IMG/VR virus record: IMGVR_UViG_3300009370_001221 | Span: 1 to 64,000 of that record | Direction: 5' to 3' (one strand) | DNA: 64,000 nt | Shown: positions 1 to 64,000 of the stretch, piece by piece | Layout of the letters: each line of letters opens with the position of its first letter | Numbering within the stretch: position 1 is the stretch's first letter | The notes under the pieces: generated by a model | The model's input: only the letters and a program-made list of their open reading frames with translations | What the model was told of the DNA's origin: nothing | Databases searched by the model: none | Translations under genes and position numbers: made by a program

Positions 1-266
1 ACATACATATCAATATGTGTGTCACCAGTATTGGTTAATCGTTGTCTAAAGGTTGCTCGTTCTGCATCTGTCCAAGTGTTAGACAAATACATTAAGGTTG
101 TATTAAACTTCTTTGACTGATCGTTAGTGAAAGGTCCTATCTTACCTAATAAAAAGGAAGACCTTACACCATGCAACGAGTGTATTTTATCGTATGCTTG
201 ACTGATACTAGGTACTAGTAATATACTAGAAAGTACCAGTGAAACCAAAAAAGATTTTGTTTTCAT
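1..266 (-). CDS. Partial secreted protein, tandem paralog of 226..1299 (runs off window start)
   Basis: Hand translation from ATG at 266: MKTKSFLVSLVLSSILLVPSISQAYDKIHSLHGVRSSFLL...GDTHIDMY. Matches AYDTNYSLHGHSASFLM...GDTHIYLY of the upstream gene; has a signal-peptide-like N-terminus. Confidence 0.75.
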   Translation of the reverse strand, partial: MKTKSFLVSLVLSSILLVPSISQAYDKIHSLHGVRSSFLLGKIGPFTNDQSKKFNTTLMYLSNTWTDAERATFRQRLTNTGDTHIDMY

Positions 267-1299
267 TAAAATCATCTGCTGTAGTATGGGATAATTCCAT
301 CTTAAAATTTAATGAATTATCATTTTTTTCAAACAAGTTAAATGTTTTCTGTGTGCCATATAGTTGATAATTGTCTGTTAAATCCATTTTCAATTCAAAA
401 TCATAGTTAGTATGCAAATAATATGCACCAACGGCGATTAAAGCAACACCAGCAACTGCCATTGCTGTTTCAGCATCTCTGTTTTTCTTTTTTGGCGGCT
501 CTTCTGCACCGCACAGTGTAATACTTCTACCGTTACCTGTACCTATTGCACCTGCCGCACACGCCGCATCACCTAATGCTCTAGCGTTCGCTGATCTACT
601 TTCAAATGAGTACTCGGACGCAACAACTGGTTTACCAGTTACTGCAATTGCATGAGCCACCATGGCCTTTACTTGTTCTGCTGTCTTACCAAAGCCGGTT
701 TGTAAAAATACATAATCAGCATTAGCAAAGTATGCCGGTTGAACACCTGGTGTCAAATGCACACCAACAGGTTTATTTGTTTTTGATTTTAAATGTGCTA
801 CTAGAGCCTGCACTTGAGCGGCACTCCAATATTCATCACATTCTAGGCAAGTAACATATCCTGTAACTTTGTCGTCAAACCTAGCAACCATATTACTAAA
901 GTGTGCCTTCTGGGCATCCATGGATTGATTTGTGATAGAAGGACTGTCATCAGGTGTCAACCATAAAACTGGTTTGAGTCCCATGTTGTTGAGTTCATCT
1001 AGTCTTGCTTCCCAATCTGGTTGGGGACTTATCTGTTCTAGATTGTAACCACCACCATTGTCACCACCATTTCTGGTGTAAAGATAGATGTGGGTATCGC
1101 CATTGGCCTTTGCGGCATTTCTCATACCGACTTTGTTGGCGTTAGGGTGAAGATAATTAAGTGTCATCCACTTATTATCTAACATCAAAAAACTTGCACT
1201 GTGTCCGTGTAGTGAATAATTTGTATCATATGCATAGATATTGGGCGAGCATATCATAGAAAACACCACTACAGCCAAAGTAGTTATATACTTTTTCAT
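226..1299 (-). CDS. Secreted/membrane-anchored protein, possibly glycoside-hydrolase-like TIM barrel
   Basis: Signal peptide, LECDEY and ASEYS acidic motifs at strand ends, hydrophobic helix near C-terminus; GAGG RBS. Confidence 0.45.
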   Translation of the reverse strand: MKKYITTLAVVVFSMICSPNIYAYDTNYSLHGHSASFLMLDNKWMTLNYLHPNANKVGMRNAAKANGDTHIYLYTRNGGDNGGGYNLEQISPQPDWEARLDELNNMGLKPVLWLTPDDSPSITNQSMDAQKAHFSNMVARFDDKVTGYVTCLECDEYWSAAQVQALVAHLKSKTNKPVGVHLTPGVQPAYFANADYVFLQTGFGKTAEQVKAMVAHAIAVTGKPVVASEYSFESRSANARALGDAACAAGAIGTGNGRSITLCGAEEPPKKKNRDAETAMAVAGVALIAVGAYYLHTNYDFELKMDLTDNYQLYGTQKTFNLFEKNDNSLNFKMELSHTTADDFNENKIFFGFTGTF

Positions 1300-1349
1300 A
1301 ATTAAATTACCTCAAGTATTAATTATCAAAAAATAATTTTAGGAGGTAA

Positions 1350-2240
1350 CTATTCGATAGTGCCAAATGTGGCCCATGTGCCAGGGTCACCTGATTCTAT
1401 ACAAACCCAACCAATTGGTTGGCCAATTGCTGGCTCTTGATTCCAAATAATCTCACTTCTATCATGCCAGCCTGGTTTTGGTTTAGAGTAGCCTGAGGAC
1501 ATTGTGACACCATCAAACTTAATATCACCACGTACTTCTAATGTAGCAGTGGGTTCGCGAGTGCCTATGCCAATATTACCATCAGTACAAACTGTCATAT
1601 GTACTGCTTTTTCACTTCCAAGCATATTAGTACCAAATACTAAATCAGTATTTCGAGCAGTACCAACATAACTTTTATCACCTACACCATCGACTACTAA
1701 TTCAGCACCACTGTCATTTTGTATATGTAGTGCGCCAACAGGTTCAGAAGTATTAATACCAACACGATTGGTTAATGAATTAACGTGGAAACTATATCCT
1801 GCATCTAGATTGCCAATTACAATCAACTTTTCTAAATGTCCCACTGTCCTTAAATTACTAAAGGCAATACCTGGACCTAATTCACTACGAGATAACACAG
1901 TATCATGTCCCATATGAATTAATCCTTGTTTACCTAAATGAATGCCATCTACTATCTCTTCTTGTGTAAATTTGTATTTGAGATTTTCTACAGTCATTGT
2001 ACCACTAACTGTAATATTAGTAACTTCTATATCATTACTAGTGATATTATCAACACTTAAACCATTATCATCTAGGTGTAAGGCAGGCTTGGTCGCTTCA
2101 TCTTTAATACCAGTACTGGAAAAATTCGTTATCGTACCACCATCTATATAGTCACCACTTAGATCATTGGCGTCAAAATTGATATGTTCTATTTTAATAG
2201 AACTTGGTGACATTAATGTTTCAAATGTTGCTATGCTCAT
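1350..2240 (-). CDS. Tail fiber-like virion structural protein
   Basis: RVGINTSEP / GNIGIGTREPTATLEVRG beta repeats typical of tail fibers; C-terminal GWVCIESGDPGTW. Confidence 0.6.
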   Translation of the reverse strand: MSIATFETLMSPSSIKIEHINFDANDLSGDYIDGGTITNFSSTGIKDEATKPALHLDDNGLSVDNITSNDIEVTNITVSGTMTVENLKYKFTQEEIVDGIHLGKQGLIHMGHDTVLSRSELGPGIAFSNLRTVGHLEKLIVIGNLDAGYSFHVNSLTNRVGINTSEPVGALHIQNDSGAELVVDGVGDKSYVGTARNTDLVFGTNMLGSEKAVHMTVCTDGNIGIGTREPTATLEVRGDIKFDGVTMSSGYSKPKPGWHDRSEIIWNQEPAIGQPIGWVCIESGDPGTWATFGTIE

Positions 2241-2248
2241 AATTTTTC

Positions 2249-3022
2249 CTATTGTGTCACTGATATAATATACTGACCACTATTACTATATATCGGTTTA
2301 TACAATAATTTTTTATGCACTGTAAAATTAGTCCAACCGGCTGAAGCAGTATGATATGCCAGTTGTTTAAAAAACATTGCTTGACGTTGTTGTGGTTCAA
2401 ATACTGTCATTTTTTTATTTGTTTGATCAATAGCATAAGAATAGTGCATCCACTTCTTTCTATCTTCCTGATCCCATTTTCTATAAGATACTAATATATA
2501 TTCTACTCCAGCAGTACTAATATAAAATGGTTCAGTAAACATTTTATTATTGAATTTAATATTCTTATAATCCATTAAAGATGTTAATAAAATACCTTCT
2601 GTATGTAATAAAGACAACGCATTATGTAAATTAGTTCTTTGTTGATCTTCACTATTAGCATATGTAAAATATTGATCCAATGCTAATACAGCATCATATG
2701 GTTCTTGTTTATCTTTATTCATATGATACTTAACACAAAATGCATCTAATGGCATATTGTGATTTTTAATTTTAACATCAAATTCCTTACACAAATTATT
2801 TACATATTTGACAAGTTTTTTATTCTCAGAAATATAACTTACATCTAAACCTTGTAAGGCAAAATCTACTAATATACTATGAAATTCAAGACTTATAATT
2901 CTTTCAGGCGCTTTATGTTTTTCTTCAAATGCTCTTTGAATTATTGACGCCTTTCGCTGAATTACTTTTTCAATTTTTTCTTTATCAATTAGAAGTGTAG
3001 CGAAATCGTAAAAATCGTTCAT
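2249..3022 (-). CDS. Degenerate SAM-methyltransferase-fold protein
   Basis: YDAVLALD...LLHTEGILL pattern of the class I MTase C-terminal half; no clear glycine motif I. Confidence 0.4.
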   Translation of the reverse strand: MNDFYDFATLLIDKEKIEKVIQRKASIIQRAFEEKHKAPERIISLEFHSILVDFALQGLDVSYISENKKLVKYVNNLCKEFDVKIKNHNMPLDAFCVKYHMNKDKQEPYDAVLALDQYFTYANSEDQQRTNLHNALSLLHTEGILLTSLMDYKNIKFNNKMFTEPFYISTAGVEYILVSYRKWDQEDRKKWMHYSYAIDQTNKKMTVFEPQQRQAMFFKQLAYHTASAGWTNFTVHKKLLYKPIYSNSGQYIISVTQ

Positions 3023-3097
3023 TAAACGTAGGTTGCTCCATTAAAGTAATATCTACCAGTATTTAGTTAAAATACCAATAATATTACTCGGAAAAAC

Positions 3098-3304
3098 CTA
3101 CGTTTTAGGTGGTTCGCCTGTTGATGTAAACTCTAAACCAGCATATCTACCATGATATACCTTAGCATCGGGAGTTTTTTTAAATAATTTTATAGGGGTA
3201 TCTGTGCCTACAATAGCAACTTCCAGCATTTTATCATTTTTATGTAAAATATCTGCTGGAGCAACTTGCCCATTATCTACACAATGTATTTCAGTTCTAT
3301 CCAT
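3098..3304 (-). CDS. Hypothetical phage protein
   Basis: ORF overlapping the stop of the upstream gene. Confidence 0.6.
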   Translation of the reverse strand: MDRTEIHCVDNGQVAPADILHKNDKMLEVAIVGTDTPIKLFKKTPDAKVYHGRYAGLEFTSTGEPPKT

Positions 3305-3761
3305 TGCCTACGTAATCGTCAAATAATCCATGTATAACATCTACAGCATTTTGAAAATCTTCAAATACCCAATTAACATTTGCCCTAATTAAAGGATGCT
3401 CTGTTAAGTACTCATCATCTGTTACTAATATAATAGGTTTCTTTAAACCAATTGCCCAACCAATCTCAATAGTTGTACCATAAGATGGCCGACGTTGGTT
3501 TAATTCACGTGGCATATATGCAAGAATTAAATCACACTTTTCTGTGTCATACCAATTCTTTGCCGCTATTGCTCCGGGGGAATTGTAACGTGGGTCGTTA
3601 CCTGGGCCGTATGTTTCTCCTTCCATAGGCTCACAACGTAGTGGGGAAATTCCAATTATGTTTGTGTGTAATTTATCACGAACATAACTGCGCCAGTCGT
3701 TTGCTTCCTGATAATTGCATTGCGCTATCGGGCCAGCAAGGTAAATATATTTTTTAGTCAT
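3297..3761 (-). CDS. Nucleoside 2-deoxyribosyltransferase family protein
   Basis: IYLAGPI, CDLILAY and SYGTTIEIGWA motifs. Confidence 0.85.
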   Translation of the reverse strand: MTKKYIYLAGPIAQCNYQEANDWRSYVRDKLHTNIIGISPLRCEPMEGETYGPGNDPRYNSPGAIAAKNWYDTEKCDLILAYMPRELNQRRPSYGTTIEIGWAIGLKKPIILVTDDEYLTEHPLIRANVNWVFEDFQNAVDVIHGLFDDYVGNG

Positions 3762-3767
3762 GCTATG

Positions 3768-3796
3768 ATTCTATAGCAAATCGTGTAAAATGTCAA
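3768..3796 (-). promoter_or_regulatory. Sigma70-type promoter, predicted leaderless transcript
   Basis: TTGACA-17nt-TAGAAT-6nt-ATG(3761). Confidence 0.75.
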
Positions 3797-3797
3797 G

Positions 3798-4070
3798 TTA
3801 TTTGTATTTCTCGTCGTTCCAGTTATCTAACTCTTTCCAGCCTTCCCAATTTGGGATAGATCTACGGATATTATTAGTATTACGTACAATTAATTTTGCT
3901 AATCCAAATCCAGCATATACAAATGGAAAAAATGCGTGAACAAATGACATTATTGACAAATAACCCAATAAAGCACCTGCTCTACATGCTATCCATGCGT
4001 GATAGCAGTAATAAGAAAAATTACATTTACGATTCGCCGCGATCGCGGCATTTTTTAAGTGTCCAGCCAT
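3798..4070 (-). CDS. Small membrane protein (DUF6356-like)
   Basis: SY..H...A...VHAFFPF pattern. Confidence 0.5.
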   Translation of the reverse strand: MAGHLKNAAIAANRKCNFSYYCYHAWIACRAGALLGYLSIMSFVHAFFPFVYAGFGLAKLIVRNTNNIRRSIPNWEGWKELDNWNDEKYK

Positions 4071-4100
4071 TAACCATCTCCCTTAATTAATGTTATTGAG

Positions 4101-4535
4101 TTATACTGACTCTGCTAAACCACGACCAGGATGACCTTGTAAGAAAGCATCTACTTCAGATGGTCTAATTTGATGTACACTCCCATGTTCATCATATACA
4201 AGTTCTGTTTTTTCATCAGCAGTATCAATACCTGCGGCTTGTAGAAACATTTCTTTATTAAAGCGAGGATTATCCTTCTCAAACATTGCTACTAAACGAC
4301 TCGCATAGTCATCACGAGTATCATTATCACTAATACTTTTTAACATATCAGCAAATAATTCAAAATGTTGCTTGGTAAATGCTTCGTCTAATTGCTGGCC
4401 AGGCAACAATTCTCCATCTTCATCTAACTTAAGAGTTTGTTCTATTTCACCCTCTTCTAATATTGTTTCAGGATCAATTTTTTCTTTCGTAAGTAACTCT
4501 AACGTTGTTAGAATATCTTTCATCTGTGTGCTCAT
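4101..4535 (-). CDS. Hypothetical acidic protein
   Basis: ORF track; FTKQHFE...DNPRFNKEMFLQA segment. Confidence 0.55.
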   Translation of the reverse strand: MSTQMKDILTTLELLTKEKIDPETILEEGEIEQTLKLDEDGELLPGQQLDEAFTKQHFELFADMLKSISDNDTRDDYASRLVAMFEKDNPRFNKEMFLQAAGIDTADEKTELVYDEHGSVHQIRPSEVDAFLQGHPGRGLAESV

Positions 4536-4574
4536 AATAATGTTTCCATTTATATGTATTTATTAAATATTAAT

Positions 4575-5498
4575 ATGAAGTTAGATTTAACCAAACAATA
4601 TATTGACTTAGAAACTGTTAATAAATTTATTGAATACAATTCTGATTTTTCTGACGTAAGACCTATACCAAATCCACATTTAGACGTAGTGTTTATGAGT
4701 TATAATGAGAAAGATGCTGATAAACATTATAAATTATTAAAAAAACGTGTACCTAACGCTAAACGTGTAAATGGTGTTAAAGGAATACTTAATGCGTATA
4801 ATGCGTGTAGGGAAATAACAGAAACTCCATACTACTTTATAGTTGAAGGAGATTCTATGGTATGTAAGGATTTTAACTTTAAACCACCGCAAAAATGGAC
4901 TAAACACTTAACCACATTAACTAATGACGAAATTAGTTATGAATATGTTAAAAGAAAACATAATATTAATTGGAATTCATTAAATCCGGTAAATGGTGAG
5001 ATACTTAATCATAGTCCTGTGGCTTTAGTTTGTAAAAGCACAAACAATTATAACTTATTTGAAAAATTCAAACTGCCTAATAATTATGACATCGATAATA
5101 CATATGAAATATTTGATGAAACTATAATTGAGGAAGATTATTGGAAAATGTGGGGTTCATGGCAAGAAAATAACATAGCAAGCATAAGTTTTTTTAATAC
5201 CTCGCCATATGACTCATGGAAAACAGGATTTAGAATTGGAAATAGACTAACTTATAAACTTCTTAATGAGACAAATAAACAAAACCATAATGATTATACT
5301 ATAAGATTAGATAAATGGTCTAGTGTAGGATATGAGCAAAAAAATGGTAAATACTGTATAGAAGGAGTGACATACGGCATAAAATGTGCTAAAATATGTA
5401 ATAATTGGATAGAGGAATACAGAAATACTTCAGACAATTATGATTGGTTAAGAGAAACTTTTGAGAAAGAATATGGAACACAACATAATACTAACTGA
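4575..5498 (+). CDS. Glycosyltransferase-like protein (GT-A fold), paralog of 12812..13549
   Basis: DVVFMSYNE...AKRVNGVKGI...FIVEGD motifs shared with 12812..13549; start reassigned to the ATG 5 nt after TAAATA. Confidence 0.6.
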   Translation: MKLDLTKQYIDLETVNKFIEYNSDFSDVRPIPNPHLDVVFMSYNEKDADKHYKLLKKRVPNAKRVNGVKGILNAYNACREITETPYYFIVEGDSMVCKDFNFKPPQKWTKHLTTLTNDEISYEYVKRKHNINWNSLNPVNGEILNHSPVALVCKSTNNYNLFEKFKLPNNYDIDNTYEIFDETIIEEDYWKMWGSWQENNIASISFFNTSPYDSWKTGFRIGNRLTYKLLNETNKQNHNDYTIRLDKWSSVGYEQKNGKYCIEGVTYGIKCAKICNNWIEEYRNTSDNYDWLRETFEKEYGTQHNTN

Positions 5499-5802
5499 AA
5501 CAGCAAAAAAACAGTTACTAACAGTTGCTACTAAAAATGACGTACCATACGTCCGCTATTCACTTGATGGCGGCGGGTGCTCAGGCTTAATTGGCAAATG
5601 GGAAAATTCTGACGAGTTAGAAGATGGTGATATTACTTTTGATTTAGGTGAGAGTAAACAATTCCTCATTGATAAATTTACAATTACACATATGACTGGT
5701 GCAACAATTGATTATACTGGTGATTTTATGCCAGCATTTAAAGTTACCATCCCAGATACTGCATCTTGTGGGTGTGGTGAATCCTTTATGATGAAGGGTT
5801 AG
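5473..5802 (+). CDS. iscA: A-type Fe-S cluster carrier (IscA/SufA/HesB family)
   Basis: GGGCSG and SCGCGESF signature motifs. Confidence 0.92.
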   Translation: MEHNIILTETAKKQLLTVATKNDVPYVRYSLDGGGCSGLIGKWENSDELEDGDITFDLGESKQFLIDKFTITHMTGATIDYTGDFMPAFKVTIPDTASCGCGESFMMKG

Positions 5803-6433
5803 TAATAAAGTTGTAAATATCTTTCCAATTTTTAGCAACTAAAGCAGGGCCTGGATAATCCATATTATGACCATGTTCCATTAGTATACCACGCAACCCC
5901 ATTTTTTCGCCAGTATCTACATTTTTCATTTTATCTTCTATCCACCAGCATCCTGAGTCCCTATAAGGTTCTAATGCGTCATCTTTATCAACGCCAGTAT
6001 CTAAACAAACTACTTTTTCAAATGCGGTTTCACCAAACAATTTGGCTAAATTCTGTTCTCTTAAACGTATCGCGTGTCTATTCAAACTTAATGATGTAAT
6101 TGCGTGAAATGCGTAACCATGTTGCTCATGTAATTTTTTTACATAAAACATAGCATCTCGTAATGGGGGGAGGAAACCTATTGAAGCACTCTCATTAAAA
6201 AACTCTGTTAATTTTTTAGCATTTGTACCAGTTATACCAAAACGCTTTGCTACGCTATAAACTAGTTTATGCCCATCTTCTGCTGTGTGTCCGTGCTCTT
6301 CCATCCACGTATGAAACGCGAATTCCCAGTCTAGCAAGACACCATCAACATCGGTTAATATGATTCTATCTTTCTTCATTGTTGAGTGACTTGTGAGTAG
6401 TGTTGCCAAAGAATTTACTTCTAAGGTAACCAT
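5786..6433 (-). CDS. HAD-superfamily hydrolase (5'-nucleotidase-like, T4 30.2-like)
   Basis: DVDGVLLD motif I and WIEDK motif; may start at MKKDRI (6379). Confidence 0.8.
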   Translation of the reverse strand: MVTLEVNSLATLLTSHSTMKKDRIILTDVDGVLLDWEFAFHTWMEEHGHTAEDGHKLVYSVAKRFGITGTNAKKLTEFFNESASIGFLPPLRDAMFYVKKLHEQHGYAFHAITSLSLNRHAIRLREQNLAKLFGETAFEKVVCLDTGVDKDDALEPYRDSGCWWIEDKMKNVDTGEKMGLRGILMEHGHNMDYPGPALVAKNWKDIYNFITNPSS

Positions 6434-6444
6434 TATATTCGTAT

Positions 6445-6651
6445 TTACGAGTCATTGCTAGAAGGTTTAGTGGTGTTTTTATACCAACCATCTCCTTTTA
6501 AAATAAATGATGATAATGAGGGTACTCTTTTAAATGTTTTCTCGCCACAATTTGGGCAAAATTCTATTGGCTCATCCTTAATGGATTGTGTTATTTCTAG
6601 GGTATGTTCGCAATTATCGTCTTCACATTTGTATTCATAAGTTGGCATCAA
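6445..6651 (-). CDS. FmdB-family zinc-ribbon protein
   Basis: MPTYEYKC...CPNCG...FILKGDGWY. Confidence 0.88.
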   Translation of the reverse strand: MMPTYEYKCEDDNCEHTLEITQSIKDEPIEFCPNCGEKTFKRVPSLSSFILKGDGWYKNTTKPSSNDS

Positions 6652-6941
6652 TCATCCTCTCGAATAATTACTCTATGTTTAATTACTGGGTCTGCTAATT
6701 GTATCATTGTTACTTCTTTTAATGAACCTGCATAAATTTTAGTATCACCTTCAAACTTTCTCATAACACGTTCTAACCATATCACTTGATTAGAGTGTTC
6801 TAACATTTGTACTTCTTTCTGTGTTCTATGGGATTTTCTTGGATTTAATTTCCACATGCGTATTGGACGCCACGCAAACCATTCATGCCATTGGCTCAGT
6901 CTAATTGCTCGTTCTTCTCTTGTTTCTCGTGTCCAGCGCAT
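6648..6941 (-). CDS. Hypothetical phage protein
   Basis: WHEWFAWRPI...WLERV motif; stop/start overlap with the neighbour. Confidence 0.55.
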   Translation of the reverse strand: MRWTRETREERAIRLSQWHEWFAWRPIRMWKLNPRKSHRTQKEVQMLEHSNQVIWLERVMRKFEGDTKIYAGSLKEVTMIQLADPVIKHRVIIREDD

Positions 6942-6954
6942 AAACTATTTAGTT

Positions 6955-7767
6955 TCATAAAAATGCTGTGCTTGTAATAGGAACGGGATTGTAATAATTC
7001 TCAATTAGTTCGCAGTCATCATCAAATCTAACATCTGCTGTAGGACTGTATTCCATAACTAATATTTTGCAAGGGAGTTTTGTTTCGTTATATATACGGT
7101 GAAATTGTCCTGATGGAACATAAAAATGCATATACTTTGTTAATGAGCGGGTTTTTAGTTTATTAACATCTTCTGGCCAAGCATATTCTACTTGACAATC
7201 ACCTTTAGCAACAAACCAAAATTCACTTTTCTTCTTATGACGTTCCATTTGCATTGTTGCGCCGGGATCTAAATGTACTTCCTTTACACGACATGTTGTG
7301 TCATTGTACAATACATTATAATAACCAAATTCCTCATACGACATACCAAATTTATAATTCTTAATTAAGTCACTTGAGGAGTTTTTCTTGTCATCACCGC
7401 CAATACTAAACACAAATTCTACACCCTCTACTTCTTGTTCTGGAACATTATCTTTACCACGATCTCCACCATTAGCAAATACAATTGTGTCATCAGGGTA
7501 ATGTCTTTTAACTTTGTTTAATGCATCTATAGCAGTATTGTCATTATCATTAAACGAGAAAACTTCATCCACCATTTGTAAATTGCGTACAATAAGGCGT
7601 CTTTCCTCAAATAACATAAAAGACCTGCCTTTTTTGCGTTGAAGCCACTTATCACTGTTTAACGCCACTACGAGTTTATCTCCTAGTGCTTTGGCTGAAT
7701 TAAATAAAGCGATATGTCCTTTGTGAATAGGATCGAAACCGCCTGAGACTACTATAATCTTTGACAT
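6955..7767 (-). CDS. Cytidylyl/adenylyltransferase (RfaE/TagD-like) fused to a cupin (type II phosphomannose isomerase-like)
   Basis: SGGFDPIHKGH (HxGH), FANGGDR, NSSS; C-terminal cupin with RHKKKSEFW and HRIYN. Confidence 0.85.
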   Translation of the reverse strand: MSKIIVVSGGFDPIHKGHIALFNSAKALGDKLVVALNSDKWLQRKKGRSFMLFEERRLIVRNLQMVDEVFSFNDNDNTAIDALNKVKRHYPDDTIVFANGGDRGKDNVPEQEVEGVEFVFSIGGDDKKNSSSDLIKNYKFGMSYEEFGYYNVLYNDTTCRVKEVHLDPGATMQMERHKKKSEFWFVAKGDCQVEYAWPEDVNKLKTRSLTKYMHFYVPSGQFHRIYNETKLPCKILVMEYSPTADVRFDDDCELIENYYNPVPITSTAFL

Positions 7768-7848
7768 GTTAATATTTAACTATAAATATACTTAACATAT
7801 ACTATTATATTATATTTCAATGATATTGTCAAGGAAAGAGGAATAATA

Positions 7849-8148
7849 ATGCCACACACAGTCAAATATAAAATAACATCTCTATTAGATGCAGAAAAAG
7901 TTTACAGTTCAACTACTGATTTTTGGAATGATCATAGCGAATATTTAGATGATGTATCTTCTAAAAGAGAAGAATATGAAACTGACAGAGTAATATCTAA
8001 AAGTCAAGAATTAGCAGAAGATGGATTATCAGTTATAACTACAAGAGAATTTGTAGATGAAGCAAAATATAATGAATATATGTCTCTGGTTATGGGAATA
8101 ACACCATCTAAAGATACTACACTAAAGTTTGAGAAAATTTCTTTATAA
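7849..8148 (+). CDS. Hypothetical protein
   Basis: GAGG RBS; first gene of a plus-strand operon. Confidence 0.6.
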   Translation: MPHTVKYKITSLLDAEKVYSSTTDFWNDHSEYLDDVSSKREEYETDRVISKSQELAEDGLSVITTREFVDEAKYNEYMSLVMGITPSKDTTLKFEKISL

Positions 8149-8165
8149 ATTTACATTATAAACGT

Positions 8166-8804
8166 ATGAATGATGATGATAAAGCACTTTTACGATTATA
8201 TTCTATGGTTGATTGGATTGAACTGAATAGATTTAACCATAAAAAGTTATTAAAAGAATTAGAAATATTCAAACTTAACTGGAAACGTTATAACCCTAGT
8301 AAACCAAATAACAGATGGGGATTAAGTGTGACCAGCATTGATGGTGGTCTTCACGGTGTCCCTGATTTAACAAGTTTAAGAGATTATGAAATAGAAACAG
8401 GGCAAGTAATACATAATCATGATATTAACGTAACAACCCCTGTATATGATCATTGCGAGGAATTACAAAATCTTTTAGAACCATGGAAACCATGGTTAGG
8501 TCGATGTCATTTTCTTCGTATGGATACAGGAAGTTTTTTTCCAGACCATTTTGATATTAATAAAGAAGATTATACTTACGAAGAAATTAGACTAGTTGGC
8601 TTTGTTAATACTAACGAATATCAATTCAAATGGATATATGATGATAAAATCATAAAAGGCAGAAACGGCAGTATTTGGTATTTTAATGGTAACAAAAGAC
8701 ACAGTGTTCACTCAGTAGCAGATAATATGATGTTATTAGTTATTTGTTTAAAATTTGATAAACATTTATTTCAAAAAGTATTAGATCTTGGTCATGTACA
8801 GTGA
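8166..8804 (+). CDS. Asp/Asn beta-hydroxylase-like 2OG-Fe(II) oxygenase
   Basis: PDHFD (HxD) and distal HSVH metal-binding triad. Confidence 0.7.
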   Translation: MNDDDKALLRLYSMVDWIELNRFNHKKLLKELEIFKLNWKRYNPSKPNNRWGLSVTSIDGGLHGVPDLTSLRDYEIETGQVIHNHDINVTTPVYDHCEELQNLLEPWKPWLGRCHFLRMDTGSFFPDHFDINKEDYTYEEIRLVGFVNTNEYQFKWIYDDKIIKGRNGSIWYFNGNKRHSVHSVADNMMLLVICLKFDKHLFQKVLDLGHVQ

Positions 8805-10087
8805 TTCTATTATTGTGGTCTTTATTTGGCATAGCAAGTGGAATAATTTTTGGAATCATTCCCGGCGCTGGTCCATTTTTAGCAATAGCAACAGTTTATG
8901 CTATATTAGCAAACACAGAGCCAATTAATATTTTAGCATTTTATATAGCACTCATAATAACATCAAATTATACAAACAGTGTTACTGCTATACTTTATGG
9001 AATTCCTGGTGACGCGACAGCAGTTACCACTGCAAGAATTGGTCATAAATTATTTACAAAAGGAGTTGGCCATCTTGCTGTAAGTAGCAACGCAATAGCA
9101 AGCAGTATAGGTTCTATATTTGCCGTAGGAGTATTTCTACTATTTTTCCCACAAATATTACATATTTTTAAATTTTACAATAGTACTATTCAATTAATTG
9201 TTATTGGTTTAGCAATTATATTAATAACATTATACACAAAACAACAAATATATAAAACATTACTTCTTTTTATATTAGGGGGTGTGCTTGCCAAAATTGG
9301 ATTTAATAATACTACATATGAAACATGGGGCACATTTGGTATAGATTACTTAACTTTGGGCATACCTTTTAGTAGTGTAATGATAGGCTTGTATATTATT
9401 CCTGAAATATTAAAATTTAAAAATTTAACTATCAGTACACCTAAAAAAATAACTAAATTTGCTATAGGAAAAAATACGTTACCTGCAACAATGTTAGGAA
9501 GTGTTGTTGGATTCTGGTGCGGACTTATACCTGGCATTACTAATATTCTAGGAAGTTTTGTTAGTGCGAATTTAGTAAAAAAATTCTTTAGAATGCCAAA
9601 CTTAAAAAGTATTTCAGCGGCCGAGGCGGCAAATAACAGTGGAGCATTGAGTAGTTTATTACCATTACTGATACTTGGCATACCAATTGTAGGAAGTGAG
9701 GTACTAATATACTATTTGATGATGTCTCAAGGTTATATATTCAATTTAGAGACAATTAAATCAGAATTTTTCTCTATACTTTATTGTATTCCAGTTATAA
9801 TACTAATTTGTCTATTATTATCATGGACAGGTTTTAACATGTTAGGTAAAATAGCATATCTTTATAAAGAACACAAAAATATAGTGAGCATTGGTATTGT
9901 AAGCATAATATGTATAATGAGTATTCAAATTTATCCAGTAGCAGAGTGGATGCTTATTTGTTTAATAGTATTAACTATACTAGGATATTATATGAGAAAT
10001 TTAGATACATTTCCAGTAATATATGGGTTCTTTTTAACTGACTTATTTTGGGATAACGCAATAAGAATAATAATAATATATCAATGA
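8801..10087 (+). CDS. Tripartite tricarboxylate transporter TctA-family permease
   Basis: GIIPGAG, AILYGIPGD, GLIPG and AAEAANNS...LLILGIP motifs; highly hydrophobic. Confidence 0.88.
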   Translation: MILLLWSLFGIASGIIFGIIPGAGPFLAIATVYAILANTEPINILAFYIALIITSNYTNSVTAILYGIPGDATAVTTARIGHKLFTKGVGHLAVSSNAIASSIGSIFAVGVFLLFFPQILHIFKFYNSTIQLIVIGLAIILITLYTKQQIYKTLLLFILGGVLAKIGFNNTTYETWGTFGIDYLTLGIPFSSVMIGLYIIPEILKFKNLTISTPKKITKFAIGKNTLPATMLGSVVGFWCGLIPGITNILGSFVSANLVKKFFRMPNLKSISAAEAANNSGALSSLLPLLILGIPIVGSEVLIYYLMMSQGYIFNLETIKSEFFSILYCIPVIILICLLLSWTGFNMLGKIAYLYKEHKNIVSIGIVSIICIMSIQIYPVAEWMLICLIVLTILGYYMRNLDTFPVIYGFFLTDLFWDNAIRIIIIYQ

Positions 10088-10734
10088 AATTAACAAACGA
10101 TAAACATTTTTATATACCAGAAGAAGATCATTGTGGTTGGCGTTGGAGTGCTAATTACGAATTTAATCCTTACTTATCTACAATAAAACAAATTGTTAAT
10201 AAGAATATAGCTTTAGATATTGGTGCTCATGTAGGCATTTGGTCCAAAAGACTTGCCTATGAATTTACAAAAGTGATAGCATTTGAACCAATACCACAAC
10301 ATATAGAATGTTGGGAAACAAATGTATTAGAAAAGAATGCAAGTTTAAACAAAGTGGCAATTTCTGACAGGGCAGGCACAGCAACTATGAAATATATAAA
10401 TTATTTCACTGGTATGTCTACCTTACACTATAATGCTGAAGAAATGGAAATAGAATTTAAAAAACTTACAAAGAAAAAAGTTATACAGACTCCAAAAGAT
10501 ATATCTGTTAACACTAAAACAATAGATAGTTATGATTTTCATAATGTGGATTTTATTAAAATGGATGTGGAAAGTCACGAATTAGAGGCATTAAAAGGTG
10601 CAGAGAAAACAATAAGAAAATTTAAACCACCAATTTACATTGAGATAGTAAATAAGGATGCCTACATTTTTTTAACAGAATTAGGATATAGACAAAAGGA
10701 AGATTTTGGTAACGATCATTATCTATTTAACTAA
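10084..10734 (+). CDS. FkbM-family methyltransferase
   Basis: LDIGAHVG, AFEP and FIKMDVESHELEALKGA motifs. Confidence 0.9.
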   Translation: MKLTNDKHFYIPEEDHCGWRWSANYEFNPYLSTIKQIVNKNIALDIGAHVGIWSKRLAYEFTKVIAFEPIPQHIECWETNVLEKNASLNKVAISDRAGTATMKYINYFTGMSTLHYNAEEMEIEFKKLTKKKVIQTPKDISVNTKTIDSYDFHNVDFIKMDVESHELEALKGAEKTIRKFKPPIYIEIVNKDAYIFLTELGYRQKEDFGNDHYLFN

Positions 10735-10812
10735 TACCAAGAATTGGTACCATATATCAATAATAAAGTAAATAAAATTAGTTGATATCAATTACAACAA
10801 GGAGTTAAATCA

Positions 10813-11583
10813 ATGAAAAAAGTTATAGTAGCACTATCTATGCTTTTAACTTCTTTTTCAGCTACAGCAGATGACAGTTATACAATCGTAAATGCTGGTA
10901 GCGACTCAGGAGATTTTAAAGCAGTATTGTCAATGATTGGCAATCAAGTTGATAGTAAATTTATACAGGCCAATAATCCTGTAGTTGCGGCCAGTCATTT
11001 TAATAATAAAAATGTACTTACTATGTGGAGTACAGAGTGGCCAGGCGATTCATCTATGCCATCAGTAGAAATGAATGAAAATACAATTATCGGTATTATG
11101 ACATATGAAACAATAATGTGTTCTCGCACTTTTACTTCAATGTCAGACATGTCTGGTAAAACAATTAAAATAGCAACATGGGGGAAATCACCCCCTGTTA
11201 AAAAATTCCTTGATAGGGTAGGAAAAGACAATAATATAAATTTTGTTATTGTTCCTTATGACGGAAGTGGTGCAACTACCAGAGGTTATCTAGGAAACGA
11301 CACTGATACTATTTTTACAACTCAAACTAAACAAGCTAAAGTAGAAGCGGATGGTAAATGCTTTGCATTTAGTGCAAATGGAGATTTAGATTTTGCATTT
11401 GTTGATGTTATTGTATCTATCAACGCATCTAAAACTGCCGTAAACAATGCTCGAAGTGTTGTTGCTAAACTAGTACAATCAGAAGCATGGGAAACTGCAT
11501 TTGGTGGAACTATGACATATATAATTAATAGTGGTGCTATAACTTCTAAAGTTAATAGTGCTATTAGTAATTTTTCAAATTAA
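10813..11583 (+). CDS. Periplasmic substrate-binding protein (TctC/Bug-like)
   Basis: Signal peptide; IVPYDGSGATTRGYLGNDTD resembles the TctC VPYxGxxxAxxxxLGGxxD motif; same operon as TctA. Confidence 0.65.
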   Translation: MKKVIVALSMLLTSFSATADDSYTIVNAGSDSGDFKAVLSMIGNQVDSKFIQANNPVVAASHFNNKNVLTMWSTEWPGDSSMPSVEMNENTIIGIMTYETIMCSRTFTSMSDMSGKTIKIATWGKSPPVKKFLDRVGKDNNINFVIVPYDGSGATTRGYLGNDTDTIFTTQTKQAKVEADGKCFAFSANGDLDFAFVDVIVSINASKTAVNNARSVVAKLVQSEAWETAFGGTMTYIINSGAITSKVNSAISNFSN

Positions 11584-12815
11584 TTTTCATATATAATACA
11601 CGCCTGTAACTGTTCTGAAATGGATCTATGTTTACTATCTAAACTAGATCCATTTTTTTCATCTGTTGACAACATAATCTCAATCCCTTTTGGTATATAC
11701 ATATTTTCAGGCAACGTATAACCAGGTTTTAATTGATGCAAACTTGTATCTCTTATATAAGGTTTTAAATGAGATATATCACTAATACTTTTAATTTTTC
11801 CTGGTTTTATATTAGCAATAGTCCATAGAAAATGTTTCCTTAAAGGAATAAACTTATCTTGTAATATAGATGAAAACAATTCATTATCATGTATTTGATC
11901 CATAAAAGATATACCACCACCAGGACGAGGATTTAAATCAATTATTTTTATATTACCATCATACATATAAAAGTCTGGGCCAGAAAATATCATATCTTTT
12001 ATTTCTAATGAAGTAACAAATGTACTTAAAAAATGTTTAGCAATTTCTACTAATTTAATAGGTACTTCATTTTCATTAATACTACGATGCGAAATAACTT
12101 GATTATCTTCTAACTTTATTGATAACCAAAATATTATTTCAGGAATACCTTTTTTCGTAATACGAGTATAAAGTCCAAACACTTGTGTACTAATCGATAA
12201 ACATTCTTGTGCCATTAAATGATATCTTATATTATTGAAATCTGGATGGGCAAATCCTTGTTTATTATCTTTAAAAAATGTTGGCCCTAACTCTTTCATA
12301 AAACTATTTTTATTTTTAAAACTTGTATATTCATAATCTTTATAAGGAGTTAAACATCTCATACCTGATCCAACAGTAGGTTTAACAAATATTCCTTTAT
12401 CTTTAAATATATCTAAATCTTCATGACATACAGGTATAACACTATCTGGTATAAGTTCTCCAAACCCTATTTCTTTACAATGATTATCAAACTTTTGTTT
12501 ATCAGACAACACTTGTGCTGTTTCATAATATAAATTACTTAACCCATAATATTGCTCAAGTTTGCATTGTAATGGCAACAGATCTTCAGTAAGACTGTAA
12601 ACTACATCTACTTCTTTTACATCTAATAGAATTTGTTTAATATCATATGTCGAGTTTATAAACAACTCCGCCCTATATATTTCAAAACTTTCAATTTGAT
12701 CTGGCCAATAATGATCTGACACAAGAAATACTCTATGATTTAAAAGTTTTAACCCTTTAATCATACCAGTACATTTATTCCAACCTCTACTATGGCACAA
12801 TAATAATATGTTCAT
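11580..12815 (-). CDS. ATP-grasp fold ligase
   Basis: DKQKF, FVKPTVGSG and IDLNPRPGG motifs. Confidence 0.8.
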   Translation of the reverse strand: MNILLLCHSRGWNKCTGMIKGLKLLNHRVFLVSDHYWPDQIESFEIYRAELFINSTYDIKQILLDVKEVDVVYSLTEDLLPLQCKLEQYYGLSNLYYETAQVLSDKQKFDNHCKEIGFGELIPDSVIPVCHEDLDIFKDKGIFVKPTVGSGMRCLTPYKDYEYTSFKNKNSFMKELGPTFFKDNKQGFAHPDFNNIRYHLMAQECLSISTQVFGLYTRITKKGIPEIIFWLSIKLEDNQVISHRSINENEVPIKLVEIAKHFLSTFVTSLEIKDMIFSGPDFYMYDGNIKIIDLNPRPGGGISFMDQIHDNELFSSILQDKFIPLRKHFLWTIANIKPGKIKSISDISHLKPYIRDTSLHQLKPGYTLPENMYIPKGIEIMLSTDEKNGSSLDSKHRSISEQLQACIIYEN

Positions 12816-13549
12816 ATAGTAATTTTTATTTTATACTGTTTTTGATATAATTTTTCTTTTAATTCATTAGTTACATCTATATAGTTTTCAATATTAGAAT
12901 TTGTAAATAACTCTTCTAAAAATTTAAAATCATTAACGTCTTGAAGACTAATTTTATTATCTATAGCATATAAAAAGCCAAGTCTTGCTCCAAACGCACA
13001 AGATTTTCCATTTTTTACTTCTCGTTTTATACACCATGAAAGTGTATAATTTATTCTAGGTTCACCAAACAACGAATGTGTTTTAAATGCTTCTCTAAAC
13101 CCTGCACAAAATGCTTGATATGTAGAACTATTAATGACAGTTTCACCAACACAAACATTTCCATCAGTTTGTTCAATATTATCACATCTATACCATTCTA
13201 AATTTTTATTAAAGTTATCTTTTGTTATATAGTTAAATGTATTTTTAGTCCAACATTTTATAGATCCACTTGCATCTGTAGCACCTAATATACTATTTTT
13301 TGTAGGATATCTAATTAATTGATTATCATTAGTAAAATTAAACTCTATATCTTTTAAATTATCCCAAACCACTGTATCACCATCTACAGTAATAAAGCAA
13401 TCAGACTCATTTAATTTAGATGCTTTATAATATGCCTCATAAATCCCTCTTACTCCATGAACCCTTTTAGCATGAGGAAATTTACTTAACAAATCTTGAT
13501 AATTTACTTCAGCATTGGGTTCTTTATAAGAAATGAAAATAATATCCAA
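12812..13549 (-). CDS. Glycosyltransferase-like protein (GT-A fold)
   Basis: DIIFISYKEPNA...AKRVHGVRGI...TVDGD (DxD) and AGFREA. Confidence 0.65.
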   Translation of the reverse strand: MDIIFISYKEPNAEVNYQDLLSKFPHAKRVHGVRGIYEAYYKASKLNESDCFITVDGDTVVWDNLKDIEFNFTNDNQLIRYPTKNSILGATDASGSIKCWTKNTFNYITKDNFNKNLEWYRCDNIEQTDGNVCVGETVINSSTYQAFCAGFREAFKTHSLFGEPRINYTLSWCIKREVKNGKSCAFGARLGFLYAIDNKISLQDVNDFKFLEELFTNSNIENYIDVTNELKEKLYQKQYKIKITI

Positions 13550-13550
13550 T

Positions 13551-14159
13551 TCATTTTCTACCTATTAACATATAACGAGTATATCCTGCAACATTAATAT
13601 CCAACTCCCCACCGTATAAGAGATTACTTATATAACATTGTTGTTTAAATTCCTCTAAACTATCAACACAATTAACATGTTCTTCTAATTCATTAAAATT
13701 ATTACTTTGCAATACTAATAATTTGTTATCTGGAATATTATCATACCAATCACTAAAGTTTTTTATATGTTCACAGGATGTATTAATAATAGTATCACAC
13801 TTATTGTAGTCTAAATTATGTATATCTTCTGTTATTGCCATAAACCTATTAACGTATTTGAAAGAATTCATATCATTTGCTATTTGGGTGCAAAATGAAT
13901 CTATGTCATACGAATAAATTCTAATAATAGGAAGTTTACTAATAAACAGCATAGAAGCCAATTGGCCATACCAACCACCACATATATACACAATGCCTAA
14001 ATCCACATCCCAGTGTAGTAATTTATCAACAAGCCATGATTTACTTTCTAACTGTCCTTTACTAAAAACATTTTCCCAATTAGCATTTGGATACTTGCTT
14101 GTTAATTTATCTATACTATGCGATCGTAGCGTATTTGTCAAGGTTTCGTTCGAATTCAT
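13551..14159 (-). CDS. SAM-dependent methyltransferase-like protein
   Basis: ICGGWYG motif I, SYDID and INTSCEH. Confidence 0.7.
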   Translation of the reverse strand: MNSNETLTNTLRSHSIDKLTSKYPNANWENVFSKGQLESKSWLVDKLLHWDVDLGIVYICGGWYGQLASMLFISKLPIIRIYSYDIDSFCTQIANDMNSFKYVNRFMAITEDIHNLDYNKCDTIINTSCEHIKNFSDWYDNIPDNKLLVLQSNNFNELEEHVNCVDSLEEFKQQCYISNLLYGGELDINVAGYTRYMLIGRK

Positions 14160-15150
14160 GCAAACGTTTCCATATGCTTCTTAGTTCTGTAATTGTAGTC
14201 CAGTTATGTAAGAACAATGCAAATCCACCATGTACTTTCTGGAATGCATTAGATACTTGTACTACTACACCTAACAATATTGCACCAGTAAACAAACCCG
14301 GGCCTACTATTAAGTATGGAACAATAATCATAAATTGATCATACATAATCATCCACGTATCAAAATATCCATAATGAAGATATAGTCTCTGATAGTTAAA
14401 ACGTATGCCAGTAAATAAACTCCACAGTGTTTCTGGCTGTGCATAATTTACTTTGTCATCCTCACCTAATACAAGGTCTTTTCTAAATGCCGCTTCTACT
14501 TTTTGGTTATTGTATTCAAGTCCAGGCAGTTTCCAACCCACAAACCATGAAATAATTATACCACCAACCGATACTGTTAACGCAGTCCAAACTAATGAGC
14601 CGGGTATATCACTAAAGAATGGAATAGCAACGTGCTCACTTAATCCCCACAATACTGGAATAAATGCTACAAGTGTCATAATTGCTCTTACTACTTGGAG
14701 TCCCAATGATTCTACAATTCGTGCAAACCGGTTGCAGTCTTCTTGAATACGTTGAGACGCACCTTCTATTTCTTCTTTAACTGTGCGCCAACGCGGAATA
14801 TAATCAAATGTCATTGCTTGTCGCCAACGCAATCCATATATACGGGTAAACCATCCAGTTAGCACCGCCAAAATAACATATGGGAACGCTAAAACTGCGA
14901 ATGACGGCTCGCCTTCAAAGCCATTAAGCCAATAATCAAAACTGAGTAACTTGTCGTAAAATAGTGCAATACCTTCTGCTGAGTTGTCTTTGTATGTACC
15001 CGATGTTTGTAGTAAGTTATAAAAGCCACCGTACCATTTGTTTATTGCTACAGTTATTTGTACTTGTACCCACAATGATAAAACTAATAATCCCCCACCA
15101 CCATATGCCCATAAGGCCCATTTTTTACTTCTAAAAAATGCCTTAATCAT
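14116..15150 (-). CDS. sbmA: SbmA/BacA-family peptide transporter
   Basis: INKWYGGFYNLLQ, WRQAM, IEGASQRIQED, NQKVEAAFRKDLVLGEDD and WTTITELRSIWKRLHEFE. Confidence 0.92.
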   Translation of the reverse strand: MIKAFFRSKKWALWAYGGGGLLVLSLWVQVQITVAINKWYGGFYNLLQTSGTYKDNSAEGIALFYDKLLSFDYWLNGFEGEPSFAVLAFPYVILAVLTGWFTRIYGLRWRQAMTFDYIPRWRTVKEEIEGASQRIQEDCNRFARIVESLGLQVVRAIMTLVAFIPVLWGLSEHVAIPFFSDIPGSLVWTALTVSVGGIIISWFVGWKLPGLEYNNQKVEAAFRKDLVLGEDDKVNYAQPETLWSLFTGIRFNYQRLYLHYGYFDTWMIMYDQFMIIVPYLIVGPGLFTGAILLGVVVQVSNAFQKVHGGFALFLHNWTTITELRSIWKRLHEFERNLDKYATIA

Positions 15151-15418
15151 GCTTTTTATCCTTGTATCGATATATTAGTGTATCTATTAATTGAAGTATA
15201 ATTGTTAAGTCATGGTTGAAATCATTATTTGTAGTATCGATACCGTGCTCATCTAATAAAGCTAACGTATCCCACAACCAAACTTCGGATATTACGCGAG
15301 TTGTTTCATCATTGAAAATGTCATCTCCTTTGCCGTGAAAGTCAGTTTCAATAATTTCCTTTAACGGAATTCTGTCTGCTTTCTTCCCTTCAAAGTCAAT
15401 AACATTATCGTCACTCAT
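15143..15418 (-). CDS. Hypothetical protein
   Basis: Likely start MSDDNVIDF overlapping the upstream stop. Confidence 0.5.
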   Translation of the reverse strand: MSDDNVIDFEGKKADRIPLKEIIETDFHGKGDDIFNDETTRVISEVWLWDTLALLDEHGIDTTNNDFNHDLTIILQLIDTLIYRYKDKKHD

Positions 15419-15764
15419 CAGGCCAATCTCTGAATAATGCGTGTTGTATATTGTCTGCAACATGCTGATTAAAGGCATGATGCTTTGTTTTAAGTTGACT
15501 TTCTATTTCGTCTAATGCATGATGTTCTACTTTAGCGACTCTCTGAAAAGCATTTTCTAATTGAGACATGTCTTTTGTTTCAATCATAATATGCCATTCA
15601 GGCAAATCTTGTATACTACGAAAGCCTAATTTACACCGAGTAATACGATAAGACTCGATTTTGTGTTCTTCTTTGAGTGATTTTAAAAATTCTCGAAGGT
15701 TATGTGCCCATTCTTTATCGGTAATATCACCTTCGATATCACACCAAACATGATAGATATCCAT
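15411..15764 (-). CDS. Conserved hypothetical protein (DUF6614-like)
   Basis: YRITRCKLGF...PEWHIMIE...ALFRDWPD. Confidence 0.6.
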   Translation of the reverse strand: MDIYHVWCDIEGDITDKEWAHNLREFLKSLKEEHKIESYRITRCKLGFRSIQDLPEWHIMIETKDMSQLENAFQRVAKVEHHALDEIESQLKTKHHAFNQHVADNIQHALFRDWPDE

Positions 15765-15790
15765 ATAGATATTTAGTGTAGGATTTAGTC

Positions 15791-16243
15791 TTATGGTTGG
15801 TTTTGTGGTATGGGACCGAGATTAAAACTTTCGCAGTGGCCGACCGCTTCACAGTCTATTATGCTAATATCTGCTTTTAATTTAGCACGTTCTAGCATTT
15901 CATACCAATGTTCTTCACTTTGATAACCTGCCCAACGTACTAGTTCGCGTTTATTAACTTCATCCCATATAATAAACGTAGGAACAGCATATAATCTCTT
16001 TATATTGCCTTCCCAATAATGCTCTAAATATTCTTGATTTGCAATAATACCATTAGTGATGTCTATTTTTATCATTGGTAAATCAATATCATCATAAAAC
16101 TCTGGAATTTCGTCTATCCAACGAGCACAAACAGGGCACCAGTTAGCAGTAACTACTAACAATTCCAATGCTTGTGCGGGCATAGCCACTAATAATAGCA
16201 ATACAAATAGGAACTTTTTCATATCAATTTGATTTAACTTCAA
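15791..16243 (-). CDS. Exported thioredoxin-fold protein
   Basis: Signal peptide, WCPVC (CxxC) and VPTFII. Confidence 0.75.
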   Translation of the reverse strand: MKLNQIDMKKFLFVLLLLVAMPAQALELLVVTANWCPVCARWIDEIPEFYDDIDLPMIKIDITNGIIANQEYLEHYWEGNIKRLYAVPTFIIWDEVNKRELVRWAGYQSEEHWYEMLERAKLKADISIIDCEAVGHCESFNLGPIPQNQP

Positions 16244-16595
16244 TTGCGTTCATTTGTTCACGCAGATTAACTTCTTCACTTACTTGTTTATAAATTTTAA
16301 TATTTTCTTGAATTTCTTTTAATTCGTTCTCTAGATGATTTAATCTCATATTCTGTTCAGCATCATCAGGTAATGAACCCAATTCACCACGAGGCCATTT
16401 AACACGAAATTCATTATTTGCTTTAACATGGACATCTTGAATTGCTAGATTATGCTCTAAAAACGTAATACGTCCTGTTACATTAAAATAACCAGTAATA
16501 GCAAGACCTACAAAGACGAACAATGCTATCAAATTACGAACTGGGATAGTTATCATTGATGAATCACTAACTGTCATACTTGTTTGTTTACTCAT
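16224..16595 (-). CDS. Membrane protein with coiled coil
   Basis: One TM helix then coiled coil; TAAATA-N5-ATG. Confidence 0.6.
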   Translation of the reverse strand: MSKQTSMTVSDSSMITIPVRNLIALFVFVGLAITGYFNVTGRITFLEHNLAIQDVHVKANNEFRVKWPRGELGSLPDDAEQNMRLNHLENELKEIQENIKIYKQVSEEVNLREQMNAIEVKSN

Positions 16596-16640
16596 GCCAA
16601 TATTTAAAGTGATGTTTTAATGATTAAAGCACTACTATAT

Positions 16641-17306
16641 TACTGCTGTAAATTATCCACTATTATTTCATATTAGCTTGTTCATTTTCTAAAACTATTG
16701 GATTACCATCTTTATCGGTTTTAGCGTACATAATATAAAGACTTAATCTTTTATAATTACATTTGGGAACCGAATGAACAATTCTTGGTTCAAGATAATT
16801 ATGATTAATATAACCCCTATTTAAACCATATTTTATTATTTTGTCTGAACCATCCATTTTAAATATAGTTCCAAAATTATCATTATCATTTAAATAAATT
16901 TGTATTGCAAGATGAACTTTATAATTATCAACATGATTACTCATAGAGAATCCTGGTTCATCCTTCCACAAAAAGGCATTATTAATAATAACAGGGTGAT
17001 CAACTGCGGTTTTTATAACAGAATCACAAAATTTCTCAATATCTTGTTTAACATCTAAATCCCAAAGATCTAATTTTTTACGAATACCACTCGCAACAGA
17101 ATAATTTATATCCACAAATTCATTATTGTTTGCAATCGATAAGATTTTATCAAGAATTTCTTGAGGAAAGAAATCTTTTACTTCAGTAACACGCATAAAT
17201 CGTCCTCCATTATTAATAAAATGGTAGTCGATTATGATTAATATATAGCTATGTTACCGCCATGTCAATATTTAACGTAATACTGCTATAAGTTATCCAC
17301 TATTAT
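16641..17306. repeat. 26-bp direct repeat pair (16641-16666, 17281-17306) flanking one gene
   Basis: TACTGCTGTAAATTATCCACTATTAT vs TACTGCTATAAGTTATCCACTATTAT, 2 mismatches. Confidence 0.8.
16663..17196 (-). CDS. 2OG-Fe(II) oxygenase
   Basis: HVD...IYLN...HSV...RLS motif set; GGAGG RBS. Confidence 0.75.
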   Translation of the reverse strand: MRVTEVKDFFPQEILDKILSIANNNEFVDINYSVASGIRKKLDLWDLDVKQDIEKFCDSVIKTAVDHPVIINNAFLWKDEPGFSMSNHVDNYKVHLAIQIYLNDNDNFGTIFKMDGSDKIIKYGLNRGYINHNYLEPRIVHSVPKCNYKRLSLYIMYAKTDKDGNPIVLENEQANMK

Positions 17307-17323
17307 AAATAGAACTTTACAGG

Positions 17324-17905
17324 TTGCTACCTAAATTGAATAACTTTTTCATTGACCCTGATATTTGCTTTGACGTGAGCAAATTACAGGATGCATTGCG
17401 CGAAGTTGATTCGCGAGTCGCAAGACAATCTCCTTTAGGCAAAAGAGACATCAATGCTATTTGTCTGACACAAATTCCCGGTGATCCAAACTCTATCACA
17501 GGTGGTAATGTAAGAGGATTATTTTGGACACGCCCAACAAGCAGTGGTGAAGAGGTCCAACGAGAAAATCCAATAGACGAATCCCAATATACTGAGTTTG
17601 TTAAACTATTTGAAGATACTTACTTCAAAGAAGTATACGATACACTTATTCCCAATTATAAATTAGGCAGAGTAAGATTGCTTTGGAAAATGCCACGCAC
17701 AACATTGAGTTGGCACAGGGATCCTGAACGCAGATTACACATACCTATCGTAACCAACCCAGGCGCACTAATGATTATTGATGATGAAGTAAAACATATG
17801 CCCGCAGATGGCAAAGTATGGATTACTGATAATACAAAATATCATAATGCGTTTAACGGAGGCGAGGAAGATCGCGTCCATTTAGTTGCTACAGTTATAG
17901 AATAA
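17324..17905 (+). CDS. Asp/Asn beta-hydroxylase-like oxygenase
   Basis: WHRD, RLHIPIVTN and HNAFNGGEEDRVHLV. Confidence 0.8.
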   Translation: MLPKLNNFFIDPDICFDVSKLQDALREVDSRVARQSPLGKRDINAICLTQIPGDPNSITGGNVRGLFWTRPTSSGEEVQRENPIDESQYTEFVKLFEDTYFKEVYDTLIPNYKLGRVRLLWKMPRTTLSWHRDPERRLHIPIVTNPGALMIIDDEVKHMPADGKVWITDNTKYHNAFNGGEEDRVHLVATVIE

Positions 17906-17936
17906 GGAAAGGCCCTAAACGGGCCCTTCCAAAAAA
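17906..17936. terminator. GC hairpin between the convergent oxygenase and tmRNA units
   Basis: GGAAAGGCCC-TAAAC-GGGCCCTTCC followed by A6. Confidence 0.55.
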
Positions 17937-18114
17937 GCAGATTGGGTAACAAGGTATGCTCTATACCCCGGAATACTGCCGTGATTAAGCGGCTAATGCG
18001 TATTCGTAATAATCGTCGTTTGCAATTATTTTAGTTTGCTGTTTTTTAACATGGAACTGCTCCCATGTGTCGTCCGTATATCGTCCTCACCCTGTCGAAG
18101 CCATGTCACCCCCG

Positions 18115-18258
18115 TCAAAAAAAGATTAAGTATACTATACCACCAATAATAATTATGTCGGCACAGATACTCCATGCGACATATATTTTAAACATATATT
18201 CTATAGCTTTCCTGAAAGGCCTTGGTAATGTTTTTATCTTGTTCCGGAGGAATCGCAT
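18115..18258 (-). CDS. 47-aa basic/transmembrane peptide inside the tmRNA intervening segment
   Basis: AGGAGG-8nt-ATG; MRFLRNKIKTLPRPFRKAIEYMFKIYVAWSICADIIIIGGIVYLIFF*; stop codon ends 1 nt before tmRNA G1. Confidence 0.65.
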   Translation of the reverse strand: MRFLRNKIKTLPRPFRKAIEYMFKIYVAWSICADIIIIGGIVYLIFF

Positions 18259-18292
18259 CGTCGCTTCCTCCTATCAATGTATTATAGTTCAT
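18188..18292 (-). CDS. Possible 34-aa ORF in the tmRNA intervening segment
   Basis: AAGGAGA RBS right after CCA; MNYNTLIGGSDDAIPPEQDKNITKAFQESYRIYV*; overlaps the 47-aa ORF out of frame. Confidence 0.35.
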   Translation of the reverse strand: MNYNTLIGGSDDAIPPEQDKNITKAFQESYRIYV

Positions 18293-18372
18293 TTTAATCT
18301 CCTTTTGGTGGAGGTGGTGGGGATCGAACCCACGTCCAGAATGCATATTGTCTACATCATACGACAATAAAG

Positions 18373-18546
18373 TTACTTACTTATTTTCTTTTCTTCATAT
18401 AAAACATGTTTGCGTACAACTGGGTCATACTTTTTTAATTTAAGTTTATTGCCACCCATCTTTCTTTTATTAACGGTTGTGGTATAATAATGCCCGGTAC
18501 CAGCAGTTGATACTAATTTAATAATTGTAATATTTTTACTTGCCAT
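18373..18546 (-). CDS. rpmG: 50S ribosomal protein bL33 (zinc-independent form)
   Basis: Hand translation: [57 protein letters not shown], with IKLVSxAGTGHxYTT and [10 protein letters not shown] signatures; TAATG overlap with the upstream gene; absent from ORF track (57 aa). Confidence 0.95.
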
Positions 18547-18890
18547 TACCATGCATCCTTAAATTGTGGTTTAGCGAAATTATCATTTTCTATAACATGT
18601 TCTTTTACTTCTTCTTTATCACCATAAGATATATTTTGCGGTGGCACATCTACAGAACTTCCTGTAGTATAAAATCTTGATGCTGTTTGTACATCATCAA
18701 AACTTTGTGATTTTTGTCCCATTGCTTTATCGAAAATGTCTTTATAGTCATTATAAATTTCCATATAGCTAGAAGGACCATATTTTTTCTCGGCCTCATC
18801 TGTGACAAACTTAACATACTCTGATGCTAAAGTCAAATCACCACCTGCTAATTTAAGACATTCTAATCTTATATGTGTTGAATCAATCAT
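18546..18890 (-). CDS. Hypothetical protein
   Basis: [10 protein letters not shown]-terminal motif; translationally coupled on both sides. Confidence 0.6.
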
Positions 18891-19048
18891 TCTTCGCCTT
18901 TAAATAGTGTCCATGCACCATAAATTATTGCGCCCCAGGCCGCCCACTTAACCAGTGGTGAAAATAAGAGGCATACTACACCAACAGCGACTAATACGCC
19001 GCCATCCCATGATGATCTTTCTGCCCATCGTGCTTTTAAATAGTCCAT
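18887..19048 (-). CDS. 53-aa two-helix membrane protein
   Basis: AGGAGA RBS; [53 protein letters not shown]; ATGA overlap; not in ORF track. Confidence 0.7.
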   Translation of the reverse strand: MDYLKARWAERSSWDGGVLVAVGVVCLLFSPLVKWAAWGAIIYGAWTLFKGEE

Positions 19049-19083
19049 ATTGTTATTCTCCTATGGTTTATATTTATAAAATA

Positions 19084-19386
19084 TTAATTATCTGCTTCTA
19101 TTTTTACTTGTAACGGGTAATTATTGTTACGAGATAGTACAGTGGTTTCAATACCTTTTTGTTCTGCTATTTCATACGGCAATACTGCTACTATAGCAAA
19201 CCCTTCTTGATGTATTTTATGTGTCAAATCTTGTGCGGCATCAATGGCATGCATAAAAATAGACATTAAACAATTTACAACAAAATCCATTGGTGTAACA
19301 TCATCATTAATAAAAACTACCTTATACAAAGGTGGTTCTTTTAACTTTAAATTTTCTTCTATTTTAGTTGCAGTATCTGACATCAT
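19084..19386 (-). CDS. clpS: ATP-dependent Clp protease adaptor ClpS
   Basis: PPLYKVVFINDDVTPMDFVV...IHQEG...YEIAEQK...YPLQ. Confidence 0.95.
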   Translation of the reverse strand: MMSDTATKIEENLKLKEPPLYKVVFINDDVTPMDFVVNCLMSIFMHAIDAAQDLTHKIHQEGFAIVAVLPYEIAEQKGIETTVLSRNNNYPLQVKIEADN

Positions 19387-20033
19387 TGTTGCTCATAATT
19401 CTTTTTTGGCCCTTCCATTAAGTCACGTAAATTATATACTATAAATTTTCCTGGATTACGTTGCCCTGCTCGTCCTTTATGTTTAGCGGCTCTCTTCCAT
19501 TCTAAGACCATTGGATTACCTTGTTCTCGTGCTTCTTTTGCTTGCTTTAACTTTTTCTGCAATTTTTTAGTATACGGTAATTTATATAATCGAGTATCTG
19601 TTTTACCTAAATGTTTAACCCATAATTCAATAACTTTACCTTGTCTTTGGCCGTCCATTACAATTACTTTTCCAACAGGAATCGTAGGATAAGCATACCC
19701 TAGAACGTCATTTAACTTATCCATTGTACTATATAATAAGAAAAAAAGCAAGGGAATTGTTAAGAATTTGATGTAAAGTTTCGCAGGAGTACGTATTAAT
19801 ATATAACTAACAAGAATAATTAACAACACCGCAGTAATAAACTCAATATTAAACGCATATAGTATATCATACCAAGCATTCCATTCAAGTTTCTCATCAC
19901 CTGCTATTGTGGAAAAATCTATTGCTTTTTCTTGTGCTGTTGCCATAATATTTGCCTCTGCATTGTTTTGATGATGACTTGCGTCTGTAATGTTTTGAGT
20001 TTCTTGTTGTTCATCAATCATCAATATCCCCAT
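19383..20033 (-). CDS. Membrane protein, third gene of the MotA/ExbB-like cassette
   Basis: Two TM helices then GYAYP...IELWV...RLYKLPYTKKL; start uncertain. Confidence 0.55.
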   Translation of the reverse strand: MGILMIDEQQETQNITDASHHQNNAEANIMATAQEKAIDFSTIAGDEKLEWNAWYDILYAFNIEFITAVLLIILVSYILIRTPAKLYIKFLTIPLLFFLLYSTMDKLNDVLGYAYPTIPVGKVIVMDGQRQGKVIELWVKHLGKTDTRLYKLPYTKKLQKKLKQAKEAREQGNPMVLEWKRAAKHKGRAGQRNPGKFIVYNLRDLMEGPKKNYEQQ

Positions 20034-20845
20034 AAGTGTAAAAATTCTTCTTTAATACCAGCAAAATTGCCAGCAGGATCAGGGGGCACTGGTGACTCAG
20101 GTGTTTGGTCTCCATGTGTACGTTCAATTAAATTTCCGTCAGGGCCTTCATGATATGTTGATTGCCACCTTTGGTCATATACAAATGGTGTCATATATGT
20201 ATTAACATCTGTTATATGATAAATCTTTTCTTCAGTTAGTTCTCCACCTTTTCGTTTAGTATATGTTTCTTCTACTACAGTAAAATTAAACGCTGTTTTT
20301 TCTTGCCCTGGTTTAACCAAATCAAATTTAATTAAACCTTTAGATTTATATGGATTAATTCTAATTAATTCCACTGTGACAGGTGCAGTTATTTCTTCTT
20401 GTGGTACATCTGCAGTAGAGCCTTGCCTATACGCATAATAATGAATATTAACAGTCCATTCGCCTGGAAGGAAACCACGTATTGTAACAATCTCTTGATT
20501 CATATCACTTGTTACATAACGACCATCTGCTAATTGAACAGTGTCATTACTAGTACCTAGATCATCTCGATCCAAATGCATCAGTCCTCTATCCCTGCCT
20601 CTAAAACTAACAATTTGTCCTAATGGATCTCTAACCCACATGTCAATATCTTTAGACGATCCTTCAGGCCAAGTTAATATGAGCAATATCTCTGCCTTTG
20701 GATCTATTTTTTTATCTGTGGGGACAGGAGGTGCTATAAGCAAGAATGCTATAACAAAAAGGAACACAAAACCGATTAAAGTATTAAACAATAAATCAGT
20801 AAATCCTAATCCTGATAGATATCTGTTACGCTTTCCTGTGGTCAT
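20021..20845 (-). CDS. MotB/ExbD-like TM helix plus periplasmic beta domain protein
   Basis: FTDLLFN TM helix with a conserved Asp; LTWP...DIDMWVRDP...LDRDDLG...NIHYY. Confidence 0.6.
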   Translation of the reverse strand: MTTGKRNRYLSGLGFTDLLFNTLIGFVFLFVIAFLLIAPPVPTDKKIDPKAEILLILTWPEGSSKDIDMWVRDPLGQIVSFRGRDRGLMHLDRDDLGTSNDTVQLADGRYVTSDMNQEIVTIRGFLPGEWTVNIHYYAYRQGSTADVPQEEITAPVTVELIRINPYKSKGLIKFDLVKPGQEKTAFNFTVVEETYTKRKGGELTEEKIYHITDVNTYMTPFVYDQRWQSTYHEGPDGNLIERTHGDQTPESPVPPDPAGNFAGIKEEFLHLWGY

Positions 20846-21296
20846 ATTCTAAGTTCATCAATTGTAATTTGGTAATAATTGAGCACACAAGGCCTACCAA
20901 TGTAGTTGTTAACGCGGTACTCATTCCCGCGGCCATATCTCGTATAACTTCCTTGGCTTGTCCTATATTAGTTAAATCTAAGTCAGCAAAAGCGCCACCT
21001 AGCATTATGATAAAACCTGTTACTGTACCAATTAACCCCAAAGTTATCATTGATTCAGCAAAGAACCATGATACTTCTATTGTGCGGAAATTTAAAGGTC
21101 GGCTTTTATAGAGTTTGTATGATTGATGTCCTAAATGGGCAGTTAAACCATAAAACAGTATTAATATACCAAAGCTTATCTTGGTTTGGTCTAAATGCCA
21201 GAGGGTGACCCACATATCGAAATAATGTACTACTGCCGTTGAGGCAAGTACAGCACATGTTATTAGCCACCACTTGAGAAAGCAATTTGATCGCAT
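20826..21296 (-). CDS. MotA/TolQ/ExbB proton channel family protein
   Basis: LGLIGTVTGFI...GMSTALTTTLVGL. Confidence 0.88.
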   Translation of the reverse strand: MRSNCFLKWWLITCAVLASTAVVHYFDMWVTLWHLDQTKISFGILILFYGLTAHLGHQSYKLYKSRPLNFRTIEVSWFFAESMITLGLIGTVTGFIIMLGGAFADLDLTNIGQAKEVIRDMAAGMSTALTTTLVGLVCSIITKLQLMNLEYDHRKA

Positions 21297-21347
21297 TCGT
21301 CGCTCCTAATCCGTCTTCAGTATTTAGCGCAATCTATAAATATTGGA

Positions 21348-22427
21348 ATGAATCCAAATCATAAATTCTTCTGCATAGAACCATATGTTAGTATGTCAAT
21401 AACAGAACCTGGCAAGGTATTTTGTTGTTGTTTACATGAAGGAGGTAAAGTAACTACTCCTGACGATGTATGGAATGATCCTTACCTTAAAGATATTAGA
21501 GCAAAATTTGACCGGGGAGAAATACCAGAAGAATGTGAAGGTTGCGTCGAAAACGAAAAACATAGTGACGGACGCTCGAGTAGAAGACTAGACGTTAACA
21601 GAAATTGGTTAAAACTACATAATAATTATGAAGATTACATCGATTCTGATGCTCCATATAGATTTGATTTTTGGGTAGGTAATTTATGTAATTTAGCATG
21701 TAATACATGTACATCTTATTATAGTTCAACATGGAATACGTTACTACAAAGACCGGCTGGCCATGATAGAAATCACAGAAACAGCATTGATATAAAAGAA
21801 TGGAAACCTATTACTGAAGATCCTCCAAACATTGATTATAAAAATTTAGAATGGATACATTTTAATGGTGGAGAACCATTACTCACAGCTACTCATCTTA
21901 AAACTTTAGAAAAAATACCAAAAGAACAACGAAGTTCAGTACGAGTAGAATATAATACTAATGGTACAGTAAAAGTAGATACTAATAGTGAAAAATACAA
22001 AATCTTTAAAGAATTTAGATCAGTTACCATGACATACAGCATAGATGGCATAGATGATGTTTTTGAAGAAATTCGTTGGCCGGCAAAATGGAATAAAGTA
22101 AGAGATAATATAGATAATTGGGTTGATCAAGTATGTGCAACTAAAGTAAGTGACAATTGGTTTTTTATGATAGGATTCAATTTAACAAAATCAGCATATA
22201 ATTACGATTCAATTAATGAAACAATAGACTACATCAAAGAAAGATGGACTGAACCTGTAAAAAATTATCTCATTCCGGAATACAAAAATTGGAACTATTA
22301 TGATATGATATTCTTATGCAACGATCACAGATCTATGAATTTTACCGATAAAGATTTTGAAGAATTTACACAAACCAAAGAGTTCATACGTGAAAAAGAG
22401 TTAATTGATCGGTTAAGAAAACGATAA
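21348..22427 (+). CDS. Radical SAM protein with N-terminal SPASM/twitch-like domain
   Basis: CNLACNTC (CxxxCxxC), GGEPLL, YNTNGT and SIDG; extra N-terminal Cys cluster. Confidence 0.88.
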   Translation: MNPNHKFFCIEPYVSMSITEPGKVFCCCLHEGGKVTTPDDVWNDPYLKDIRAKFDRGEIPEECEGCVENEKHSDGRSSRRLDVNRNWLKLHNNYEDYIDSDAPYRFDFWVGNLCNLACNTCTSYYSSTWNTLLQRPAGHDRNHRNSIDIKEWKPITEDPPNIDYKNLEWIHFNGGEPLLTATHLKTLEKIPKEQRSSVRVEYNTNGTVKVDTNSEKYKIFKEFRSVTMTYSIDGIDDVFEEIRWPAKWNKVRDNIDNWVDQVCATKVSDNWFFMIGFNLTKSAYNYDSINETIDYIKERWTEPVKNYLIPEYKNWNYYDMIFLCNDHRSMNFTDKDFEEFTQTKEFIREKELIDRLRKR

Positions 22428-22432
22428 ATATA

Positions 22433-22461
22433 TTGACATATCATAGTAATGGTGCTATAAT
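22433..22461 (+). promoter_or_regulatory. Consensus sigma70 promoter of hsp20
   Basis: TTGACA-17nt-TATAAT; AAGGAGG RBS downstream. Confidence 0.75.
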
Positions 22462-22526
22462 ATGTATATGAGTGCTCAATTTGGAGGCTCATAAACTTAC
22501 TCGCTTAACATAAGGAGGAACTTAAA

Positions 22527-22958
22527 ATGACTGAGTATAGAATCACTGCGGGAAATCTTATCCCCACACTTAACCGACACATGGTCGGATTCGATCGCTT
22601 ATTTGGCGATATGGACAGGCTTTTTACACATCAAGCACCGTCCTACCCACCCTACAATATTGAACGCATCAGCGACTCTGAGTATGTAATTACCATTGCC
22701 GTTGCTGGGTTTTCTCAGGGTGATCTTTCAGTAACTGTTGATAATGGACAATTGACTGTCGCTGGTCACAAAGAGGACTCAGACGAACAGAATTGGCTAC
22801 ACAAGGGCATCGCAACACGCGACTTCAGACGCTCTTGGAACTTGGCAGAATATGTCGAAGTTGTATCGGCAGTATGCAAGGACGGAATGTTAAAGGTTAG
22901 TCTTAAACAGGAAGTACCTGAAGCACTGAAGCCAAAGGAGATCGAAATTAAGTTCTAA
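22527..22958 (+). CDS. ibpA: Small heat shock protein Hsp20 (IbpA-like)
   Basis: GFDRLF, SYPPYNI, AVAGF, HKGIATRDF and DGML. Confidence 0.95.
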   Translation: MTEYRITAGNLIPTLNRHMVGFDRLFGDMDRLFTHQAPSYPPYNIERISDSEYVITIAVAGFSQGDLSVTVDNGQLTVAGHKEDSDEQNWLHKGIATRDFRRSWNLAEYVEVVSAVCKDGMLKVSLKQEVPEALKPKEIEIKF

Positions 22959-22980
22959 GTTTCGCTAACCCAAAGAGGAG

Positions 22981-23005
22981 AGGGGGGCATTGTGCCCCCC
23001 TTTTT
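22981..23005 (+). terminator. Rho-independent terminator after hsp20
   Basis: AGGGGGGCA-TTG-TGCCCCCCT followed by a T run. Confidence 0.85.
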
Positions 23006-23020
23006 CTTCACACGGCAGGG

Positions 23021-23341
23021 TTAATATTTTCGTTTACGATGGATGGAATTTTCAGCAACTTCTTTTAAATGTCGCTTACGGGCAATGTCTTTAGCACGTT
23101 TTCTTGCAATACTAGGTTTTTCATATTGTTCACGAGCTTTTAAATCTTGTAATTTACCGGAATTGGCTACTTTCTTTTTAAATTTGCGTAAGGCTTTATC
23201 CACATCACCATTTTGCACCCAAACTTTAAGTCCAGATATTTTTACTGGACTAACTTTATAATCTATTGGTTTTCTATAAGGTTTCTTTCCACCTCTATTT
23301 TTATCCCAACTTGTATTTTTATTATTCCAATCCCGTGCCAT
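23021..23341 (-). CDS. rpsU: 30S ribosomal protein bS21 with N-terminal extension
   Basis: VQNGDVDKALRKFKKKV...REQYEKPSIARKR. Confidence 0.92.
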   Translation of the reverse strand: MARDWNNKNTSWDKNRGGKKPYRKPIDYKVSPVKISGLKVWVQNGDVDKALRKFKKKVANSGKLQDLKAREQYEKPSIARKRAKDIARKRHLKEVAENSIHRKRKY

Positions 23342-23733
23342 TATTCCTCCAATTGTTTTATAGGCTCTATAATACTTTCTATTCTATTTGTGTTAAATAA
23401 TCCTACTAGTTTAGCAGTTTTATCATCACACTTATAATAACAATTACTCTTACTTAATAACCAACCAAAGCATATTGCATCTCTCTCTACTTTTGCCCAT
23501 TTAAGATTAAATATTATTATACTACATCTTAGAGCTGTGTCAAGCATCCATTCTGTATCTCTCTCGGGAGTCATATCATTTATTGCTAAACAGCACTCTG
23601 CATCTATATTATCAAGTACTAATATTAATTCACTTTGTTCGTCTTTACTAAAACCTGATATTAATATGTTTACATCAGCACCATAATATCTATCTGGTGG
23701 TGTTATTATTGTTAATTTATCCGCCGAGGACAT
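23341..23733 (-). CDS. Hypothetical protein
   Basis: IITPPD N-terminal motif; coupled to neighbours. Confidence 0.6.
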   Translation of the reverse strand: MSSADKLTIITPPDRYYGADVNILISGFSKDEQSELILVLDNIDAECCLAINDMTPERDTEWMLDTALRCSIIIFNLKWAKVERDAICFGWLLSKSNCYYKCDDKTAKLVGLFNTNRIESIIEPIKQLEE

Positions 23734-25723
23734 CTTGTCTGCTTAAATAATTTTGTAAGAACTCTTGTTCCTCATCTGTAAACTCTTCTATGTTTACACC
23801 ACTATTTAAGCGAGTAAGTAAATTATCTACCTGTTCCTGATTAAAATTAGCAGTATTTTCAGCACCAGTTAGTTTAGTTTTTAATTGTGCTATTTCTTTT
23901 TCTAACTTTTTAACTTTTTTCTTATCCTCTTTTAATACTACTATGGGAGTGCCTTCTAATTGCTCTGTTTCTACTACAGTTTTTTCTACTATTTTTTCAA
24001 CTTCTACCGGAACTTCCTTAATTACTTCTACTTCCTTAATTACTTCTACAGGAACTTCCTTCTCTACTATTTTCTCAACTTCTACAATTTTTTCTACAAT
24101 CTTTTCAACAGGAACTTCTACCTCTTTAATAACTTCTTTAATAACTTCTACTGGCACTTCTTTTTCTACAATTTTTTCAACAATTTTCTCTACTTCTACT
24201 TCTTTAATTACTTCTACTGGAACTTCCTTCTCTACTATTTTCTCAACAATAACTTCTTTCTCAACAGGAACTTTTACTTCTTTAATGATTTCTTTAATTA
24301 CTTCTACAGGAACTTCTTTTTCAACAACTACTTCCTTTTCAACAACAACTTCCTCTATTCTCACTGTTTCTTCCTGGTTAGAATCCTGCTTCGGCCCAGC
24401 GTGGATCGGTCTTTTTTTTTCGGAAGGATCTCTAAAACGTTTTAATGTCATATTACCAGCAACAACTAATAATACTGCAAGTGGATCAAATACAAATATA
24501 ATTGTAATAATTACCCAACGTACTGCTTCTTCTAATAAATCACGTGTAACATTAGATCCGTATACTAAACCAGCAATGTATTTAATAGGCCCTACTTCTA
24601 CTTCTAACTGGCGTACTTCTGTAGCAAGTACAAAACGTTGCTCTTTAAGTGTATCTATCTGTGTATAGTAATCTTCTATTACTACTTCTAATTCATTTAC
24701 TTTTGTTTCTACTTCATCTGCTTTCATACCCATTTGTTCTTGAAGTTGTTTAATTTCAGCATTAGCTTCATCAATTTCTGATTGGGTATTTTCACGCAAT
24801 TGTGCTATTTTATTTTGATGTGGTCGAATAGCAACTGCTAATGCTTCGCGCAATGCAGTAATTTCTGTTTGCACTTCATTTGAGATGGCAAGTTCATCCT
24901 GCCTTATACCATCTATCTCTTGCTCAATCTCTCTAATTTTAAATGCCAAGGCCTCTCGCTCGGGTTTTTGTTTTTCACGCAATTCTTTACCACGCTTAAT
25001 CCAATCAATCGGTTGTCCCCATGTCCGCTTCTCTACGCCTTTATCTACATATGCTTGAACTTCTTTATCTAATTGTGCTAATTGTTGATTTATACGGTCT
25101 ATTGCTTGTTGTTTAACAGCAACATCATCACGCACACGATCTATAGCATTAGACACTCGTTGTTCTTGTATAGCAATATCTTTTTCTAATTGCGCTCTTA
25201 ATGCTGTTATTTGTTGATTCTCTTGGCTAATACTACTGCTGACTCTACCCCAAGCACCATCACGTATTTCTTCTTGTTGTTCAATAGCTGAGGCAATATT
25301 TGTATTATGCTGACCGTGATCTTTACTTTGCAACCGCTCTATTTTCTCTTTAGTAACATTTACTCGCCCAGTAAATCGATTAATCTTTTCATTAATACGC
25401 TCTACTTTTGCTTCTGCTTGTGTTGTATTACTTGTTTGCTCTACGTGTGCTTTGGATAAAAAGCCAAAGATACCCATAGACGTAATGAACATTAAGACAA
25501 CAACTGCTATAGTAAGATAATACTTTAGAAATTTTGGTATGCGAGCCCAAAACTGGTAGAGCCACGAGGCAGTTACTAACTTACCTATCTCTAATACTAC
25601 ACCCATAATTGCTATAGGCACAGCGGCCGCGGCAAATATTGCCATTAAGCCAATAATACTATAATATGCGGCAACGGCGCTGATCGACAGCGCCGTCAAC
25701 AGAACAAATATTCCAAACTTCAT
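23717..25723 (-). CDS. Membrane-anchored long coiled-coil protein with C-terminal V/E/K/I/P repeats
   Basis: N-terminal TM helices, long heptad region, GPIKYIA...VFDPLAV TM, repeated EKIVEKEVPVEVIKE. Confidence 0.75.
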   Translation of the reverse strand: MKFGIFVLLTALSISAVAAYYSIIGLMAIFAAAAVPIAIMGVVLEIGKLVTASWLYQFWARIPKFLKYYLTIAVVVLMFITSMGIFGFLSKAHVEQTSNTTQAEAKVERINEKINRFTGRVNVTKEKIERLQSKDHGQHNTNIASAIEQQEEIRDGAWGRVSSSISQENQQITALRAQLEKDIAIQEQRVSNAIDRVRDDVAVKQQAIDRINQQLAQLDKEVQAYVDKGVEKRTWGQPIDWIKRGKELREKQKPEREALAFKIREIEQEIDGIRQDELAISNEVQTEITALREALAVAIRPHQNKIAQLRENTQSEIDEANAEIKQLQEQMGMKADEVETKVNELEVVIEDYYTQIDTLKEQRFVLATEVRQLEVEVGPIKYIAGLVYGSNVTRDLLEEAVRWVIITIIFVFDPLAVLLVVAGNMTLKRFRDPSEKKRPIHAGPKQDSNQEETVRIEEVVVEKEVVVEKEVPVEVIKEIIKEVKVPVEKEVIVEKIVEKEVPVEVIKEVEVEKIVEKIVEKEVPVEVIKEVIKEVEVPVEKIVEKIVEVEKIVEKEVPVEVIKEVEVIKEVPVEVEKIVEKTVVETEQLEGTPIVVLKEDKKKVKKLEKEIAQLKTKLTGAENTANFNQEQVDNLLTRLNSGVNIEEFTDEEQEFLQNYLSRQDVLGG
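23965..24360 (-). repeat. Coding tandem repeats (EKIVEKEVPVEVIKEV-like)
   Basis: Multiple imperfect copies visible in DNA and protein. Confidence 0.85.
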
Positions 25724-25758
25724 AATACATATTTATGCTATTTCCAAGCATAAATAAT

Positions 25759-25845
25759 TGGCTCCGGGGGTTGGGATCGAACCAACATTGCCCATTGGGC
25801 ACCCTATAAACGGTAGGGCCTGTATACCTATTCCAGCACCCCGGA
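25759..25845 (-). tRNA. Atypical tRNA, anticodon GUU (Asn), long variable arm, encoded CCA
   Basis: TCCGGGG/CCCCGGA acceptor, G73, CCA; D arm CTG-GAATAGGTATA-CAG; anticodon arm CCCTA-CCGTTTA-TAGGG; variable arm TGCCC-AAT-GGGCA; T arm GTTGG-TTCGATC-CCAAC; 87 nt. Confidence 0.9.
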
Positions 25846-25852
25846 TCATTTT

Positions 25853-26710
25853 TTATCGGTGCATATTTGCTACTATACCACGCAACTTATATTGTTCCAT
25901 CGCATGAATAAAACGTGTCATGCCTATTCCACCACCTACTCTTGGAATAAAATCTAATTGTAAAAAGTCATCTAGTTCTTTTGTTACACGATCTTTACCA
26001 AATGTTCCAAACAATAAATCTGCATACATACCATCACTAATTGTATGAAACATTTCTCGCATTTCAGTAGTGTCACTACTGCGCTCTGCTGAACCAATAG
26101 TTTCCATGCCCGCTATAATTACATCAATTTTTGCGGCCGTTCCGTCACCATTTTGTTTCATGTTCCAAAAAGGACTTGTGTAATTAGGGAAGTTTTTAAT
26201 CATGCAAACTCTACCTTGCCAATTCTTACACATTGCGTCTTCGTGCTCATGCTCGAGTTCTTGAACACCAAAATCCTCGCACCATGCAAGATAATCCTTT
26301 GCAACAACTCCACCCTTAGAACACCAACCTAAGTATTCCATAAGTTCTTTTTCCATTTTTTCTAAATCATTCATGTCACCTGGCATTTCAAATTCAAACA
26401 TTGGGAAAATTAAATCATGTCTACCTTCTACAACATTAGGTTCTTGCCTATAGGATGTTGAAACACAAAAAAACCCCGGGACATGGGGTTTAGTTAAAAG
26501 CTCGTACTCGAGCCACATTTGGCCAGTTTGTGGAAGTGGCCAAACTTCTCCGGCATAGTTATATGTTGCTACAGTTGTTGGATCTTCACACGCGGCTAAT
26601 ATTGATAATCTATTTTGAGTATGTACCTCTTCAAATCCTTTAGCCATAAAAAAAGACCTTAATAGGCCTGTGGCTTCAGTAAACTGTTGAGGGTTAATTA
26701 ATTGCGTCAT
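25853..26710 (-). CDS. Class IIb aminoacyl-tRNA synthetase catalytic-core protein (AsnRS/AspRS-like, no anticodon-binding domain)
   Basis: Motif 1-like LRSFFMAKGFEEVHT, LPQTGQMWLE, motif 2 SYRQEP...RHDLIFPMFEFE, ETIGSAER, motif 3 GGGIGMTR; 285 aa from the GGAG-preceded ATG at 26710. Confidence 0.85.
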   Translation of the reverse strand: MTQLINPQQFTEATGLLRSFFMAKGFEEVHTQNRLSILAACEDPTTVATYNYAGEVWPLPQTGQMWLEYELLTKPHVPGFFCVSTSYRQEPNVVEGRHDLIFPMFEFEMPGDMNDLEKMEKELMEYLGWCSKGGVVAKDYLAWCEDFGVQELEHEHEDAMCKNWQGRVCMIKNFPNYTSPFWNMKQNGDGTAAKIDVIIAGMETIGSAERSSDTTEMREMFHTISDGMYADLLFGTFGKDRVTKELDDFLQLDFIPRVGGGIGMTRFIHAMEQYKLRGIVANMHR

Positions 26711-26839
26711 TCTTATTCTCCAGTCAAATTTTTTTAGGCGCAAGACAAGCCGCCTAAACTGTTTTTATTTATACCTTTTCTTTATTATAGTACAATTAAG
26801 TCAAGTTATTATTATATCAGAAACCACTTTAAATATTAT

Positions 26840-27202
26840 ATGTTACCTACATTCTTAACAATACGAAAAAAGAAAGGCGTTTTTGTCCTATGCGCCGCAG
26901 AAGATATACCACATAGAAGATTTGTCGGAATAACTTCAGTTACTCATCCTCACATTCATGTGGGGCAAGGTCGCGGCCATGCTGGCGAGGGTTCTTTAAT
27001 AACTACAGAATTAGGTGCATTTTTAACAACATCAGACAACCCCAACTGCTCACTGCGAGAAATGATGTTATCAGGTGGTTATGATTGGGGACTACGGTAT
27101 GAAGAAGCATGGTGCTTACATTTATCTATTAACCGACCACTTAAAAAAGGTGAGATATTAACTGTACGATCTTTAACGGAAGGTGATAAAACTATTGATT
27201 AG
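26840..27202 (+). CDS. Degenerate SET-domain-like protein
   Basis: AAEDIP...LGAFLTTSDNPNC...RPLKKGEILTV follows the SET layout but lacks NHS and the terminal Tyr. Confidence 0.55.
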   Translation: MLPTFLTIRKKKGVFVLCAAEDIPHRRFVGITSVTHPHIHVGQGRGHAGEGSLITTELGAFLTTSDNPNCSLREMMLSGGYDWGLRYEEAWCLHLSINRPLKKGEILTVRSLTEGDKTID

Positions 27203-27205
27203 ATT

Positions 27206-27760
27206 TTAATCTTCGTCTTGAAACTCTGCAGGATTTTCTTTATCATAATCCCACTTCATTTTATCTTTATCTAATTTTTTTATTGCTCGTTTTTTATATG
27301 CATCAAGTACACCAAGTTCTTTAGCACGAACAATAATTGCTTTTGCTATTTCTACTTCTTGTCTTGATGGTGGATTTGTTTTTGACCTGCCATTAAATGA
27401 CATTAATACATTTGCTATGTCATCATCCAATTGGCCAGGCACATCACGTAGCATATGTAATGCTATTGCCATATCACCTGCTTCGGCAGCTATTAAATTT
27501 GTACTTGTACCAACACCAAACTCGGCTGTTTTAATTCTTGACAACATATCATCATGACTAGATTGTCGAGCCGCTTGTTGTTTTTCTGCCTGGTAATCAG
27601 CAAAATCAGGAAAAGCCGTTACTAAACGATCAAGTTCTTTTTGTAATTTAGCAGGCGCCTTGCCAGTTTTTTCTTTAGCAATCTCTATTTCTTGATTGAG
27701 TTTTTCAATCTTTTTAGCAAGGCGATCTTTATTCTCAAGTATTACTTCATTAATTTTCAT
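27206..27760 (-). CDS. Hypothetical protein, possible internal head protein
   Basis: MKINEVILE N-terminal motif. Confidence 0.55.
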   Translation of the reverse strand: MKINEVILENKDRLAKKIEKLNQEIEIAKEKTGKAPAKLQKELDRLVTAFPDFADYQAEKQQAARQSSHDDMLSRIKTAEFGVGTSTNLIAAEAGDMAIALHMLRDVPGQLDDDIANVLMSFNGRSKTNPPSRQEVEIAKAIIVRAKELGVLDAYKKRAIKKLDKDKMKWDYDKENPAEFQDED

Positions 27761-28680
27761 TACTTATTAACGTTATCTTGATCAAATGCTTTAGGTTGTG
27801 TTGCATTTTTCTTCATCCACTTCAGTAAATTCGGCTTTGCTGTTTTAGTATTGCCTTTATTATACCATTCTGGACTATCATCACCTCTTTTTGGTGTGCC
27901 GCGGCCGATCAAGTTCCGGCCGCCGCCGATATCGCCACCGATAGGTTTTTCCATCTGTTGTCGGATCTTATCTAGCCAGTTCTGATCCATCGTCCCAGAG
28001 CCAATGCGTGTCGGCCGTTGTAAAATTCCTGGAGGAGGAGTGTTAGGCATTGCTTGTTTTCTATCCAACCCAGCATTCTTCATCATACTGTCCAATTGAT
28101 TTTGAAGTCCTGGACGAACGCCTTGTGCTGGTTTTGGTGTTGCATAACCTGGTGGAGGTGTGTTTGGACCACTTGCCACTTGTGTACCTGGTGGAGGAGT
28201 ATTTGGTAACTCCGCTACCTTTGTTCCTGGTGGAGGAGTATTTGGTAAATTACTTGGTTTTGGTGTTGCATAATTTCTACCTGGAGGGCCACTTGCTCCT
28301 GTACCTGCGGCTACTTGTTTAGGGGCATATCGTCCTGCTGGGCCATCTGCACCCGTGCCTGCGGCTACCTGTCTTGGTGCATAATTCCTTCCTGGAGGGC
28401 CACTTGCTCCTGTGCCTGCGGCTACCTGTCTTGGTGCATAATTCCTTCCTGGAGGGCCACTTGCTCCTGTGCCAGCGGCTGGTACCCTTGTCGGTGTCAT
28501 AATGCCAGCGGCGCCCATATTGCCGCCGCTTGGTCCTTCAGCGTCATGCTTAGGATCAAATTCACCACCACTTTGAAGATCTGGATCACCACCACCCAAT
28601 GCGGCTTTCTCGGCGCGCAATGCGGCAATTTGCTTATCAATTTCTTCAGCTCTACCTTCTAAAATTTGCTTAATTTTCAT
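27760..28680 (-). CDS. Gly/Pro-rich repeat protein, possible internal head protein
   Basis: MKIKQILEG N-terminus; four AAGTGASGPPGRNYAPRQV-like units and four PNTPPPG units. Confidence 0.65.
   Translation of the reverse strand: MKIKQILEGRAEEIDKQIAALRAEKAALGGGDPDLQSGGEFDPKHDAEGPSGGNMGAAGIMTPTRVPAAGTGASGPPGRNYAPRQVAAGTGASGPPGRNYAPRQVAAGTGADGPAGRYAPKQVAAGTGASGPPGRNYATPKPSNLPNTPPPGTKVAELPNTPPPGTQVASGPNTPPPGYATPKPAQGVRPGLQNQLDSMMKNAGLDRKQAMPNTPPPGILQRPTRIGSGTMDQNWLDKIRQQMEKPIGGDIGGGRNLIGRGTPKRGDDSPEWYNKGNTKTAKPNLLKWMKKNATQPKAFDQDNVNK
28260..28480 (-). repeat. About four coding tandem repeats (unit about 57 bp)
   Basis: CCTGGAGGGCCACTTGCTCCTGT..GCGGCTAC..G core repeated. Confidence 0.85.
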
Positions 28681-28709
28681 AATAATAAATCCAAGTATAT
28701 TTAATATAT

Positions 28710-29060
28710 TTATCTACTACCACCTGAATATTTAGTTGCAAAGCCATGTTCTACAAGGTAATTATTAAGATTTACTTCTTCTATCATAATTTCACCTAGT
28801 AATCTACCAAACTTACCTTTCTTATCCAAGTATGTTTTAATAACAACATTAGATCCTACTGGGCACATTTCTTGCACTTTTGCTTTAGCGGCGAGTCCTT
28901 TTTCTTTTTCTACTAAATCGCGTGTTCTACTTTCAGGGGCGTTGATACCTAATAAGCGAACTCGTTGCTTTTTAAGTATAATACTAAATCCTAAGTCAAT
29001 ATCAACATCTATTGTGTCACCATCTACAACACGATCTATTGTTGCAGGATACTCATACAT
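28710..29060 (-). CDS. Thermonuclease (SNase) family nuclease
   Basis: RVVDGDTID, RVRLLGINAPE and GKFGRLLG. Confidence 0.9.
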   Translation of the reverse strand: MYEYPATIDRVVDGDTIDVDIDLGFSIILKKQRVRLLGINAPESRTRDLVEKEKGLAAKAKVQEMCPVGSNVVIKTYLDKKGKFGRLLGEIMIEEVNLNNYLVEHGFATKYSGGSR

Positions 29061-29194
29061 TACTTTCCCTGCCCTCTATATTTTTTCCAACTGCGCTTTT
29101 TATGTTTGTTTGTTGGACGTGATCTTGTACTATTCCCTATAGATGTTTTCTTTTTAACATAGATTCTCTTTTGAAACCCTATACTTTTTGCCAT
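29060..29194 (-). CDS. 44-aa highly basic protein (KKYRGQG type seen in T4-like phages)
   Basis: Hand translation MAKSIGFQKRIYVKKKTSIGNSTRSRPTNKHKKRSWKKYRGQGK*; TAATG overlap. Confidence 0.7.
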   Translation of the reverse strand: MAKSIGFQKRIYVKKKTSIGNSTRSRPTNKHKKRSWKKYRGQGK

Positions 29195-29203
29195 GATTGA
29201 TTC

Positions 29204-30853
29204 CTAGTGTGGTCCTGGACGTGGAGATAACGTATTTGTCCCTGTTACGCCCGCTTTATTTTGTAATGCATCATCAAATACTTGACTATCTGCTAATGCT
29301 TTAGTAGCACCGGATAAACATTCTCCTAATGCTTTTTTAATTTCTGGATTTGCCATTTTAGATGACAATGAAGATGCAAACCCTGATAATGCACCTTGAC
29401 TTTGTATTTTTTTAGCCGCATCCGACATCGCTAAACTCATATCTTTCATCGTAGCATTTTCCTTTGTCATTATTGAAGTAATTTCACTAGCCGACGATTG
29501 CATAGCTGCACTGGCAGACGCGGCGGCCGCTTCAGCATCTGGTATTAATTTAGTTAATACTGCTTGTAAAGATGTTTGATCAGCTGCATCAGTTCCTAAT
29601 TCTACTTCAGCTGCTCCTGGCCCTGTTATTGTTTCACCAGTATCACTAGTTGATGTAACACTACTCCAATCTCCATTGCAGGCATTTGCTATATCTGAAA
29701 AAACTGTTGTACTAATGCCACTCATAGCACTTTTATAGTTCGTTAAAGCCGCATCCATTGGGCCATTTTTACCCATTACTGAACCCATGACATCTTTAAA
29801 CGTCTTTGCACCATTAGTTCCGCTACCACCACCAAATTGTGATGTTAAATTGGTAGCAGTTGCGGCAGTTACTTTTTCTGTTCCTGCTGGGAAATTAGGA
29901 TTTGCAGTGGCACTTAAATCTTTAACAACTGTTCCCATATCACTAGCAGTATTTAATTGTCCAAAATCATCACCAAAATCTTTAGTCATTGCTGAGAAGT
30001 TTTCTACTGCACCACCTGATGCTTTAGCATAATCCATAATATCACTACCTGATGTTAATGTAGCATCTGGTGTCTTTAATATTGTCTTTACTTCATCCAT
30101 TGCTTTAGAACTTTTAAGTGAAGAAAGAACAGATGTTGCTTGGGCAGATGTGATGCTATCTGTGTCTAAACTACCATGAGCCGCCATAAAAGCTGCTTTT
30201 GCTTCTACTGCATTACCTGCTATAAGTTTATCTACAACATCAACTGGATTTTGATCAAGTGGTAATTCTCCTAGTTTTGCTAAATTTGCTCCAGCCGTAG
30301 CACCACTAAATCCACCTTCAGGACCTCCTTCCATCATTGGGCCAAATTGTCCTGCTACTTTAGCAAGAGGAGAAGATACTGTTTCTGTAGCACCTACTAC
30401 AGCGGCATGCATTGCTTGAGCAGATTGTTCCATTGCTTGTTCCATTTGCCCAAAATTCTCAGCAAATTTTGATGGATCACCACCACCAAGTATTTTATCT
30501 GTATGTGCTTGAACTGAATCCATTAAAGTACCAGTATCTCCCAAACCACCGCCAGCAATTTTACTAGCTATTGATTTTAATTGGTCCGCTTGGGCGGATG
30601 GTATACCAAACATACCACCTTCTTGTCCGGTACATTCTAGATTAGCAATAGCATCTACCATATCTTTAGCGGCTTTCTGAATTGGCAATTCTTTAATAGA
30701 ATCTATTAATGCTTTGGTAGTTGTTGGCATAGCCAAACCATTACCTTCCATTAATTCTGCCAATGCTTCAGATTCTAAACATTTGTCTCCAACTTCGCAA
30801 CTGCCCTGGGCACCTACGCCGCCTTCTCCATAAATGCTTTCACCGCCTGCCAT
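29204..30853 (-). CDS. Ala/Ser/Gly-rich virion protein (baseplate/tail-associated)
   Basis: Composition and position directly after PAAR. Confidence 0.45.
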   Translation of the reverse strand: MAGGESIYGEGGVGAQGSCEVGDKCLESEALAELMEGNGLAMPTTTKALIDSIKELPIQKAAKDMVDAIANLECTGQEGGMFGIPSAQADQLKSIASKIAGGGLGDTGTLMDSVQAHTDKILGGGDPSKFAENFGQMEQAMEQSAQAMHAAVVGATETVSSPLAKVAGQFGPMMEGGPEGGFSGATAGANLAKLGELPLDQNPVDVVDKLIAGNAVEAKAAFMAAHGSLDTDSITSAQATSVLSSLKSSKAMDEVKTILKTPDATLTSGSDIMDYAKASGGAVENFSAMTKDFGDDFGQLNTASDMGTVVKDLSATANPNFPAGTEKVTAATATNLTSQFGGGSGTNGAKTFKDVMGSVMGKNGPMDAALTNYKSAMSGISTTVFSDIANACNGDWSSVTSTSDTGETITGPGAAEVELGTDAADQTSLQAVLTKLIPDAEAAAASASAAMQSSASEITSIMTKENATMKDMSLAMSDAAKKIQSQGALSGFASSLSSKMANPEIKKALGECLSGATKALADSQVFDDALQNKAGVTGTNTLSPRPGPH

Positions 30854-30856
30854 GTC

Positions 30857-31147
30857 CTATTCTCCTATAATAACGTCTTCACTGCCCACAGCACGTGGAT
30901 GGCCACAAGTATCTTTATCAATTTTAGTTCGCAATGCTGGCTTTCCTTCAATAATAACTGACTTACATGTTGATACAGTTTTAGCACTACAATGAGGTGG
31001 GGATGGTAATGGACAAGGTGCATGAGGAGTGACATCCATTTGAGGTATGCCTGCTTTTCGTCCATTAATTAAGACAGATTCAGCACCGCCTTGAGCGATG
31101 CCGCCTGCTGAATTAGGGTCTTTGTCCCGCTGTGCTTTCCATGCCAT
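30857..31147 (-). CDS. PAAR-domain baseplate spike-tip protein
   Basis: SVLINGRKA, VTPHAPC..PPH, SVIIEGKPALR..DKDTCGH..GSEDVIIG. Confidence 0.88.
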   Translation of the reverse strand: MAWKAQRDKDPNSAGGIAQGGAESVLINGRKAGIPQMDVTPHAPCPLPSPPHCSAKTVSTCKSVIIEGKPALRTKIDKDTCGHPRAVGSEDVIIGE

Positions 31148-31159
31148 ACTACTATTTAT

Positions 31160-31456
31160 TTAACTTGGCATGGCAAGACCAGTAGTTCCTTGGATATACT
31201 GGTCAGACATTTCTTTTCTTGTTGGTGCAATTACTATACAATTATGTTTAGAAAGAGTTACAGTGGTATCCATTTCCATTGTTAACATAAATTGACTAAT
31301 ACCTACACCTTGCGGTCCTACTTGTAGAGACATTGGCTTGTCTACTGTAATATGAGTATCTGTTTCTTCTTCAAATCTAGCAACTAATTCTTCACCAGTT
31401 ACTAACTTAATTGATATTACATCACCTTTTTTATGATTGATTTCGATTAACATCCA
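31160..31456 (-). CDS. Sm-like-fold small phage protein
   Basis: ISIKLVTGEELVAR...QYIQGTTGL. Confidence 0.55.
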   Translation of the reverse strand, partial: WMLIEINHKKGDVISIKLVTGEELVARFEEETDTHITVDKPMSLQVGPQGVGISQFMLTMEMDTTVTLSKHNCIVIAPTRKEMSDQYIQGTTGLAMPS

Positions 31457-32051
31457 TACTTTCCTTAAAAATTCTAATAGCACTATAACATATTAATAGG
31501 CCTATACCACCACCAATTACGACATCTGGTATATTGCTCTGCGTTAGTCCTACTAATATACCAGCAATAATAATACCAACACTTGATATGGCATCATTTC
31601 TACAACAAATATATGCACTCTTTAAATTAATGTCTTTATTTTTATAATATAACAATAACATAGCAGATGCTATATTACCTATTAATACAAAAACTCCTAC
31701 TAAAGTAATAGGCGTAGCATTAGGCACATATCCTGTTATTACATTTTGAATAACATACCATAACGCTAATATACCAAAACTTAACATTATTATTGCTTTT
31801 AATAATGCGACTTTTGCTTTTACTATCAGACTAGAACTCATAACAAATATACTGCCTAATAGGATTAAAGCATCACCTATATTATGAGCACTATCACCAA
31901 GTAAACTAGCAGAATGGGATATTACACCAAAATATAACTCAACAACAAACATCAACGCATTAATTAAAAAACATATAATTAAAGCATTGCGTTCACATGC
32001 GCCACATTCTTCTAAATCATGACAGTCATCGTCTAAACATATTCGAAACAT
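31431..32051 (-). CDS. Cation diffusion facilitator (CDF) metal transporter
   Basis: SASLLGDSAHNIGDA and DINLKSAYICCRND; Cys/His-rich N-terminus. Confidence 0.88.
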   Translation of the reverse strand: MFRICLDDDCHDLEECGACERNALIICFLINALMFVVELYFGVISHSASLLGDSAHNIGDALILLGSIFVMSSSLIVKAKVALLKAIIMLSFGILALWYVIQNVITGYVPNATPITLVGVFVLIGNIASAMLLLYYKNKDINLKSAYICCRNDAISSVGIIIAGILVGLTQSNIPDVVIGGGIGLLICYSAIRIFKESMDVNRNQS

Positions 32052-32284
32052 TATCCCAGTAGTAGAGTATCTGGTGTCTCCACTAGTCCATTAAATCCGC
32101 CTTCTACTAATCGATCATTGATATAAATTTGTGGAACGGTTCTATGACCTTGTTCCAAAATCCATTGGCGTGCTTCTAGATCTTGTTCGATATTTACCTC
32201 TTCATATGTTATATTTTTTGATTCTAGATACTGCTTTGCTCTTACGCAGAAAGCGCAAGAGTTCTTACTATAAATTTTGATCAT
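32051..32284 (-). CDS. Glutaredoxin
   Basis: CAFC, RTVPQIYI and GGF. Confidence 0.92.
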   Translation of the reverse strand: MIKIYSKNSCAFCVRAKQYLESKNITYEEVNIEQDLEARQWILEQGHRTVPQIYINDRLVEGGFNGLVETPDTLLLG

Positions 32285-32412
32285 ATTAAACCTTTCCAGT
32301 CTTTACTATGATCTACTTTGTGGCAATCACAGCCACAATCTTCACAGGTACAAATTCCTGTCTCATCGCATTTACAATCTGGATTAGTGCATCCACAATC
32401 CTTTTCTATCAT
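32281..32412 (-). CDS. 43-aa Cys-rich metallothionein-like protein
   Basis: Hand translation MIEKDCGCTNPDCKCDETGICTCEDCGCDCHKVDHSKDWKGLI*, 9 Cys in CxC motifs; ATGA overlaps with both nrdJ and glutaredoxin. Confidence 0.75.
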   Translation of the reverse strand: MIEKDCGCTNPDCKCDETGICTCEDCGCDCHKVDHSKDWKGLI

Positions 32413-34322
32413 ATTTCGCATCCTCCGGCTACACATGCTAATTCTTGACTGCTTGTAGTCATATCTTGTTGTTCATATTCGCTTAAAGTTTCCCAACTTA
32501 CATTTTTGGGCATACTTTGCATTGCTTGTTCATACTGTTCTTTAGTGCAATCTTGGTATGGTGCTTGCCGATACGTATGATCACTAAACGGTAAAAACGA
32601 TACACCAGACATTTGATCAAAGTGTTCATAAACCCACGCTCCGACCTCCAACCACTCGTGTTCTTTGACACTAATTGTTACTGAGGGTTTGTGTTCACAC
32701 CAATTATCTTGATAAATTTTCCATAATTCTAACTGTTCTATGGCTGTCATATCTTTTCTATAAACACCATATTGTGGCCCTTTCATTGGAAAGGAAAATA
32801 CTACAGTATGTTCTGGTTTTGTTACATCATCTTCTACAGGAAATCCTGCTTCTATCATCATTTTTGCTAATGGATCTTTTTTATCTGCTCTAACTGTTCG
32901 AATATAATATTGATTATGTCTTGCATGTATTCCACTTGCGCTATCTACTAATTGACTTACTGTACCTGATGGTTTTACACAAGTAATTGCAACAGATTGA
33001 TTAATACCAAGTCTCTTTGCCCAATCCTTATTAGTAGCAACAGCAACTTTTTTAAGTTCTGTGAGTAATTCCTCTAAACCTTTCTTTTTACCATTTGTTA
33101 ATGGATTATCCATAATACCTGTTAAAGAAACACCCAATAAACGCTCTTCATCACAATTCTGTAACCATCTCTTATTAAGATATCTAAAATTAGTAAGTGT
33201 TGATTGGAATGTGCCTAAAATAGTTGCATTAATAACTTTATCTTTTAATGTTTCAAAAGTATCGTTTGGACGAATTACTACTTCAGATAAATTACAAAAT
33301 TCTTCTGATCTTAAAATAATTTCACTGCAAGGGTTGGTGCCAAAATTATGATTTGGATCTCTACGTTCATTTTTGCCTGCTTGTTCTTTAGCGGCACGTC
33401 TGTTAAATATGCCACGCTCACCGGATTTGGACTCATAGAGAGATTTCCATTCTTCCATAAAAATACCAATATCAGGACGTTCAGTGTAACAAGCAGAATT
33501 ATTTGCTAATGCTCGTTGAGTTTGTGTTTCCCACCACTGTCCTGATTTTGCTAAACGCATTCTGTCGTCAGACAAATTTGACAAACTGATCAACGCAGAA
33601 CGCCTTACACCACCTACTACTACTATCTCCGCAATTTTACATGTAATATCATGACACTCTAAGGATGTTAGTCTACGTCCAGCGGCGCCTTTGAAAATAC
33701 CTACACAAAAATTAAATAAGTCTTCTAAAGGTTCTGGACCTGATGCTCTACCACCAAATGTTTTTAATGGAGAACCTGCGGCTCTAACTCGCGTCAAATC
33801 CCATACAGGAATTTGTCCGCCGTACAATAGATGAACTAATTCTTTGAGTGCTTTGGCCCAACCCAATTTAGAGTCACTTACTACAATAGTAGTTTCTGTT
33901 GGATAAAAATCATCAGCAACTCGGGGCATTTCATTAATCATTTGGCGTTCAACACTAAAGCCAACGCCCGTACCATTCATTAAGATATAAAGTATTTCGT
34001 CAAATGCACGTGGGTTATCAATTGCTACAAATGAACAATTATAACCCGCGACATTCTCGCGATGTAATGCCTCTCCAGCAGTCATAAGACAGCGCATAGA
34101 AGGCATTGTTTCTAAATTTAATACAGAATCTTGAAGTTTTTCTTTAAGATCTTTTGACAAATTATAACTACATGTCTCCTTTAAATGTTCTGCGAAGAAA
34201 GTAAAGTATCTGTCTACTGTTTCTTCCCATGTTTCTCGTCGATTGTCTTCATAACGGTAACGAGAGTATCTTGATAAATGAATGTATTGCTGGTATAGGG
34301 AGGGTAATTGATTATCTGCCAT
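32409..34322 (-). CDS. nrdJ: Class II (adenosylcobalamin-dependent) ribonucleotide reductase
   Basis: RETWEETVDRY, YNCSF, GGVRRSALISLS, TNPCSEI, CVKPSGTVS, C-terminal CVAGGC; no small subunit adjacent. Confidence 0.92.
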   Translation of the reverse strand: MADNQLPSLYQQYIHLSRYSRYRYEDNRRETWEETVDRYFTFFAEHLKETCSYNLSKDLKEKLQDSVLNLETMPSMRCLMTAGEALHRENVAGYNCSFVAIDNPRAFDEILYILMNGTGVGFSVERQMINEMPRVADDFYPTETTIVVSDSKLGWAKALKELVHLLYGGQIPVWDLTRVRAAGSPLKTFGGRASGPEPLEDLFNFCVGIFKGAAGRRLTSLECHDITCKIAEIVVVGGVRRSALISLSNLSDDRMRLAKSGQWWETQTQRALANNSACYTERPDIGIFMEEWKSLYESKSGERGIFNRRAAKEQAGKNERRDPNHNFGTNPCSEIILRSEEFCNLSEVVIRPNDTFETLKDKVINATILGTFQSTLTNFRYLNKRWLQNCDEERLLGVSLTGIMDNPLTNGKKKGLEELLTELKKVAVATNKDWAKRLGINQSVAITCVKPSGTVSQLVDSASGIHARHNQYYIRTVRADKKDPLAKMMIEAGFPVEDDVTKPEHTVVFSFPMKGPQYGVYRKDMTAIEQLELWKIYQDNWCEHKPSVTISVKEHEWLEVGAWVYEHFDQMSGVSFLPFSDHTYRQAPYQDCTKEQYEQAMQSMPKNVSWETLSEYEQQDMTTSSQELACVAGGCEI

Positions 34323-34481
34323 AGTTGAGATCCTTAATTATAATATCTATTATACAATAAAACGCTTTGATTGTCACGCCTTATATGTATATATCGAGAA
34401 AATGATATTTGAAGTATTTACCTGGTCTGTAACCAGATTATCCACGTGTTTAACATTTGCTAATATTAACTTCTAGGTATT

Positions 34482-36311
34482 TTAATTAATGATTTCTATT
34501 GCGTTTACAAACGAGGCCACGGTACCAGTGTTTGTAGTAGTATACTTCAACGTTGCAATACCACCACTATGAGTAACTGTAAACGAAACTCCAGTTGCGG
34601 CTGTTTCTTCATATTCATCACTAATACTTGATGCACCTGTTTTAATTGCTATATCTAAAGTACCTACTCTAGACTCTGAACCACGTGTAATTTTATAAGA
34701 AATTTTAACATCTTTTATTGAAGCTTCAGCAAAAGTAAGTCCAGTTGTAACAGCAGTTTGATTATCTGCCAATGTTATTGTTGTAGGAATACGTGCTTCA
34801 TGTTTACCCCATACTTGTTTTTCATTAGGTATATTGTAATAAACATCAGCATTATTTGTAGCAATTCTATCAAATGTTCCTACATCTCCATCTGGACGTT
34901 TAAAGTTATCTGAAATACTAGTACAATTAGATACATTTGAACTAGCATAGTTAATTACATCAGCAACAGCACTAGTAGTACCATCACCTGAGTTATTATT
35001 ACCTACATCATCAAATGTGTTGCCAACTGAATAAATGGCTGAACCATAGTCTACGTTAATGGCTTCATAATCTATATCACGAAATAAAGACCCCATTACT
35101 TTAAAACTTGTCGGGCCAGTTCCTGATGATGTTGATTCACCTAACCATATACCTCTGTTTGCAATGTCAAAATTACAATTTGTAAAATTAAAACCTTCAA
35201 TGGCGTCATTTGAATATACTCCAATTGGAACGCCCAAAAACTGACAATTGTTAAATGTAATATTTCGTGTTTTTAATGCATTTGTTTGTGTAACTTTTAC
35301 AGCAGCTGGTCTATCAGTACTATTTAAACCATCACCATTAGTATATGTGCCCATAAATGCCACATTTTCAAAATATGAATTAAGTGTTGAATCAATTTGA
35401 ATACAATCTTGTAGTAAATGTGTTGTATCTGTCGTTTTAATACATAGGTTGCTAACTACTAAACTCTGTGGTTGTATAGCACTGTTATTACCAATATTTG
35501 GTGCGATTTGATTTTTAGAATCTGATGTACGCATTACACAACTATCATGTCCTGCCGTTGTTGAAGAAGTAATAGTTACTGTAGCACTTGAATAACCTGA
35601 ACCACCATTTGTAACAGTAATTGCTGTAACTACTCCACCAACAATTGTTGCTGTTGCTGTTGCACTACTACCATCACCTGTAATTGTTACTACTGGAGCA
35701 GTTGTATAACCTGCACCACCAGCACTAACAGCAATACTCGCCACAGCACCTGAACTTAAAGTAGCGGTAGCAGTTGCATTAGTTTGTGTTTCATTATACT
35801 GTATAAGTGATTTACCTGGACCATCACCAAAAATAGTTGCCCAAGTTGGTATTTTTATTGGAGCAGTTACTTTATAAACACCTGCAGGGAAATATAAACT
35901 TCTACGTGCTTTTTGTGTAGTATCTTTAACAAACAATTCATACATTGCCCTATCAATTGCGGCGGTGTCATCTACTGAACCATTACCACTTGCACCAAAA
36001 TCCATTACACTAACATAATCATCTAACCTATCTTGCAATTTTCTAACAGTTGGTGCGCCTGCTGTGGCTCCTGTTTGAACTGTTGATGTTGCATTTCCCT
36101 CGTAAGTATAGTTTAACAATGACACAATATTACTGTGTTCTGTTAATACTTGTGTATTACCTACAATTGGCGCGCCGGCACTCGTTGGGCCGTTGCCAAT
36201 ATATAATTTACGAGAATCAGTAACCCAACCTAATTCTGCATGTGATAGTTGTGGAAGATTTGATTCCAATCCTCTACGATGTTGTATTCTTGAAATTTGT
36301 ACTATTGCCAT
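34482..36311 (-). CDS. Tail spike/fiber protein with beta-helix (pectate lyase 3-like) domain
   Basis: IQHRRG..LPQL..AELGW N-terminal module; SVMDFGASGNGSVDDTAAI and LYFPAGVY. Confidence 0.8.
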   Translation of the reverse strand: MAIVQISRIQHRRGLESNLPQLSHAELGWVTDSRKLYIGNGPTSAGAPIVGNTQVLTEHSNIVSLLNYTYEGNATSTVQTGATAGAPTVRKLQDRLDDYVSVMDFGASGNGSVDDTAAIDRAMYELFVKDTTQKARRSLYFPAGVYKVTAPIKIPTWATIFGDGPGKSLIQYNETQTNATATATLSSGAVASIAVSAGGAGYTTAPVVTITGDGSSATATATIVGGVVTAITVTNGGSGYSSATVTITSSTTAGHDSCVMRTSDSKNQIAPNIGNNSAIQPQSLVVSNLCIKTTDTTHLLQDCIQIDSTLNSYFENVAFMGTYTNGDGLNSTDRPAAVKVTQTNALKTRNITFNNCQFLGVPIGVYSNDAIEGFNFTNCNFDIANRGIWLGESTSSGTGPTSFKVMGSLFRDIDYEAINVDYGSAIYSVGNTFDDVGNNNSGDGTTSAVADVINYASSNVSNCTSISDNFKRPDGDVGTFDRIATNNADVYYNIPNEKQVWGKHEARIPTTITLADNQTAVTTGLTFAEASIKDVKISYKITRGSESRVGTLDIAIKTGASSISDEYEETAATGVSFTVTHSGGIATLKYTTTNTGTVASFVNAIEIIN

Positions 36312-36326
36312 ATCTATATTTATACT

Positions 36327-37607
36327 TTAACTGTAATTACAATTACTACAGGTTGAAGCACAAATATGTAAATTTCCATTTTTACTATTATATGGTGCAT
36401 TTACTGTTTGGAGAAATATATTTTCTGATGTATCTGGTTTCCAAGTTTGTTTGACAAGATTCATAAATCCACTATCAAATACTGCTTTAATACTTCCATG
36501 CTTTAATGCATCATTTACATCTTGTTGTAAGCCTGCGTATTTTAAAAGTTCTCGAGTATCATATGTATATTCATTTGCTATTCTTGTATGGTTCAATCCC
36601 ATCATGCAACATGGATATACATAACCATCTGCTGTAATAAAAATTCGTTGTAAATCAACTGCCATACAATCTATTTTACGATTCTCAATAAAACGAGCTT
36701 CTCCTCCACCACGTAAAATATTATTAATATCTACATTATCAAAATTATTAGTAATATTGGCATATCCACCTAAATAACCTTCAAGCCAAGATTTCTCTGT
36801 AATATCTTTCTCCCAAGACTTTTCTTGATTTAAATATTTTTTACTGACAATTTTACCAAATTCTATTGTTTGTTTCATATCAACAGTATGCCCATCAAGT
36901 GCATCTACATTAGTATTTTCTTTTAAATTTGTTGTAGCATTCATATAACCATATTCATCTATAGTTGAGTCTTCCAATTGTCCAACATATACTCCTTTGT
37001 TATCCATAACAGGAGTACCATTAGGACGATCTGATTTAATAACATCAATATTATTAAAATTATATGCTTTAGCTAATCTTTTTACTTCTTCTAATTGATG
37101 TTGATTATGCTTAAACAATATAAATTGCCAACATGCATTTCCTCCAGCATCAATAAATGCTGTTGCATTACTTAATACTTTAAGATAACTTGTATTACGC
37201 CTATAAAACGAATGCACTTCTTCTGTAGTGCCATCAATTGCCCATATTATTTTCATCCCTTTACCATACTTTGCAAACTCTGCCCAATAATGTTGCTCAT
37301 ACATTGAACCATTAGTATTGAGGGTTGCCCAAATCTCTGGATTAACACTAAACAAATATTCTACCATATCGTGCAAATAAGGATTCATTTGGGCATCACC
37401 CAGATTACCACAAAAACTTATATCGTTTAATTGTTGCAAAAATTCTTCGGGCAATAGTATTTTAAACTGCTCAAGTGTCATATTGCCTTTATATATACCG
37501 GGTTTTGCCCCATAACCAAAATAATTTCGCGGACAGGCAGGACAAGCGGCATTGCACCGCTCTGTTATTTCTATTTGAACACTTTTAATATCGTTGAGAT
37601 TATACAT
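36327..37607 (-). CDS. Radical SAM/SPASM-domain protein
   Basis: CNAACPAC, FCGNLGD, NTNGS, IDG and GYVYPCC; start reassigned to MYNL. Confidence 0.88.
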   Translation of the reverse strand: MYNLNDIKSVQIEITERCNAACPACPRNYFGYGAKPGIYKGNMTLEQFKILLPEEFLQQLNDISFCGNLGDAQMNPYLHDMVEYLFSVNPEIWATLNTNGSMYEQHYWAEFAKYGKGMKIIWAIDGTTEEVHSFYRRNTSYLKVLSNATAFIDAGGNACWQFILFKHNQHQLEEVKRLAKAYNFNNIDVIKSDRPNGTPVMDNKGVYVGQLEDSTIDEYGYMNATTNLKENTNVDALDGHTVDMKQTIEFGKIVSKKYLNQEKSWEKDITEKSWLEGYLGGYANITNNFDNVDINNILRGGGEARFIENRKIDCMAVDLQRIFITADGYVYPCCMMGLNHTRIANEYTYDTRELLKYAGLQQDVNDALKHGSIKAVFDSGFMNLVKQTWKPDTSENIFLQTVNAPYNSKNGNLHICASTCSNCNYS

Positions 37608-38280
37608 TATAATACTGGGCGACTTTATCATTCCAACCTTCAGCCACGGTGTCAAACTCCTCACCTTCAATAACAAATTCTTGATATGTTAAATCACGAC
37701 TGCACATTAGTATAACTCCAGTATTTATTTCTGTATCAAACATCTCATTATGAGCCTGAGCATAAGCAGTAAGTTGGCAAAAGTAATCATCAACCCATTC
37801 TCTTTTCTTTGGTTTATTTGTTTGCTTAAAATCTAAAATTGCTAACTTACCATTCCATAAACCAACACAATCTGTTGTGCCGGCATATAAACCACTGGCA
37901 TACAACGAAACTTCTGTGCCATATATCTCTGCTACTTGCCTAAAACCTTCCGCTATAATAACATTAGACATACTATATGCTTGCTGATGTATTTGATTAC
38001 TGCCTACTTTTCTCTTTTCACTGTTAATGTATAATTCTAAATTTTTATGCATTAACGTGCCAACATTAGCAGCTTCTGTAGTAATTTGCTGTGCTTGCTC
38101 TGTGCCAACACGCTTTCTCCAATTTGCTAATGCTTCTCTTTTTTCTTTTGATTTTGTTGCATCTAGTATAGTTGTAACACTAGGAACACTTGAGCCATCA
38201 GGTAACTTATAATGGCGTTTTCTGTCTATTGTTGTTACTCTGTCAATAGGAGAGTATTCGTATTTCTCTAATAATAGCAT
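37600..38280 (-). CDS. PD-(D/E)XK exonuclease (phage Cas4-like family)
   Basis: PSVTTIL, GTLMH, YAGTTDC, ILDFKQ and QLTAYA. Confidence 0.88.
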   Translation of the reverse strand: MLLLEKYEYSPIDRVTTIDRKRHYKLPDGSSVPSVTTILDATKSKEKREALANWRKRVGTEQAQQITTEAANVGTLMHKNLELYINSEKRKVGSNQIHQQAYSMSNVIIAEGFRQVAEIYGTEVSLYASGLYAGTTDCVGLWNGKLAILDFKQTNKPKKREWVDDYFCQLTAYAQAHNEMFDTEINTGVILMCSRDLTYQEFVIEGEEFDTVAEGWNDKVAQYYNV

Positions 38281-38286
38281 TGTTAT

Positions 38287-38315
38287 ATTATAGTTGATTT
38301 ATATTTAAATGTCAA
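38287..38315 (-). promoter_or_regulatory. Consensus sigma70 promoter, predicted leaderless transcript
   Basis: TTGACA-17nt-TATAAT-6nt-ATG(38280). Confidence 0.8.
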
Positions 38316-38319
38316 GTAT

Positions 38320-39639
38320 TTAAGACAAAGGTCTTGTATGCGGATTATTTGTAGGTTGGGTGAGCCGCCACTCATCCCATTCTTTGGCTGTCATTGTACC
38401 ACCAGGAACTGCATCACCTTTCGCTTTAAAGGCCGCTAACTGGTCCGCCATTGATGAGTGTTCTTTATCATCATCATAATTTGGGTGGAATGGCATATCC
38501 AGTGTATTACCTACAGGACCAAATGTCTCAGGATTCTCTGCAAAAAAGTCATTTAATTTTTCAATATATGGTTTATATTTGTCAAGAGCTTGTTTATTTT
38601 GTTTGCCTAATGCTTCTATTGGCTCTATATTATTCATATCCATCTCTGGATCATATTCTGCAGATATATGAGACTCTCCATGTTTATCACGCAAACTATA
38701 AATTAAATGGCCGCCGGGTGATTCTCCAGTTTCTATATCAGCATCGGCTTCTATAATCCGGTGTGCCATCCAATCAAGTGCTTCTTCATCACTCATCTCT
38801 ACTACTAGATCTGCACCTATCTCTTCCTCCCACGGATCTACGCGGTCCAATTTATCCTCTATATAATCTTGAATGGAGCCGTTATCTTCTATCCAGTTTT
38901 CGAGGAACTCATAAACATTATCGTCAGTATGGTCTACTGGATCGTATTCGGCAGCAAATTCATTTCTTAATCCAAACGTTGGATCCATGGCTTCCTCTTG
39001 ACCAACTGGACAATAACCACTAATGCAATTTTGCATCATTTCGCCTTCGCGTTCCATTTCTTGTTTTGAGTCTAAACGCACCCACATAAAACCATTATCA
39101 AATCTCATTATAATTGGTGCTTCAGTTTCTAAACGTTGCCTTTCTACTTTATCATGTTTCCATTTTTGAGCACCTAATTGAGTCATAACATTCAGTGCTT
39201 TTTTTATGCCTTGGAAATCATATTTTCCTTGTTGATAAGCATTTTTAATAGGAGCAAGTTTATTTTTAATATCTATGTCAGTGTCCGGATCAGATAACTT
39301 TTCATGAAATTTGGAAAAGTTTGCGTTGTAAAGTGCCATTAAATCAACATGCAATTGATTTAAATCTTTTTCTTCAATTGTATATACTTGGTCTGTAGCG
39401 TTTTGAATATAATCTGGATCTTTTTCTGTTGGTGTGTAAGTTGTTAGCGCATACTCTACGTAGTTGCCATTAATAATATCCTTTCTCATTCTTTTTAAGA
39501 AAGCGTTGTGATTGATATCCATATCCAAATTTGACAAGTCAACACTTAAATCACGTATGAACTTGTCAAGACGTGCTAAACCCTGTGGCTCAACGTTTGC
39601 TTCAATTAGTATTGGATTAAAAAATTCGGCTAATAGCAT
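38320..39639 (-). CDS. PcfJ-like domain protein
   Basis: WVRL...EGEMMQNCISGY and IYSLRD...HISAE...GKQN motifs separated by an acidic insert. Confidence 0.55.
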   Translation of the reverse strand: MLLAEFFNPILIEANVEPQGLARLDKFIRDLSVDLSNLDMDINHNAFLKRMRKDIINGNYVEYALTTYTPTEKDPDYIQNATDQVYTIEEKDLNQLHVDLMALYNANFSKFHEKLSDPDTDIDIKNKLAPIKNAYQQGKYDFQGIKKALNVMTQLGAQKWKHDKVERQRLETEAPIIMRFDNGFMWVRLDSKQEMEREGEMMQNCISGYCPVGQEEAMDPTFGLRNEFAAEYDPVDHTDDNVYEFLENWIEDNGSIQDYIEDKLDRVDPWEEEIGADLVVEMSDEEALDWMAHRIIEADADIETGESPGGHLIYSLRDKHGESHISAEYDPEMDMNNIEPIEALGKQNKQALDKYKPYIEKLNDFFAENPETFGPVGNTLDMPFHPNYDDDKEHSSMADQLAAFKAKGDAVPGGTMTAKEWDEWRLTQPTNNPHTRPLS

Positions 39640-39658
39640 ATAACATATTTATTCCGCA

Positions 39659-41017
39659 TTAACCTCTACGTGTGGCTGGATTATCCACTGTAAAAGAAGT
39701 ATCACCAATTGAAACCCTTACTGCTGGTTCATACCCAGCACCTGGTTTTGGAAAACGGTATGTTCCACGATTGCCATTTGTAAATCCAGAAAAACTGCCA
39801 GTATCACCACCTACAATAACAGTTGTTTGGGCATATTTGGAAGGCAACAATACAACAAGATTGCCATCACCTTCAGATATTGGTTTCCAAACTGCTCCAG
39901 TTCCCAAAGCACCGAATGAAGTAATCCCTGAAAAAGTTGTAATAGATCCGCCACCGCCACCGCTGCCATGTGTGGTACTACTACCACCAGGATGTTCAGG
40001 AGTGCCAGAATCACCTGGCCGGCCAGCATTACCAGTTTCTGGTTTTCCTGCTGGATTATATGTATTATAATGATCTAAATCTTGTGTTACACCATCTCCT
40101 GTGTTTACTTTACCGGCTTGCAAGGCAAAATCGGACCCCACTTCACTACGTAATAAACCAGTCTGCGTCATGTGTCCAAAAGAAGTATCTAATGCACCAA
40201 TTAGTCCATTAACAACACCCATTACTTGTGCTATAGCAGCTCCTGCCGATGTTTCACTACTTCCACCCACATTAAATGCAGAACCATCACCAATATCAGC
40301 AGTTGCTTTAACTGCTGTATCATTTTTTGTACCGGCGGCCGCGGGACGCATAACTGTTTGCCCAGTACCTTTATTGCCTAAGCCATAAAATTCTATTTTT
40401 GTTTGATGATGTATTGGTTCAATTAATCCTGCAACGGGATGAACTTGTAATCCTGACGGCATGAGAGCCGAAGGATCTGCTGTTTTAGCACCAACTGGTG
40501 CTAGTTGATCTGGCTTGCCAATAACCAAAGTATCATCTATAACCGTTACATGATCAAATACAGTATTATTCCAGTTAAGAACCCATTTAATTTTATTTGT
40601 TGTTGTAGCATCAAACCAATTGCCTGGATGTATTTGATAACCAAACTTTCTAAAATGAGATAATACTGCGTTAATACGTTTATGATTAACAAATATATTT
40701 GGATCTATCTCTTTTATTGCCGCTTGTACTTCTTTCATGGTCATTTCTGTAATACCAGGAATACGTTGAACAGAAGTAAAATCTGTTCGTCCTTTCCACC
40801 CAGCACCGTACATATAAACTTCTTCCAATAACCACCAATCACCATAATTGTAAGCACCGGCCATACCGGCACCGGTAGAAATAACTGTTTTTACTTTGCC
40901 TGCATCAGAAGCATCTTCAATAGCATCATTGATAAACTCAATTTCTGCTTTTACTACTGAATCGCCTAGAATTACTTTGCCGCGCACATCGGCGGCTGAT
41001 TTAGTATGACTTGCCAT
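39659..41017 (-). CDS. Virion protein; N-terminal domain paralogous to 41248..41613
   Basis: Shared motifs (see findings); TATAAATA-N5-ATG. Confidence 0.55.
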   Translation of the reverse strand: MASHTKSAADVRGKVILGDSVVKAEIEFINDAIEDASDAGKVKTVISTGAGMAGAYNYGDWWLLEEVYMYGAGWKGRTDFTSVQRIPGITEMTMKEVQAAIKEIDPNIFVNHKRINAVLSHFRKFGYQIHPGNWFDATTTNKIKWVLNWNNTVFDHVTVIDDTLVIGKPDQLAPVGAKTADPSALMPSGLQVHPVAGLIEPIHHQTKIEFYGLGNKGTGQTVMRPAAAGTKNDTAVKATADIGDGSAFNVGGSSETSAGAAIAQVMGVVNGLIGALDTSFGHMTQTGLLRSEVGSDFALQAGKVNTGDGVTQDLDHYNTYNPAGKPETGNAGRPGDSGTPEHPGGSSTTHGSGGGGGSITTFSGITSFGALGTGAVWKPISEGDGNLVVLLPSKYAQTTVIVGGDTGSFSGFTNGNRGTYRFPKPGAGYEPAVRVSIGDTSFTVDNPATRRG

Positions 41018-41038
41018 ACTATTATTTATATGGGATTA

Positions 41039-41251
41039 TTATTGGGACTTCTGTTTTATCTTTTCTTTAACTGCTTTATCTACTTCAACTGCGTGATTAG
41101 CAGTTAGTGGGGTTGGGCGTTCTTGTTCTGTGCCGAGAGGACTAAACTTACCGTCAGGACTTTTAATATCAGAATCTACATCTGGGTTGGGATTTATGCC
41201 TGCTTGCGTTAAGACTGTGTCTTTAGGCGCGGTGAATTCTTTTAGTCTCAC
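41039..41251 (-). CDS. Hypothetical protein
   Basis: MRLKEF N-terminal motif; GTGA overlap. Confidence 0.5.
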   Translation of the reverse strand: MRLKEFTAPKDTVLTQAGINPNPDVDSDIKSPDGKFSPLGTEQERPTPLTANHAVEVDKAVKEKIKQKSQ

Positions 41252-41613
41252 CAGCTTATTTCCCAGTAAAAAGTATCGTTAGTTGTGGTGTTTTTCTTTC
41301 TAACAATAGTATATTTTTTACTGGTAAAGTGGGACATTACTTCGCTCATCTGTTCTGTTTTTAATGTGCTAGTAGAAGTACCTTTCCAAACTTTATAATA
41401 AGATTCTCCAGTAGCATCGTTTTTTGTCATTGGACTACCAGTAATTGTTGTGCCTGCGATTGTAACAGTTGTTGTATCTGTTGAAGTGGTTGTTAATGCG
41501 TTAGCTGCAATTGCCGCTAATACACGCAATTCTAATATTGAGATTTCTTGAGCAATTAGACTATTATCTTGTCCACGTTCTCTTGCTAATGTTGCTGTAG
41601 GGAAATATGCCAT
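41248..41613 (-). CDS. Hypothetical virion protein
   Basis: Thr-rich; ends YWEISW; in the late gene run. Confidence 0.55.
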   Translation of the reverse strand: MAYFPTATLARERGQDNSLIAQEISILELRVLAAIAANALTTTSTDTTTVTIAGTTITGSPMTKNDATGESYYKVWKGTSTSTLKTEQMSEVMSHFTSKKYTIVRKKNTTTNDTFYWEISW

Positions 41614-42000
41614 TTAAATTCTCTTTTTCATTGCTCGTTTAGCCATGTCATCTACTGTATTCTGACTTGGCTCATCTATATTCTCTGGATCTGAAAAACT
41701 TATTTCTTCTCCTGAATCGGTATTAAGTACAATTTCTTGGTCATTATGATCACGAATTAAATTTTCAAATGCACCTGGATCCATATCTTTTAATTGCAAA
41801 AATGCTTCATAATCCATAGGTATACCTGTTACATTATACACTTCTGCAGACAATACAGAAAAAGGCACTACTGCATCATTTGGATTTGTTGAGGATTCAG
41901 CTGAACTTAATTCATTAACCAAAATAGTAAGCAATGCATCCTGCTGTTCTTTAGCTCCTGAATCTTCAGTAACTTTATTAATGACCTCAACAATTCGCAT
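41614..42000 (-). CDS. Hypothetical protein
   Basis: MRIVEV N-terminus; VDDMAKRAMKKR C-terminus. Confidence 0.6.
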   Translation of the reverse strand: MRIVEVINKVTEDSGAKEQQDALLTILVNELSSAESSTNPNDAVVPFSVLSAEVYNVTGIPMDYEAFLQLKDMDPGAFENLIRDHNDQEIVLNTDSGEEISFSDPENIDEPSQNTVDDMAKRAMKKRI

Positions 42001-42001
42001 G

Positions 42002-43132
42002 TTACTCGCGCTCTGCTCTGCCTATTTCTTCTTCCGCACCAGCTGCTACATCAGCAGTTTCAAAATCTTCTTCTGGCATTGGTTCTGCATCCATAGGCAC
42101 TTCTTCAACTGGTGCTTCTACACCCATTGCTTGTGGTACTTGCTCTTCACCAGTAAGTATTCTGCTTGCTTGTGAAAGTGTTTCACGTGCTGTGCCATTA
42201 GCTGCAACTAGTTCATCTAATGTTGGAATAACAATGTTAGCATATGCTGTACTAATTTCTGCACCAACTTCATCACGCATTGCATCTAGCAATGGTGGGA
42301 GATCTTCGTTGCGTAATTTACTTAAATCATCAACTGCTTTTTGTACTCTATCTACAACATCTTTTGATGCTAGTAATAGTTCTGCTTGGTCTTCTTGACT
42401 TTCATATAAGCCACGTAATCTATCTGATATTTCTTCTTTACTTTCGTCAACACCCAACTGTTTCCTTGCACGTTTTGTAAGATTATTAAGCATTTGAACG
42501 TTTGCCATTCCACTCATCATAATATCATCTAGCATGTCTATCAATGGAAGAAATGATTTTACAAACATTGCTGGTACTGCTTTACCATCATGGGCCATTT
42601 CAATTGCCCTTTTAGCTCGCATCATATTTGCTGAGCCAACTAATTTACGTAGTGCTACAAATCCTTTTGGATCAAAAACAAAATGTCCTTTATCTTCATC
42701 AAGTTTTTCTTCATCAACCTTTTTATTTTTTTCGTCAACTTGAGCTGCTACTTTTTCCCATTTAGTACCGGCCGGCTTTATTTTCTTACCTGCGCCAAAT
42801 CCACCTTTGCTTGAACCACCTTGGCCTGGAATTGGTTGTGCATCTGCGGCGGCAGTATTTTCTTTGTTAAATTCATTAAGTTTAAGTTCAGCAATGTGCT
42901 TTTCTAAATTTTCTTTGATGAAAATTTTAGCCAAATAAGATTTTGTTTTATGTAAGTTGTGTCTATCTTCTGATAAACGTTGCTTCTGTATTTCTTCGTT
43001 AACAGAAAGTAGTAGTTGTGCTGACTTATCTAAGTCTAGTTTACTAATATCTACTTTCACACCAAACGTATTTTGCATACTATTTGCAAATTGGTTCGCT
43101 GTTTGCGTTGGTTTAATATCAGTTAAATTCAT
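42002..43132 (-). CDS. Helical virion protein, possibly head core/scaffold
   Basis: Acidic helical protein with several (L/I)xE sites, in the late cluster. Confidence 0.45.
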   Translation of the reverse strand: MNLTDIKPTQTANQFANSMQNTFGVKVDISKLDLDKSAQLLLSVNEEIQKQRLSEDRHNLHKTKSYLAKIFIKENLEKHIAELKLNEFNKENTAAADAQPIPGQGGSSKGGFGAGKKIKPAGTKWEKVAAQVDEKNKKVDEEKLDEDKGHFVFDPKGFVALRKLVGSANMMRAKRAIEMAHDGKAVPAMFVKSFLPLIDMLDDIMMSGMANVQMLNNLTKRARKQLGVDESKEEISDRLRGLYESQEDQAELLLASKDVVDRVQKAVDDLSKLRNEDLPPLLDAMRDEVGAEISTAYANIVIPTLDELVAANGTARETLSQASRILTGEEQVPQAMGVEAPVEEVPMDAEPMPEEDFETADVAAGAEEEIGRAERE

Positions 43133-43174
43133 AGTTGTGTATCCAAATATTGTAAAATAAGTTATATGTATTTA

Positions 43175-43657
43175 TTAAAAAACATGATTAAAATACATCG
43201 TGTTTAATTGTTTTAGAGCATATCTAGCCTTATACATGTATGTTTTCAGTCTATCTTCAAACAAATTGACTTTGAACCAATCTCCTTCATCTGCATATTG
43301 CCTCATTCTTTCCTTTGCAAATTTTAATTTTTCAATGTTTATTGAAAACTGCTCATCCAATTCTTTCACTTCTTTATACAACACACTATTTTGATTATTA
43401 TAAAAAATTGACAGCATAATTGCTGATTTTTTGTGTACAATATCTTTCTCTATTATAGAAAATCCACGATTAAACCCTTTCTTTAAAATATAGCCAGACT
43501 TGTTTTTTTGTATACGAATATCACCTACTTTAATACCTTTGTTTATTTTTTTAACTTTTAAATAATGAAGACGCTTCTCTTTCTTTAACTTATCAATTAA
43601 AGAATCGTATACATCAACGAATTTTTTATCAATTTTTTTCTTTGATTGCTGTTGCAT
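43175..43657 (-). CDS. Hypothetical basic protein
   Basis: ORF; TAAATA-N5-ATG. Confidence 0.6.
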   Translation of the reverse strand: MQQQSKKKIDKKFVDVYDSLIDKLKKEKRLHYLKVKKINKGIKVGDIRIQKNKSGYILKKGFNRGFSIIEKDIVHKKSAIMLSIFYNNQNSVLYKEVKELDEQFSINIEKLKFAKERMRQYADEGDWFKVNLFEDRLKTYMYKARYALKQLNTMYFNHVF

Positions 43658-43699
43658 AGTATTATTTAATTATAATTTAATAATTAGATTAATTACTGA

Positions 43700-44536
43700 T
43701 TAAGCATCAAAGGCTGGATTTGGATCGGTACCGTATTTTTTATACCACTCTACTGTGCCATATTTAGGTTTAGATACTTGTGCCACTGGCTCATCTCGCC
43801 GAGGTTCAGGTGCGTCTACACCTTGTGTTTTTTGTTTTGGTATTGGTGTAGCATAGTCTTGTTTTTGTTTGTATAACTCCATTTTATCAATGATATCTTG
43901 TTGATATTGTAATCCAGCATCTCCTTTAGGAGTTGGACCAGCATTATACATTCGTGATGCTTGATCATCTGTTTTTGCACCATATTTTTCTTTTTGTAAT
44001 TTCCAATATACTCCAGCAACTCTTATATTATCTTCAGGATCATGTAAATCTACTTTTCGACCAAGATACTTTTCTACATCTTTTCTTGCTAATTCTCTAA
44101 TTTGTCCTATACCAATTGCAGTACCTTTATCACCTGTAAGTGTTTTTCCAGTTTTATCATCTGTATGATTAAAACTTGATTCTTGATGTAAATGAGCAGC
44201 TAATCTCGCATATGGAATACCAAGTTCTTTTGCAATTTTAGCAATGCGTTCTTTATATATTTTATATGACCTAGGAATTTCTGAAGATTCAGTTAAAGGC
44301 ATTCTAACTTTTATATTAGATTCATTTATTTGGGTATTACGAACAAAAGCAATTTCACCTTCTCTTTTAACACGCTTAAATACAGACTTATTAACCAACC
44401 CATTAGCAGTATGAACTTCTCGTTCTGTTAAATCTTTTTTGTATATCGGCTCATTGGAATAAGAAAGTAAAAACTCACTTTCCACAAGACTAATATAAAC
44501 TAATGCTGTTAAACCTGCTACTTGTGCAAATCTCAT
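43700..44536 (-). CDS. Lytic transglycosylase (SLT) domain protein
   Basis: HQESSF, AIGIGQI, DPEDNIRVAGVY and YNAGP. Confidence 0.85.
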   Translation of the reverse strand: MRFAQVAGLTALVYISLVESEFLLSYSNEPIYKKDLTEREVHTANGLVNKSVFKRVKREGEIAFVRNTQINESNIKVRMPLTESSEIPRSYKIYKERIAKIAKELGIPYARLAAHLHQESSFNHTDDKTGKTLTGDKGTAIGIGQIRELARKDVEKYLGRKVDLHDPEDNIRVAGVYWKLQKEKYGAKTDDQASRMYNAGPTPKGDAGLQYQQDIIDKMELYKQKQDYATPIPKQKTQGVDAPEPRRDEPVAQVSKPKYGTVEWYKKYGTDPNPAFDA

Positions 44537-45051
44537 CGTATGTCCAGTGGAATCCCTTGCCGTTTCATTTTTCTTACAAGTTGTGCCTGCTCTGCTGGAC
44601 TACGCTCTATTTCAAGTGCAATGCCATTAGGACTCATAGTCACAAAATAATCTTTCCAACTTATTATTTTAGGACGTTTTGCTATATTATTTGGATCTGA
44701 AACATATAACCGGCCACTTCTTATTAAATTAGCTTGCGATTGTGCTATCCCTAATTGTAATAATTGTTCATCAGGTGTTATAATATATATTGTAGGATTT
44801 GCAGGCCATGGTTGCTCACGTATAGATATAGGATTACCAATTTGTCCTATTAAACCTAATGCTAATTTTGCTTCATCTGCTTCGGAAGGTTCAGTTGTCA
44901 TTTCACCAGTATCTGGATCAATACGCATATCACGCCCAGTACTATCTAAATCAACAGAAGTATCAACACCAGGTTGACCATGCAATTCAATATCATGTCC
45001 TGATACGCCTTTAATACTTAATGGTGCTTCAAATAATTCTGCTAATTTCAT
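44533..45051 (-). CDS. Hypothetical protein
   Basis: MKLAELFEA N-terminus. Confidence 0.6.
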   Translation of the reverse strand: MKLAELFEAPLSIKGVSGHDIELHGQPGVDTSVDLDSTGRDMRIDPDTGEMTTEPSEADEAKLALGLIGQIGNPISIREQPWPANPTIYIITPDEQLLQLGIAQSQANLIRSGRLYVSDPNNIAKRPKIISWKDYFVTMSPNGIALEIERSPAEQAQLVRKMKRQGIPLDIR

Positions 45052-45323
45052 CGTTTGCCAGCCTTATTTAATTTTTGTTTCATTATACTTGCTGGATTAG
45101 TTCTTTTTGTTCTCTTTGATTTTCGAGCAATTTTTGCACCAATCTTTGCTTTAAGCATTTTTAATTTAAAACGCTTTTTAATATCTGGTGCCGCAAAACA
45201 CTGTGCTGGCTTCGCAACAATCCTTCCTTTACGTCGGCCAGAAGTACACCGGTACTTACGAACGAGTTTTTTACCCGCCCTATGCCAAGCCATTTTTACT
45301 TCAAAGAGTTCTTCCAAATACAT
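45048..45323 (-). CDS. Basic protein, possible DNA-binding head protein
   Basis: MYLEELFE then K/R-rich; YRCTSGRRKGRIV..PAQC. Confidence 0.6.
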   Translation of the reverse strand: MYLEELFEVKMAWHRAGKKLVRKYRCTSGRRKGRIVAKPAQCFAAPDIKKRFKLKMLKAKIGAKIARKSKRTKRTNPASIMKQKLNKAGKR

Positions 45324-45342
45324 TGTATATGTATTTATTGAT

Positions 45343-45591
45343 TTATGCTATAGTTAATAGATAGATGACTGCTGAAAATAGAGCAGTAATGATGGAACCA
45401 CTTAAAATGTACATAGATTTATACTTATTTTTTTCGTTGACTAGTAGATTATGTCTAATTTCATCGAGTTGCTGTTCAATGACCGTTAAACGACTTTCAA
45501 TTCGTTCCATATTCTCCTCCAAGTAACCGTAGCGTTCACTGCAGATTTCTACGTGTGCCTCGAGGCTCTGTTTTTCAATCTCTGATGGCAT
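45343..45591 (-). CDS. Coiled-coil protein with C-terminal TM helix (XhlA/holin-like topology)
   Basis: LEAHVEICSERY coiled coil followed by a hydrophobic tail. Confidence 0.55.
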   Translation of the reverse strand: MPSEIEKQSLEAHVEICSERYGYLEENMERIESRLTVIEQQLDEIRHNLLVNEKNKYKSMYILSGSIITALFSAVIYLLTIA

Positions 45592-45619
45592 AATAATCCT
45601 TTAATGTCATACAAAAAAT

Positions 45620-45695
45620 GCCTACCGCCCGCCCTTTAATTTGTGCCTTTACAAATGCCTATCATTTCGCCTAAAATGAGCCTAAGTCTCTGCCT
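45620..45695 (-). repeat. Periodic AGGC motif array in the leader of 45343..45591
   Basis: GCCT (plus strand) at 45620, 45645, 45657, 45669, 45680 and 45692, plus GCCC at 45631. Confidence 0.7.
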
Positions 45696-45720
45696 AGTAC
45701 GAGTATTTATGAAGGGTGGG

Positions 45721-46278
45721 TTATAGATTAAAAGGTATTTTTTCGTTTAAAACAAAATATATATTTTTATTACGAGGATTACTAGCATCCCAAATGGGGG
45801 TTTTTAGTTTAATTGATTCTGTTAAATTAGCAATTACAGGAACATTAGTGAAATCATTTATCAGGCCTGATAATAGTTGATCTTCTTGTCCACGCTCGGT
45901 ATAAAGTCCAACTTGCTCTACACTAAAAGAAGTAGACCAAAATATATGTTTTCCTTTATATGAGGAACCAAAATTTAATTGCTTAATATCATCTACTGTA
46001 TATTTCCGTGGAAGTTCAATATACATAGGGTTTCCACGTAAACTAATAGTTTGTATAAATGTTTCACAATTGCTTTGTTGGTTTCTACTTTTATTCCAAG
46101 ACTGTTCATTATTGACTACTTGTTTTGCATCATCAATAAATGCAGAAATGTCTGCTCTGTAAGGTGACACCACGCCTGTTTGTGTAATATCTACTAGGGT
46201 ATATACAGTAATAAACTCACCAACGCCACTTCCAAACTTGCCTTCGCCAGCAATACCATGTGCTCTTTCTTTTGCCAT
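45721..46278 (-). CDS. Hypothetical virion protein
   Basis: YTLVDITQTG...RNQQSN...ISLRGNP...NIYF. Confidence 0.6.
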   Translation of the reverse strand: MAKERAHGIAGEGKFGSGVGEFITVYTLVDITQTGVVSPYRADISAFIDDAKQVVNNEQSWNKSRNQQSNCETFIQTISLRGNPMYIELPRKYTVDDIKQLNFGSSYKGKHIFWSTSFSVEQVGLYTERGQEDQLLSGLINDFTNVPVIANLTESIKLKTPIWDASNPRNKNIYFVLNEKIPFNL

Positions 46279-46318
46279 AACTTACCTATAATATGCTATT
46301 ATAATATTTAGTGTAGGC

Positions 46319-46347
46319 AAAAAAAAGCGGAGCATTTATGCTCCGCT
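46319..46347 (-). terminator. Rho-independent terminator
   Basis: AGCGGAGCAT-TT-ATGCTCCGCT preceded by an A run (U tract on the minus strand). Confidence 0.85.
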
Positions 46348-46405
46348 CTTTAAATCTACTAGTCTTTAGAAATTTCTAAAAACTGGGTGATTTTACGCTA
46401 GTATC

Positions 46406-46699
46406 TTATTCAAAGAAACATGCTACAGCTGCCGCTGTTACACCTGTTGCGCCACCATAGTTAGCACCTACTGCTGGGACTGGGCCTTCTACTAGTACGT
46501 GAACAACATCTGTTTCAGCTGTATTAAAACCGCCTGCTGTGTCATCACCAATACCTACAATAGTTGCTGTTGTCTGTATGTGTTGAGAACATTTATCAAG
46601 TTCTGCTTGAGTAATGTTTGTCTTTGATAGTGTGATCAAAGTTACCATTTTGCCTGCATAAACTACGCCGGCTTTTGCGGGGTTTGTTAAACTCGCCAT
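46406..46699 (-). CDS. Small, probably abundant virion protein (decoration-like)
   Basis: AAGGAGA RBS, TAAATA upstream, own terminator; Ala/Thr/Gly-rich. Confidence 0.5.
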   Translation of the reverse strand: MASLTNPAKAGVVYAGKMVTLITLSKTNITQAELDKCSQHIQTTATIVGIGDDTAGGFNTAETDVVHVLVEGPVPAVGANYGGATGVTAAAVACFFE

Positions 46700-46785
46700 T
46701 TTAAATCTCCTTTATCTTGTAGTGTGTAAACTAATTTACACCGTTAATATTATTTATCCCAAAAATAAGAAATTATTGGCTAATA

Positions 46786-47514
46786 TTAATATTTTTCGTA
46801 ATCATCAGCGTGTCCTTTTAAAGGACCGCCTGTAATTTTTCGAGCAATGCCTTTACCAATAAGGGCACCAGCACCAAACGCAGCCAAAGCACCCCAGGCA
46901 CCACCACCTGCACGAACTTTTTCAGGATTATCAACACCCTTAATCTCATAACCACCCTTACGAACAAATGATTCATATGGACTACGCAAATCACTACGAG
47001 CAGACTTTGCTTTCATTGCTTGTAATAAACGAGTTGCGCCAAGTTTACGTTCACTACCATATAATCTATTCCAATCACTCAATAATCTTCGTGTTGCACT
47101 ATATTGAGAATTGCGAATACCTAAATTTCTTTCAAGAGTCATCAAAAATTGTTTATCAAAGTTTGGATTTACTTTACCACTTGCAACTTGTCGTAAATAA
47201 TTTTTAAATTGCAATGTAGGCATACTCGCTCGTCCCATTGGTCCAATTTTATCCGCATAACGCTCTGGTTGGTTAAGTATAGCAACCCAATTATGCAAAT
47301 CAGTACCAGTAGTACGAATATTGTCGAATCCTGGATACGCTAATGTCTTTTTTGCGTATTCTTGGGCGAATTTCATAGAATTAGGATCATTCCTCATTGC
47401 TTGTAATGATAAAATATTCATAAACACCGATTCTGCTACTTCTTCTGCAGACATGTTTATTTGTTTAGAATTACGCAATGCTTTTGATTCAAAAATATTT
47501 TTAATAAATTCCAT
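46786..47514 (-). CDS. Hypothetical virion protein
   Basis: TAAATA-N5-ATG; Gly/Ala hydrophobic C-terminal segment. Confidence 0.55.
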   Translation of the reverse strand: MEFIKNIFESKALRNSKQINMSAEEVAESVFMNILSLQAMRNDPNSMKFAQEYAKKTLAYPGFDNIRTTGTDLHNWVAILNQPERYADKIGPMGRASMPTLQFKNYLRQVASGKVNPNFDKQFLMTLERNLGIRNSQYSATRRLLSDWNRLYGSERKLGATRLLQAMKAKSARSDLRSPYESFVRKGGYEIKGVDNPEKVRAGGGAWGALAAFGAGALIGKGIARKITGGPLKGHADDYEKY

Positions 47515-47522
47515 AATACTAT

Positions 47523-48788
47523 TTACCCACCTGCTAAAAAGTTACGTCGGGAAAATACTAATCTATCAATTAATTTTACGGCGCCGCCAACATGATCTAT
47601 TGCTACAAACCCTTCTGGGCCGGCAACTTCATAACCATTATCTGTTTTATAAAATGCTTGTATGCCTTCTATCTCATTAAGTTTTTTAAGCAGAATATTC
47701 TTAACTTGTATAATTTGTTTATAAACTGCCAATATTGACAACAATGTATTGCTATTATCTTCAATAAATTCTCTGGTTGCGTTTATTTTAGCAATCCGTG
47801 CTTCGGCAGCCGGACTCCATCCAGATTGTGTTTTGTCAGAAACACCACCGTCTTTAAGTTTATCTATTTCTGCTTGCTTTTTACTATCATAATAATCAAT
47901 AAACTCTTTCAAAAAAGCATTAGCATTTCCAACTTGTGGTAGGTCTGCTCTAATTTTACTATTAACAAATGGTTCAATATGCTCTCTAAACTCTTCATTT
48001 CTCATTAACGCATTAAATCTATTTGCATTTATTTTTTGTAAAATTACTTGTAATTTATCAAGTCCATTTGCTACTTGTGCTGTTTCACGTCCAGTCATTG
48101 TAGCACGACCAGTTAAATCTCTATAATCAGCATCTTGTGACCATACATTTTTATTTCCTACAGGGGCGGACGCACCAAATGATGCTGTAAGATCTGACAT
48201 TTCAGGGCCACCACTATATAATGTGTGCCATACAACACCAATCTCAGCCGCAAGTAATTCTTTTGCTAAGTCACTGTCCGCTGGAACAGCATATGCTATC
48301 TCATTTGGTTTAAAAACAACATATGACTCACCATCTATATCTTCGGTTGTTAAATCACCTTTAGTAAACATAATATCGCCTTGCAATATACCGTCAAAAT
48401 TAAGTTTACGCAAATGTTTCAATGCTATATTTAATTTATGTGCTAAACCTGGTATTTTACCATGATTTTTTCTAATATCTGCCGGGGTTTTGTTTAATAA
48501 TGGAGTAGCATTAAATACACTTTTTGTTCCTACAAAAAACTTACCATCTTTAGGATCATTACCAGCAATTACAGCAGGCTTACCATCCCATTTTACAGAT
48601 ATTCTGCCCGCTTCGCTTGTTCCTGATAACATTTCTGCTGTTTGTGCAAGATGATTTATTGCTTTCTTTACACCTTGATAACCTTGATAAAATACTAAAT
48701 CCTCTATATGAGTCATATGAGTATTTTTACCGCCAGTATCTTCAACAATCATCCATTTACTTTCGCCTTGGACTTCAAATAGTTTCAT
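47523..48788 (-). CDS. Conserved large-phage protein (DUF6267-like)
   Basis: HMTHIED, VKWDGKPA, GILQGDIMF, PEGFVA and VKLIDRLVFSRRNF. Confidence 0.65.
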   Translation of the reverse strand: MKLFEVQGESKWMIVEDTGGKNTHMTHIEDLVFYQGYQGVKKAINHLAQTAEMLSGTSEAGRISVKWDGKPAVIAGNDPKDGKFFVGTKSVFNATPLLNKTPADIRKNHGKIPGLAHKLNIALKHLRKLNFDGILQGDIMFTKGDLTTEDIDGESYVVFKPNEIAYAVPADSDLAKELLAAEIGVVWHTLYSGGPEMSDLTASFGASAPVGNKNVWSQDADYRDLTGRATMTGRETAQVANGLDKLQVILQKINANRFNALMRNEEFREHIEPFVNSKIRADLPQVGNANAFLKEFIDYYDSKKQAEIDKLKDGGVSDKTQSGWSPAAEARIAKINATREFIEDNSNTLLSILAVYKQIIQVKNILLKKLNEIEGIQAFYKTDNGYEVAGPEGFVAIDHVGGAVKLIDRLVFSRRNFLAGG

Positions 48789-49294
48789 TCTTTTTTACCA
48801 TTAGTACTAAATCGTGATGTTCGTCCTTTAGACCGATCTACTGTACGATCAGATGATCTACTAGGTCTGTTGCCTACTCTAGGAGTTGGGGTAACGTAAT
48901 TTTGTTCATCATTATCATCTGATTGAACTAAACTATCTAAATGTTCTTTTCGTTTTTTTTCTTGGGCAGTCCAGTGCCGCAACGCGGCTTCTTGTGCTGT
49001 TTCACCATCATCCCCAGTCCATTCAGGATTCCATTGAGGGTCGCCATTATCATCAATAATAACTTGGGGTATTGCTTTATAATGCCTATGTTGCCAATCT
49101 TCTAGTTCTTCTGGAGTTACTTCCATACCAAGAGTCTGTTTTAAAGCAAGCCATTTATCAAATAAAAAATTGTTTATTTTTTGAGCGGCTCCTGATTCCC
49201 ATGAATCAGGTGATACTGCCCAAGCTCTGCCCTTATCATCAAACGGTTTCCAGCGAATACCACTTTCCTCTTTTAAAAAATCTCTTGCTCTCAT
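48785..49294 (-). CDS. Hypothetical protein
   Basis: MRARDFLKEE N-terminus. Confidence 0.55.
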   Translation of the reverse strand: MRARDFLKEESGIRWKPFDDKGRAWAVSPDSWESGAAQKINNFLFDKWLALKQTLGMEVTPEELEDWQHRHYKAIPQVIIDDNGDPQWNPEWTGDDGETAQEAALRHWTAQEKKRKEHLDSLVQSDDNDEQNYVTPTPRVGNRPSRSSDRTVDRSKGRTSRFSTNGKKE

Positions 49295-49536
49295 ACTTCT
49301 TCGCTCTGAATAATCTCTAAAAGTTCTGTAATTGCATTACTAAAACGCTCTTTGGATTCAGGATTAATATCTTTCCAATCAACTTTAACCCATCTATCCA
49401 CAATATGTTCTAATTCTTCCGACATTCTATCCACAGTACCACTTTCACCACCATGTACGTGTGGATATTTTGGTTGTGGTCTATCTACGTGTATGTCGGG
49501 AGTATCTGAGAAATCAGATATTTCAATTAGTCTCAT
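49291..49536 (-). CDS. Hypothetical protein
   Basis: Likely start MRLIEIS overlapping the upstream gene end. Confidence 0.5.
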   Translation of the reverse strand: MRLIEISDFSDTPDIHVDRPQPKYPHVHGGESGTVDRMSEELEHIVDRWVKVDWKDINPESKERFSNAITELLEIIQSEEV

Positions 49537-49792
49537 TATCGCCAGCCTTACGTATGCTACGGATAAACTTTTTATTATCCTGGCCACGTATGCTGTTAAG
49601 GAGACGGCGCTCTAATTCAGAAGCAATTTCATGATCATAGTGTTCATATATAGTATTCACTAAATTAATTGCACTATCAATAATATGAATAGCACGACTT
49701 TCTATAATCGCACTTTTATTGTGATCCTTATATAAGGAATTCAATTCTTCTAGTATTGTCCTAGTCTTACGTTTCATTGTCATACATGTCAC
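49523..49792 (-). CDS. Conserved hypothetical phage protein
   Basis: MKRKTRTILEELN...IESRAIHII.SAINL...LERRLLNSIR. Confidence 0.6.
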   Translation of the reverse strand: MTCMTMKRKTRTILEELNSLYKDHNKSAIIESRAIHIIDSAINLVNTIYEHYDHEIASELERRLLNSIRGQDNKKFIRSIRKAGDNETN

Positions 49793-49827
49793 ATAGTGTT
49801 TATTATATTTAGTTAAAATGTGACTCT

Positions 49828-50316
49828 TTAATTATCAAAAACTGATGGTTTTCGTATGGCCCACCTACCAAAAGGGCGTACTGCCCAAAAGCAAGAAAAT
49901 ATTTTCCAATCTGGAATGTTAGGATCTGCATCATCCATGCCCTTCCTAAATACATTATCTGCTTGAGATCGTAATACTTTAACAGTTTGTGGATGCAATC
50001 CCTTTACTACTAAAACTTTACGTAAAGCACCATATAACACATCATGTATTACTGCCGCTCTCGCAACATCCCAGGGTGAAATAATATTCCATGTAATACG
50101 TGGTATAGATGCTAAATCTGTTTCATAACCAACTGGTGCTGTGATTAAAAGAGTACTTGGTGTAGATTTCATATCTACATTTAAATTTGTCCAACTAGAA
50201 ACCCATCTATCCATTTCAAGACTTCTACTTTTTTCTATCTCATATGTAAGAGGTTCAGTAAGTACCCAATGCTTTGCGCCGTGAAATTCTGCTTTCAATA
50301 AACCATGCCATGCCAT
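49828..50316 (-). CDS. DUF1353-family protein
   Basis: GYETDLASIPR, AAVIHDVLY, ADNVF and AVRPFG. Confidence 0.85.
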   Translation of the reverse strand: MAWHGLLKAEFHGAKHWVLTEPLTYEIEKSRSLEMDRWVSSWTNLNVDMKSTPSTLLITAPVGYETDLASIPRITWNIISPWDVARAAVIHDVLYGALRKVLVVKGLHPQTVKVLRSQADNVFRKGMDDADPNIPDWKIFSCFWAVRPFGRWAIRKPSVFDN

Positions 50317-50345
50317 TATTGATGCTCCTTTTAATATATGTATAT

Positions 50346-51761
50346 TTATATTTCATCAGGAGTATTCATGTTGCGTAATAATGATCTTATCTTACTTCCA
50401 CTTGCTTCAGCAGTTACTTTTGGAGTATCCTCGTTAGGTTGCACTGTAGCACTTCTGTTTATTCTATCAAATATGTTAGTTGATTGTGTTTGTGTTGCTG
50501 TATAAGAAGTATCTTCCTCTTGTTGCCCTTCTTCTCCCAAATCTCTTATACGCAAACTGCTTATATCAAATTCTAAATCTACTTTTGAGCCAACCCCACT
50601 ACTGCTTCTTGTTTTCATAAACTGCACTTGATAACGTCCACGTTCACGCATTGCCCTACTCGTAAAAATACCAATAACATTATCTGCTGTATTAATTTTA
50701 CTAATACCACCTGCAATGTGACTATGATCAAACTCTATTTCATCAACTGCACTTCTGTTTAACTGCGATGCTGTAACAAATACAACATCTAACTCTTTAG
50801 ATAAGTTACGCAATTCTTCTGCAACATATTTGTCTTTAACATATAAATCACTTGGTGCAACTTTTGTGCTAATTGGCATACACAAATCTAAATAATCTAC
50901 TAACACCACATCTGCTTTCATACCTTTTTGCACATTTAATTCTTTAACATAACTTCTAAAATCATTAATATTACTTTGTGCTGGCATATATTTTATTTGT
51001 AAATTGCCTGCTTTTTTACTTACAAGTTTAATTTTCATTTCAACAGTATCCAAATCTTTAAATATTTCCTTTGTAGAAATATTGGACACCATACTATCAA
51101 TTCTCATTGCAGTTAATTCCTCACTCAACTCCAATGTAAAATATAATACATTGAGTCCTGCAAGCACCCAATTAACTGCTAAATTTTGCATAAACAAACT
51201 TTTACCACTACCACTACCACCTGCAAATATTTGTAACTCACCTCTATTAAATCCACCAAACAATTTTCTATCAAACATTTCCCAACCAGTGCTAACTTGC
51301 CCATTACTTGTTTTTAATGTCATTAAACGTTCGCGTGGATTGTCCCAATAATCAGTTCCCATGTCTTTTGTAAGACCAACCTGTACAGCATCTTTAATTT
51401 TGGCCTCTACTAAACCATAATCACCTTTCTCTAACAAATCCGCACTGTCTAATATTGCACGTTCTAGTTCTTTATGCCTACTAAACTGTTCAAACTCATC
51501 TAATAACCAATTACTGTGTTCTTCTAACTGCTCAGTCACAACATCTTGTAATTTGGAACCTGTTTTGCTGTTTATTTGATTTACTTCTGGCAATGTTTTG
51601 TATTGATCTACATAATTTAATACAAATGTTGCTATTGGCCGCAAACTTCTATCAAAATTCTGCGGATTGAATATATTTTGCACTCTAACAAATGCTTCTG
51701 GATTGCTTACTAGCATTTCCAAATATAATTTCTGCAATTCTACGTTATATTCTTTATTCAT
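50346..51761 (-). CDS. DnaB-like replicative helicase (T4 gp41-like)
   Basis: GGSGSGKS Walker A, TLELSE, VDYLDL, TASQLNR and KTRSSSGVG. Confidence 0.93.
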   Translation of the reverse strand: MNKEYNVELQKLYLEMLVSNPEAFVRVQNIFNPQNFDRSLRPIATFVLNYVDQYKTLPEVNQINSKTGSKLQDVVTEQLEEHSNWLLDEFEQFSRHKELERAILDSADLLEKGDYGLVEAKIKDAVQVGLTKDMGTDYWDNPRERLMTLKTSNGQVSTGWEMFDRKLFGGFNRGELQIFAGGSGSGKSLFMQNLAVNWVLAGLNVLYFTLELSEELTAMRIDSMVSNISTKEIFKDLDTVEMKIKLVSKKAGNLQIKYMPAQSNINDFRSYVKELNVQKGMKADVVLVDYLDLCMPISTKVAPSDLYVKDKYVAEELRNLSKELDVVFVTASQLNRSAVDEIEFDHSHIAGGISKINTADNVIGIFTSRAMRERGRYQVQFMKTRSSSGVGSKVDLEFDISSLRIRDLGEEGQQEEDTSYTATQTQSTNIFDRINRSATVQPNEDTPKVTAEASGSKIRSLLRNMNTPDEI

Positions 51762-51774
51762 ATACTGTAATTAT

Positions 51775-52746
51775 CTATGTTTGTAAACGTTTTTGGTGTA
51801 ATTGAATTTTTAACCGTGTGGACTGAACATTATCCAATATATTCTTTAATGTAAACATTTTGCCGTAATTTAATACTGCTTCATTTATATCTTTGCAAGT
51901 ATCATACCAAGTTGGGAAACTAACATCCCAATTGTACTTCATTGCTTGTGTTATAAGTTTATTACCAGCACTATCATTATCTGGCACCATTATTACTTGC
52001 CTATTTAGACTTTCTATCAAGTCTACTTGTGCATCACCAATATCACTACCTAATATTGCAACTCCATCTATAGCAATTGCATCAAATGGGCCTTCTGTCA
52101 CAATAACAAACTTACGATCTTCAGTTTGCCTGTCCATATTAAACACATAACCCGCAGGCGTACTAGTAAAATATTTTGGATTACCACGAACTGCTAATCG
52201 TGCCGTGTATCCTACTATTTCATCTTGCCAAAAGAATGGAATTATTACTCGTCTATCAAATTTTGTCTCTGTAATTGGTGTCCAGTAATATGGATAATCA
52301 TTTTCATCCAATCCACGCTTATGTAAATATTCTAATATAAGTTTATTATCAGATGCTAATGGACTACTTTGTTCCGGAAAATCTTTCTTCTCAAAAGTAA
52401 ATTCAATTTCCTCTGGAATTAAGTTTTGCTCAATTGCTGTCTCTTTTAATTGTATAGCAGTTAATACAAGACGCTTTATGTCAGATTCCGGAGTACCAAG
52501 CCAATCCATAAATTGTCGCAGTTTACGACTTAATGGCCTACCTGGTTGCCACCCTGTTTTATATCCACAATTAAAACAATTATACGATATTGCCTCTCCA
52601 TTAAGTATAATACCGCCTCTACCACGTTTGTCTTGCGTTTCTCCGTTATGAACACAACATGGAGCATTAAAGGACTGCCAGCCACTGGAACTTTTCTTTA
52701 CCTTTCCTGGTAAATTACTCATAATGACTGACTGTATTTGATTCAT
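51775..52746 (-). CDS. DNA primase (T4 gp61-like; zinc finger plus TOPRIM)
   Basis: CC..H / CFNC zinc finger, VTEGPFDA, PDND and KDINEA. Confidence 0.9.
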   Translation of the reverse strand: MNQIQSVIMSNLPGKVKKSSSGWQSFNAPCCVHNGETQDKRGRGGIILNGEAISYNCFNCGYKTGWQPGRPLSRKLRQFMDWLGTPESDIKRLVLTAIQLKETAIEQNLIPEEIEFTFEKKDFPEQSSPLASDNKLILEYLHKRGLDENDYPYYWTPITETKFDRRVIIPFFWQDEIVGYTARLAVRGNPKYFTSTPAGYVFNMDRQTEDRKFVIVTEGPFDAIAIDGVAILGSDIGDAQVDLIESLNRQVIMVPDNDSAGNKLITQAMKYNWDVSFPTWYDTCKDINEAVLNYGKMFTLKNILDNVQSTRLKIQLHQKRLQT

Positions 52747-52752
52747 ACAGTT

Positions 52753-52781
52753 ATTATATAGGAGTTACTGCTAAAAGTCAA
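52753..52781 (-). promoter_or_regulatory. Sigma70-type promoter, predicted leaderless transcript
   Basis: TTGACT-17nt-TATAAT-6nt-ATG(52746). Confidence 0.75.
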
Positions 52782-53557
52782 GGACGATAAAGTACTTTTG
52801 CTAATCCGCCTGAAGATGGAGTACATTTAATACGAATTCTACTATGAACACCGTTCCAATTTGTATAACCAACACCAGTTTCATTAGTTAGATTTAATGT
52901 CTTAATATCAAAATAATCATCATCTGCTAATGAAATATTATCATTCAATGTACCTTGTATTACAATAGTACCAGTATATGTACCTGAAAAATAAAAAGCC
53001 GCAGTTTGCAACGCAGAGTTTTGATTAAGTTTAGAATCTGCTACTAGTGGATTACTTGTATGAGTTGAACCTGATATAGTAAAGTCTGCTGTGTTCAATA
53101 CTTTACTATCTGTAAGTGTTGGGAAAACACCATCTGCAATTTGTAATTGTCCTAATACATCATATGCACCATCTACATAACCAATACTTGTATTCGCTTC
53201 ACCATCAACTACTTTTACTGAATAATTAAGATATTGAGAGTCTAAATCTAGTAAATCATTTTCTGTTATAATAACTTTTGCCGTTCCTTTTATTCCATCT
53301 ACTATTGTGGCCGTTTTACTTAATATCACGCCAGTATCACCAACATTATCTAAAATGTTAAATGTAATTGTTTTATCAGTAATTGTTAACGACTTTTGAT
53401 TATCGTTCTTTAGTGACAATTGTATGGTATTGTCAATACCCTTGTATACCTTTATAGGATGATTATACATTTCATACCCCCAATGCTCCTTATCAGTGTC
53501 CGCCTTTATTTTCAGATTAACATTTTGGTTATATAAATAGACCGTAGTAACTAACAT
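52778..53557 (-). CDS. Beta-rich virion structural protein
   Basis: IKVYKGIDN, YTGTIVIQGTL and KVLYR; beta-strand rich. Confidence 0.5.
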   Translation of the reverse strand: MLVTTVYLYNQNVNLKIKADTDKEHWGYEMYNHPIKVYKGIDNTIQLSLKNDNQKSLTITDKTITFNILDNVGDTGVILSKTATIVDGIKGTAKVIITENDLLDLDSQYLNYSVKVVDGEANTSIGYVDGAYDVLGQLQIADGVFPTLTDSKVLNTADFTISGSTHTSNPLVADSKLNQNSALQTAAFYFSGTYTGTIVIQGTLNDNISLADDDYFDIKTLNLTNETGVGYTNWNGVHSRIRIKCTPSSGGLAKVLYRP

Positions 53558-53583
53558 ATTTTAAGACCTTTTACTATATTTAT

Positions 53584-53958
53584 ATGCCGAACATATATGA
53601 AGAGTTAACAGAAAAGTACCCTTTCATCAGTTATATCAAATATGCTGATAGGGAGATAGTAGGTATTATCCTCAATAAAGATGCAACCATTGTAAGCATT
53701 TACGACTTTAATGAGTTGCCGAACACAGAAGCAAAACAAAAATTTCTAGATCTGGGAGAAACATGGTGGTGGGAATCAAATAGAATGTTTCCTATAAACA
53801 TATTTCTTAAACAAGAATTTGCTATCTTCAAACCATTTATCAAAACATTTATGGCTAAAGATGTTGAAATAGTTCATGGTCCATATGTTAGTATGAATGA
53901 ATTAGCACAACGCCGGACCAAACGCAGGAATATACAACTAGTCCAAAAAGTTAAGTAA
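53584..53958 (+). CDS. Conserved hypothetical phage protein
   Basis: KYPFIS...VGII.N...WWWESNRMFPINIFL. Confidence 0.65.
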   Translation: MPNIYEELTEKYPFISYIKYADREIVGIILNKDATIVSIYDFNELPNTEAKQKFLDLGETWWWESNRMFPINIFLKQEFAIFKPFIKTFMAKDVEIVHGPYVSMNELAQRRTKRRNIQLVQKVK

Positions 53959-54516
53959 ATGATAGATACCTCTGCTGTAGTTAAAAGAGAAAATATATCC
54001 ACTAGAATATCGTGTCAAACCAAAAATTTTAGTTTTCATTATGAATATTATGTCTATCCAAAACTTCGTATCTATTATTGTAATATACCAAAATGTGCTT
54101 CTACTGCTTTAATGAAGTTCATTAGCAACAAAAATACAATACAAAAAAATCCACGATATTTCACAGTAGTTCGTGAGCCATTGAGTAGATTTAAATCATC
54201 TTTAAATTATCTTGATATGTTTTTTAGCGACTACGTAAAAAATAATTATAGTGGAGGTGTGAAAGACCAAATGGCACATCGGCTTCTGCATTTAATGCCA
54301 CAATCTTTTTTCATTAAATACTTTCCTTATACTATTAAAGAATTTTTTCATATGGGAAATGTTGATAAGATATTTAATGAAGAAGTTATCAGAAAGAATG
54401 CTAACGAATATAGTGATAAATTCAATATTGACTTTGATAATACGCTTAAAAATTATAAAAATTGGTTCGAGGACGTATATCAAAAAGATATAGAATTATA
54501 CAATAAGGTTAAGTAA
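53959..54516 (+). CDS. Sulfotransferase family 2-like protein
   Basis: IPKCAST and VVREPLSRFKS PAPS-binding motifs; HLMPQ. Confidence 0.75.
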   Translation: MIDTSAVVKRENISTRISCQTKNFSFHYEYYVYPKLRIYYCNIPKCASTALMKFISNKNTIQKNPRYFTVVREPLSRFKSSLNYLDMFFSDYVKNNYSGGVKDQMAHRLLHLMPQSFFIKYFPYTIKEFFHMGNVDKIFNEEVIRKNANEYSDKFNIDFDNTLKNYKNWFEDVYQKDIELYNKVK

Positions 54517-55068
54517 ATTCATATGCACAACTACTAAATGTGCATAAGCAACCGCGTGTGACTTCTTAAAATAATATCCTTCATCAGGCTTCTCCCACAC
54601 TTGCTCACCAATCTCTTTCCATGTTTTACCAATCAAATAACGCTTTGCTGGACGAATTACAGACAGAAACATTGCCATCCGCGGAATAGTATCTGGCTTC
54701 ATTTTTTTAATAAGATCATATTGATTGCCTACATGAATTAATTGCTCACAATATTCTTTTTCTAATAATCTTTCCCATGGTGGTTCTGTAAACATTAAAT
54801 CAATTAAATGTGCTTCACTTTTAACTTGACTATACACGTTTACATTAAGCAAATCTAATTTAAAATAACCACGGTCTTCCGCATCTTTATGATCAAGAGA
54901 ACAAATTCCTTTTACTGGATCAGTTGGAACATCGGTAAAGTATACTCCAGTATTATGTTTCACTAATTCATTTCCCCTAATAATAGTCGCAGGAATATGA
55001 TGCTTTACTTTTTCCAGCACAGCAGTTCTATCTGCAAAATCTATATCAATATCAAACTTAAGGCTCAT
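54496..55068 (-). CDS. Miniature DNA polymerase III alpha (DnaE)-like protein
   Basis: DIDIDF, KHNTGVY, FKLDLL, IRP and YYFKKSHAVAYA motifs in 190 aa. Confidence 0.8.
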   Translation of the reverse strand: MSLKFDIDIDFADRTAVLEKVKHHIPATIIRGNELVKHNTGVYFTDVPTDPVKGICSLDHKDAEDRGYFKLDLLNVNVYSQVKSEAHLIDLMFTEPPWERLLEKEYCEQLIHVGNQYDLIKKMKPDTIPRMAMFLSVIRPAKRYLIGKTWKEIGEQVWEKPDEGYYFKKSHAVAYAHLVVVHMNLLNLIV

Positions 55069-55765
55069 ATTGGTGTCTTGCCCTTGGTACAATCGGTAAT
55101 GCTAAAAATCCTAAACGTGGCATTGGCAAATTTCCACCAGCATCGTCAAATGCTTCTATATATACATAACCATGTTTAAAATATGTTTTTTTATAATAAC
55201 TTGAATCTTCCCACCACACTATTAATTCTTTATGCTTATCTATCGGATCTGGATTGGATCGTAAGTGTACTTCTATAATATTATCATCAATACACTCTAC
55301 ATTTATACTACTTACATCTTTTAGTTCATCAAACCAGTCTGGAAGTTTAATAAACCTATTTCTCTTAACCCATTTACTCCATCTCCACAACTTTTCTTCT
55401 CCTGTTTCCCTAAAACCTTCCCAACAATTTAATTGTCGCCAACCTTTTGCATAACGAGGAGTTCTTAATGGAACTTCCCATTCTTCTTCCCATATGAAAT
55501 CATATGAGAAATGCCTCCCTTCAAACTTTTCACACCAAAAATGGCCCGGCGGCAGAGTAGTATATTCATCTGGGTCCATCTCTACAGTTTCAGCACCTAC
55601 GCCCATACCTTCTAAATTCATAATAGGACGTACAATGTATTCTTCTTTAAGTAATACATTTACACCAGCCGGGCCACATCTATAGCCTAATTTTTCACTT
55701 AACCATAACTTGTTATACCATTTATGGTGATGTGGATATTTGTCATAGGCAACTGCGTCATCCAA
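55058..55765 (-). CDS. Conserved marine-phage protein, possibly ATP-grasp-like
   Basis: NKLWLS..LGYRCGP, IVRPIMNL.GMG, FWCEKFEG and IIEVHLR. Confidence 0.5.
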   Translation of the reverse strand: MDDAVAYDKYPHHHKWYNKLWLSEKLGYRCGPAGVNVLLKEEYIVRPIMNLEGMGVGAETVEMDPDEYTTLPPGHFWCEKFEGRHFSYDFIWEEEWEVPLRTPRYAKGWRQLNCWEGFRETGEEKLWRWSKWVKRNRFIKLPDWFDELKDVSSINVECIDDNIIEVHLRSNPDPIDKHKELIVWWEDSSYYKKTYFKHGYVYIEAFDDAGGNLPMPRLGFLALPIVPRARHQYEP

Positions 55766-55955
55766 ATTTCTGTTCCATAAACATTATTTTATCTTTAAGC
55801 CACAATTTTTCTTTTTTCAGTTCCATTATTTTCATATGTACTTCGCCAACGTCTTGTTCCTTTTCCTCAATTTCCCATATCATCTTATCCAACTCTCTGT
55901 GTCTAATTTTCAATTTTTCCAAATCAAGGTTGTATACTACGCTTTCGTCTGTCAT
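55758..55955 (-). CDS. DUF465/YdcH-like small coiled-coil protein
   Basis: HRELDKMI...LKKEKLWLKDKI. Confidence 0.75.
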   Translation of the reverse strand: MTDESVVYNLDLEKLKIRHRELDKMIWEIEEKEQDVGEVHMKIMELKKEKLWLKDKIMFMEQKFG

Positions 55956-55966
55956 TAAATGTCTCC

Positions 55967-56668
55967 TTACATTTTTGCGTCACTTAAAATATGCTTAACC
56001 CATTCTACATCGCTTACAAACGCTTCAAAACGTTTGCTCCAATATATTGGGTCTATAAAATCGTTAATCAATCCTAATTGTTCATCAGTCATTTTCTCTA
56101 ACATCTCCATACCTGTTTTACAATTATAGATTGTCCATGGACTTATTTTTCCATTTCTAATTAATGATACTGCTTTATTGAAACTTACAAACTTAAAGAA
56201 ATGATTGAATTGGGCATTATTGTCTGTTGCCCATTTTTCCATAGTTATAATACTGCGTTCTAATGCATCACGAACATTTTCAGTTTTAATATATGGCAAC
56301 AAATACTCTTCATATATTGCATCTTTACACCAATGATCCAATTTTTTATTTGCTTTTATAACATAGTCTATAAAATAGTCTGGATTTATTACGTTAATAT
56401 TAATAATGTGATTACCAAATTTTACAAAAGCATTATAATATTGACTTTGTGCAAAGTGCTCATATGTTTTAAAATTTGAACTCCCTTGTGTTAACTCATA
56501 GAACCGTTTATAAGCAATGTACGCAATTTGCACATGCTTTTCATCTCTTTGTTGATGCCTACGCTTGGGCTCACATACGTGCGCCGCTAGTGTTTTCTCT
56601 CTTGTAAAACTCCTTTTACAAAATTGGCACTCATAGTTTTTCTCTGATTGACTTATCGTCGTATCCAT
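55967..56668 (-). CDS. Zinc-finger-containing phage replication-region protein
   Basis: CQFC..F.....L..H.C N-terminus; GKISPW. Confidence 0.6.
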   Translation of the reverse strand: MDTTISQSEKNYECQFCKRSFTREKTLAAHVCEPKRRHQQRDEKHVQIAYIAYKRFYELTQGSSNFKTYEHFAQSQYYNAFVKFGNHIININVINPDYFIDYVIKANKKLDHWCKDAIYEEYLLPYIKTENVRDALERSIITMEKWATDNNAQFNHFFKFVSFNKAVSLIRNGKISPWTIYNCKTGMEMLEKMTDEQLGLINDFIDPIYWSKRFEAFVSDVEWVKHILSDAKM

Positions 56669-57101
56669 GTTCTATCGCTAACTGTTTGAGTTCTTTCTTA
56701 TCACACATCTCAGCATATGCTTCGATGTCACTTAATTTCCAAGTTGGATATAATTCCCTTAGAAACTTTGTCTTTTTATTATCTTTTACATTTTTTTTCA
56801 TTGGCAGATACTTGCGATTAAAACTGCCAATCTTGGGATTAATGGCACATAAAAGCATCCATACTAACTTTGGATGCTTACTAATTTCCCAGAAATCTTT
56901 ATTAAGTTCTTCATTTGTGGAGCGTATCATATATTCTTGCATGTCACTACTGCCTGTAGCACTTGCATTATATTTTAACTGCAAATAAGAACTAAATGCT
57001 TTTTGTTTTTCTTTTCCGATCCGCCCATAAAACCAATAATCTTTTTTATCTAATGCATTAAAGACCTCTTTAAGAGGCAATATTGGTTTTTTACTTGGCA
57101 T
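56631..57101 (-). CDS. Clamp-loader small subunit-like protein (T4 gp62-like)
   Basis: Size, context, KAFSSY..., HPKLVW and FLRELYP similar to gp62-type proteins. Confidence 0.5.
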   Translation of the reverse strand: MPSKKPILPLKEVFNALDKKDYWFYGRIGKEKQKAFSSYLQLKYNASATGSSDMQEYMIRSTNEELNKDFWEISKHPKLVWMLLCAINPKIGSFNRKYLPMKKNVKDNKKTKFLRELYPTWKLSDIEAYAEMCDKKELKQLAIEHGYDDKSIREKL

Positions 57102-57720
57102 TTCTTTCTCTAACGTGCATATGAAAATTATTTGTGAATACTTCTGATATGTATTCTTCTATTTTAACATGTTTCATGTATTTGTCAAGTTCAAACGGAA
57201 TATCATCAGCAATGCGTCTAATAAGTCCTATAGGATATTTCTCATTAAACCGATTACTAATCGCTTTTAAATTAAATGCATCCACAATATACCCACTCGC
57301 TGGCCTTGCTTCTGGCATATAACTAGGTGAGTTTTTATATACGTTATTAGTTAAACCATCTGGTGAGCCTAGATCAAACCCTATTAAATCTATTTCACAG
57401 TGATCCCGCATTGCTATTTGTAATGCCATACATCCAGCACTCATCATTGGCTCATACTCAGGCATATCCTCTACAAAATAAACATGCTTTGGCATACCAT
57501 AAAATGTTCTACCTTCAGGTATATTTGTAGTACGTCCTTTAAGATGAGTATTATACTCAAACTCTGTACGCATTGCTTCATCAATTATAACTAAATGATC
57601 CGCGGAAAAATCCCTATATAGTCCATTACAACCATATATTTCCCACTTGTCACGTCTAAATAAATTTAAACCAATTCGTTTACGACTCTCGCCGTTTCCT
57701 ACTACTAATGCTTTCTTCAT
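57091..57720 (-). CDS. DUF115/MAF-like Rossmann protein (sialyltransferase-like)
   Basis: VVGNGESR, YGCNGLYRD, SAG and IDLIGFD. Confidence 0.6.
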   Translation of the reverse strand: MKKALVVGNGESRKRIGLNLFRRDKWEIYGCNGLYRDFSADHLVIIDEAMRTEFEYNTHLKGRTTNIPEGRTFYGMPKHVYFVEDMPEYEPMMSAGCMALQIAMRDHCEIDLIGFDLGSPDGLTNNVYKNSPSYMPEARPASGYIVDAFNLKAISNRFNEKYPIGLIRRIADDIPFELDKYMKHVKIEEYISEVFTNNFHMHVRERNAK

Positions 57721-58220
57721 TACATTACTTGGTTAACATCTATTACCTCTGATTGTTTATTAATTTCGCTTACAAAATATGCACATTGGGGTTTTGGATT
57801 ATCGTTTAATGGTATTGCTAATAATTGTCCTGTTTTAAGTTTTGGAAAATACCATTTAACTTCTGTATAGATATCTACAATATCAATTTCTCTATACTCA
57901 TGCATATATCCACTCAAACAATTATATAAAAATGCTTCAAAACCTCTATCATTTACACTTGTTAAGGGCAAAACTTCCAAATCACCCACTTCAGGACTTC
58001 CCACTACAATATGCCAATCAACTGGCATCATTATTTTATCTTTCCCCAATTGAATTACTAGTGCTGGCGCATTAAAACTCTCTAAAAATATTAAGGGAAT
58101 AAAAAAGTAATCTGGGTCCTGTGGATTACTATTGTCCAATATACAAAAACGAACATCATCTACCTTTTCAGGCATTTCGTTCATAGCAAACGACTTATTA
58201 TCTAATGTTAAAATTCTCAA
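57720..58220 (-). CDS. Conserved hypothetical phage protein
   Basis: DYFFIPLIFLESF and KWYFPKLK; beta-rich. Confidence 0.6.
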   Translation of the reverse strand: MRILTLDNKSFAMNEMPEKVDDVRFCILDNSNPQDPDYFFIPLIFLESFNAPALVIQLGKDKIMMPVDWHIVVGSPEVGDLEVLPLTSVNDRGFEAFLYNCLSGYMHEYREIDIVDIYTEVKWYFPKLKTGQLLAIPLNDNPKPQCAYFVSEINKQSEVIDVNQVM

Positions 58221-58242
58221 TTGATTTCCTTTTGTTAATTGA

Positions 58243-58851
58243 TTAAAAAGGTGGGATTTGCTCTCCTGTCCCTTCGTCTTCTTTAAGATCGTCAGGTTTA
58301 GTCATAACATCTTTCCCCTTTTGTTTAGCATCACCGGGATTTACATATTTGGGATTTCGTACAATACCTTTAGCAGAATCATTAATCCAATAAGGTTCTT
58401 TTTTTGGATCTGCTGGCGTACCTGTTGACGTATTATTACTATCTACACTTCCAGCACTTTTAACTGTAGTATTTGCTCTCGGTGCTATACCTGGTGCAAC
58501 TGTTCCGGTTGCATAACTAGTGCCAGGTGGACTGCCTGGTGGCACTGGTTTAGGTGTAGCGTATGGCATTGGTGGTGGTACCGATACTGCTGGTCCAGTT
58601 TTAACATTTGCTTTCGCATCTTGTTCGTCTTTTTGATCTTTTAACTTTTGAGCAAGGTTTAAAGTATCAACTATTTTTTCTAATGATGCAATTTGCTTCA
58701 CTAATAAAATAATCTCAGACTGTAATCCCTTGTTCTCGGCTTTGGCCTTATCCAACTCTTCCGTAAGGTCCTTAATAGATTCTTGAATAGATTTGATGTC
58801 TTTGGACACTTCGTGATGTTTCTTATAAAGATCACTCACTTGTGTACTCAT
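58243..58851 (-). CDS. Coiled-coil and Pro-rich protein
   Basis: Start reassigned to the ATG 5 nt after TAAATA. Confidence 0.55.
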   Translation of the reverse strand: MSTQVSDLYKKHHEVSKDIKSIQESIKDLTEELDKAKAENKGLQSEIILLVKQIASLEKIVDTLNLAQKLKDQKDEQDAKANVKTGPAVSVPPPMPYATPKPVPPGSPPGTSYATGTVAPGIAPRANTTVKSAGSVDSNNTSTGTPADPKKEPYWINDSAKGIVRNPKYVNPGDAKQKGKDVMTKPDDLKEDEGTGEQIPPF

Positions 58852-58865
58852 GCCAATATTTAGCA

Positions 58866-60314
58866 CTACTGCCAGTTAATTTTATCTACTGTAAATGGAT
58901 ATTCTGCCTCCCTATAAAATCTTTTCCTTTTTGTTAAGTGGCGTTTTGCAAACTTACAAGTACTCGTTATATCCCATATTTGTACAAAGTCCTTATCTTC
59001 TGCTTTACGGACGCCACGCCCGATGCTCTGTATAACCCGCACAAAACTCTTACCTGGTTCTATTAACACAAGATTGAATATTCGTGGGATGTTAATTCCA
59101 ACTGCCGCAACACCATACGTTGCTATAATAATTTTTGCTTCTGCTGTACGTATTTCATCATAATGCTCTTTACGCTCATCTGCTTTTGTAGCACCACTAA
59201 TGAATACACTATCCTTTAATTTTAATTGTATTGCTTTGCCAGCACTAATTCTATCTACGAGTATAAGTGTATTGCCACTCTCTTTAACATCGTTTAAAAA
59301 CTCGCCTATATACGATACTCTATCCTCGTTGGTGAGCAAATACTTTAACTCGCTTTGATAGTTATTATACTCACCATAATCCTGTAACTGCACGATATTC
59401 ACGTGACAGTTTGCCAGAACGCCCTTCTCCTGCAAATCGACAGCGGCCACCCTATTGACTACTTCCCCTATGCTAACACGCAGTGACATCCATTCGAATT
59501 GCTCCTTAGGTATAGTTCCAGTTAATCCCCAACGTATAGGCACGTGGGACAACTGCTGAGTCAATAACTGCTTGAGCACGTCTGCCTTACTCTGATGTAC
59601 CTCATCCACTATCACACAGCAAACGTCCTCTATAAAGTCTCCAAACGTTATATCCACTTGAGCATTGCGAGTACGCTTCATCAGTATGTTAAGGGATTGC
59701 CAAGTACAAATAGTATGAGTGCGACCAAACTCTTTTCTATCTCCATAGAACACGCCCACATCTAATCCCAGATTAATGTAGTCTTCTTCTGTTTGCGTCA
59801 CTAAACTTTTATTAGGTACTATAACTATAGTCCGGCCATATACTTCACACTTATGGCTGAGTATTGCTGTAACAAGTGTCTTACCAGCACCTGTAGCAAC
59901 TTCTTGTATAGCATGTGGGGATTGTAAAAAGTTATTAATAACTTCTACTTGATAATCTCGCAATACAATAGGTTGCCCTTCATGCGTATGCTTTTTTGGC
60001 CACTTGACATGACTGTAACTAACTTCAGTTACTGGTTCAAATGCTAAATCAACTGGCTTGCGATAATCTATTAAATCAATTTTATAATTAGAAATGTCAT
60101 CTAATATATCTGGCAAGAGGTTGATAAACGTGCTACCACCTAATTGAAAGAAACTTACTTTGCCATCCCAACGCCCTAAACGAACCGCTGGCATAAATCG
60201 CGCATGTGGGATATCGAATTTAAACTTATTAGATAACTTTCGTCTATCTGTTAAATCTAAACCCTCAAATTTGCAATTTACTTCATCTTTTAAATATAAT
60301 TTACACTTTGGCAT
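58866..60314 (-). CDS. uvsW: UvsW-like SF2 DNA helicase
   Basis: LRDYQ, ATGAGKT, VDEVH, GLTGT and QSIGRGVR; GRWDGKVSFF N-terminus. Confidence 0.9.
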   Translation of the reverse strand: MPKCKLYLKDEVNCKFEGLDLTDRRKLSNKFKFDIPHARFMPAVRLGRWDGKVSFFQLGGSTFINLLPDILDDISNYKIDLIDYRKPVDLAFEPVTEVSYSHVKWPKKHTHEGQPIVLRDYQVEVINNFLQSPHAIQEVATGAGKTLVTAILSHKCEVYGRTIVIVPNKSLVTQTEEDYINLGLDVGVFYGDRKEFGRTHTICTWQSLNILMKRTRNAQVDITFGDFIEDVCCVIVDEVHQSKADVLKQLLTQQLSHVPIRWGLTGTIPKEQFEWMSLRVSIGEVVNRVAAVDLQEKGVLANCHVNIVQLQDYGEYNNYQSELKYLLTNEDRVSYIGEFLNDVKESGNTLILVDRISAGKAIQLKLKDSVFISGATKADERKEHYDEIRTAEAKIIIATYGVAAVGINIPRIFNLVLIEPGKSFVRVIQSIGRGVRKAEDKDFVQIWDITSTCKFAKRHLTKRKRFYREAEYPFTVDKINWQ

Positions 60315-61251
60315 AGTAATTCTGACCAGGCCCAACCATTCCTTCCTTTGATTTTATATTACTATAATAACATACTTTGGGTATTTGGTCAATTAAAATG
60401 TTAAAACTATTCTCATTTACCATTCGTGTAAAGAATATCAATTGTGGTTTAATGTTACTCTGTATCAATGTTTGTATTGAATAACTGTAGTAAACATCAC
60501 AATTAGACTTCATTTTGTGGTTAGGTGGTACTAATACTACACCAATTTTACTTTTGTCTATTAATCTATTAACTACTTTGGTTACTAATTCACTATAGTG
60601 TCCTAAATTAGGATCTTGACTATTATCTGGCTTGTAGAATACTATAGGTGTTCTCTTATACTTTAAGGCATATTGTATAATTTGCTCAAGTTTAGAGCGT
60701 TCATTTTTACTGCCAGTAAACAATGTCACATATTGATTATTGAGCATTGTATGCTCTACTGAATCATTTAACAAGTTTAAAACGTTACTACTTAATCCAT
60801 AACATAACTCGATAGATTTGTCTATTAATTGCCATACATTAATAATTTCATTTTGTTTAAGATATTCTATCAATTCATCACTGGCATTTTTCATAATTGG
60901 TTTGCCATTAACAAAATCTAACTGAATAAGATGATTGTGAATTTCTGATTGTACTTTTTCTATCTCATCTAAATAATAATAAACATCATCATCAAAAATA
61001 ACATCTTCTTGCATATCATTATTACGCAAATAATTAGCAATAAAAAGTAAATTGAGTTCGCTTAAACTAAAAATCCATGAATTTTCTGCTGAATCATAAT
61101 AAACATTTTGTGCCGCTTCTTTAACATGATCAAAAAATTGCTGTGATATTTTTTGAACATACGCAGTACCCCATTGCTCTAAATCGAACTCAGGTATCTT
61201 CACATGAATACTATCGTTTTCTATAGAAACTTTCCAGCAATTATAATTCAT
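60301..61251 (-). CDS. Hypothetical protein
   Basis: Long ORF; start placed downstream of the terminator. Confidence 0.55.
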   Translation of the reverse strand: MNYNCWKVSIENDSIHVKIPEFDLEQWGTAYVQKISQQFFDHVKEAAQNVYYDSAENSWIFSLSELNLLFIANYLRNNDMQEDVIFDDDVYYYLDEIEKVQSEIHNHLIQLDFVNGKPIMKNASDELIEYLKQNEIINVWQLIDKSIELCYGLSSNVLNLLNDSVEHTMLNNQYVTLFTGSKNERSKLEQIIQYALKYKRTPIVFYKPDNSQDPNLGHYSELVTKVVNRLIDKSKIGVVLVPPNHKMKSNCDVYYSYSIQTLIQSNIKPQLIFFTRMVNENSFNILIDQIPKVCYYSNIKSKEGMVGPGQNYYAKV

Positions 61252-61257
61252 ATCAAT

Positions 61258-61283
61258 AAAAAAGGAGGCCCGGTTAGGCCTCC
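61258..61283 (-). terminator. Rho-independent terminator after the AAA ATPase
   Basis: GGAGGCC-CGGTTA-GGCCTCC with an A run (U tract on the minus strand). Confidence 0.8.
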
Positions 61284-61347
61284 CCAAGCTTATAGATACT
61301 TATAGTTGGAGCGAGACTAAAGTATCTTTTAGGAAATTTTTATTATT

Positions 61348-62412
61348 CTAATTAGCCGACGCCTGCTTGTTGACGCGGGTCATAACCGTTGTCTCGGCTA
61401 GGCGCTTCCAGTTGTCTTTCGACATTTTACGCAGGTCACCAATCTTCAGTGCCATACGCAGGCTCATTTCCCGAAGCCTGTCCTTGTTTTCTTCCATAAA
61501 GTCCAAAATCTCATCTTGGACGGAAGATTTAAATCCGTACCCTGCGAACAGTTCACCGTTCTTGGCAATGTCCTTAATACGGAGTATTTTGTCGCGCATT
61601 GTGTCGAGCGTCAAATCCAGGTAATGGCAACGTGACTGAAGTGCGTCCAAGTGATCTTTCACCTTTTTGCTCCGGACGTTCTCAAACTTCACGTTCGTGA
61701 TAAAGATCGCTGAGCCATTAAAGTCGAAGTGATTTGGAATCCCTTCTGCTCTCAGTTTGGCACTATCAGCATTCCAGTGGATTCGGCGTCTCTTACCTGA
61801 GTCCAATGCCGCTTTCAGTATGTTGAGTGACAAGTCATCAAACAATACTGTGTCACAGTCATCAAACACCAGCACATTGTTGGCATCACTGTACTCATAC
61901 AGTTTGGCGTAAAGTCCAAGGGCAGTCATCGCGCCTTTGACTACGTCATAACGTATCTTCTTACCAGCAATCTTGTCGAACAATACGGCTTTCTCAAGAG
62001 TGGTTTCCACAATGTAGGACTTACCAACCCCTGGAGGGCCTGTTACGATCATTGCTCGGACATCACCGTCAATTGTGGCTTGGGTCATACTGCCCAAGAT
62101 CTCAAATCGTTCCGAAATGCGAGACATTACTTCGTCATCACTCTCACCCGCTTCAACAGGGTTGCCAACCATCTTGGCGGCCGCGTCTTCCGCTACTGAC
62201 TCACCCACACGCTCATAATGAAGTGGGGAATCGACCTTTACACGGATATTCCGCTGAGGGTAGGCAGGGTTGCCAGTTCCATCAACTGTGATGTACCCAC
62301 CTTTTTTGCCCACTTTATAATCGCGGACCAATGGGAATACTACATCTTCAACTATCCCACCGGGTGCATCTGCGTGGTATCCCTTCGTGACTGAAACATA
62401 TTCTTGTGACAT
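61348..62412 (-). CDS. Phage AAA+ ATPase
   Basis: GPPGVGKS Walker A, VFDDCD Walker B, FITN sensor and ALQSR; GGAG RBS. Confidence 0.85.
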   Translation of the reverse strand: MSQEYVSVTKGYHADAPGGIVEDVVFPLVRDYKVGKKGGYITVDGTGNPAYPQRNIRVKVDSPLHYERVGESVAEDAAAKMVGNPVEAGESDDEVMSRISERFEILGSMTQATIDGDVRAMIVTGPPGVGKSYIVETTLEKAVLFDKIAGKKIRYDVVKGAMTALGLYAKLYEYSDANNVLVFDDCDTVLFDDLSLNILKAALDSGKRRRIHWNADSAKLRAEGIPNHFDFNGSAIFITNVKFENVRSKKVKDHLDALQSRCHYLDLTLDTMRDKILRIKDIAKNGELFAGYGFKSSVQDEILDFMEENKDRLREMSLRMALKIGDLRKMSKDNWKRLAETTVMTRVNKQASAN

Positions 62413-62435
62413 AATTCGCTCCTGCGTGTCGTTGG

Positions 62436-62819
62436 TTAAACTAATTCGTAGGGTTTACTGTAGTTCCCTACTTCGAGGTTGAAGTAAAAAGCGGTGTGGA
62501 AATAATCCACCATCGCATCACTTTCATCGAACCATTCCCGGCCACCTTCTGCTTTTCCGGGAGCCTTCTTGATAACATCAACAATGTCATCAAAGAGGTT
62601 AGCATGTTTACCATACTGGTAAGTATGATACTGATTGATTTGGGCATAGCCATTATCACCTTCGCGCATTATATCGGAAAAATCGACATTGCCTTTCTTG
62701 ATGGTGACTTTGACTGAGGAATAATGTTCCTTCTTTACTCCAAATTTCAAATCGGGTCCAAACTCTTCTTTGAGAGCATTTCGAATCTCTCGAACTTCTG
62801 CTGTGGTAATATAAGCCAT
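62436..62819 (-). CDS. Early-type hypothetical protein
   Basis: IRNALKEEF..KFGV...WFDESDAMVDYFHTAFY. Confidence 0.65.
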   Translation of the reverse strand: MAYITTAEVREIRNALKEEFGPDLKFGVKKEHYSSVKVTIKKGNVDFSDIMREGDNGYAQINQYHTYQYGKHANLFDDIVDVIKKAPGKAEGGREWFDESDAMVDYFHTAFYFNLEVGNYSKPYELV

Positions 62820-62825
62820 TGTGCC

Positions 62826-63080
62826 TTATCTCTGTGAGTGGTGGTTGGTTTCAACTGTGCATCTTGGGACGCCATAACGGCCATCCATGTTCCAGCGATG
62901 CGTCAGTTTGCCTTCGATCCCATACCGTTCAACAGTAAGGGGTGTATCAAACCCGCCCTTGAGCAGGTTAAATTCCGCAACCGCATCCATTAGGGTGGCA
63001 GTACTGGCGGATGTAAAAACCCGAGCACCGCCCATTATGGGTTCGCGGTATAAAATTTTAAAACAGCCTTGATCTAACAC
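62826..63080 (-). CDS. Hypothetical early protein
   Basis: First ORF after the putative early promoter. Confidence 0.5.
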   Translation of the reverse strand: MLDQGCFKILYREPIMGGARVFTSASTATLMDAVAEFNLLKGGFDTPLTVERYGIEGKLTHRWNMDGRYGVPRCTVETNHHSQR

Positions 63081-63156
63081 TTGGGTAACTCTCTGTTTCT
63101 TAACTTACAATACTACTCTAACATATTACTCAGATTTGTCACTCTTTTCGTGCCTG

Positions 63157-63252
63157 TAAGTGCTTGATTTCATTGAAGAATCACAAATTTCTGATATTCT
63201 GATAAGTGGTTGAAATCATTGAAGAAAAAAAGTCAATGAAATCAATGACTTA
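63157..63252. repeat. Direct and inverted repeats containing IHF-consensus sites
   Basis: TAAGTGCTTGATTTCATTGAAGAA (63157-63180), TAAGTGGTTGAAATCATTGAAGAA (63203-63226), inverted TCAATGAAATCAATGACTTA (63233-63252). Confidence 0.75.
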
Positions 63253-63335
63253 CTGAAATCACTGATTTTTTATAAAATTTATATATAATTAACCCTATAT
63301 TTTGTAGGGTATTTGGGGTATTCATAAATATTCAT

Positions 63336-63914
63336 ATGAATCTCACTGAATCCCAAATCACGCAGAAATCCCAAGAATGCTTTGATTTTTGGTTTAGGGA
63401 TGTTGGGGTAGAAGGGCACAATCACGGATACATGTCTAAATCTTGTTTTATGTTTGAACACGTATTACACGGAATGCTAAAACCTGCCTACGGGAAATAT
63501 ATGCAAATGGGCACTAATTTTGGCATTAGTTTTGACATATTGTATAGGCAATATGGCGATCGCTGTATTGGGATAGATTTATGGAATCCTCTCAATCATC
63601 CAAATATTATTGAAAAGGACATATATGATTTAGAAAATATGAATCTTGGATTCTGCAATGTTGATGCAGGAGATTTTAGATGGACTCCCGAGTTAAGAAT
63701 GTTCTCTATAGACTACGCAATGCGTAATGTTGTACTACAAGGCGGAATAATATTTACTGCTGGTGGAGATTTTGTTAATGAATGTTTAGGATTAAACTTA
63801 TACGAATATCTCGAGGATCATGGATTTACAATAGCAAATTATCATGATTTTACCGATAAAGAACCATTACCTAACATAGGTATTGAAAACGAACTAATTG
63901 CTATTTCTTCTTAG
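63336..63914 (+). CDS. SAM-methyltransferase-fold protein
   Basis: MQMGTNFGISF, IGIDL and GGII; TAAATA-N5-ATG. Confidence 0.55.
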   Translation: MNLTESQITQKSQECFDFWFRDVGVEGHNHGYMSKSCFMFEHVLHGMLKPAYGKYMQMGTNFGISFDILYRQYGDRCIGIDLWNPLNHPNIIEKDIYDLENMNLGFCNVDAGDFRWTPELRMFSIDYAMRNVVLQGGIIFTAGGDFVNECLGLNLYEYLEDHGFTIANYHDFTDKEPLPNIGIENELIAISS

Positions 63915-64000
63915 TTTTTTTCTTGGCTTTCTTTTTAGTTTTCTTCTTCGTAGTTTTCTTAAGAGTTTTCCACTTATCATTGACGCCTTTAACCTTTTTT
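63901..64000 (-). CDS. Partial CDS: Lys-rich C-terminal tail
   Basis: ...WKTLKKTTKKKTKKKAKKKTKKK* in frame to the window end. Confidence 0.5.
   Translation of the reverse strand, partial: KKVKGVNDKWKTLKKTTKKKTKKKAKKKTKKK

What the first reader, a model, noticed from the sequence alone, without database searches (positions are those of the whole stretch)
54496..55068. 190-aa miniature DnaE-like polymerase
Seen: motifs normally spread over several hundred residues of Pol III alpha (DIDIDF, H..GV, K.D.L with the third Asp, RP, F.KSHA.AY) are collinear in 190 aa, with no PHP, OB or clamp-binding domains, near primase and helicase. Inference: an intact minimal nucleotidyltransferase (primer extension, repair or DNA modification) rather than a fragment. 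Similar small proteins may already be noted in jumbo phages; I do not know of a demonstrated function.
Basis: partly seen in the sequence, partly recalled or inferred. Interest (0 to 1): 0.6.

Follow-up and report, generated by a model that had tools for sequence, protein, structure and literature searches.

The report
Half of a split mini-DnaE polymerase
The 190-residue gene is real, intact and conserved, but it is only the C-terminal half of a two-gene "minimal DNA polymerase III alpha" that was already described in 2021 for this group of jumbo phages, and the other half is missing from this incomplete genome record.

Summary
Its predicted structure (pLDDT 94.5) aligns over 186 residues with E. 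coli Pol III alpha 397-779, with Taq Pol III alpha and with PolC (Z 9.0-9.8; best unrelated match Z 3.6).

The protein starts at the DxD strand, so it lacks the first half of the nucleotidyltransferase core, including the GRGS NTP-binding motif. In complete relatives (G001, 121Q, Atu_ph07) that half is a separate gene of about 170 aa (PF07733, phrog_11127), 31-180 kb away beside the clamp loader. It ends exactly where this protein begins. The two halves occur in matching genus counts among cultured phages, and a fold of the pair scores 0.90 against 0.01 for controls.

Iyer et al. 2021 (Viruses 13:63) already described this split minimal Pol III alpha in group 2.2 jumbo phages. I found no biochemical study of it.

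The N-terminal gene is absent from the 235-kb record. That record is a truncated fragment that also lacks the clamp loader, so a real loss cannot be told apart from an assembly gap.

Verdict: a known family; modest interest.

The parts
54496..55068 (-). C-terminal unit of the split minimal Pol III alpha (190 aa plus stop; P0001)
   Evidence: Translation. phrog_11778 'DNA polymerase', E 9e-63, profile positions 6-192 of 197. AF2 pLDDT 94.5. VIA-align Z 9.0-9.8 to DnaE/PolC, matching E. coli 397-779. pN 0.12 against pS 0.71 versus the closest relative.
55036..55053 (-). Codons for D6-F11 (DIDIDF), the metal-binding DxD strand; equivalent to E. coli D401, D403 and D405
   Evidence: Invariant D6, D8 and D10 in alignment A1. 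E. coli positions taken from the fetched dnaE. In the fold of the pair, residues 9-11 pair with N-unit residues 135-138.
54943..54960 (-). Codons for K37-V42 (KHNTGV); equivalent to E. coli K510-H511-A-G-G-V
   Evidence: H38 and G41 invariant, K37 and T40 nearly invariant. The E. coli KHAGG motif starts at residue 510.
54841..54861 (-). Codons for K70-V76 (KLDLLNV), carrying the third catalytic Asp; equivalent to E. coli K553 and D555
   Evidence: K70, D72, L74, N75 and V76 invariant. Aligned to the E. coli KFDFLGL motif.
54649..54654 (-). Codons for R139-P140; equivalent to the E. coli RPGP motif (R639-P640)
   Evidence: Invariant. Local alignment.
54541..54570 (-). Codons for F167-A176 (FKKSHAVAYA), the finger helix; equivalent to E. 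coli F756-A765 (NKSHS)
   Evidence: H171 and Y175 invariant, F167, K168 and A176 nearly invariant. Matches to phrog_405 positions 779-809 and phrog_12219 positions 363-398. Alignment.
53584..53958 (+). Context: conserved 124-aa gene (phrog_11637, unknown function) that converges on the C-unit gene
   Evidence: Lies on the opposite strand downstream of the C-unit in 72 IMG/VR loci, 49 of them directly adjacent; 73 loci had enough downstream sequence to test. Also found in 121Q, Atu_ph07, Phosso and G001. Invariant WWWESNR motif. No clear fold match, best Z 4.3.
55058..55765 (-). Context: upstream 235-aa ORF (phrog_3577, unknown function) whose stop overlaps the C-unit ATG by 11 nt
   Evidence: No homologue in G001 passed blastp E 1e-3.
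51775..52746 (-). Context: DNA primase
   Evidence: phrog_47, E 7e-43. The order C-unit, structural protein, primase, helicase is the same in 121Q, Phosso and Atu_ph07.
50346..51761 (-). Context: DnaB/gp41-like replicative helicase
   Evidence: PF03796, E 6e-22. Homologue of 121Q gene 20.
58866..60335 (-). Context: UvsW-like DEAD/DEAH helicase
   Evidence: PF04851, PF00270 and PF00271. Homologue of 121Q gene 10.
5786..6433 (-). Context: NT5C-like gene, the only member present here of the cluster that holds the N-terminal unit and the clamp loader in relatives
   Evidence: 58% identical to G001 325293-325892. PF06941, E 9e-4, 19.7 bits, below Pfam's 24.8-bit cut-off. In G001, 121Q and Atu_ph07 the N-unit lies 2-6 kb upstream of this gene.

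Best explanation
The gene encodes the C-terminal subunit of the two-piece 'minimal DNA polymerase III alpha' of group 2.2 (Rak2/121Q/Atu_ph07-like) jumbo phages.

It supplies the three metal-binding aspartates (D6, D8, D72), the conserved lysine K70 and a much reduced finger region (RP and KSH motifs). It does not contain the first strand, the GRGS loop or the helix of the Pol-beta-like nucleotidyltransferase core. In relatives these come from a separately encoded ~170-aa N-terminal subunit.

The two proteins are inferred to assemble non-covalently by beta-sheet complementation. The N-unit strand just before GRGS lies against the C-unit DIDID strand, which rebuilds one active site. There is no room for a split intein: only 5 residues precede the DxD strand.

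The heterodimer most likely performs short, poorly processive templated DNA synthesis (primer extension or gap repair) alongside the phage's family B replicase. This is suggested by the conserved position of the C-unit gene beside the primase-helicase genes and of the N-unit gene beside the clamp loader.

Shown here: homology, fold, residue conservation, the split, and the matching distribution of the two halves. Inferred: assembly of the halves, polymerase activity and the replisome role.

In this record the N-unit gene is not present, most probably because the contig is truncated in that region.
For: - Family: phrog_11778, E 9e-63 over the full length.
- Fold: the top 16 Foldseek and top 13 VIA-align PDB hits are all C-family polymerases. 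Z 9.0-9.8, 181-187 residues aligned to E. coli 397-779, Taq 459-836 and PolC 968-1294; the next hit has Z 3.6.
- Conservation: at least 593 IMG/VR relatives; 75 complete ORFs of 183-208 aa; invariant catalytic residues; pN 0.12 against pS 0.71.
- N-unit in complete relatives: G001 331405-331920, 121Q 44233-44775 and Atu_ph07 240847-241380. PF07733 at 36.7 bits, above the 23.9 cut-off, matching profile positions 16-94. phrog_11127, E 3e-47; that profile also detects DnaE in 10 control bacteria.
- Distribution: the C-unit is in 96 phage records and the N-unit in 103, at least six of the latter being ordinary DnaE of other phages. Counts per genus match for Escherichia, Pseudomonas, Salmonella, Erwinia, Xanthomonas, Yersinia and Agrobacterium; Klebsiella is 11 against 10.
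- Fold of the pair (G001 N-unit with the window's C-unit): ipSAE 0.90, best control 0.01. This mark was reached by 58 of 80 solved complexes and 2 of 110 mismatched pairs. Runs agree in at least 95% of contacts, partner pLDDT 90, and N 135-138 touches C 9-11.
- A family B polymerase is present in the same genome.
- The synteny with primase and helicase is conserved.
- Literature: Iyer et al. 2021, PMC7824862.
Against: - No N-unit was found in the 235-kb record by tblastn, a six-frame HMM search, PF07733 or phrog_11127.
- I found no biochemical data for either unit in the papers searched.
- The fold of the pair may score high simply because the model remembers the intact DnaE fold. It also used an N-unit from another phage, whose own C-unit is 63% identical to the window's.
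- The C-unit has no thumb, no clamp-binding motif and no proofreading domain, and no DnaQ-like gene is in the record. A replicative role is therefore speculative.
- Pfam and a HMMER profile search of PDB sequences do not detect the C-unit. The link to DnaE rests on structure prediction, weak PHROG matches and motifs.
Confidence: 0.72

Rival explanations
1. One reading: a stand-alone, complete miniature nucleotidyltransferase that works by itself.
For: All three catalytic Asp residues and the finger motifs lie in one small, well-folded protein. No N-unit is found in this record or in five other partial records.
Against: The protein starts at the DxD strand, so the GS-motif half of the Pol-beta-like core is missing. 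The N-unit family ends exactly at the junction, and the genus counts of the two families match in cultured phages. The fold of the pair supports binding, 0.90 against 0.01 for controls. The records without an N-unit are 13-67% complete.
Confidence: 0.06
2. This phage has truly lost the N-unit. The C-unit is then an orphan: a relic on its way out, or a protein re-used for a non-catalytic role such as DNA or replisome binding.
For: By gene order, the N-unit would be expected a few kb upstream of the NT5C-like gene at 5786-6433, but that stretch holds unrelated genes, several on the other strand.
Against: All invariant residues are retained, with pN well below pS. The gp44-like clamp loader (phrog_168), a core replication gene conserved in all three complete relatives compared, is missing from the same cluster even though PolB is present. 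The left end of the contig cuts through an open frame and there is no terminal repeat. CheckV estimates 67% completeness. All of this points to an assembly gap rather than a gene loss.
Confidence: 0.07
3. The N+C heterodimer is a nucleotidyltransferase but not a templated DNA polymerase. It could, for example, add untemplated tails, modify DNA or make a nucleotide signal.
For: Pol-beta-fold enzymes carry out many different chemistries. The enzyme has lost the thumb, about half of the fingers and all processivity and proofreading modules. The phage already has a family B replicase.
Against: The finger motifs that are retained (RP, KSH-AAY) are specific to C-family DNA polymerases rather than to other Pol-beta-fold enzymes. 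These motifs and the K-x-D motif are invariant. The two genes sit in replication modules, beside primase-helicase and beside the clamp loader.
Confidence: 0.12
4. A pseudogene fragment of a full-length DnaE, or a chance ORF.
For: No Pfam match. It covers only about a sixth of the length of DnaE.
Against: Hundreds of homologues of 183-208 aa carry the invariant catalytic residues. Synonymous sites are saturated while pN is 0.12-0.26. The fold is predicted with high confidence.
Confidence: 0.01

Closest known systems
Split minimal DNA polymerase III alpha of group 2.2 jumbo phages (Iyer, Anantharaman, Krishnan, Burroughs & Aravind 2021, Viruses 13:63); C-terminal unit = phrog_11778, N-terminal unit = phrog_11127
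   Same: Same family (E 9e-63). Same length, same invariant residues, same kind of genome (T4-like core with family B polymerase) and same neighbourhood beside primase and helicase as in 121Q, Atu_ph07 and Phosso.
   Different: The partner N-terminal unit is not in the held record. This copy also has two lineage-specific neighbours: a 235-aa ORF that overlaps its start, and a 185-aa ORF inserted at its 3' end.
Bacterial DnaE / Pol III alpha (E. coli, Taq, M. tuberculosis DnaE1) and PolC
   Same: The second half of the palm and the core of the fingers. The DxD strand, H-x-x-G, K-x-D, RP and KSH-x-AY motifs are collinear. Structural Z is 9-10 over 186 residues.
   Different: 190 aa against about 1,160 aa. 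There is no PHP domain, no first half of the palm (GS motif), no thumb (E. coli ~432-510), about 100 residues of the fingers are deleted, and there are no beta-clamp-binding, OB or tau-binding parts. It is not detected by PF07733.
Mid-sized phage DnaE-like polymerases (phrog_11165, 782 positions; phrog_12219, 823 positions; phrog_405, 1190 positions)
   Same: Weak direct sequence matches (E 3e-4 to 1.4e-3) at the palm and finger motifs.
   Different: Those are single-chain enzymes that contain the N-terminal half of the palm.
Intein-split DnaE of cyanobacteria
   Same: A C-family polymerase encoded by two distant genes.
   Different: From general knowledge: there the halves are joined by a split intein, and the split lies at a different site. 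Here the N-unit ends and the C-unit starts at the native junction with no intein sequence (5 residues before DxD). Assembly must therefore be non-covalent, and the split runs through the catalytic beta-sheet.

Membership tests
C-terminal unit of the split minimal Pol III alpha (phrog_11778) | Full-length profile match | tested here: met
   E 9.3e-63, residues 4-187 against profile positions 6-192 of 197
C-terminal unit of the split minimal Pol III alpha (phrog_11778) | Three catalytic acidic residues (DxD strand plus the third Asp) and the K-x-D, RP and KSH motifs conserved | tested here: met
   D6, D8, D10, K70, D72, R139, P140 and H171 invariant in 32 sequences that include the window's
C-terminal unit of the split minimal Pol III alpha (phrog_11778) | Fold equals the second half of the DnaE palm plus reduced fingers | tested here: met
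   VIA-align Z 9.0-9.8, 181-187 residues aligned, E. coli 397-779
C-terminal unit of the split minimal Pol III alpha (phrog_11778) | Host genome is a group 2.2 jumbo phage with a family B DNA polymerase and T4-like replication genes | tested here: met
   PF00136 at 220230-221438, 124.5 bits. 56 ORFs shared with G001, 121Q and Atu_ph07, including primase, gp41-like helicase, UvsW, UvsX and UvsY.
C-terminal unit of the split minimal Pol III alpha (phrog_11778) | A separately encoded N-terminal NTP-binding unit (PF07733 / phrog_11127) in the same genome | tested here: inconclusive
   Not found in the 235-kb record. However, the record is estimated 67% complete, is cut at its left end, and lacks the whole cluster including the clamp loader. 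The unit is present in G001 (97% complete), 121Q, Atu_ph07 and Phosso.
C-terminal unit of the split minimal Pol III alpha (phrog_11778) | Physical assembly with the N-unit and polymerase activity | not testable with these tools
   Only a predicted complex is available: ipSAE 0.90 against a best control of 0.01. I found no assay in the papers searched.
Canonical C-family DNA polymerase (DnaE/PolC) | Match to Pfam DNA_pol3_alpha (PF07733), including the GS-motif half of the palm | tested here: not met
   No Pfam family at E <= 10. The protein starts at the equivalent of E. coli residue ~397.
Canonical C-family DNA polymerase (DnaE/PolC) | PHP domain, thumb, beta-clamp-binding motif and OB domain | tested here: not met
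   190 aa. The aligned region ends at E. coli 779 and skips about 197 residues of E. coli 397-779, which include the thumb. The local sequence alignment shows the gaps.
Complete Pol-beta-like nucleotidyltransferase domain | hG[GS] NTP-binding motif upstream of the DxD strand in the same chain | tested here: not met
   Only 5 residues precede D6. The GRGS motif lies in the separate N-unit of relatives, at residues 139-142.

The most novel reading that the evidence does not exclude
The two-piece enzyme is a dedicated primer-extension polymerase of the jumbo-phage replisome. It would be a functional analogue of Pol alpha or of B. subtilis DnaE. Its halves are encoded in different replication modules, the C-unit beside primase-helicase and the N-unit beside the clamp loader, and come together only at the fork, possibly with the conserved convergent 124-aa protein (phrog_11637) as a third part. 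It would then be the smallest working C-family polymerase and a model for the ancestral core of the family.
Probability: 0.2. Interest if true: 0.6.

Novelty: already known. Interest (0 to 1): 0.27.

Why it matters
The family is the smallest known relative of the bacterial replicase, and it is split through its catalytic sheet. That makes it a useful natural system for asking what the minimal C-family polymerase core is and what a second polymerase does in a phage that already has a family B replicase.

That point was made in print in 2021, and this window adds no new kind of object. What this analysis adds:
- The family is far more widespread in IMG/VR than in cultured phages (at least 593 loci).
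- Length and catalytic residues are strictly conserved.
- The junction between the two halves was mapped to the residue.
- A controlled fold of the pair supports assembly through pairing of the N-unit strand before GRGS with the DxD strand.
- The N-unit gene travels with the clamp loader and the C-unit gene with the primase-helicase genes.
- The C-unit gene has a nearly universal convergent partner gene of unknown function.

Tried and rejected
Searches on the C-unit that found nothing:
- Pfam: no family even at E 10.
- phmmer and a HMMER profile of 32 homologues against PDB sequences: nothing relevant.

Searches for the N-unit in the window's own genome, all negative:
- PF07733, phrog_405, phrog_11165 and phrog_12219 genome scans hit only the C-unit itself or nothing.
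- A GS-motif regex on the genome's ORFs.
- phmmer with E. coli DnaE residues 271-400.
- tblastn with three N-units.
- A six-frame search with an HMM of 13 N-units.
- phrog_11127.
- The N-unit was finally found in relatives by running the regex on their ORFs.

Attempts to go beyond the record:
- The look-up of encoding contigs with the ORF nearest the left end, to extend the contig: nothing on record.
- Five other partial IMG/VR records that carry the C-unit (13-54% complete) have no N-unit. This is uninformative because the two genes lie far apart.

Other dead ends:
- The upstream overlapping ORF (55058-55765) was considered as the missing N-half and rejected. It belongs to phrog_3577, has no Pfam match and no GS motif, and has no detectable homologue in G001.
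- The conserved 124-aa convergent neighbour was folded (pLDDT 79). No convincing fold match: best Z 4.3, with small beta-barrel (Sm/SH3-like) hits at Z ~3 only.
- No DnaQ-like exonuclease in the record.
- No supplementary tables were held for Iyer et al.. Other jumbo-phage papers gave no functional data.

Not used, because family scans and locus searches had settled the identity: the large protein searches (search for homologous proteins, the search of protein representatives) and the reads tools.

Full report
**The object.** Window 54496-55068 (-) is an open frame of 190 codons plus a stop. A TTG eight codons upstream would give 198 aa. In 75 complete homologues, however, the protein starts 4-5 residues before the DIDID motif, so the ATG at 55068 is the likely start. 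That ATG lies inside the last codons of an upstream 235-aa ORF (55058-55765; phrog_3577, unknown function), an overlap of 11 nt.

- DIDIDF at 6-11, equivalent to E. coli DnaE D401/D403/D405
- KHNTGV at 37-42, equivalent to K510-H511-A-G-G-V
- KLDLLNV at 70-76, equivalent to K553/D555
- RP at 139-140, equivalent to R639-P640
- FKKSHAVAYA at 167-176, equivalent to N757-K758-S759-H760

The E. coli positions come from the dnaE gene fetched from the K-12 genome and a local alignment.

**Sequence searches.** Pfam finds nothing, and HMMER searches against PDB sequences find nothing relevant, with a single sequence or with a profile. PHROGs places the protein over its full length in phrog_11778, 'DNA polymerase' (E 9e-63). 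It also gives weak matches to single-chain DnaE-like phage families: phrog_11165, phrog_405 and phrog_12219.

**Structure.** An AlphaFold2 model built on 32 homologues is confident (pLDDT 94.5).
- In Foldseek against the PDB, the first 16 hits are all C-family polymerases.
- VIA-align gives Z 9.0-9.8 with 181-187 of 190 residues aligned. The matched ranges are E. coli alpha 397-779, Taq alpha 459-836 and PolC 968-1294. The best unrelated hit has Z 3.6.
- The protein is therefore the stretch of DnaE from the DxD strand to the KSH helix, with about half of that stretch deleted, including the thumb and part of the fingers.

**It is a conserved gene, not a fragment.**
- A scan of IMG/VR found at least 593 relatives.
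- In the 80 loci kept, 75 complete ORFs measure 183-208 aa.
- D6, D8, D10, R14, H38, G41, K70, D72, R139, P140, K142, H171 and Y175 are invariant.
- Against the closest relative pN is 0.12 and pS 0.71. Against more distant relatives synonymous sites are saturated and pN is 0.23-0.26.
- Among cultured phages, 96 records hold it, and all 40 listed are jumbo phages of 94-490 kb: 121Q, PBECO4, GAP32, RaK2, PA5oct, Atu_ph07, Phosso, XacN1, RsoM2USA.

**It is only half of the catalytic domain.** The protein starts at the equivalent of E. coli residue ~397. It therefore lacks the strand, the GRGS loop and the helix that form the NTP-binding half of the Pol-beta-like core (E. coli GRGS at 361-364).

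Iyer et al. [quoted passage not shown] I fetched three relatives in full: G001, an IMG/VR genome of 338.5 kb that is 97% complete, plus 121Q and Atu_ph07. The N-unit was found in each:
- G001 331405-331920 (-)
- 121Q 44233-44775 (+), gene 56
- Atu_ph07 240847-241380 (-)

Each is 171-180 aa and ends with an invariant W-G-V-G-R-G-S-S...Y-Y-D-L-D-I-T-x-F-L stretch. That stretch aligns with E. coli ...GPGRGSGAGS...FDLLFERFL, the segment immediately before PDFDVDF. The N-unit passes Pfam PF07733 (36.7 bits; cut-off 23.9; profile positions 16-94 of 260). It belongs to phrog_11127 (E 3e-47), a profile that also detects DnaE in ten control bacteria. The N-unit ends and the C-unit begins at one and the same point of the DnaE sequence, with no intein-like extra sequence.

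**The two halves go together.** The N-unit is found in 103 phage records and the C-unit in 96. At least six of the N-unit hits are ordinary DnaE genes of Clostridium, Thomasclavelia and Alishewanella phages. Counts per genus match: Escherichia 34/34, Pseudomonas 11/11, Salmonella 8/8, Erwinia 8/8, Xanthomonas 4/4, Yersinia 4/4, Agrobacterium 2/2. Klebsiella is the one difference, at 11 for the C-unit against 10 for the N-unit. Many GenBank records already call one or both 'DNA polymerase III alpha' or 'DnaE-like'.

A controlled fold of the pair, using the G001 N-unit and the window's C-unit, supports binding but does not show it:
- Score 0.90, best of three controls 0.01. This mark was reached by 58 of 80 solved complexes and by 2 of 110 mismatched pairs.
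- The runs agree in at least 95% of contacts, and the partner's pLDDT is 90.
- The most confident contacts put N-unit residues 135-138 (the strand before GRGS) against C-unit residues 9-11 (the DIDID strand). This is sheet complementation across the split.
- Caveats: the model may be recalling the intact DnaE fold; my own alignments were used; the N-unit comes from a relative.

**Genomic context.** The gene order around the C-unit is conserved in 121Q, Phosso, Atu_ph07, G001 and this window: UvsW-like helicase, four or five small conserved genes, the C-unit, a convergent 124-aa gene, a virion structural protein, the primase and the gp41/DnaB-like helicase.

In the three complete relatives the N-unit lies one or two genes upstream of a gp44-like clamp loader (phrog_168) and an NT5C-like gene. 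It is 31 kb from the C-unit in 121Q and about 100-180 kb away in G001 and Atu_ph07. The window's genome has a family B polymerase at 219801-222452.

**The missing partner.** No N-unit is detectable in the 235,363-bp record by any method. I do not read this as a loss, for four reasons:
- CheckV rates the record 67% complete and linear.
- An open frame runs off its left end, and the two ends share no repeat.
- Of 60 ORFs shared by G001, 121Q and Atu_ph07, the record has 52. Seven of the eight missing ones form one cluster in G001 (313.6-331.9 kb). This is the region onto which the record's two ends map. It contains the N-unit, the clamp loader, PhoH and a ClpB-like ATPase.
- A phage with a family B replicase but without the clamp loader that all three complete relatives carry is unlikely.

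One observation pulls the other way. The NT5C-like gene of that cluster is present at 5786-6433, and the stretch upstream of it, where the N-unit would be expected, holds unrelated genes. A rearrangement or a real loss therefore cannot be excluded.

**Function.** The fold, the motifs and the split are shown. Everything about activity is inferred. The retained motifs are those specific to C-family DNA polymerases, and both genes sit in replication modules. The most likely activity is therefore templated DNA synthesis by an N+C heterodimer. The loss of the thumb, the clamp-binding motif and any proofreading domain suggests short-patch synthesis, meaning primer extension or repair beside the family B replicase, as Iyer et al. 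also proposed. I found no experimental study of either protein.

**Verdict.** The family and its split architecture were published in 2021 and are represented in PHROGs and GenBank annotations, so the finding is already known. Interest is modest. It rests on the absence of any biochemical characterisation and on the open question of whether this phage really lacks the partner.

Noticed in passing
window 53584-53958 (+): A 124-aa protein (phrog_11637, unknown function) with an invariant WWWESNR motif. It converges on the C-unit gene in 72 IMG/VR loci, 49 of them directly adjacent (73 loci had enough downstream sequence to test), and in all four complete relatives. Model pLDDT 79; no clear fold match (best Z 4.3; weak Sm/SH3-like small-barrel hits). 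It could be a functional partner of the mini-polymerase or simply part of a rigid gene order.
   Followed up: partly
window 55058-55765 (-): A 235-aa ORF (phrog_3577, unknown function; no Pfam match) whose stop overlaps the C-unit start codon by 11 nt, which suggests coupled translation. It has no detectable homologue in the close relative G001, so it looks like a lineage-specific insertion.
   Followed up: partly
window 53959-54516 (+): A 185-aa ORF with no PHROG match, inserted between the conserved 124-aa gene and the 3' end of the C-unit gene, which it overlaps by 21 nt. By eye it has sulfotransferase-like motifs (PKCASTA..., REPLSRF). This was not tested against Pfam.
   Followed up: no
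G000 whole record (window = 1-64000); G001 313582-331920: The record lacks a conserved cluster present in G001, 121Q and Atu_ph07: the gp44-like clamp loader (phrog_168), the N-terminal Pol III unit, PhoH, a ClpB-like AAA+ ATPase and two small structural or morphogenesis proteins. It also lacks the RNR large subunit. Both contig ends map to this cluster, and an ORF runs off the left end (3-275, -).
   Followed up: yes
window 7849-11583 (+ strand block) and 8001-14000: A block of plus-strand ORFs with low GC (0.27-0.30) and reversed GC skew sits in an otherwise minus-strand region, just upstream of the NT5C-like gene, where relatives carry the clamp loader and the N-unit. It may be an inserted or swapped accessory module. 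The adjacent ORF 6955-7767 has a cytidylyltransferase-like N-terminal part (phrog_7878).
   Followed up: partly
window 55967-56668 (-) and 57720-58220 (-): Two proteins of unknown function that are conserved in all four genomes and always lie between the UvsW-like helicase and the C-unit. The first is phrog_11058, 233 aa, with a weak C2H2 zinc-finger match at residues 12-31. The second is phrog_11279, 166 aa.
   Followed up: no
121Q 8128-8946 (L088:808-1626): 121Q encodes a DnaQ-like 'DNA polymerase exonuclease subunit' seven genes upstream of its C-unit. No RNase_T/DnaQ-like gene was found in the window's genome record.
   Followed up: partly
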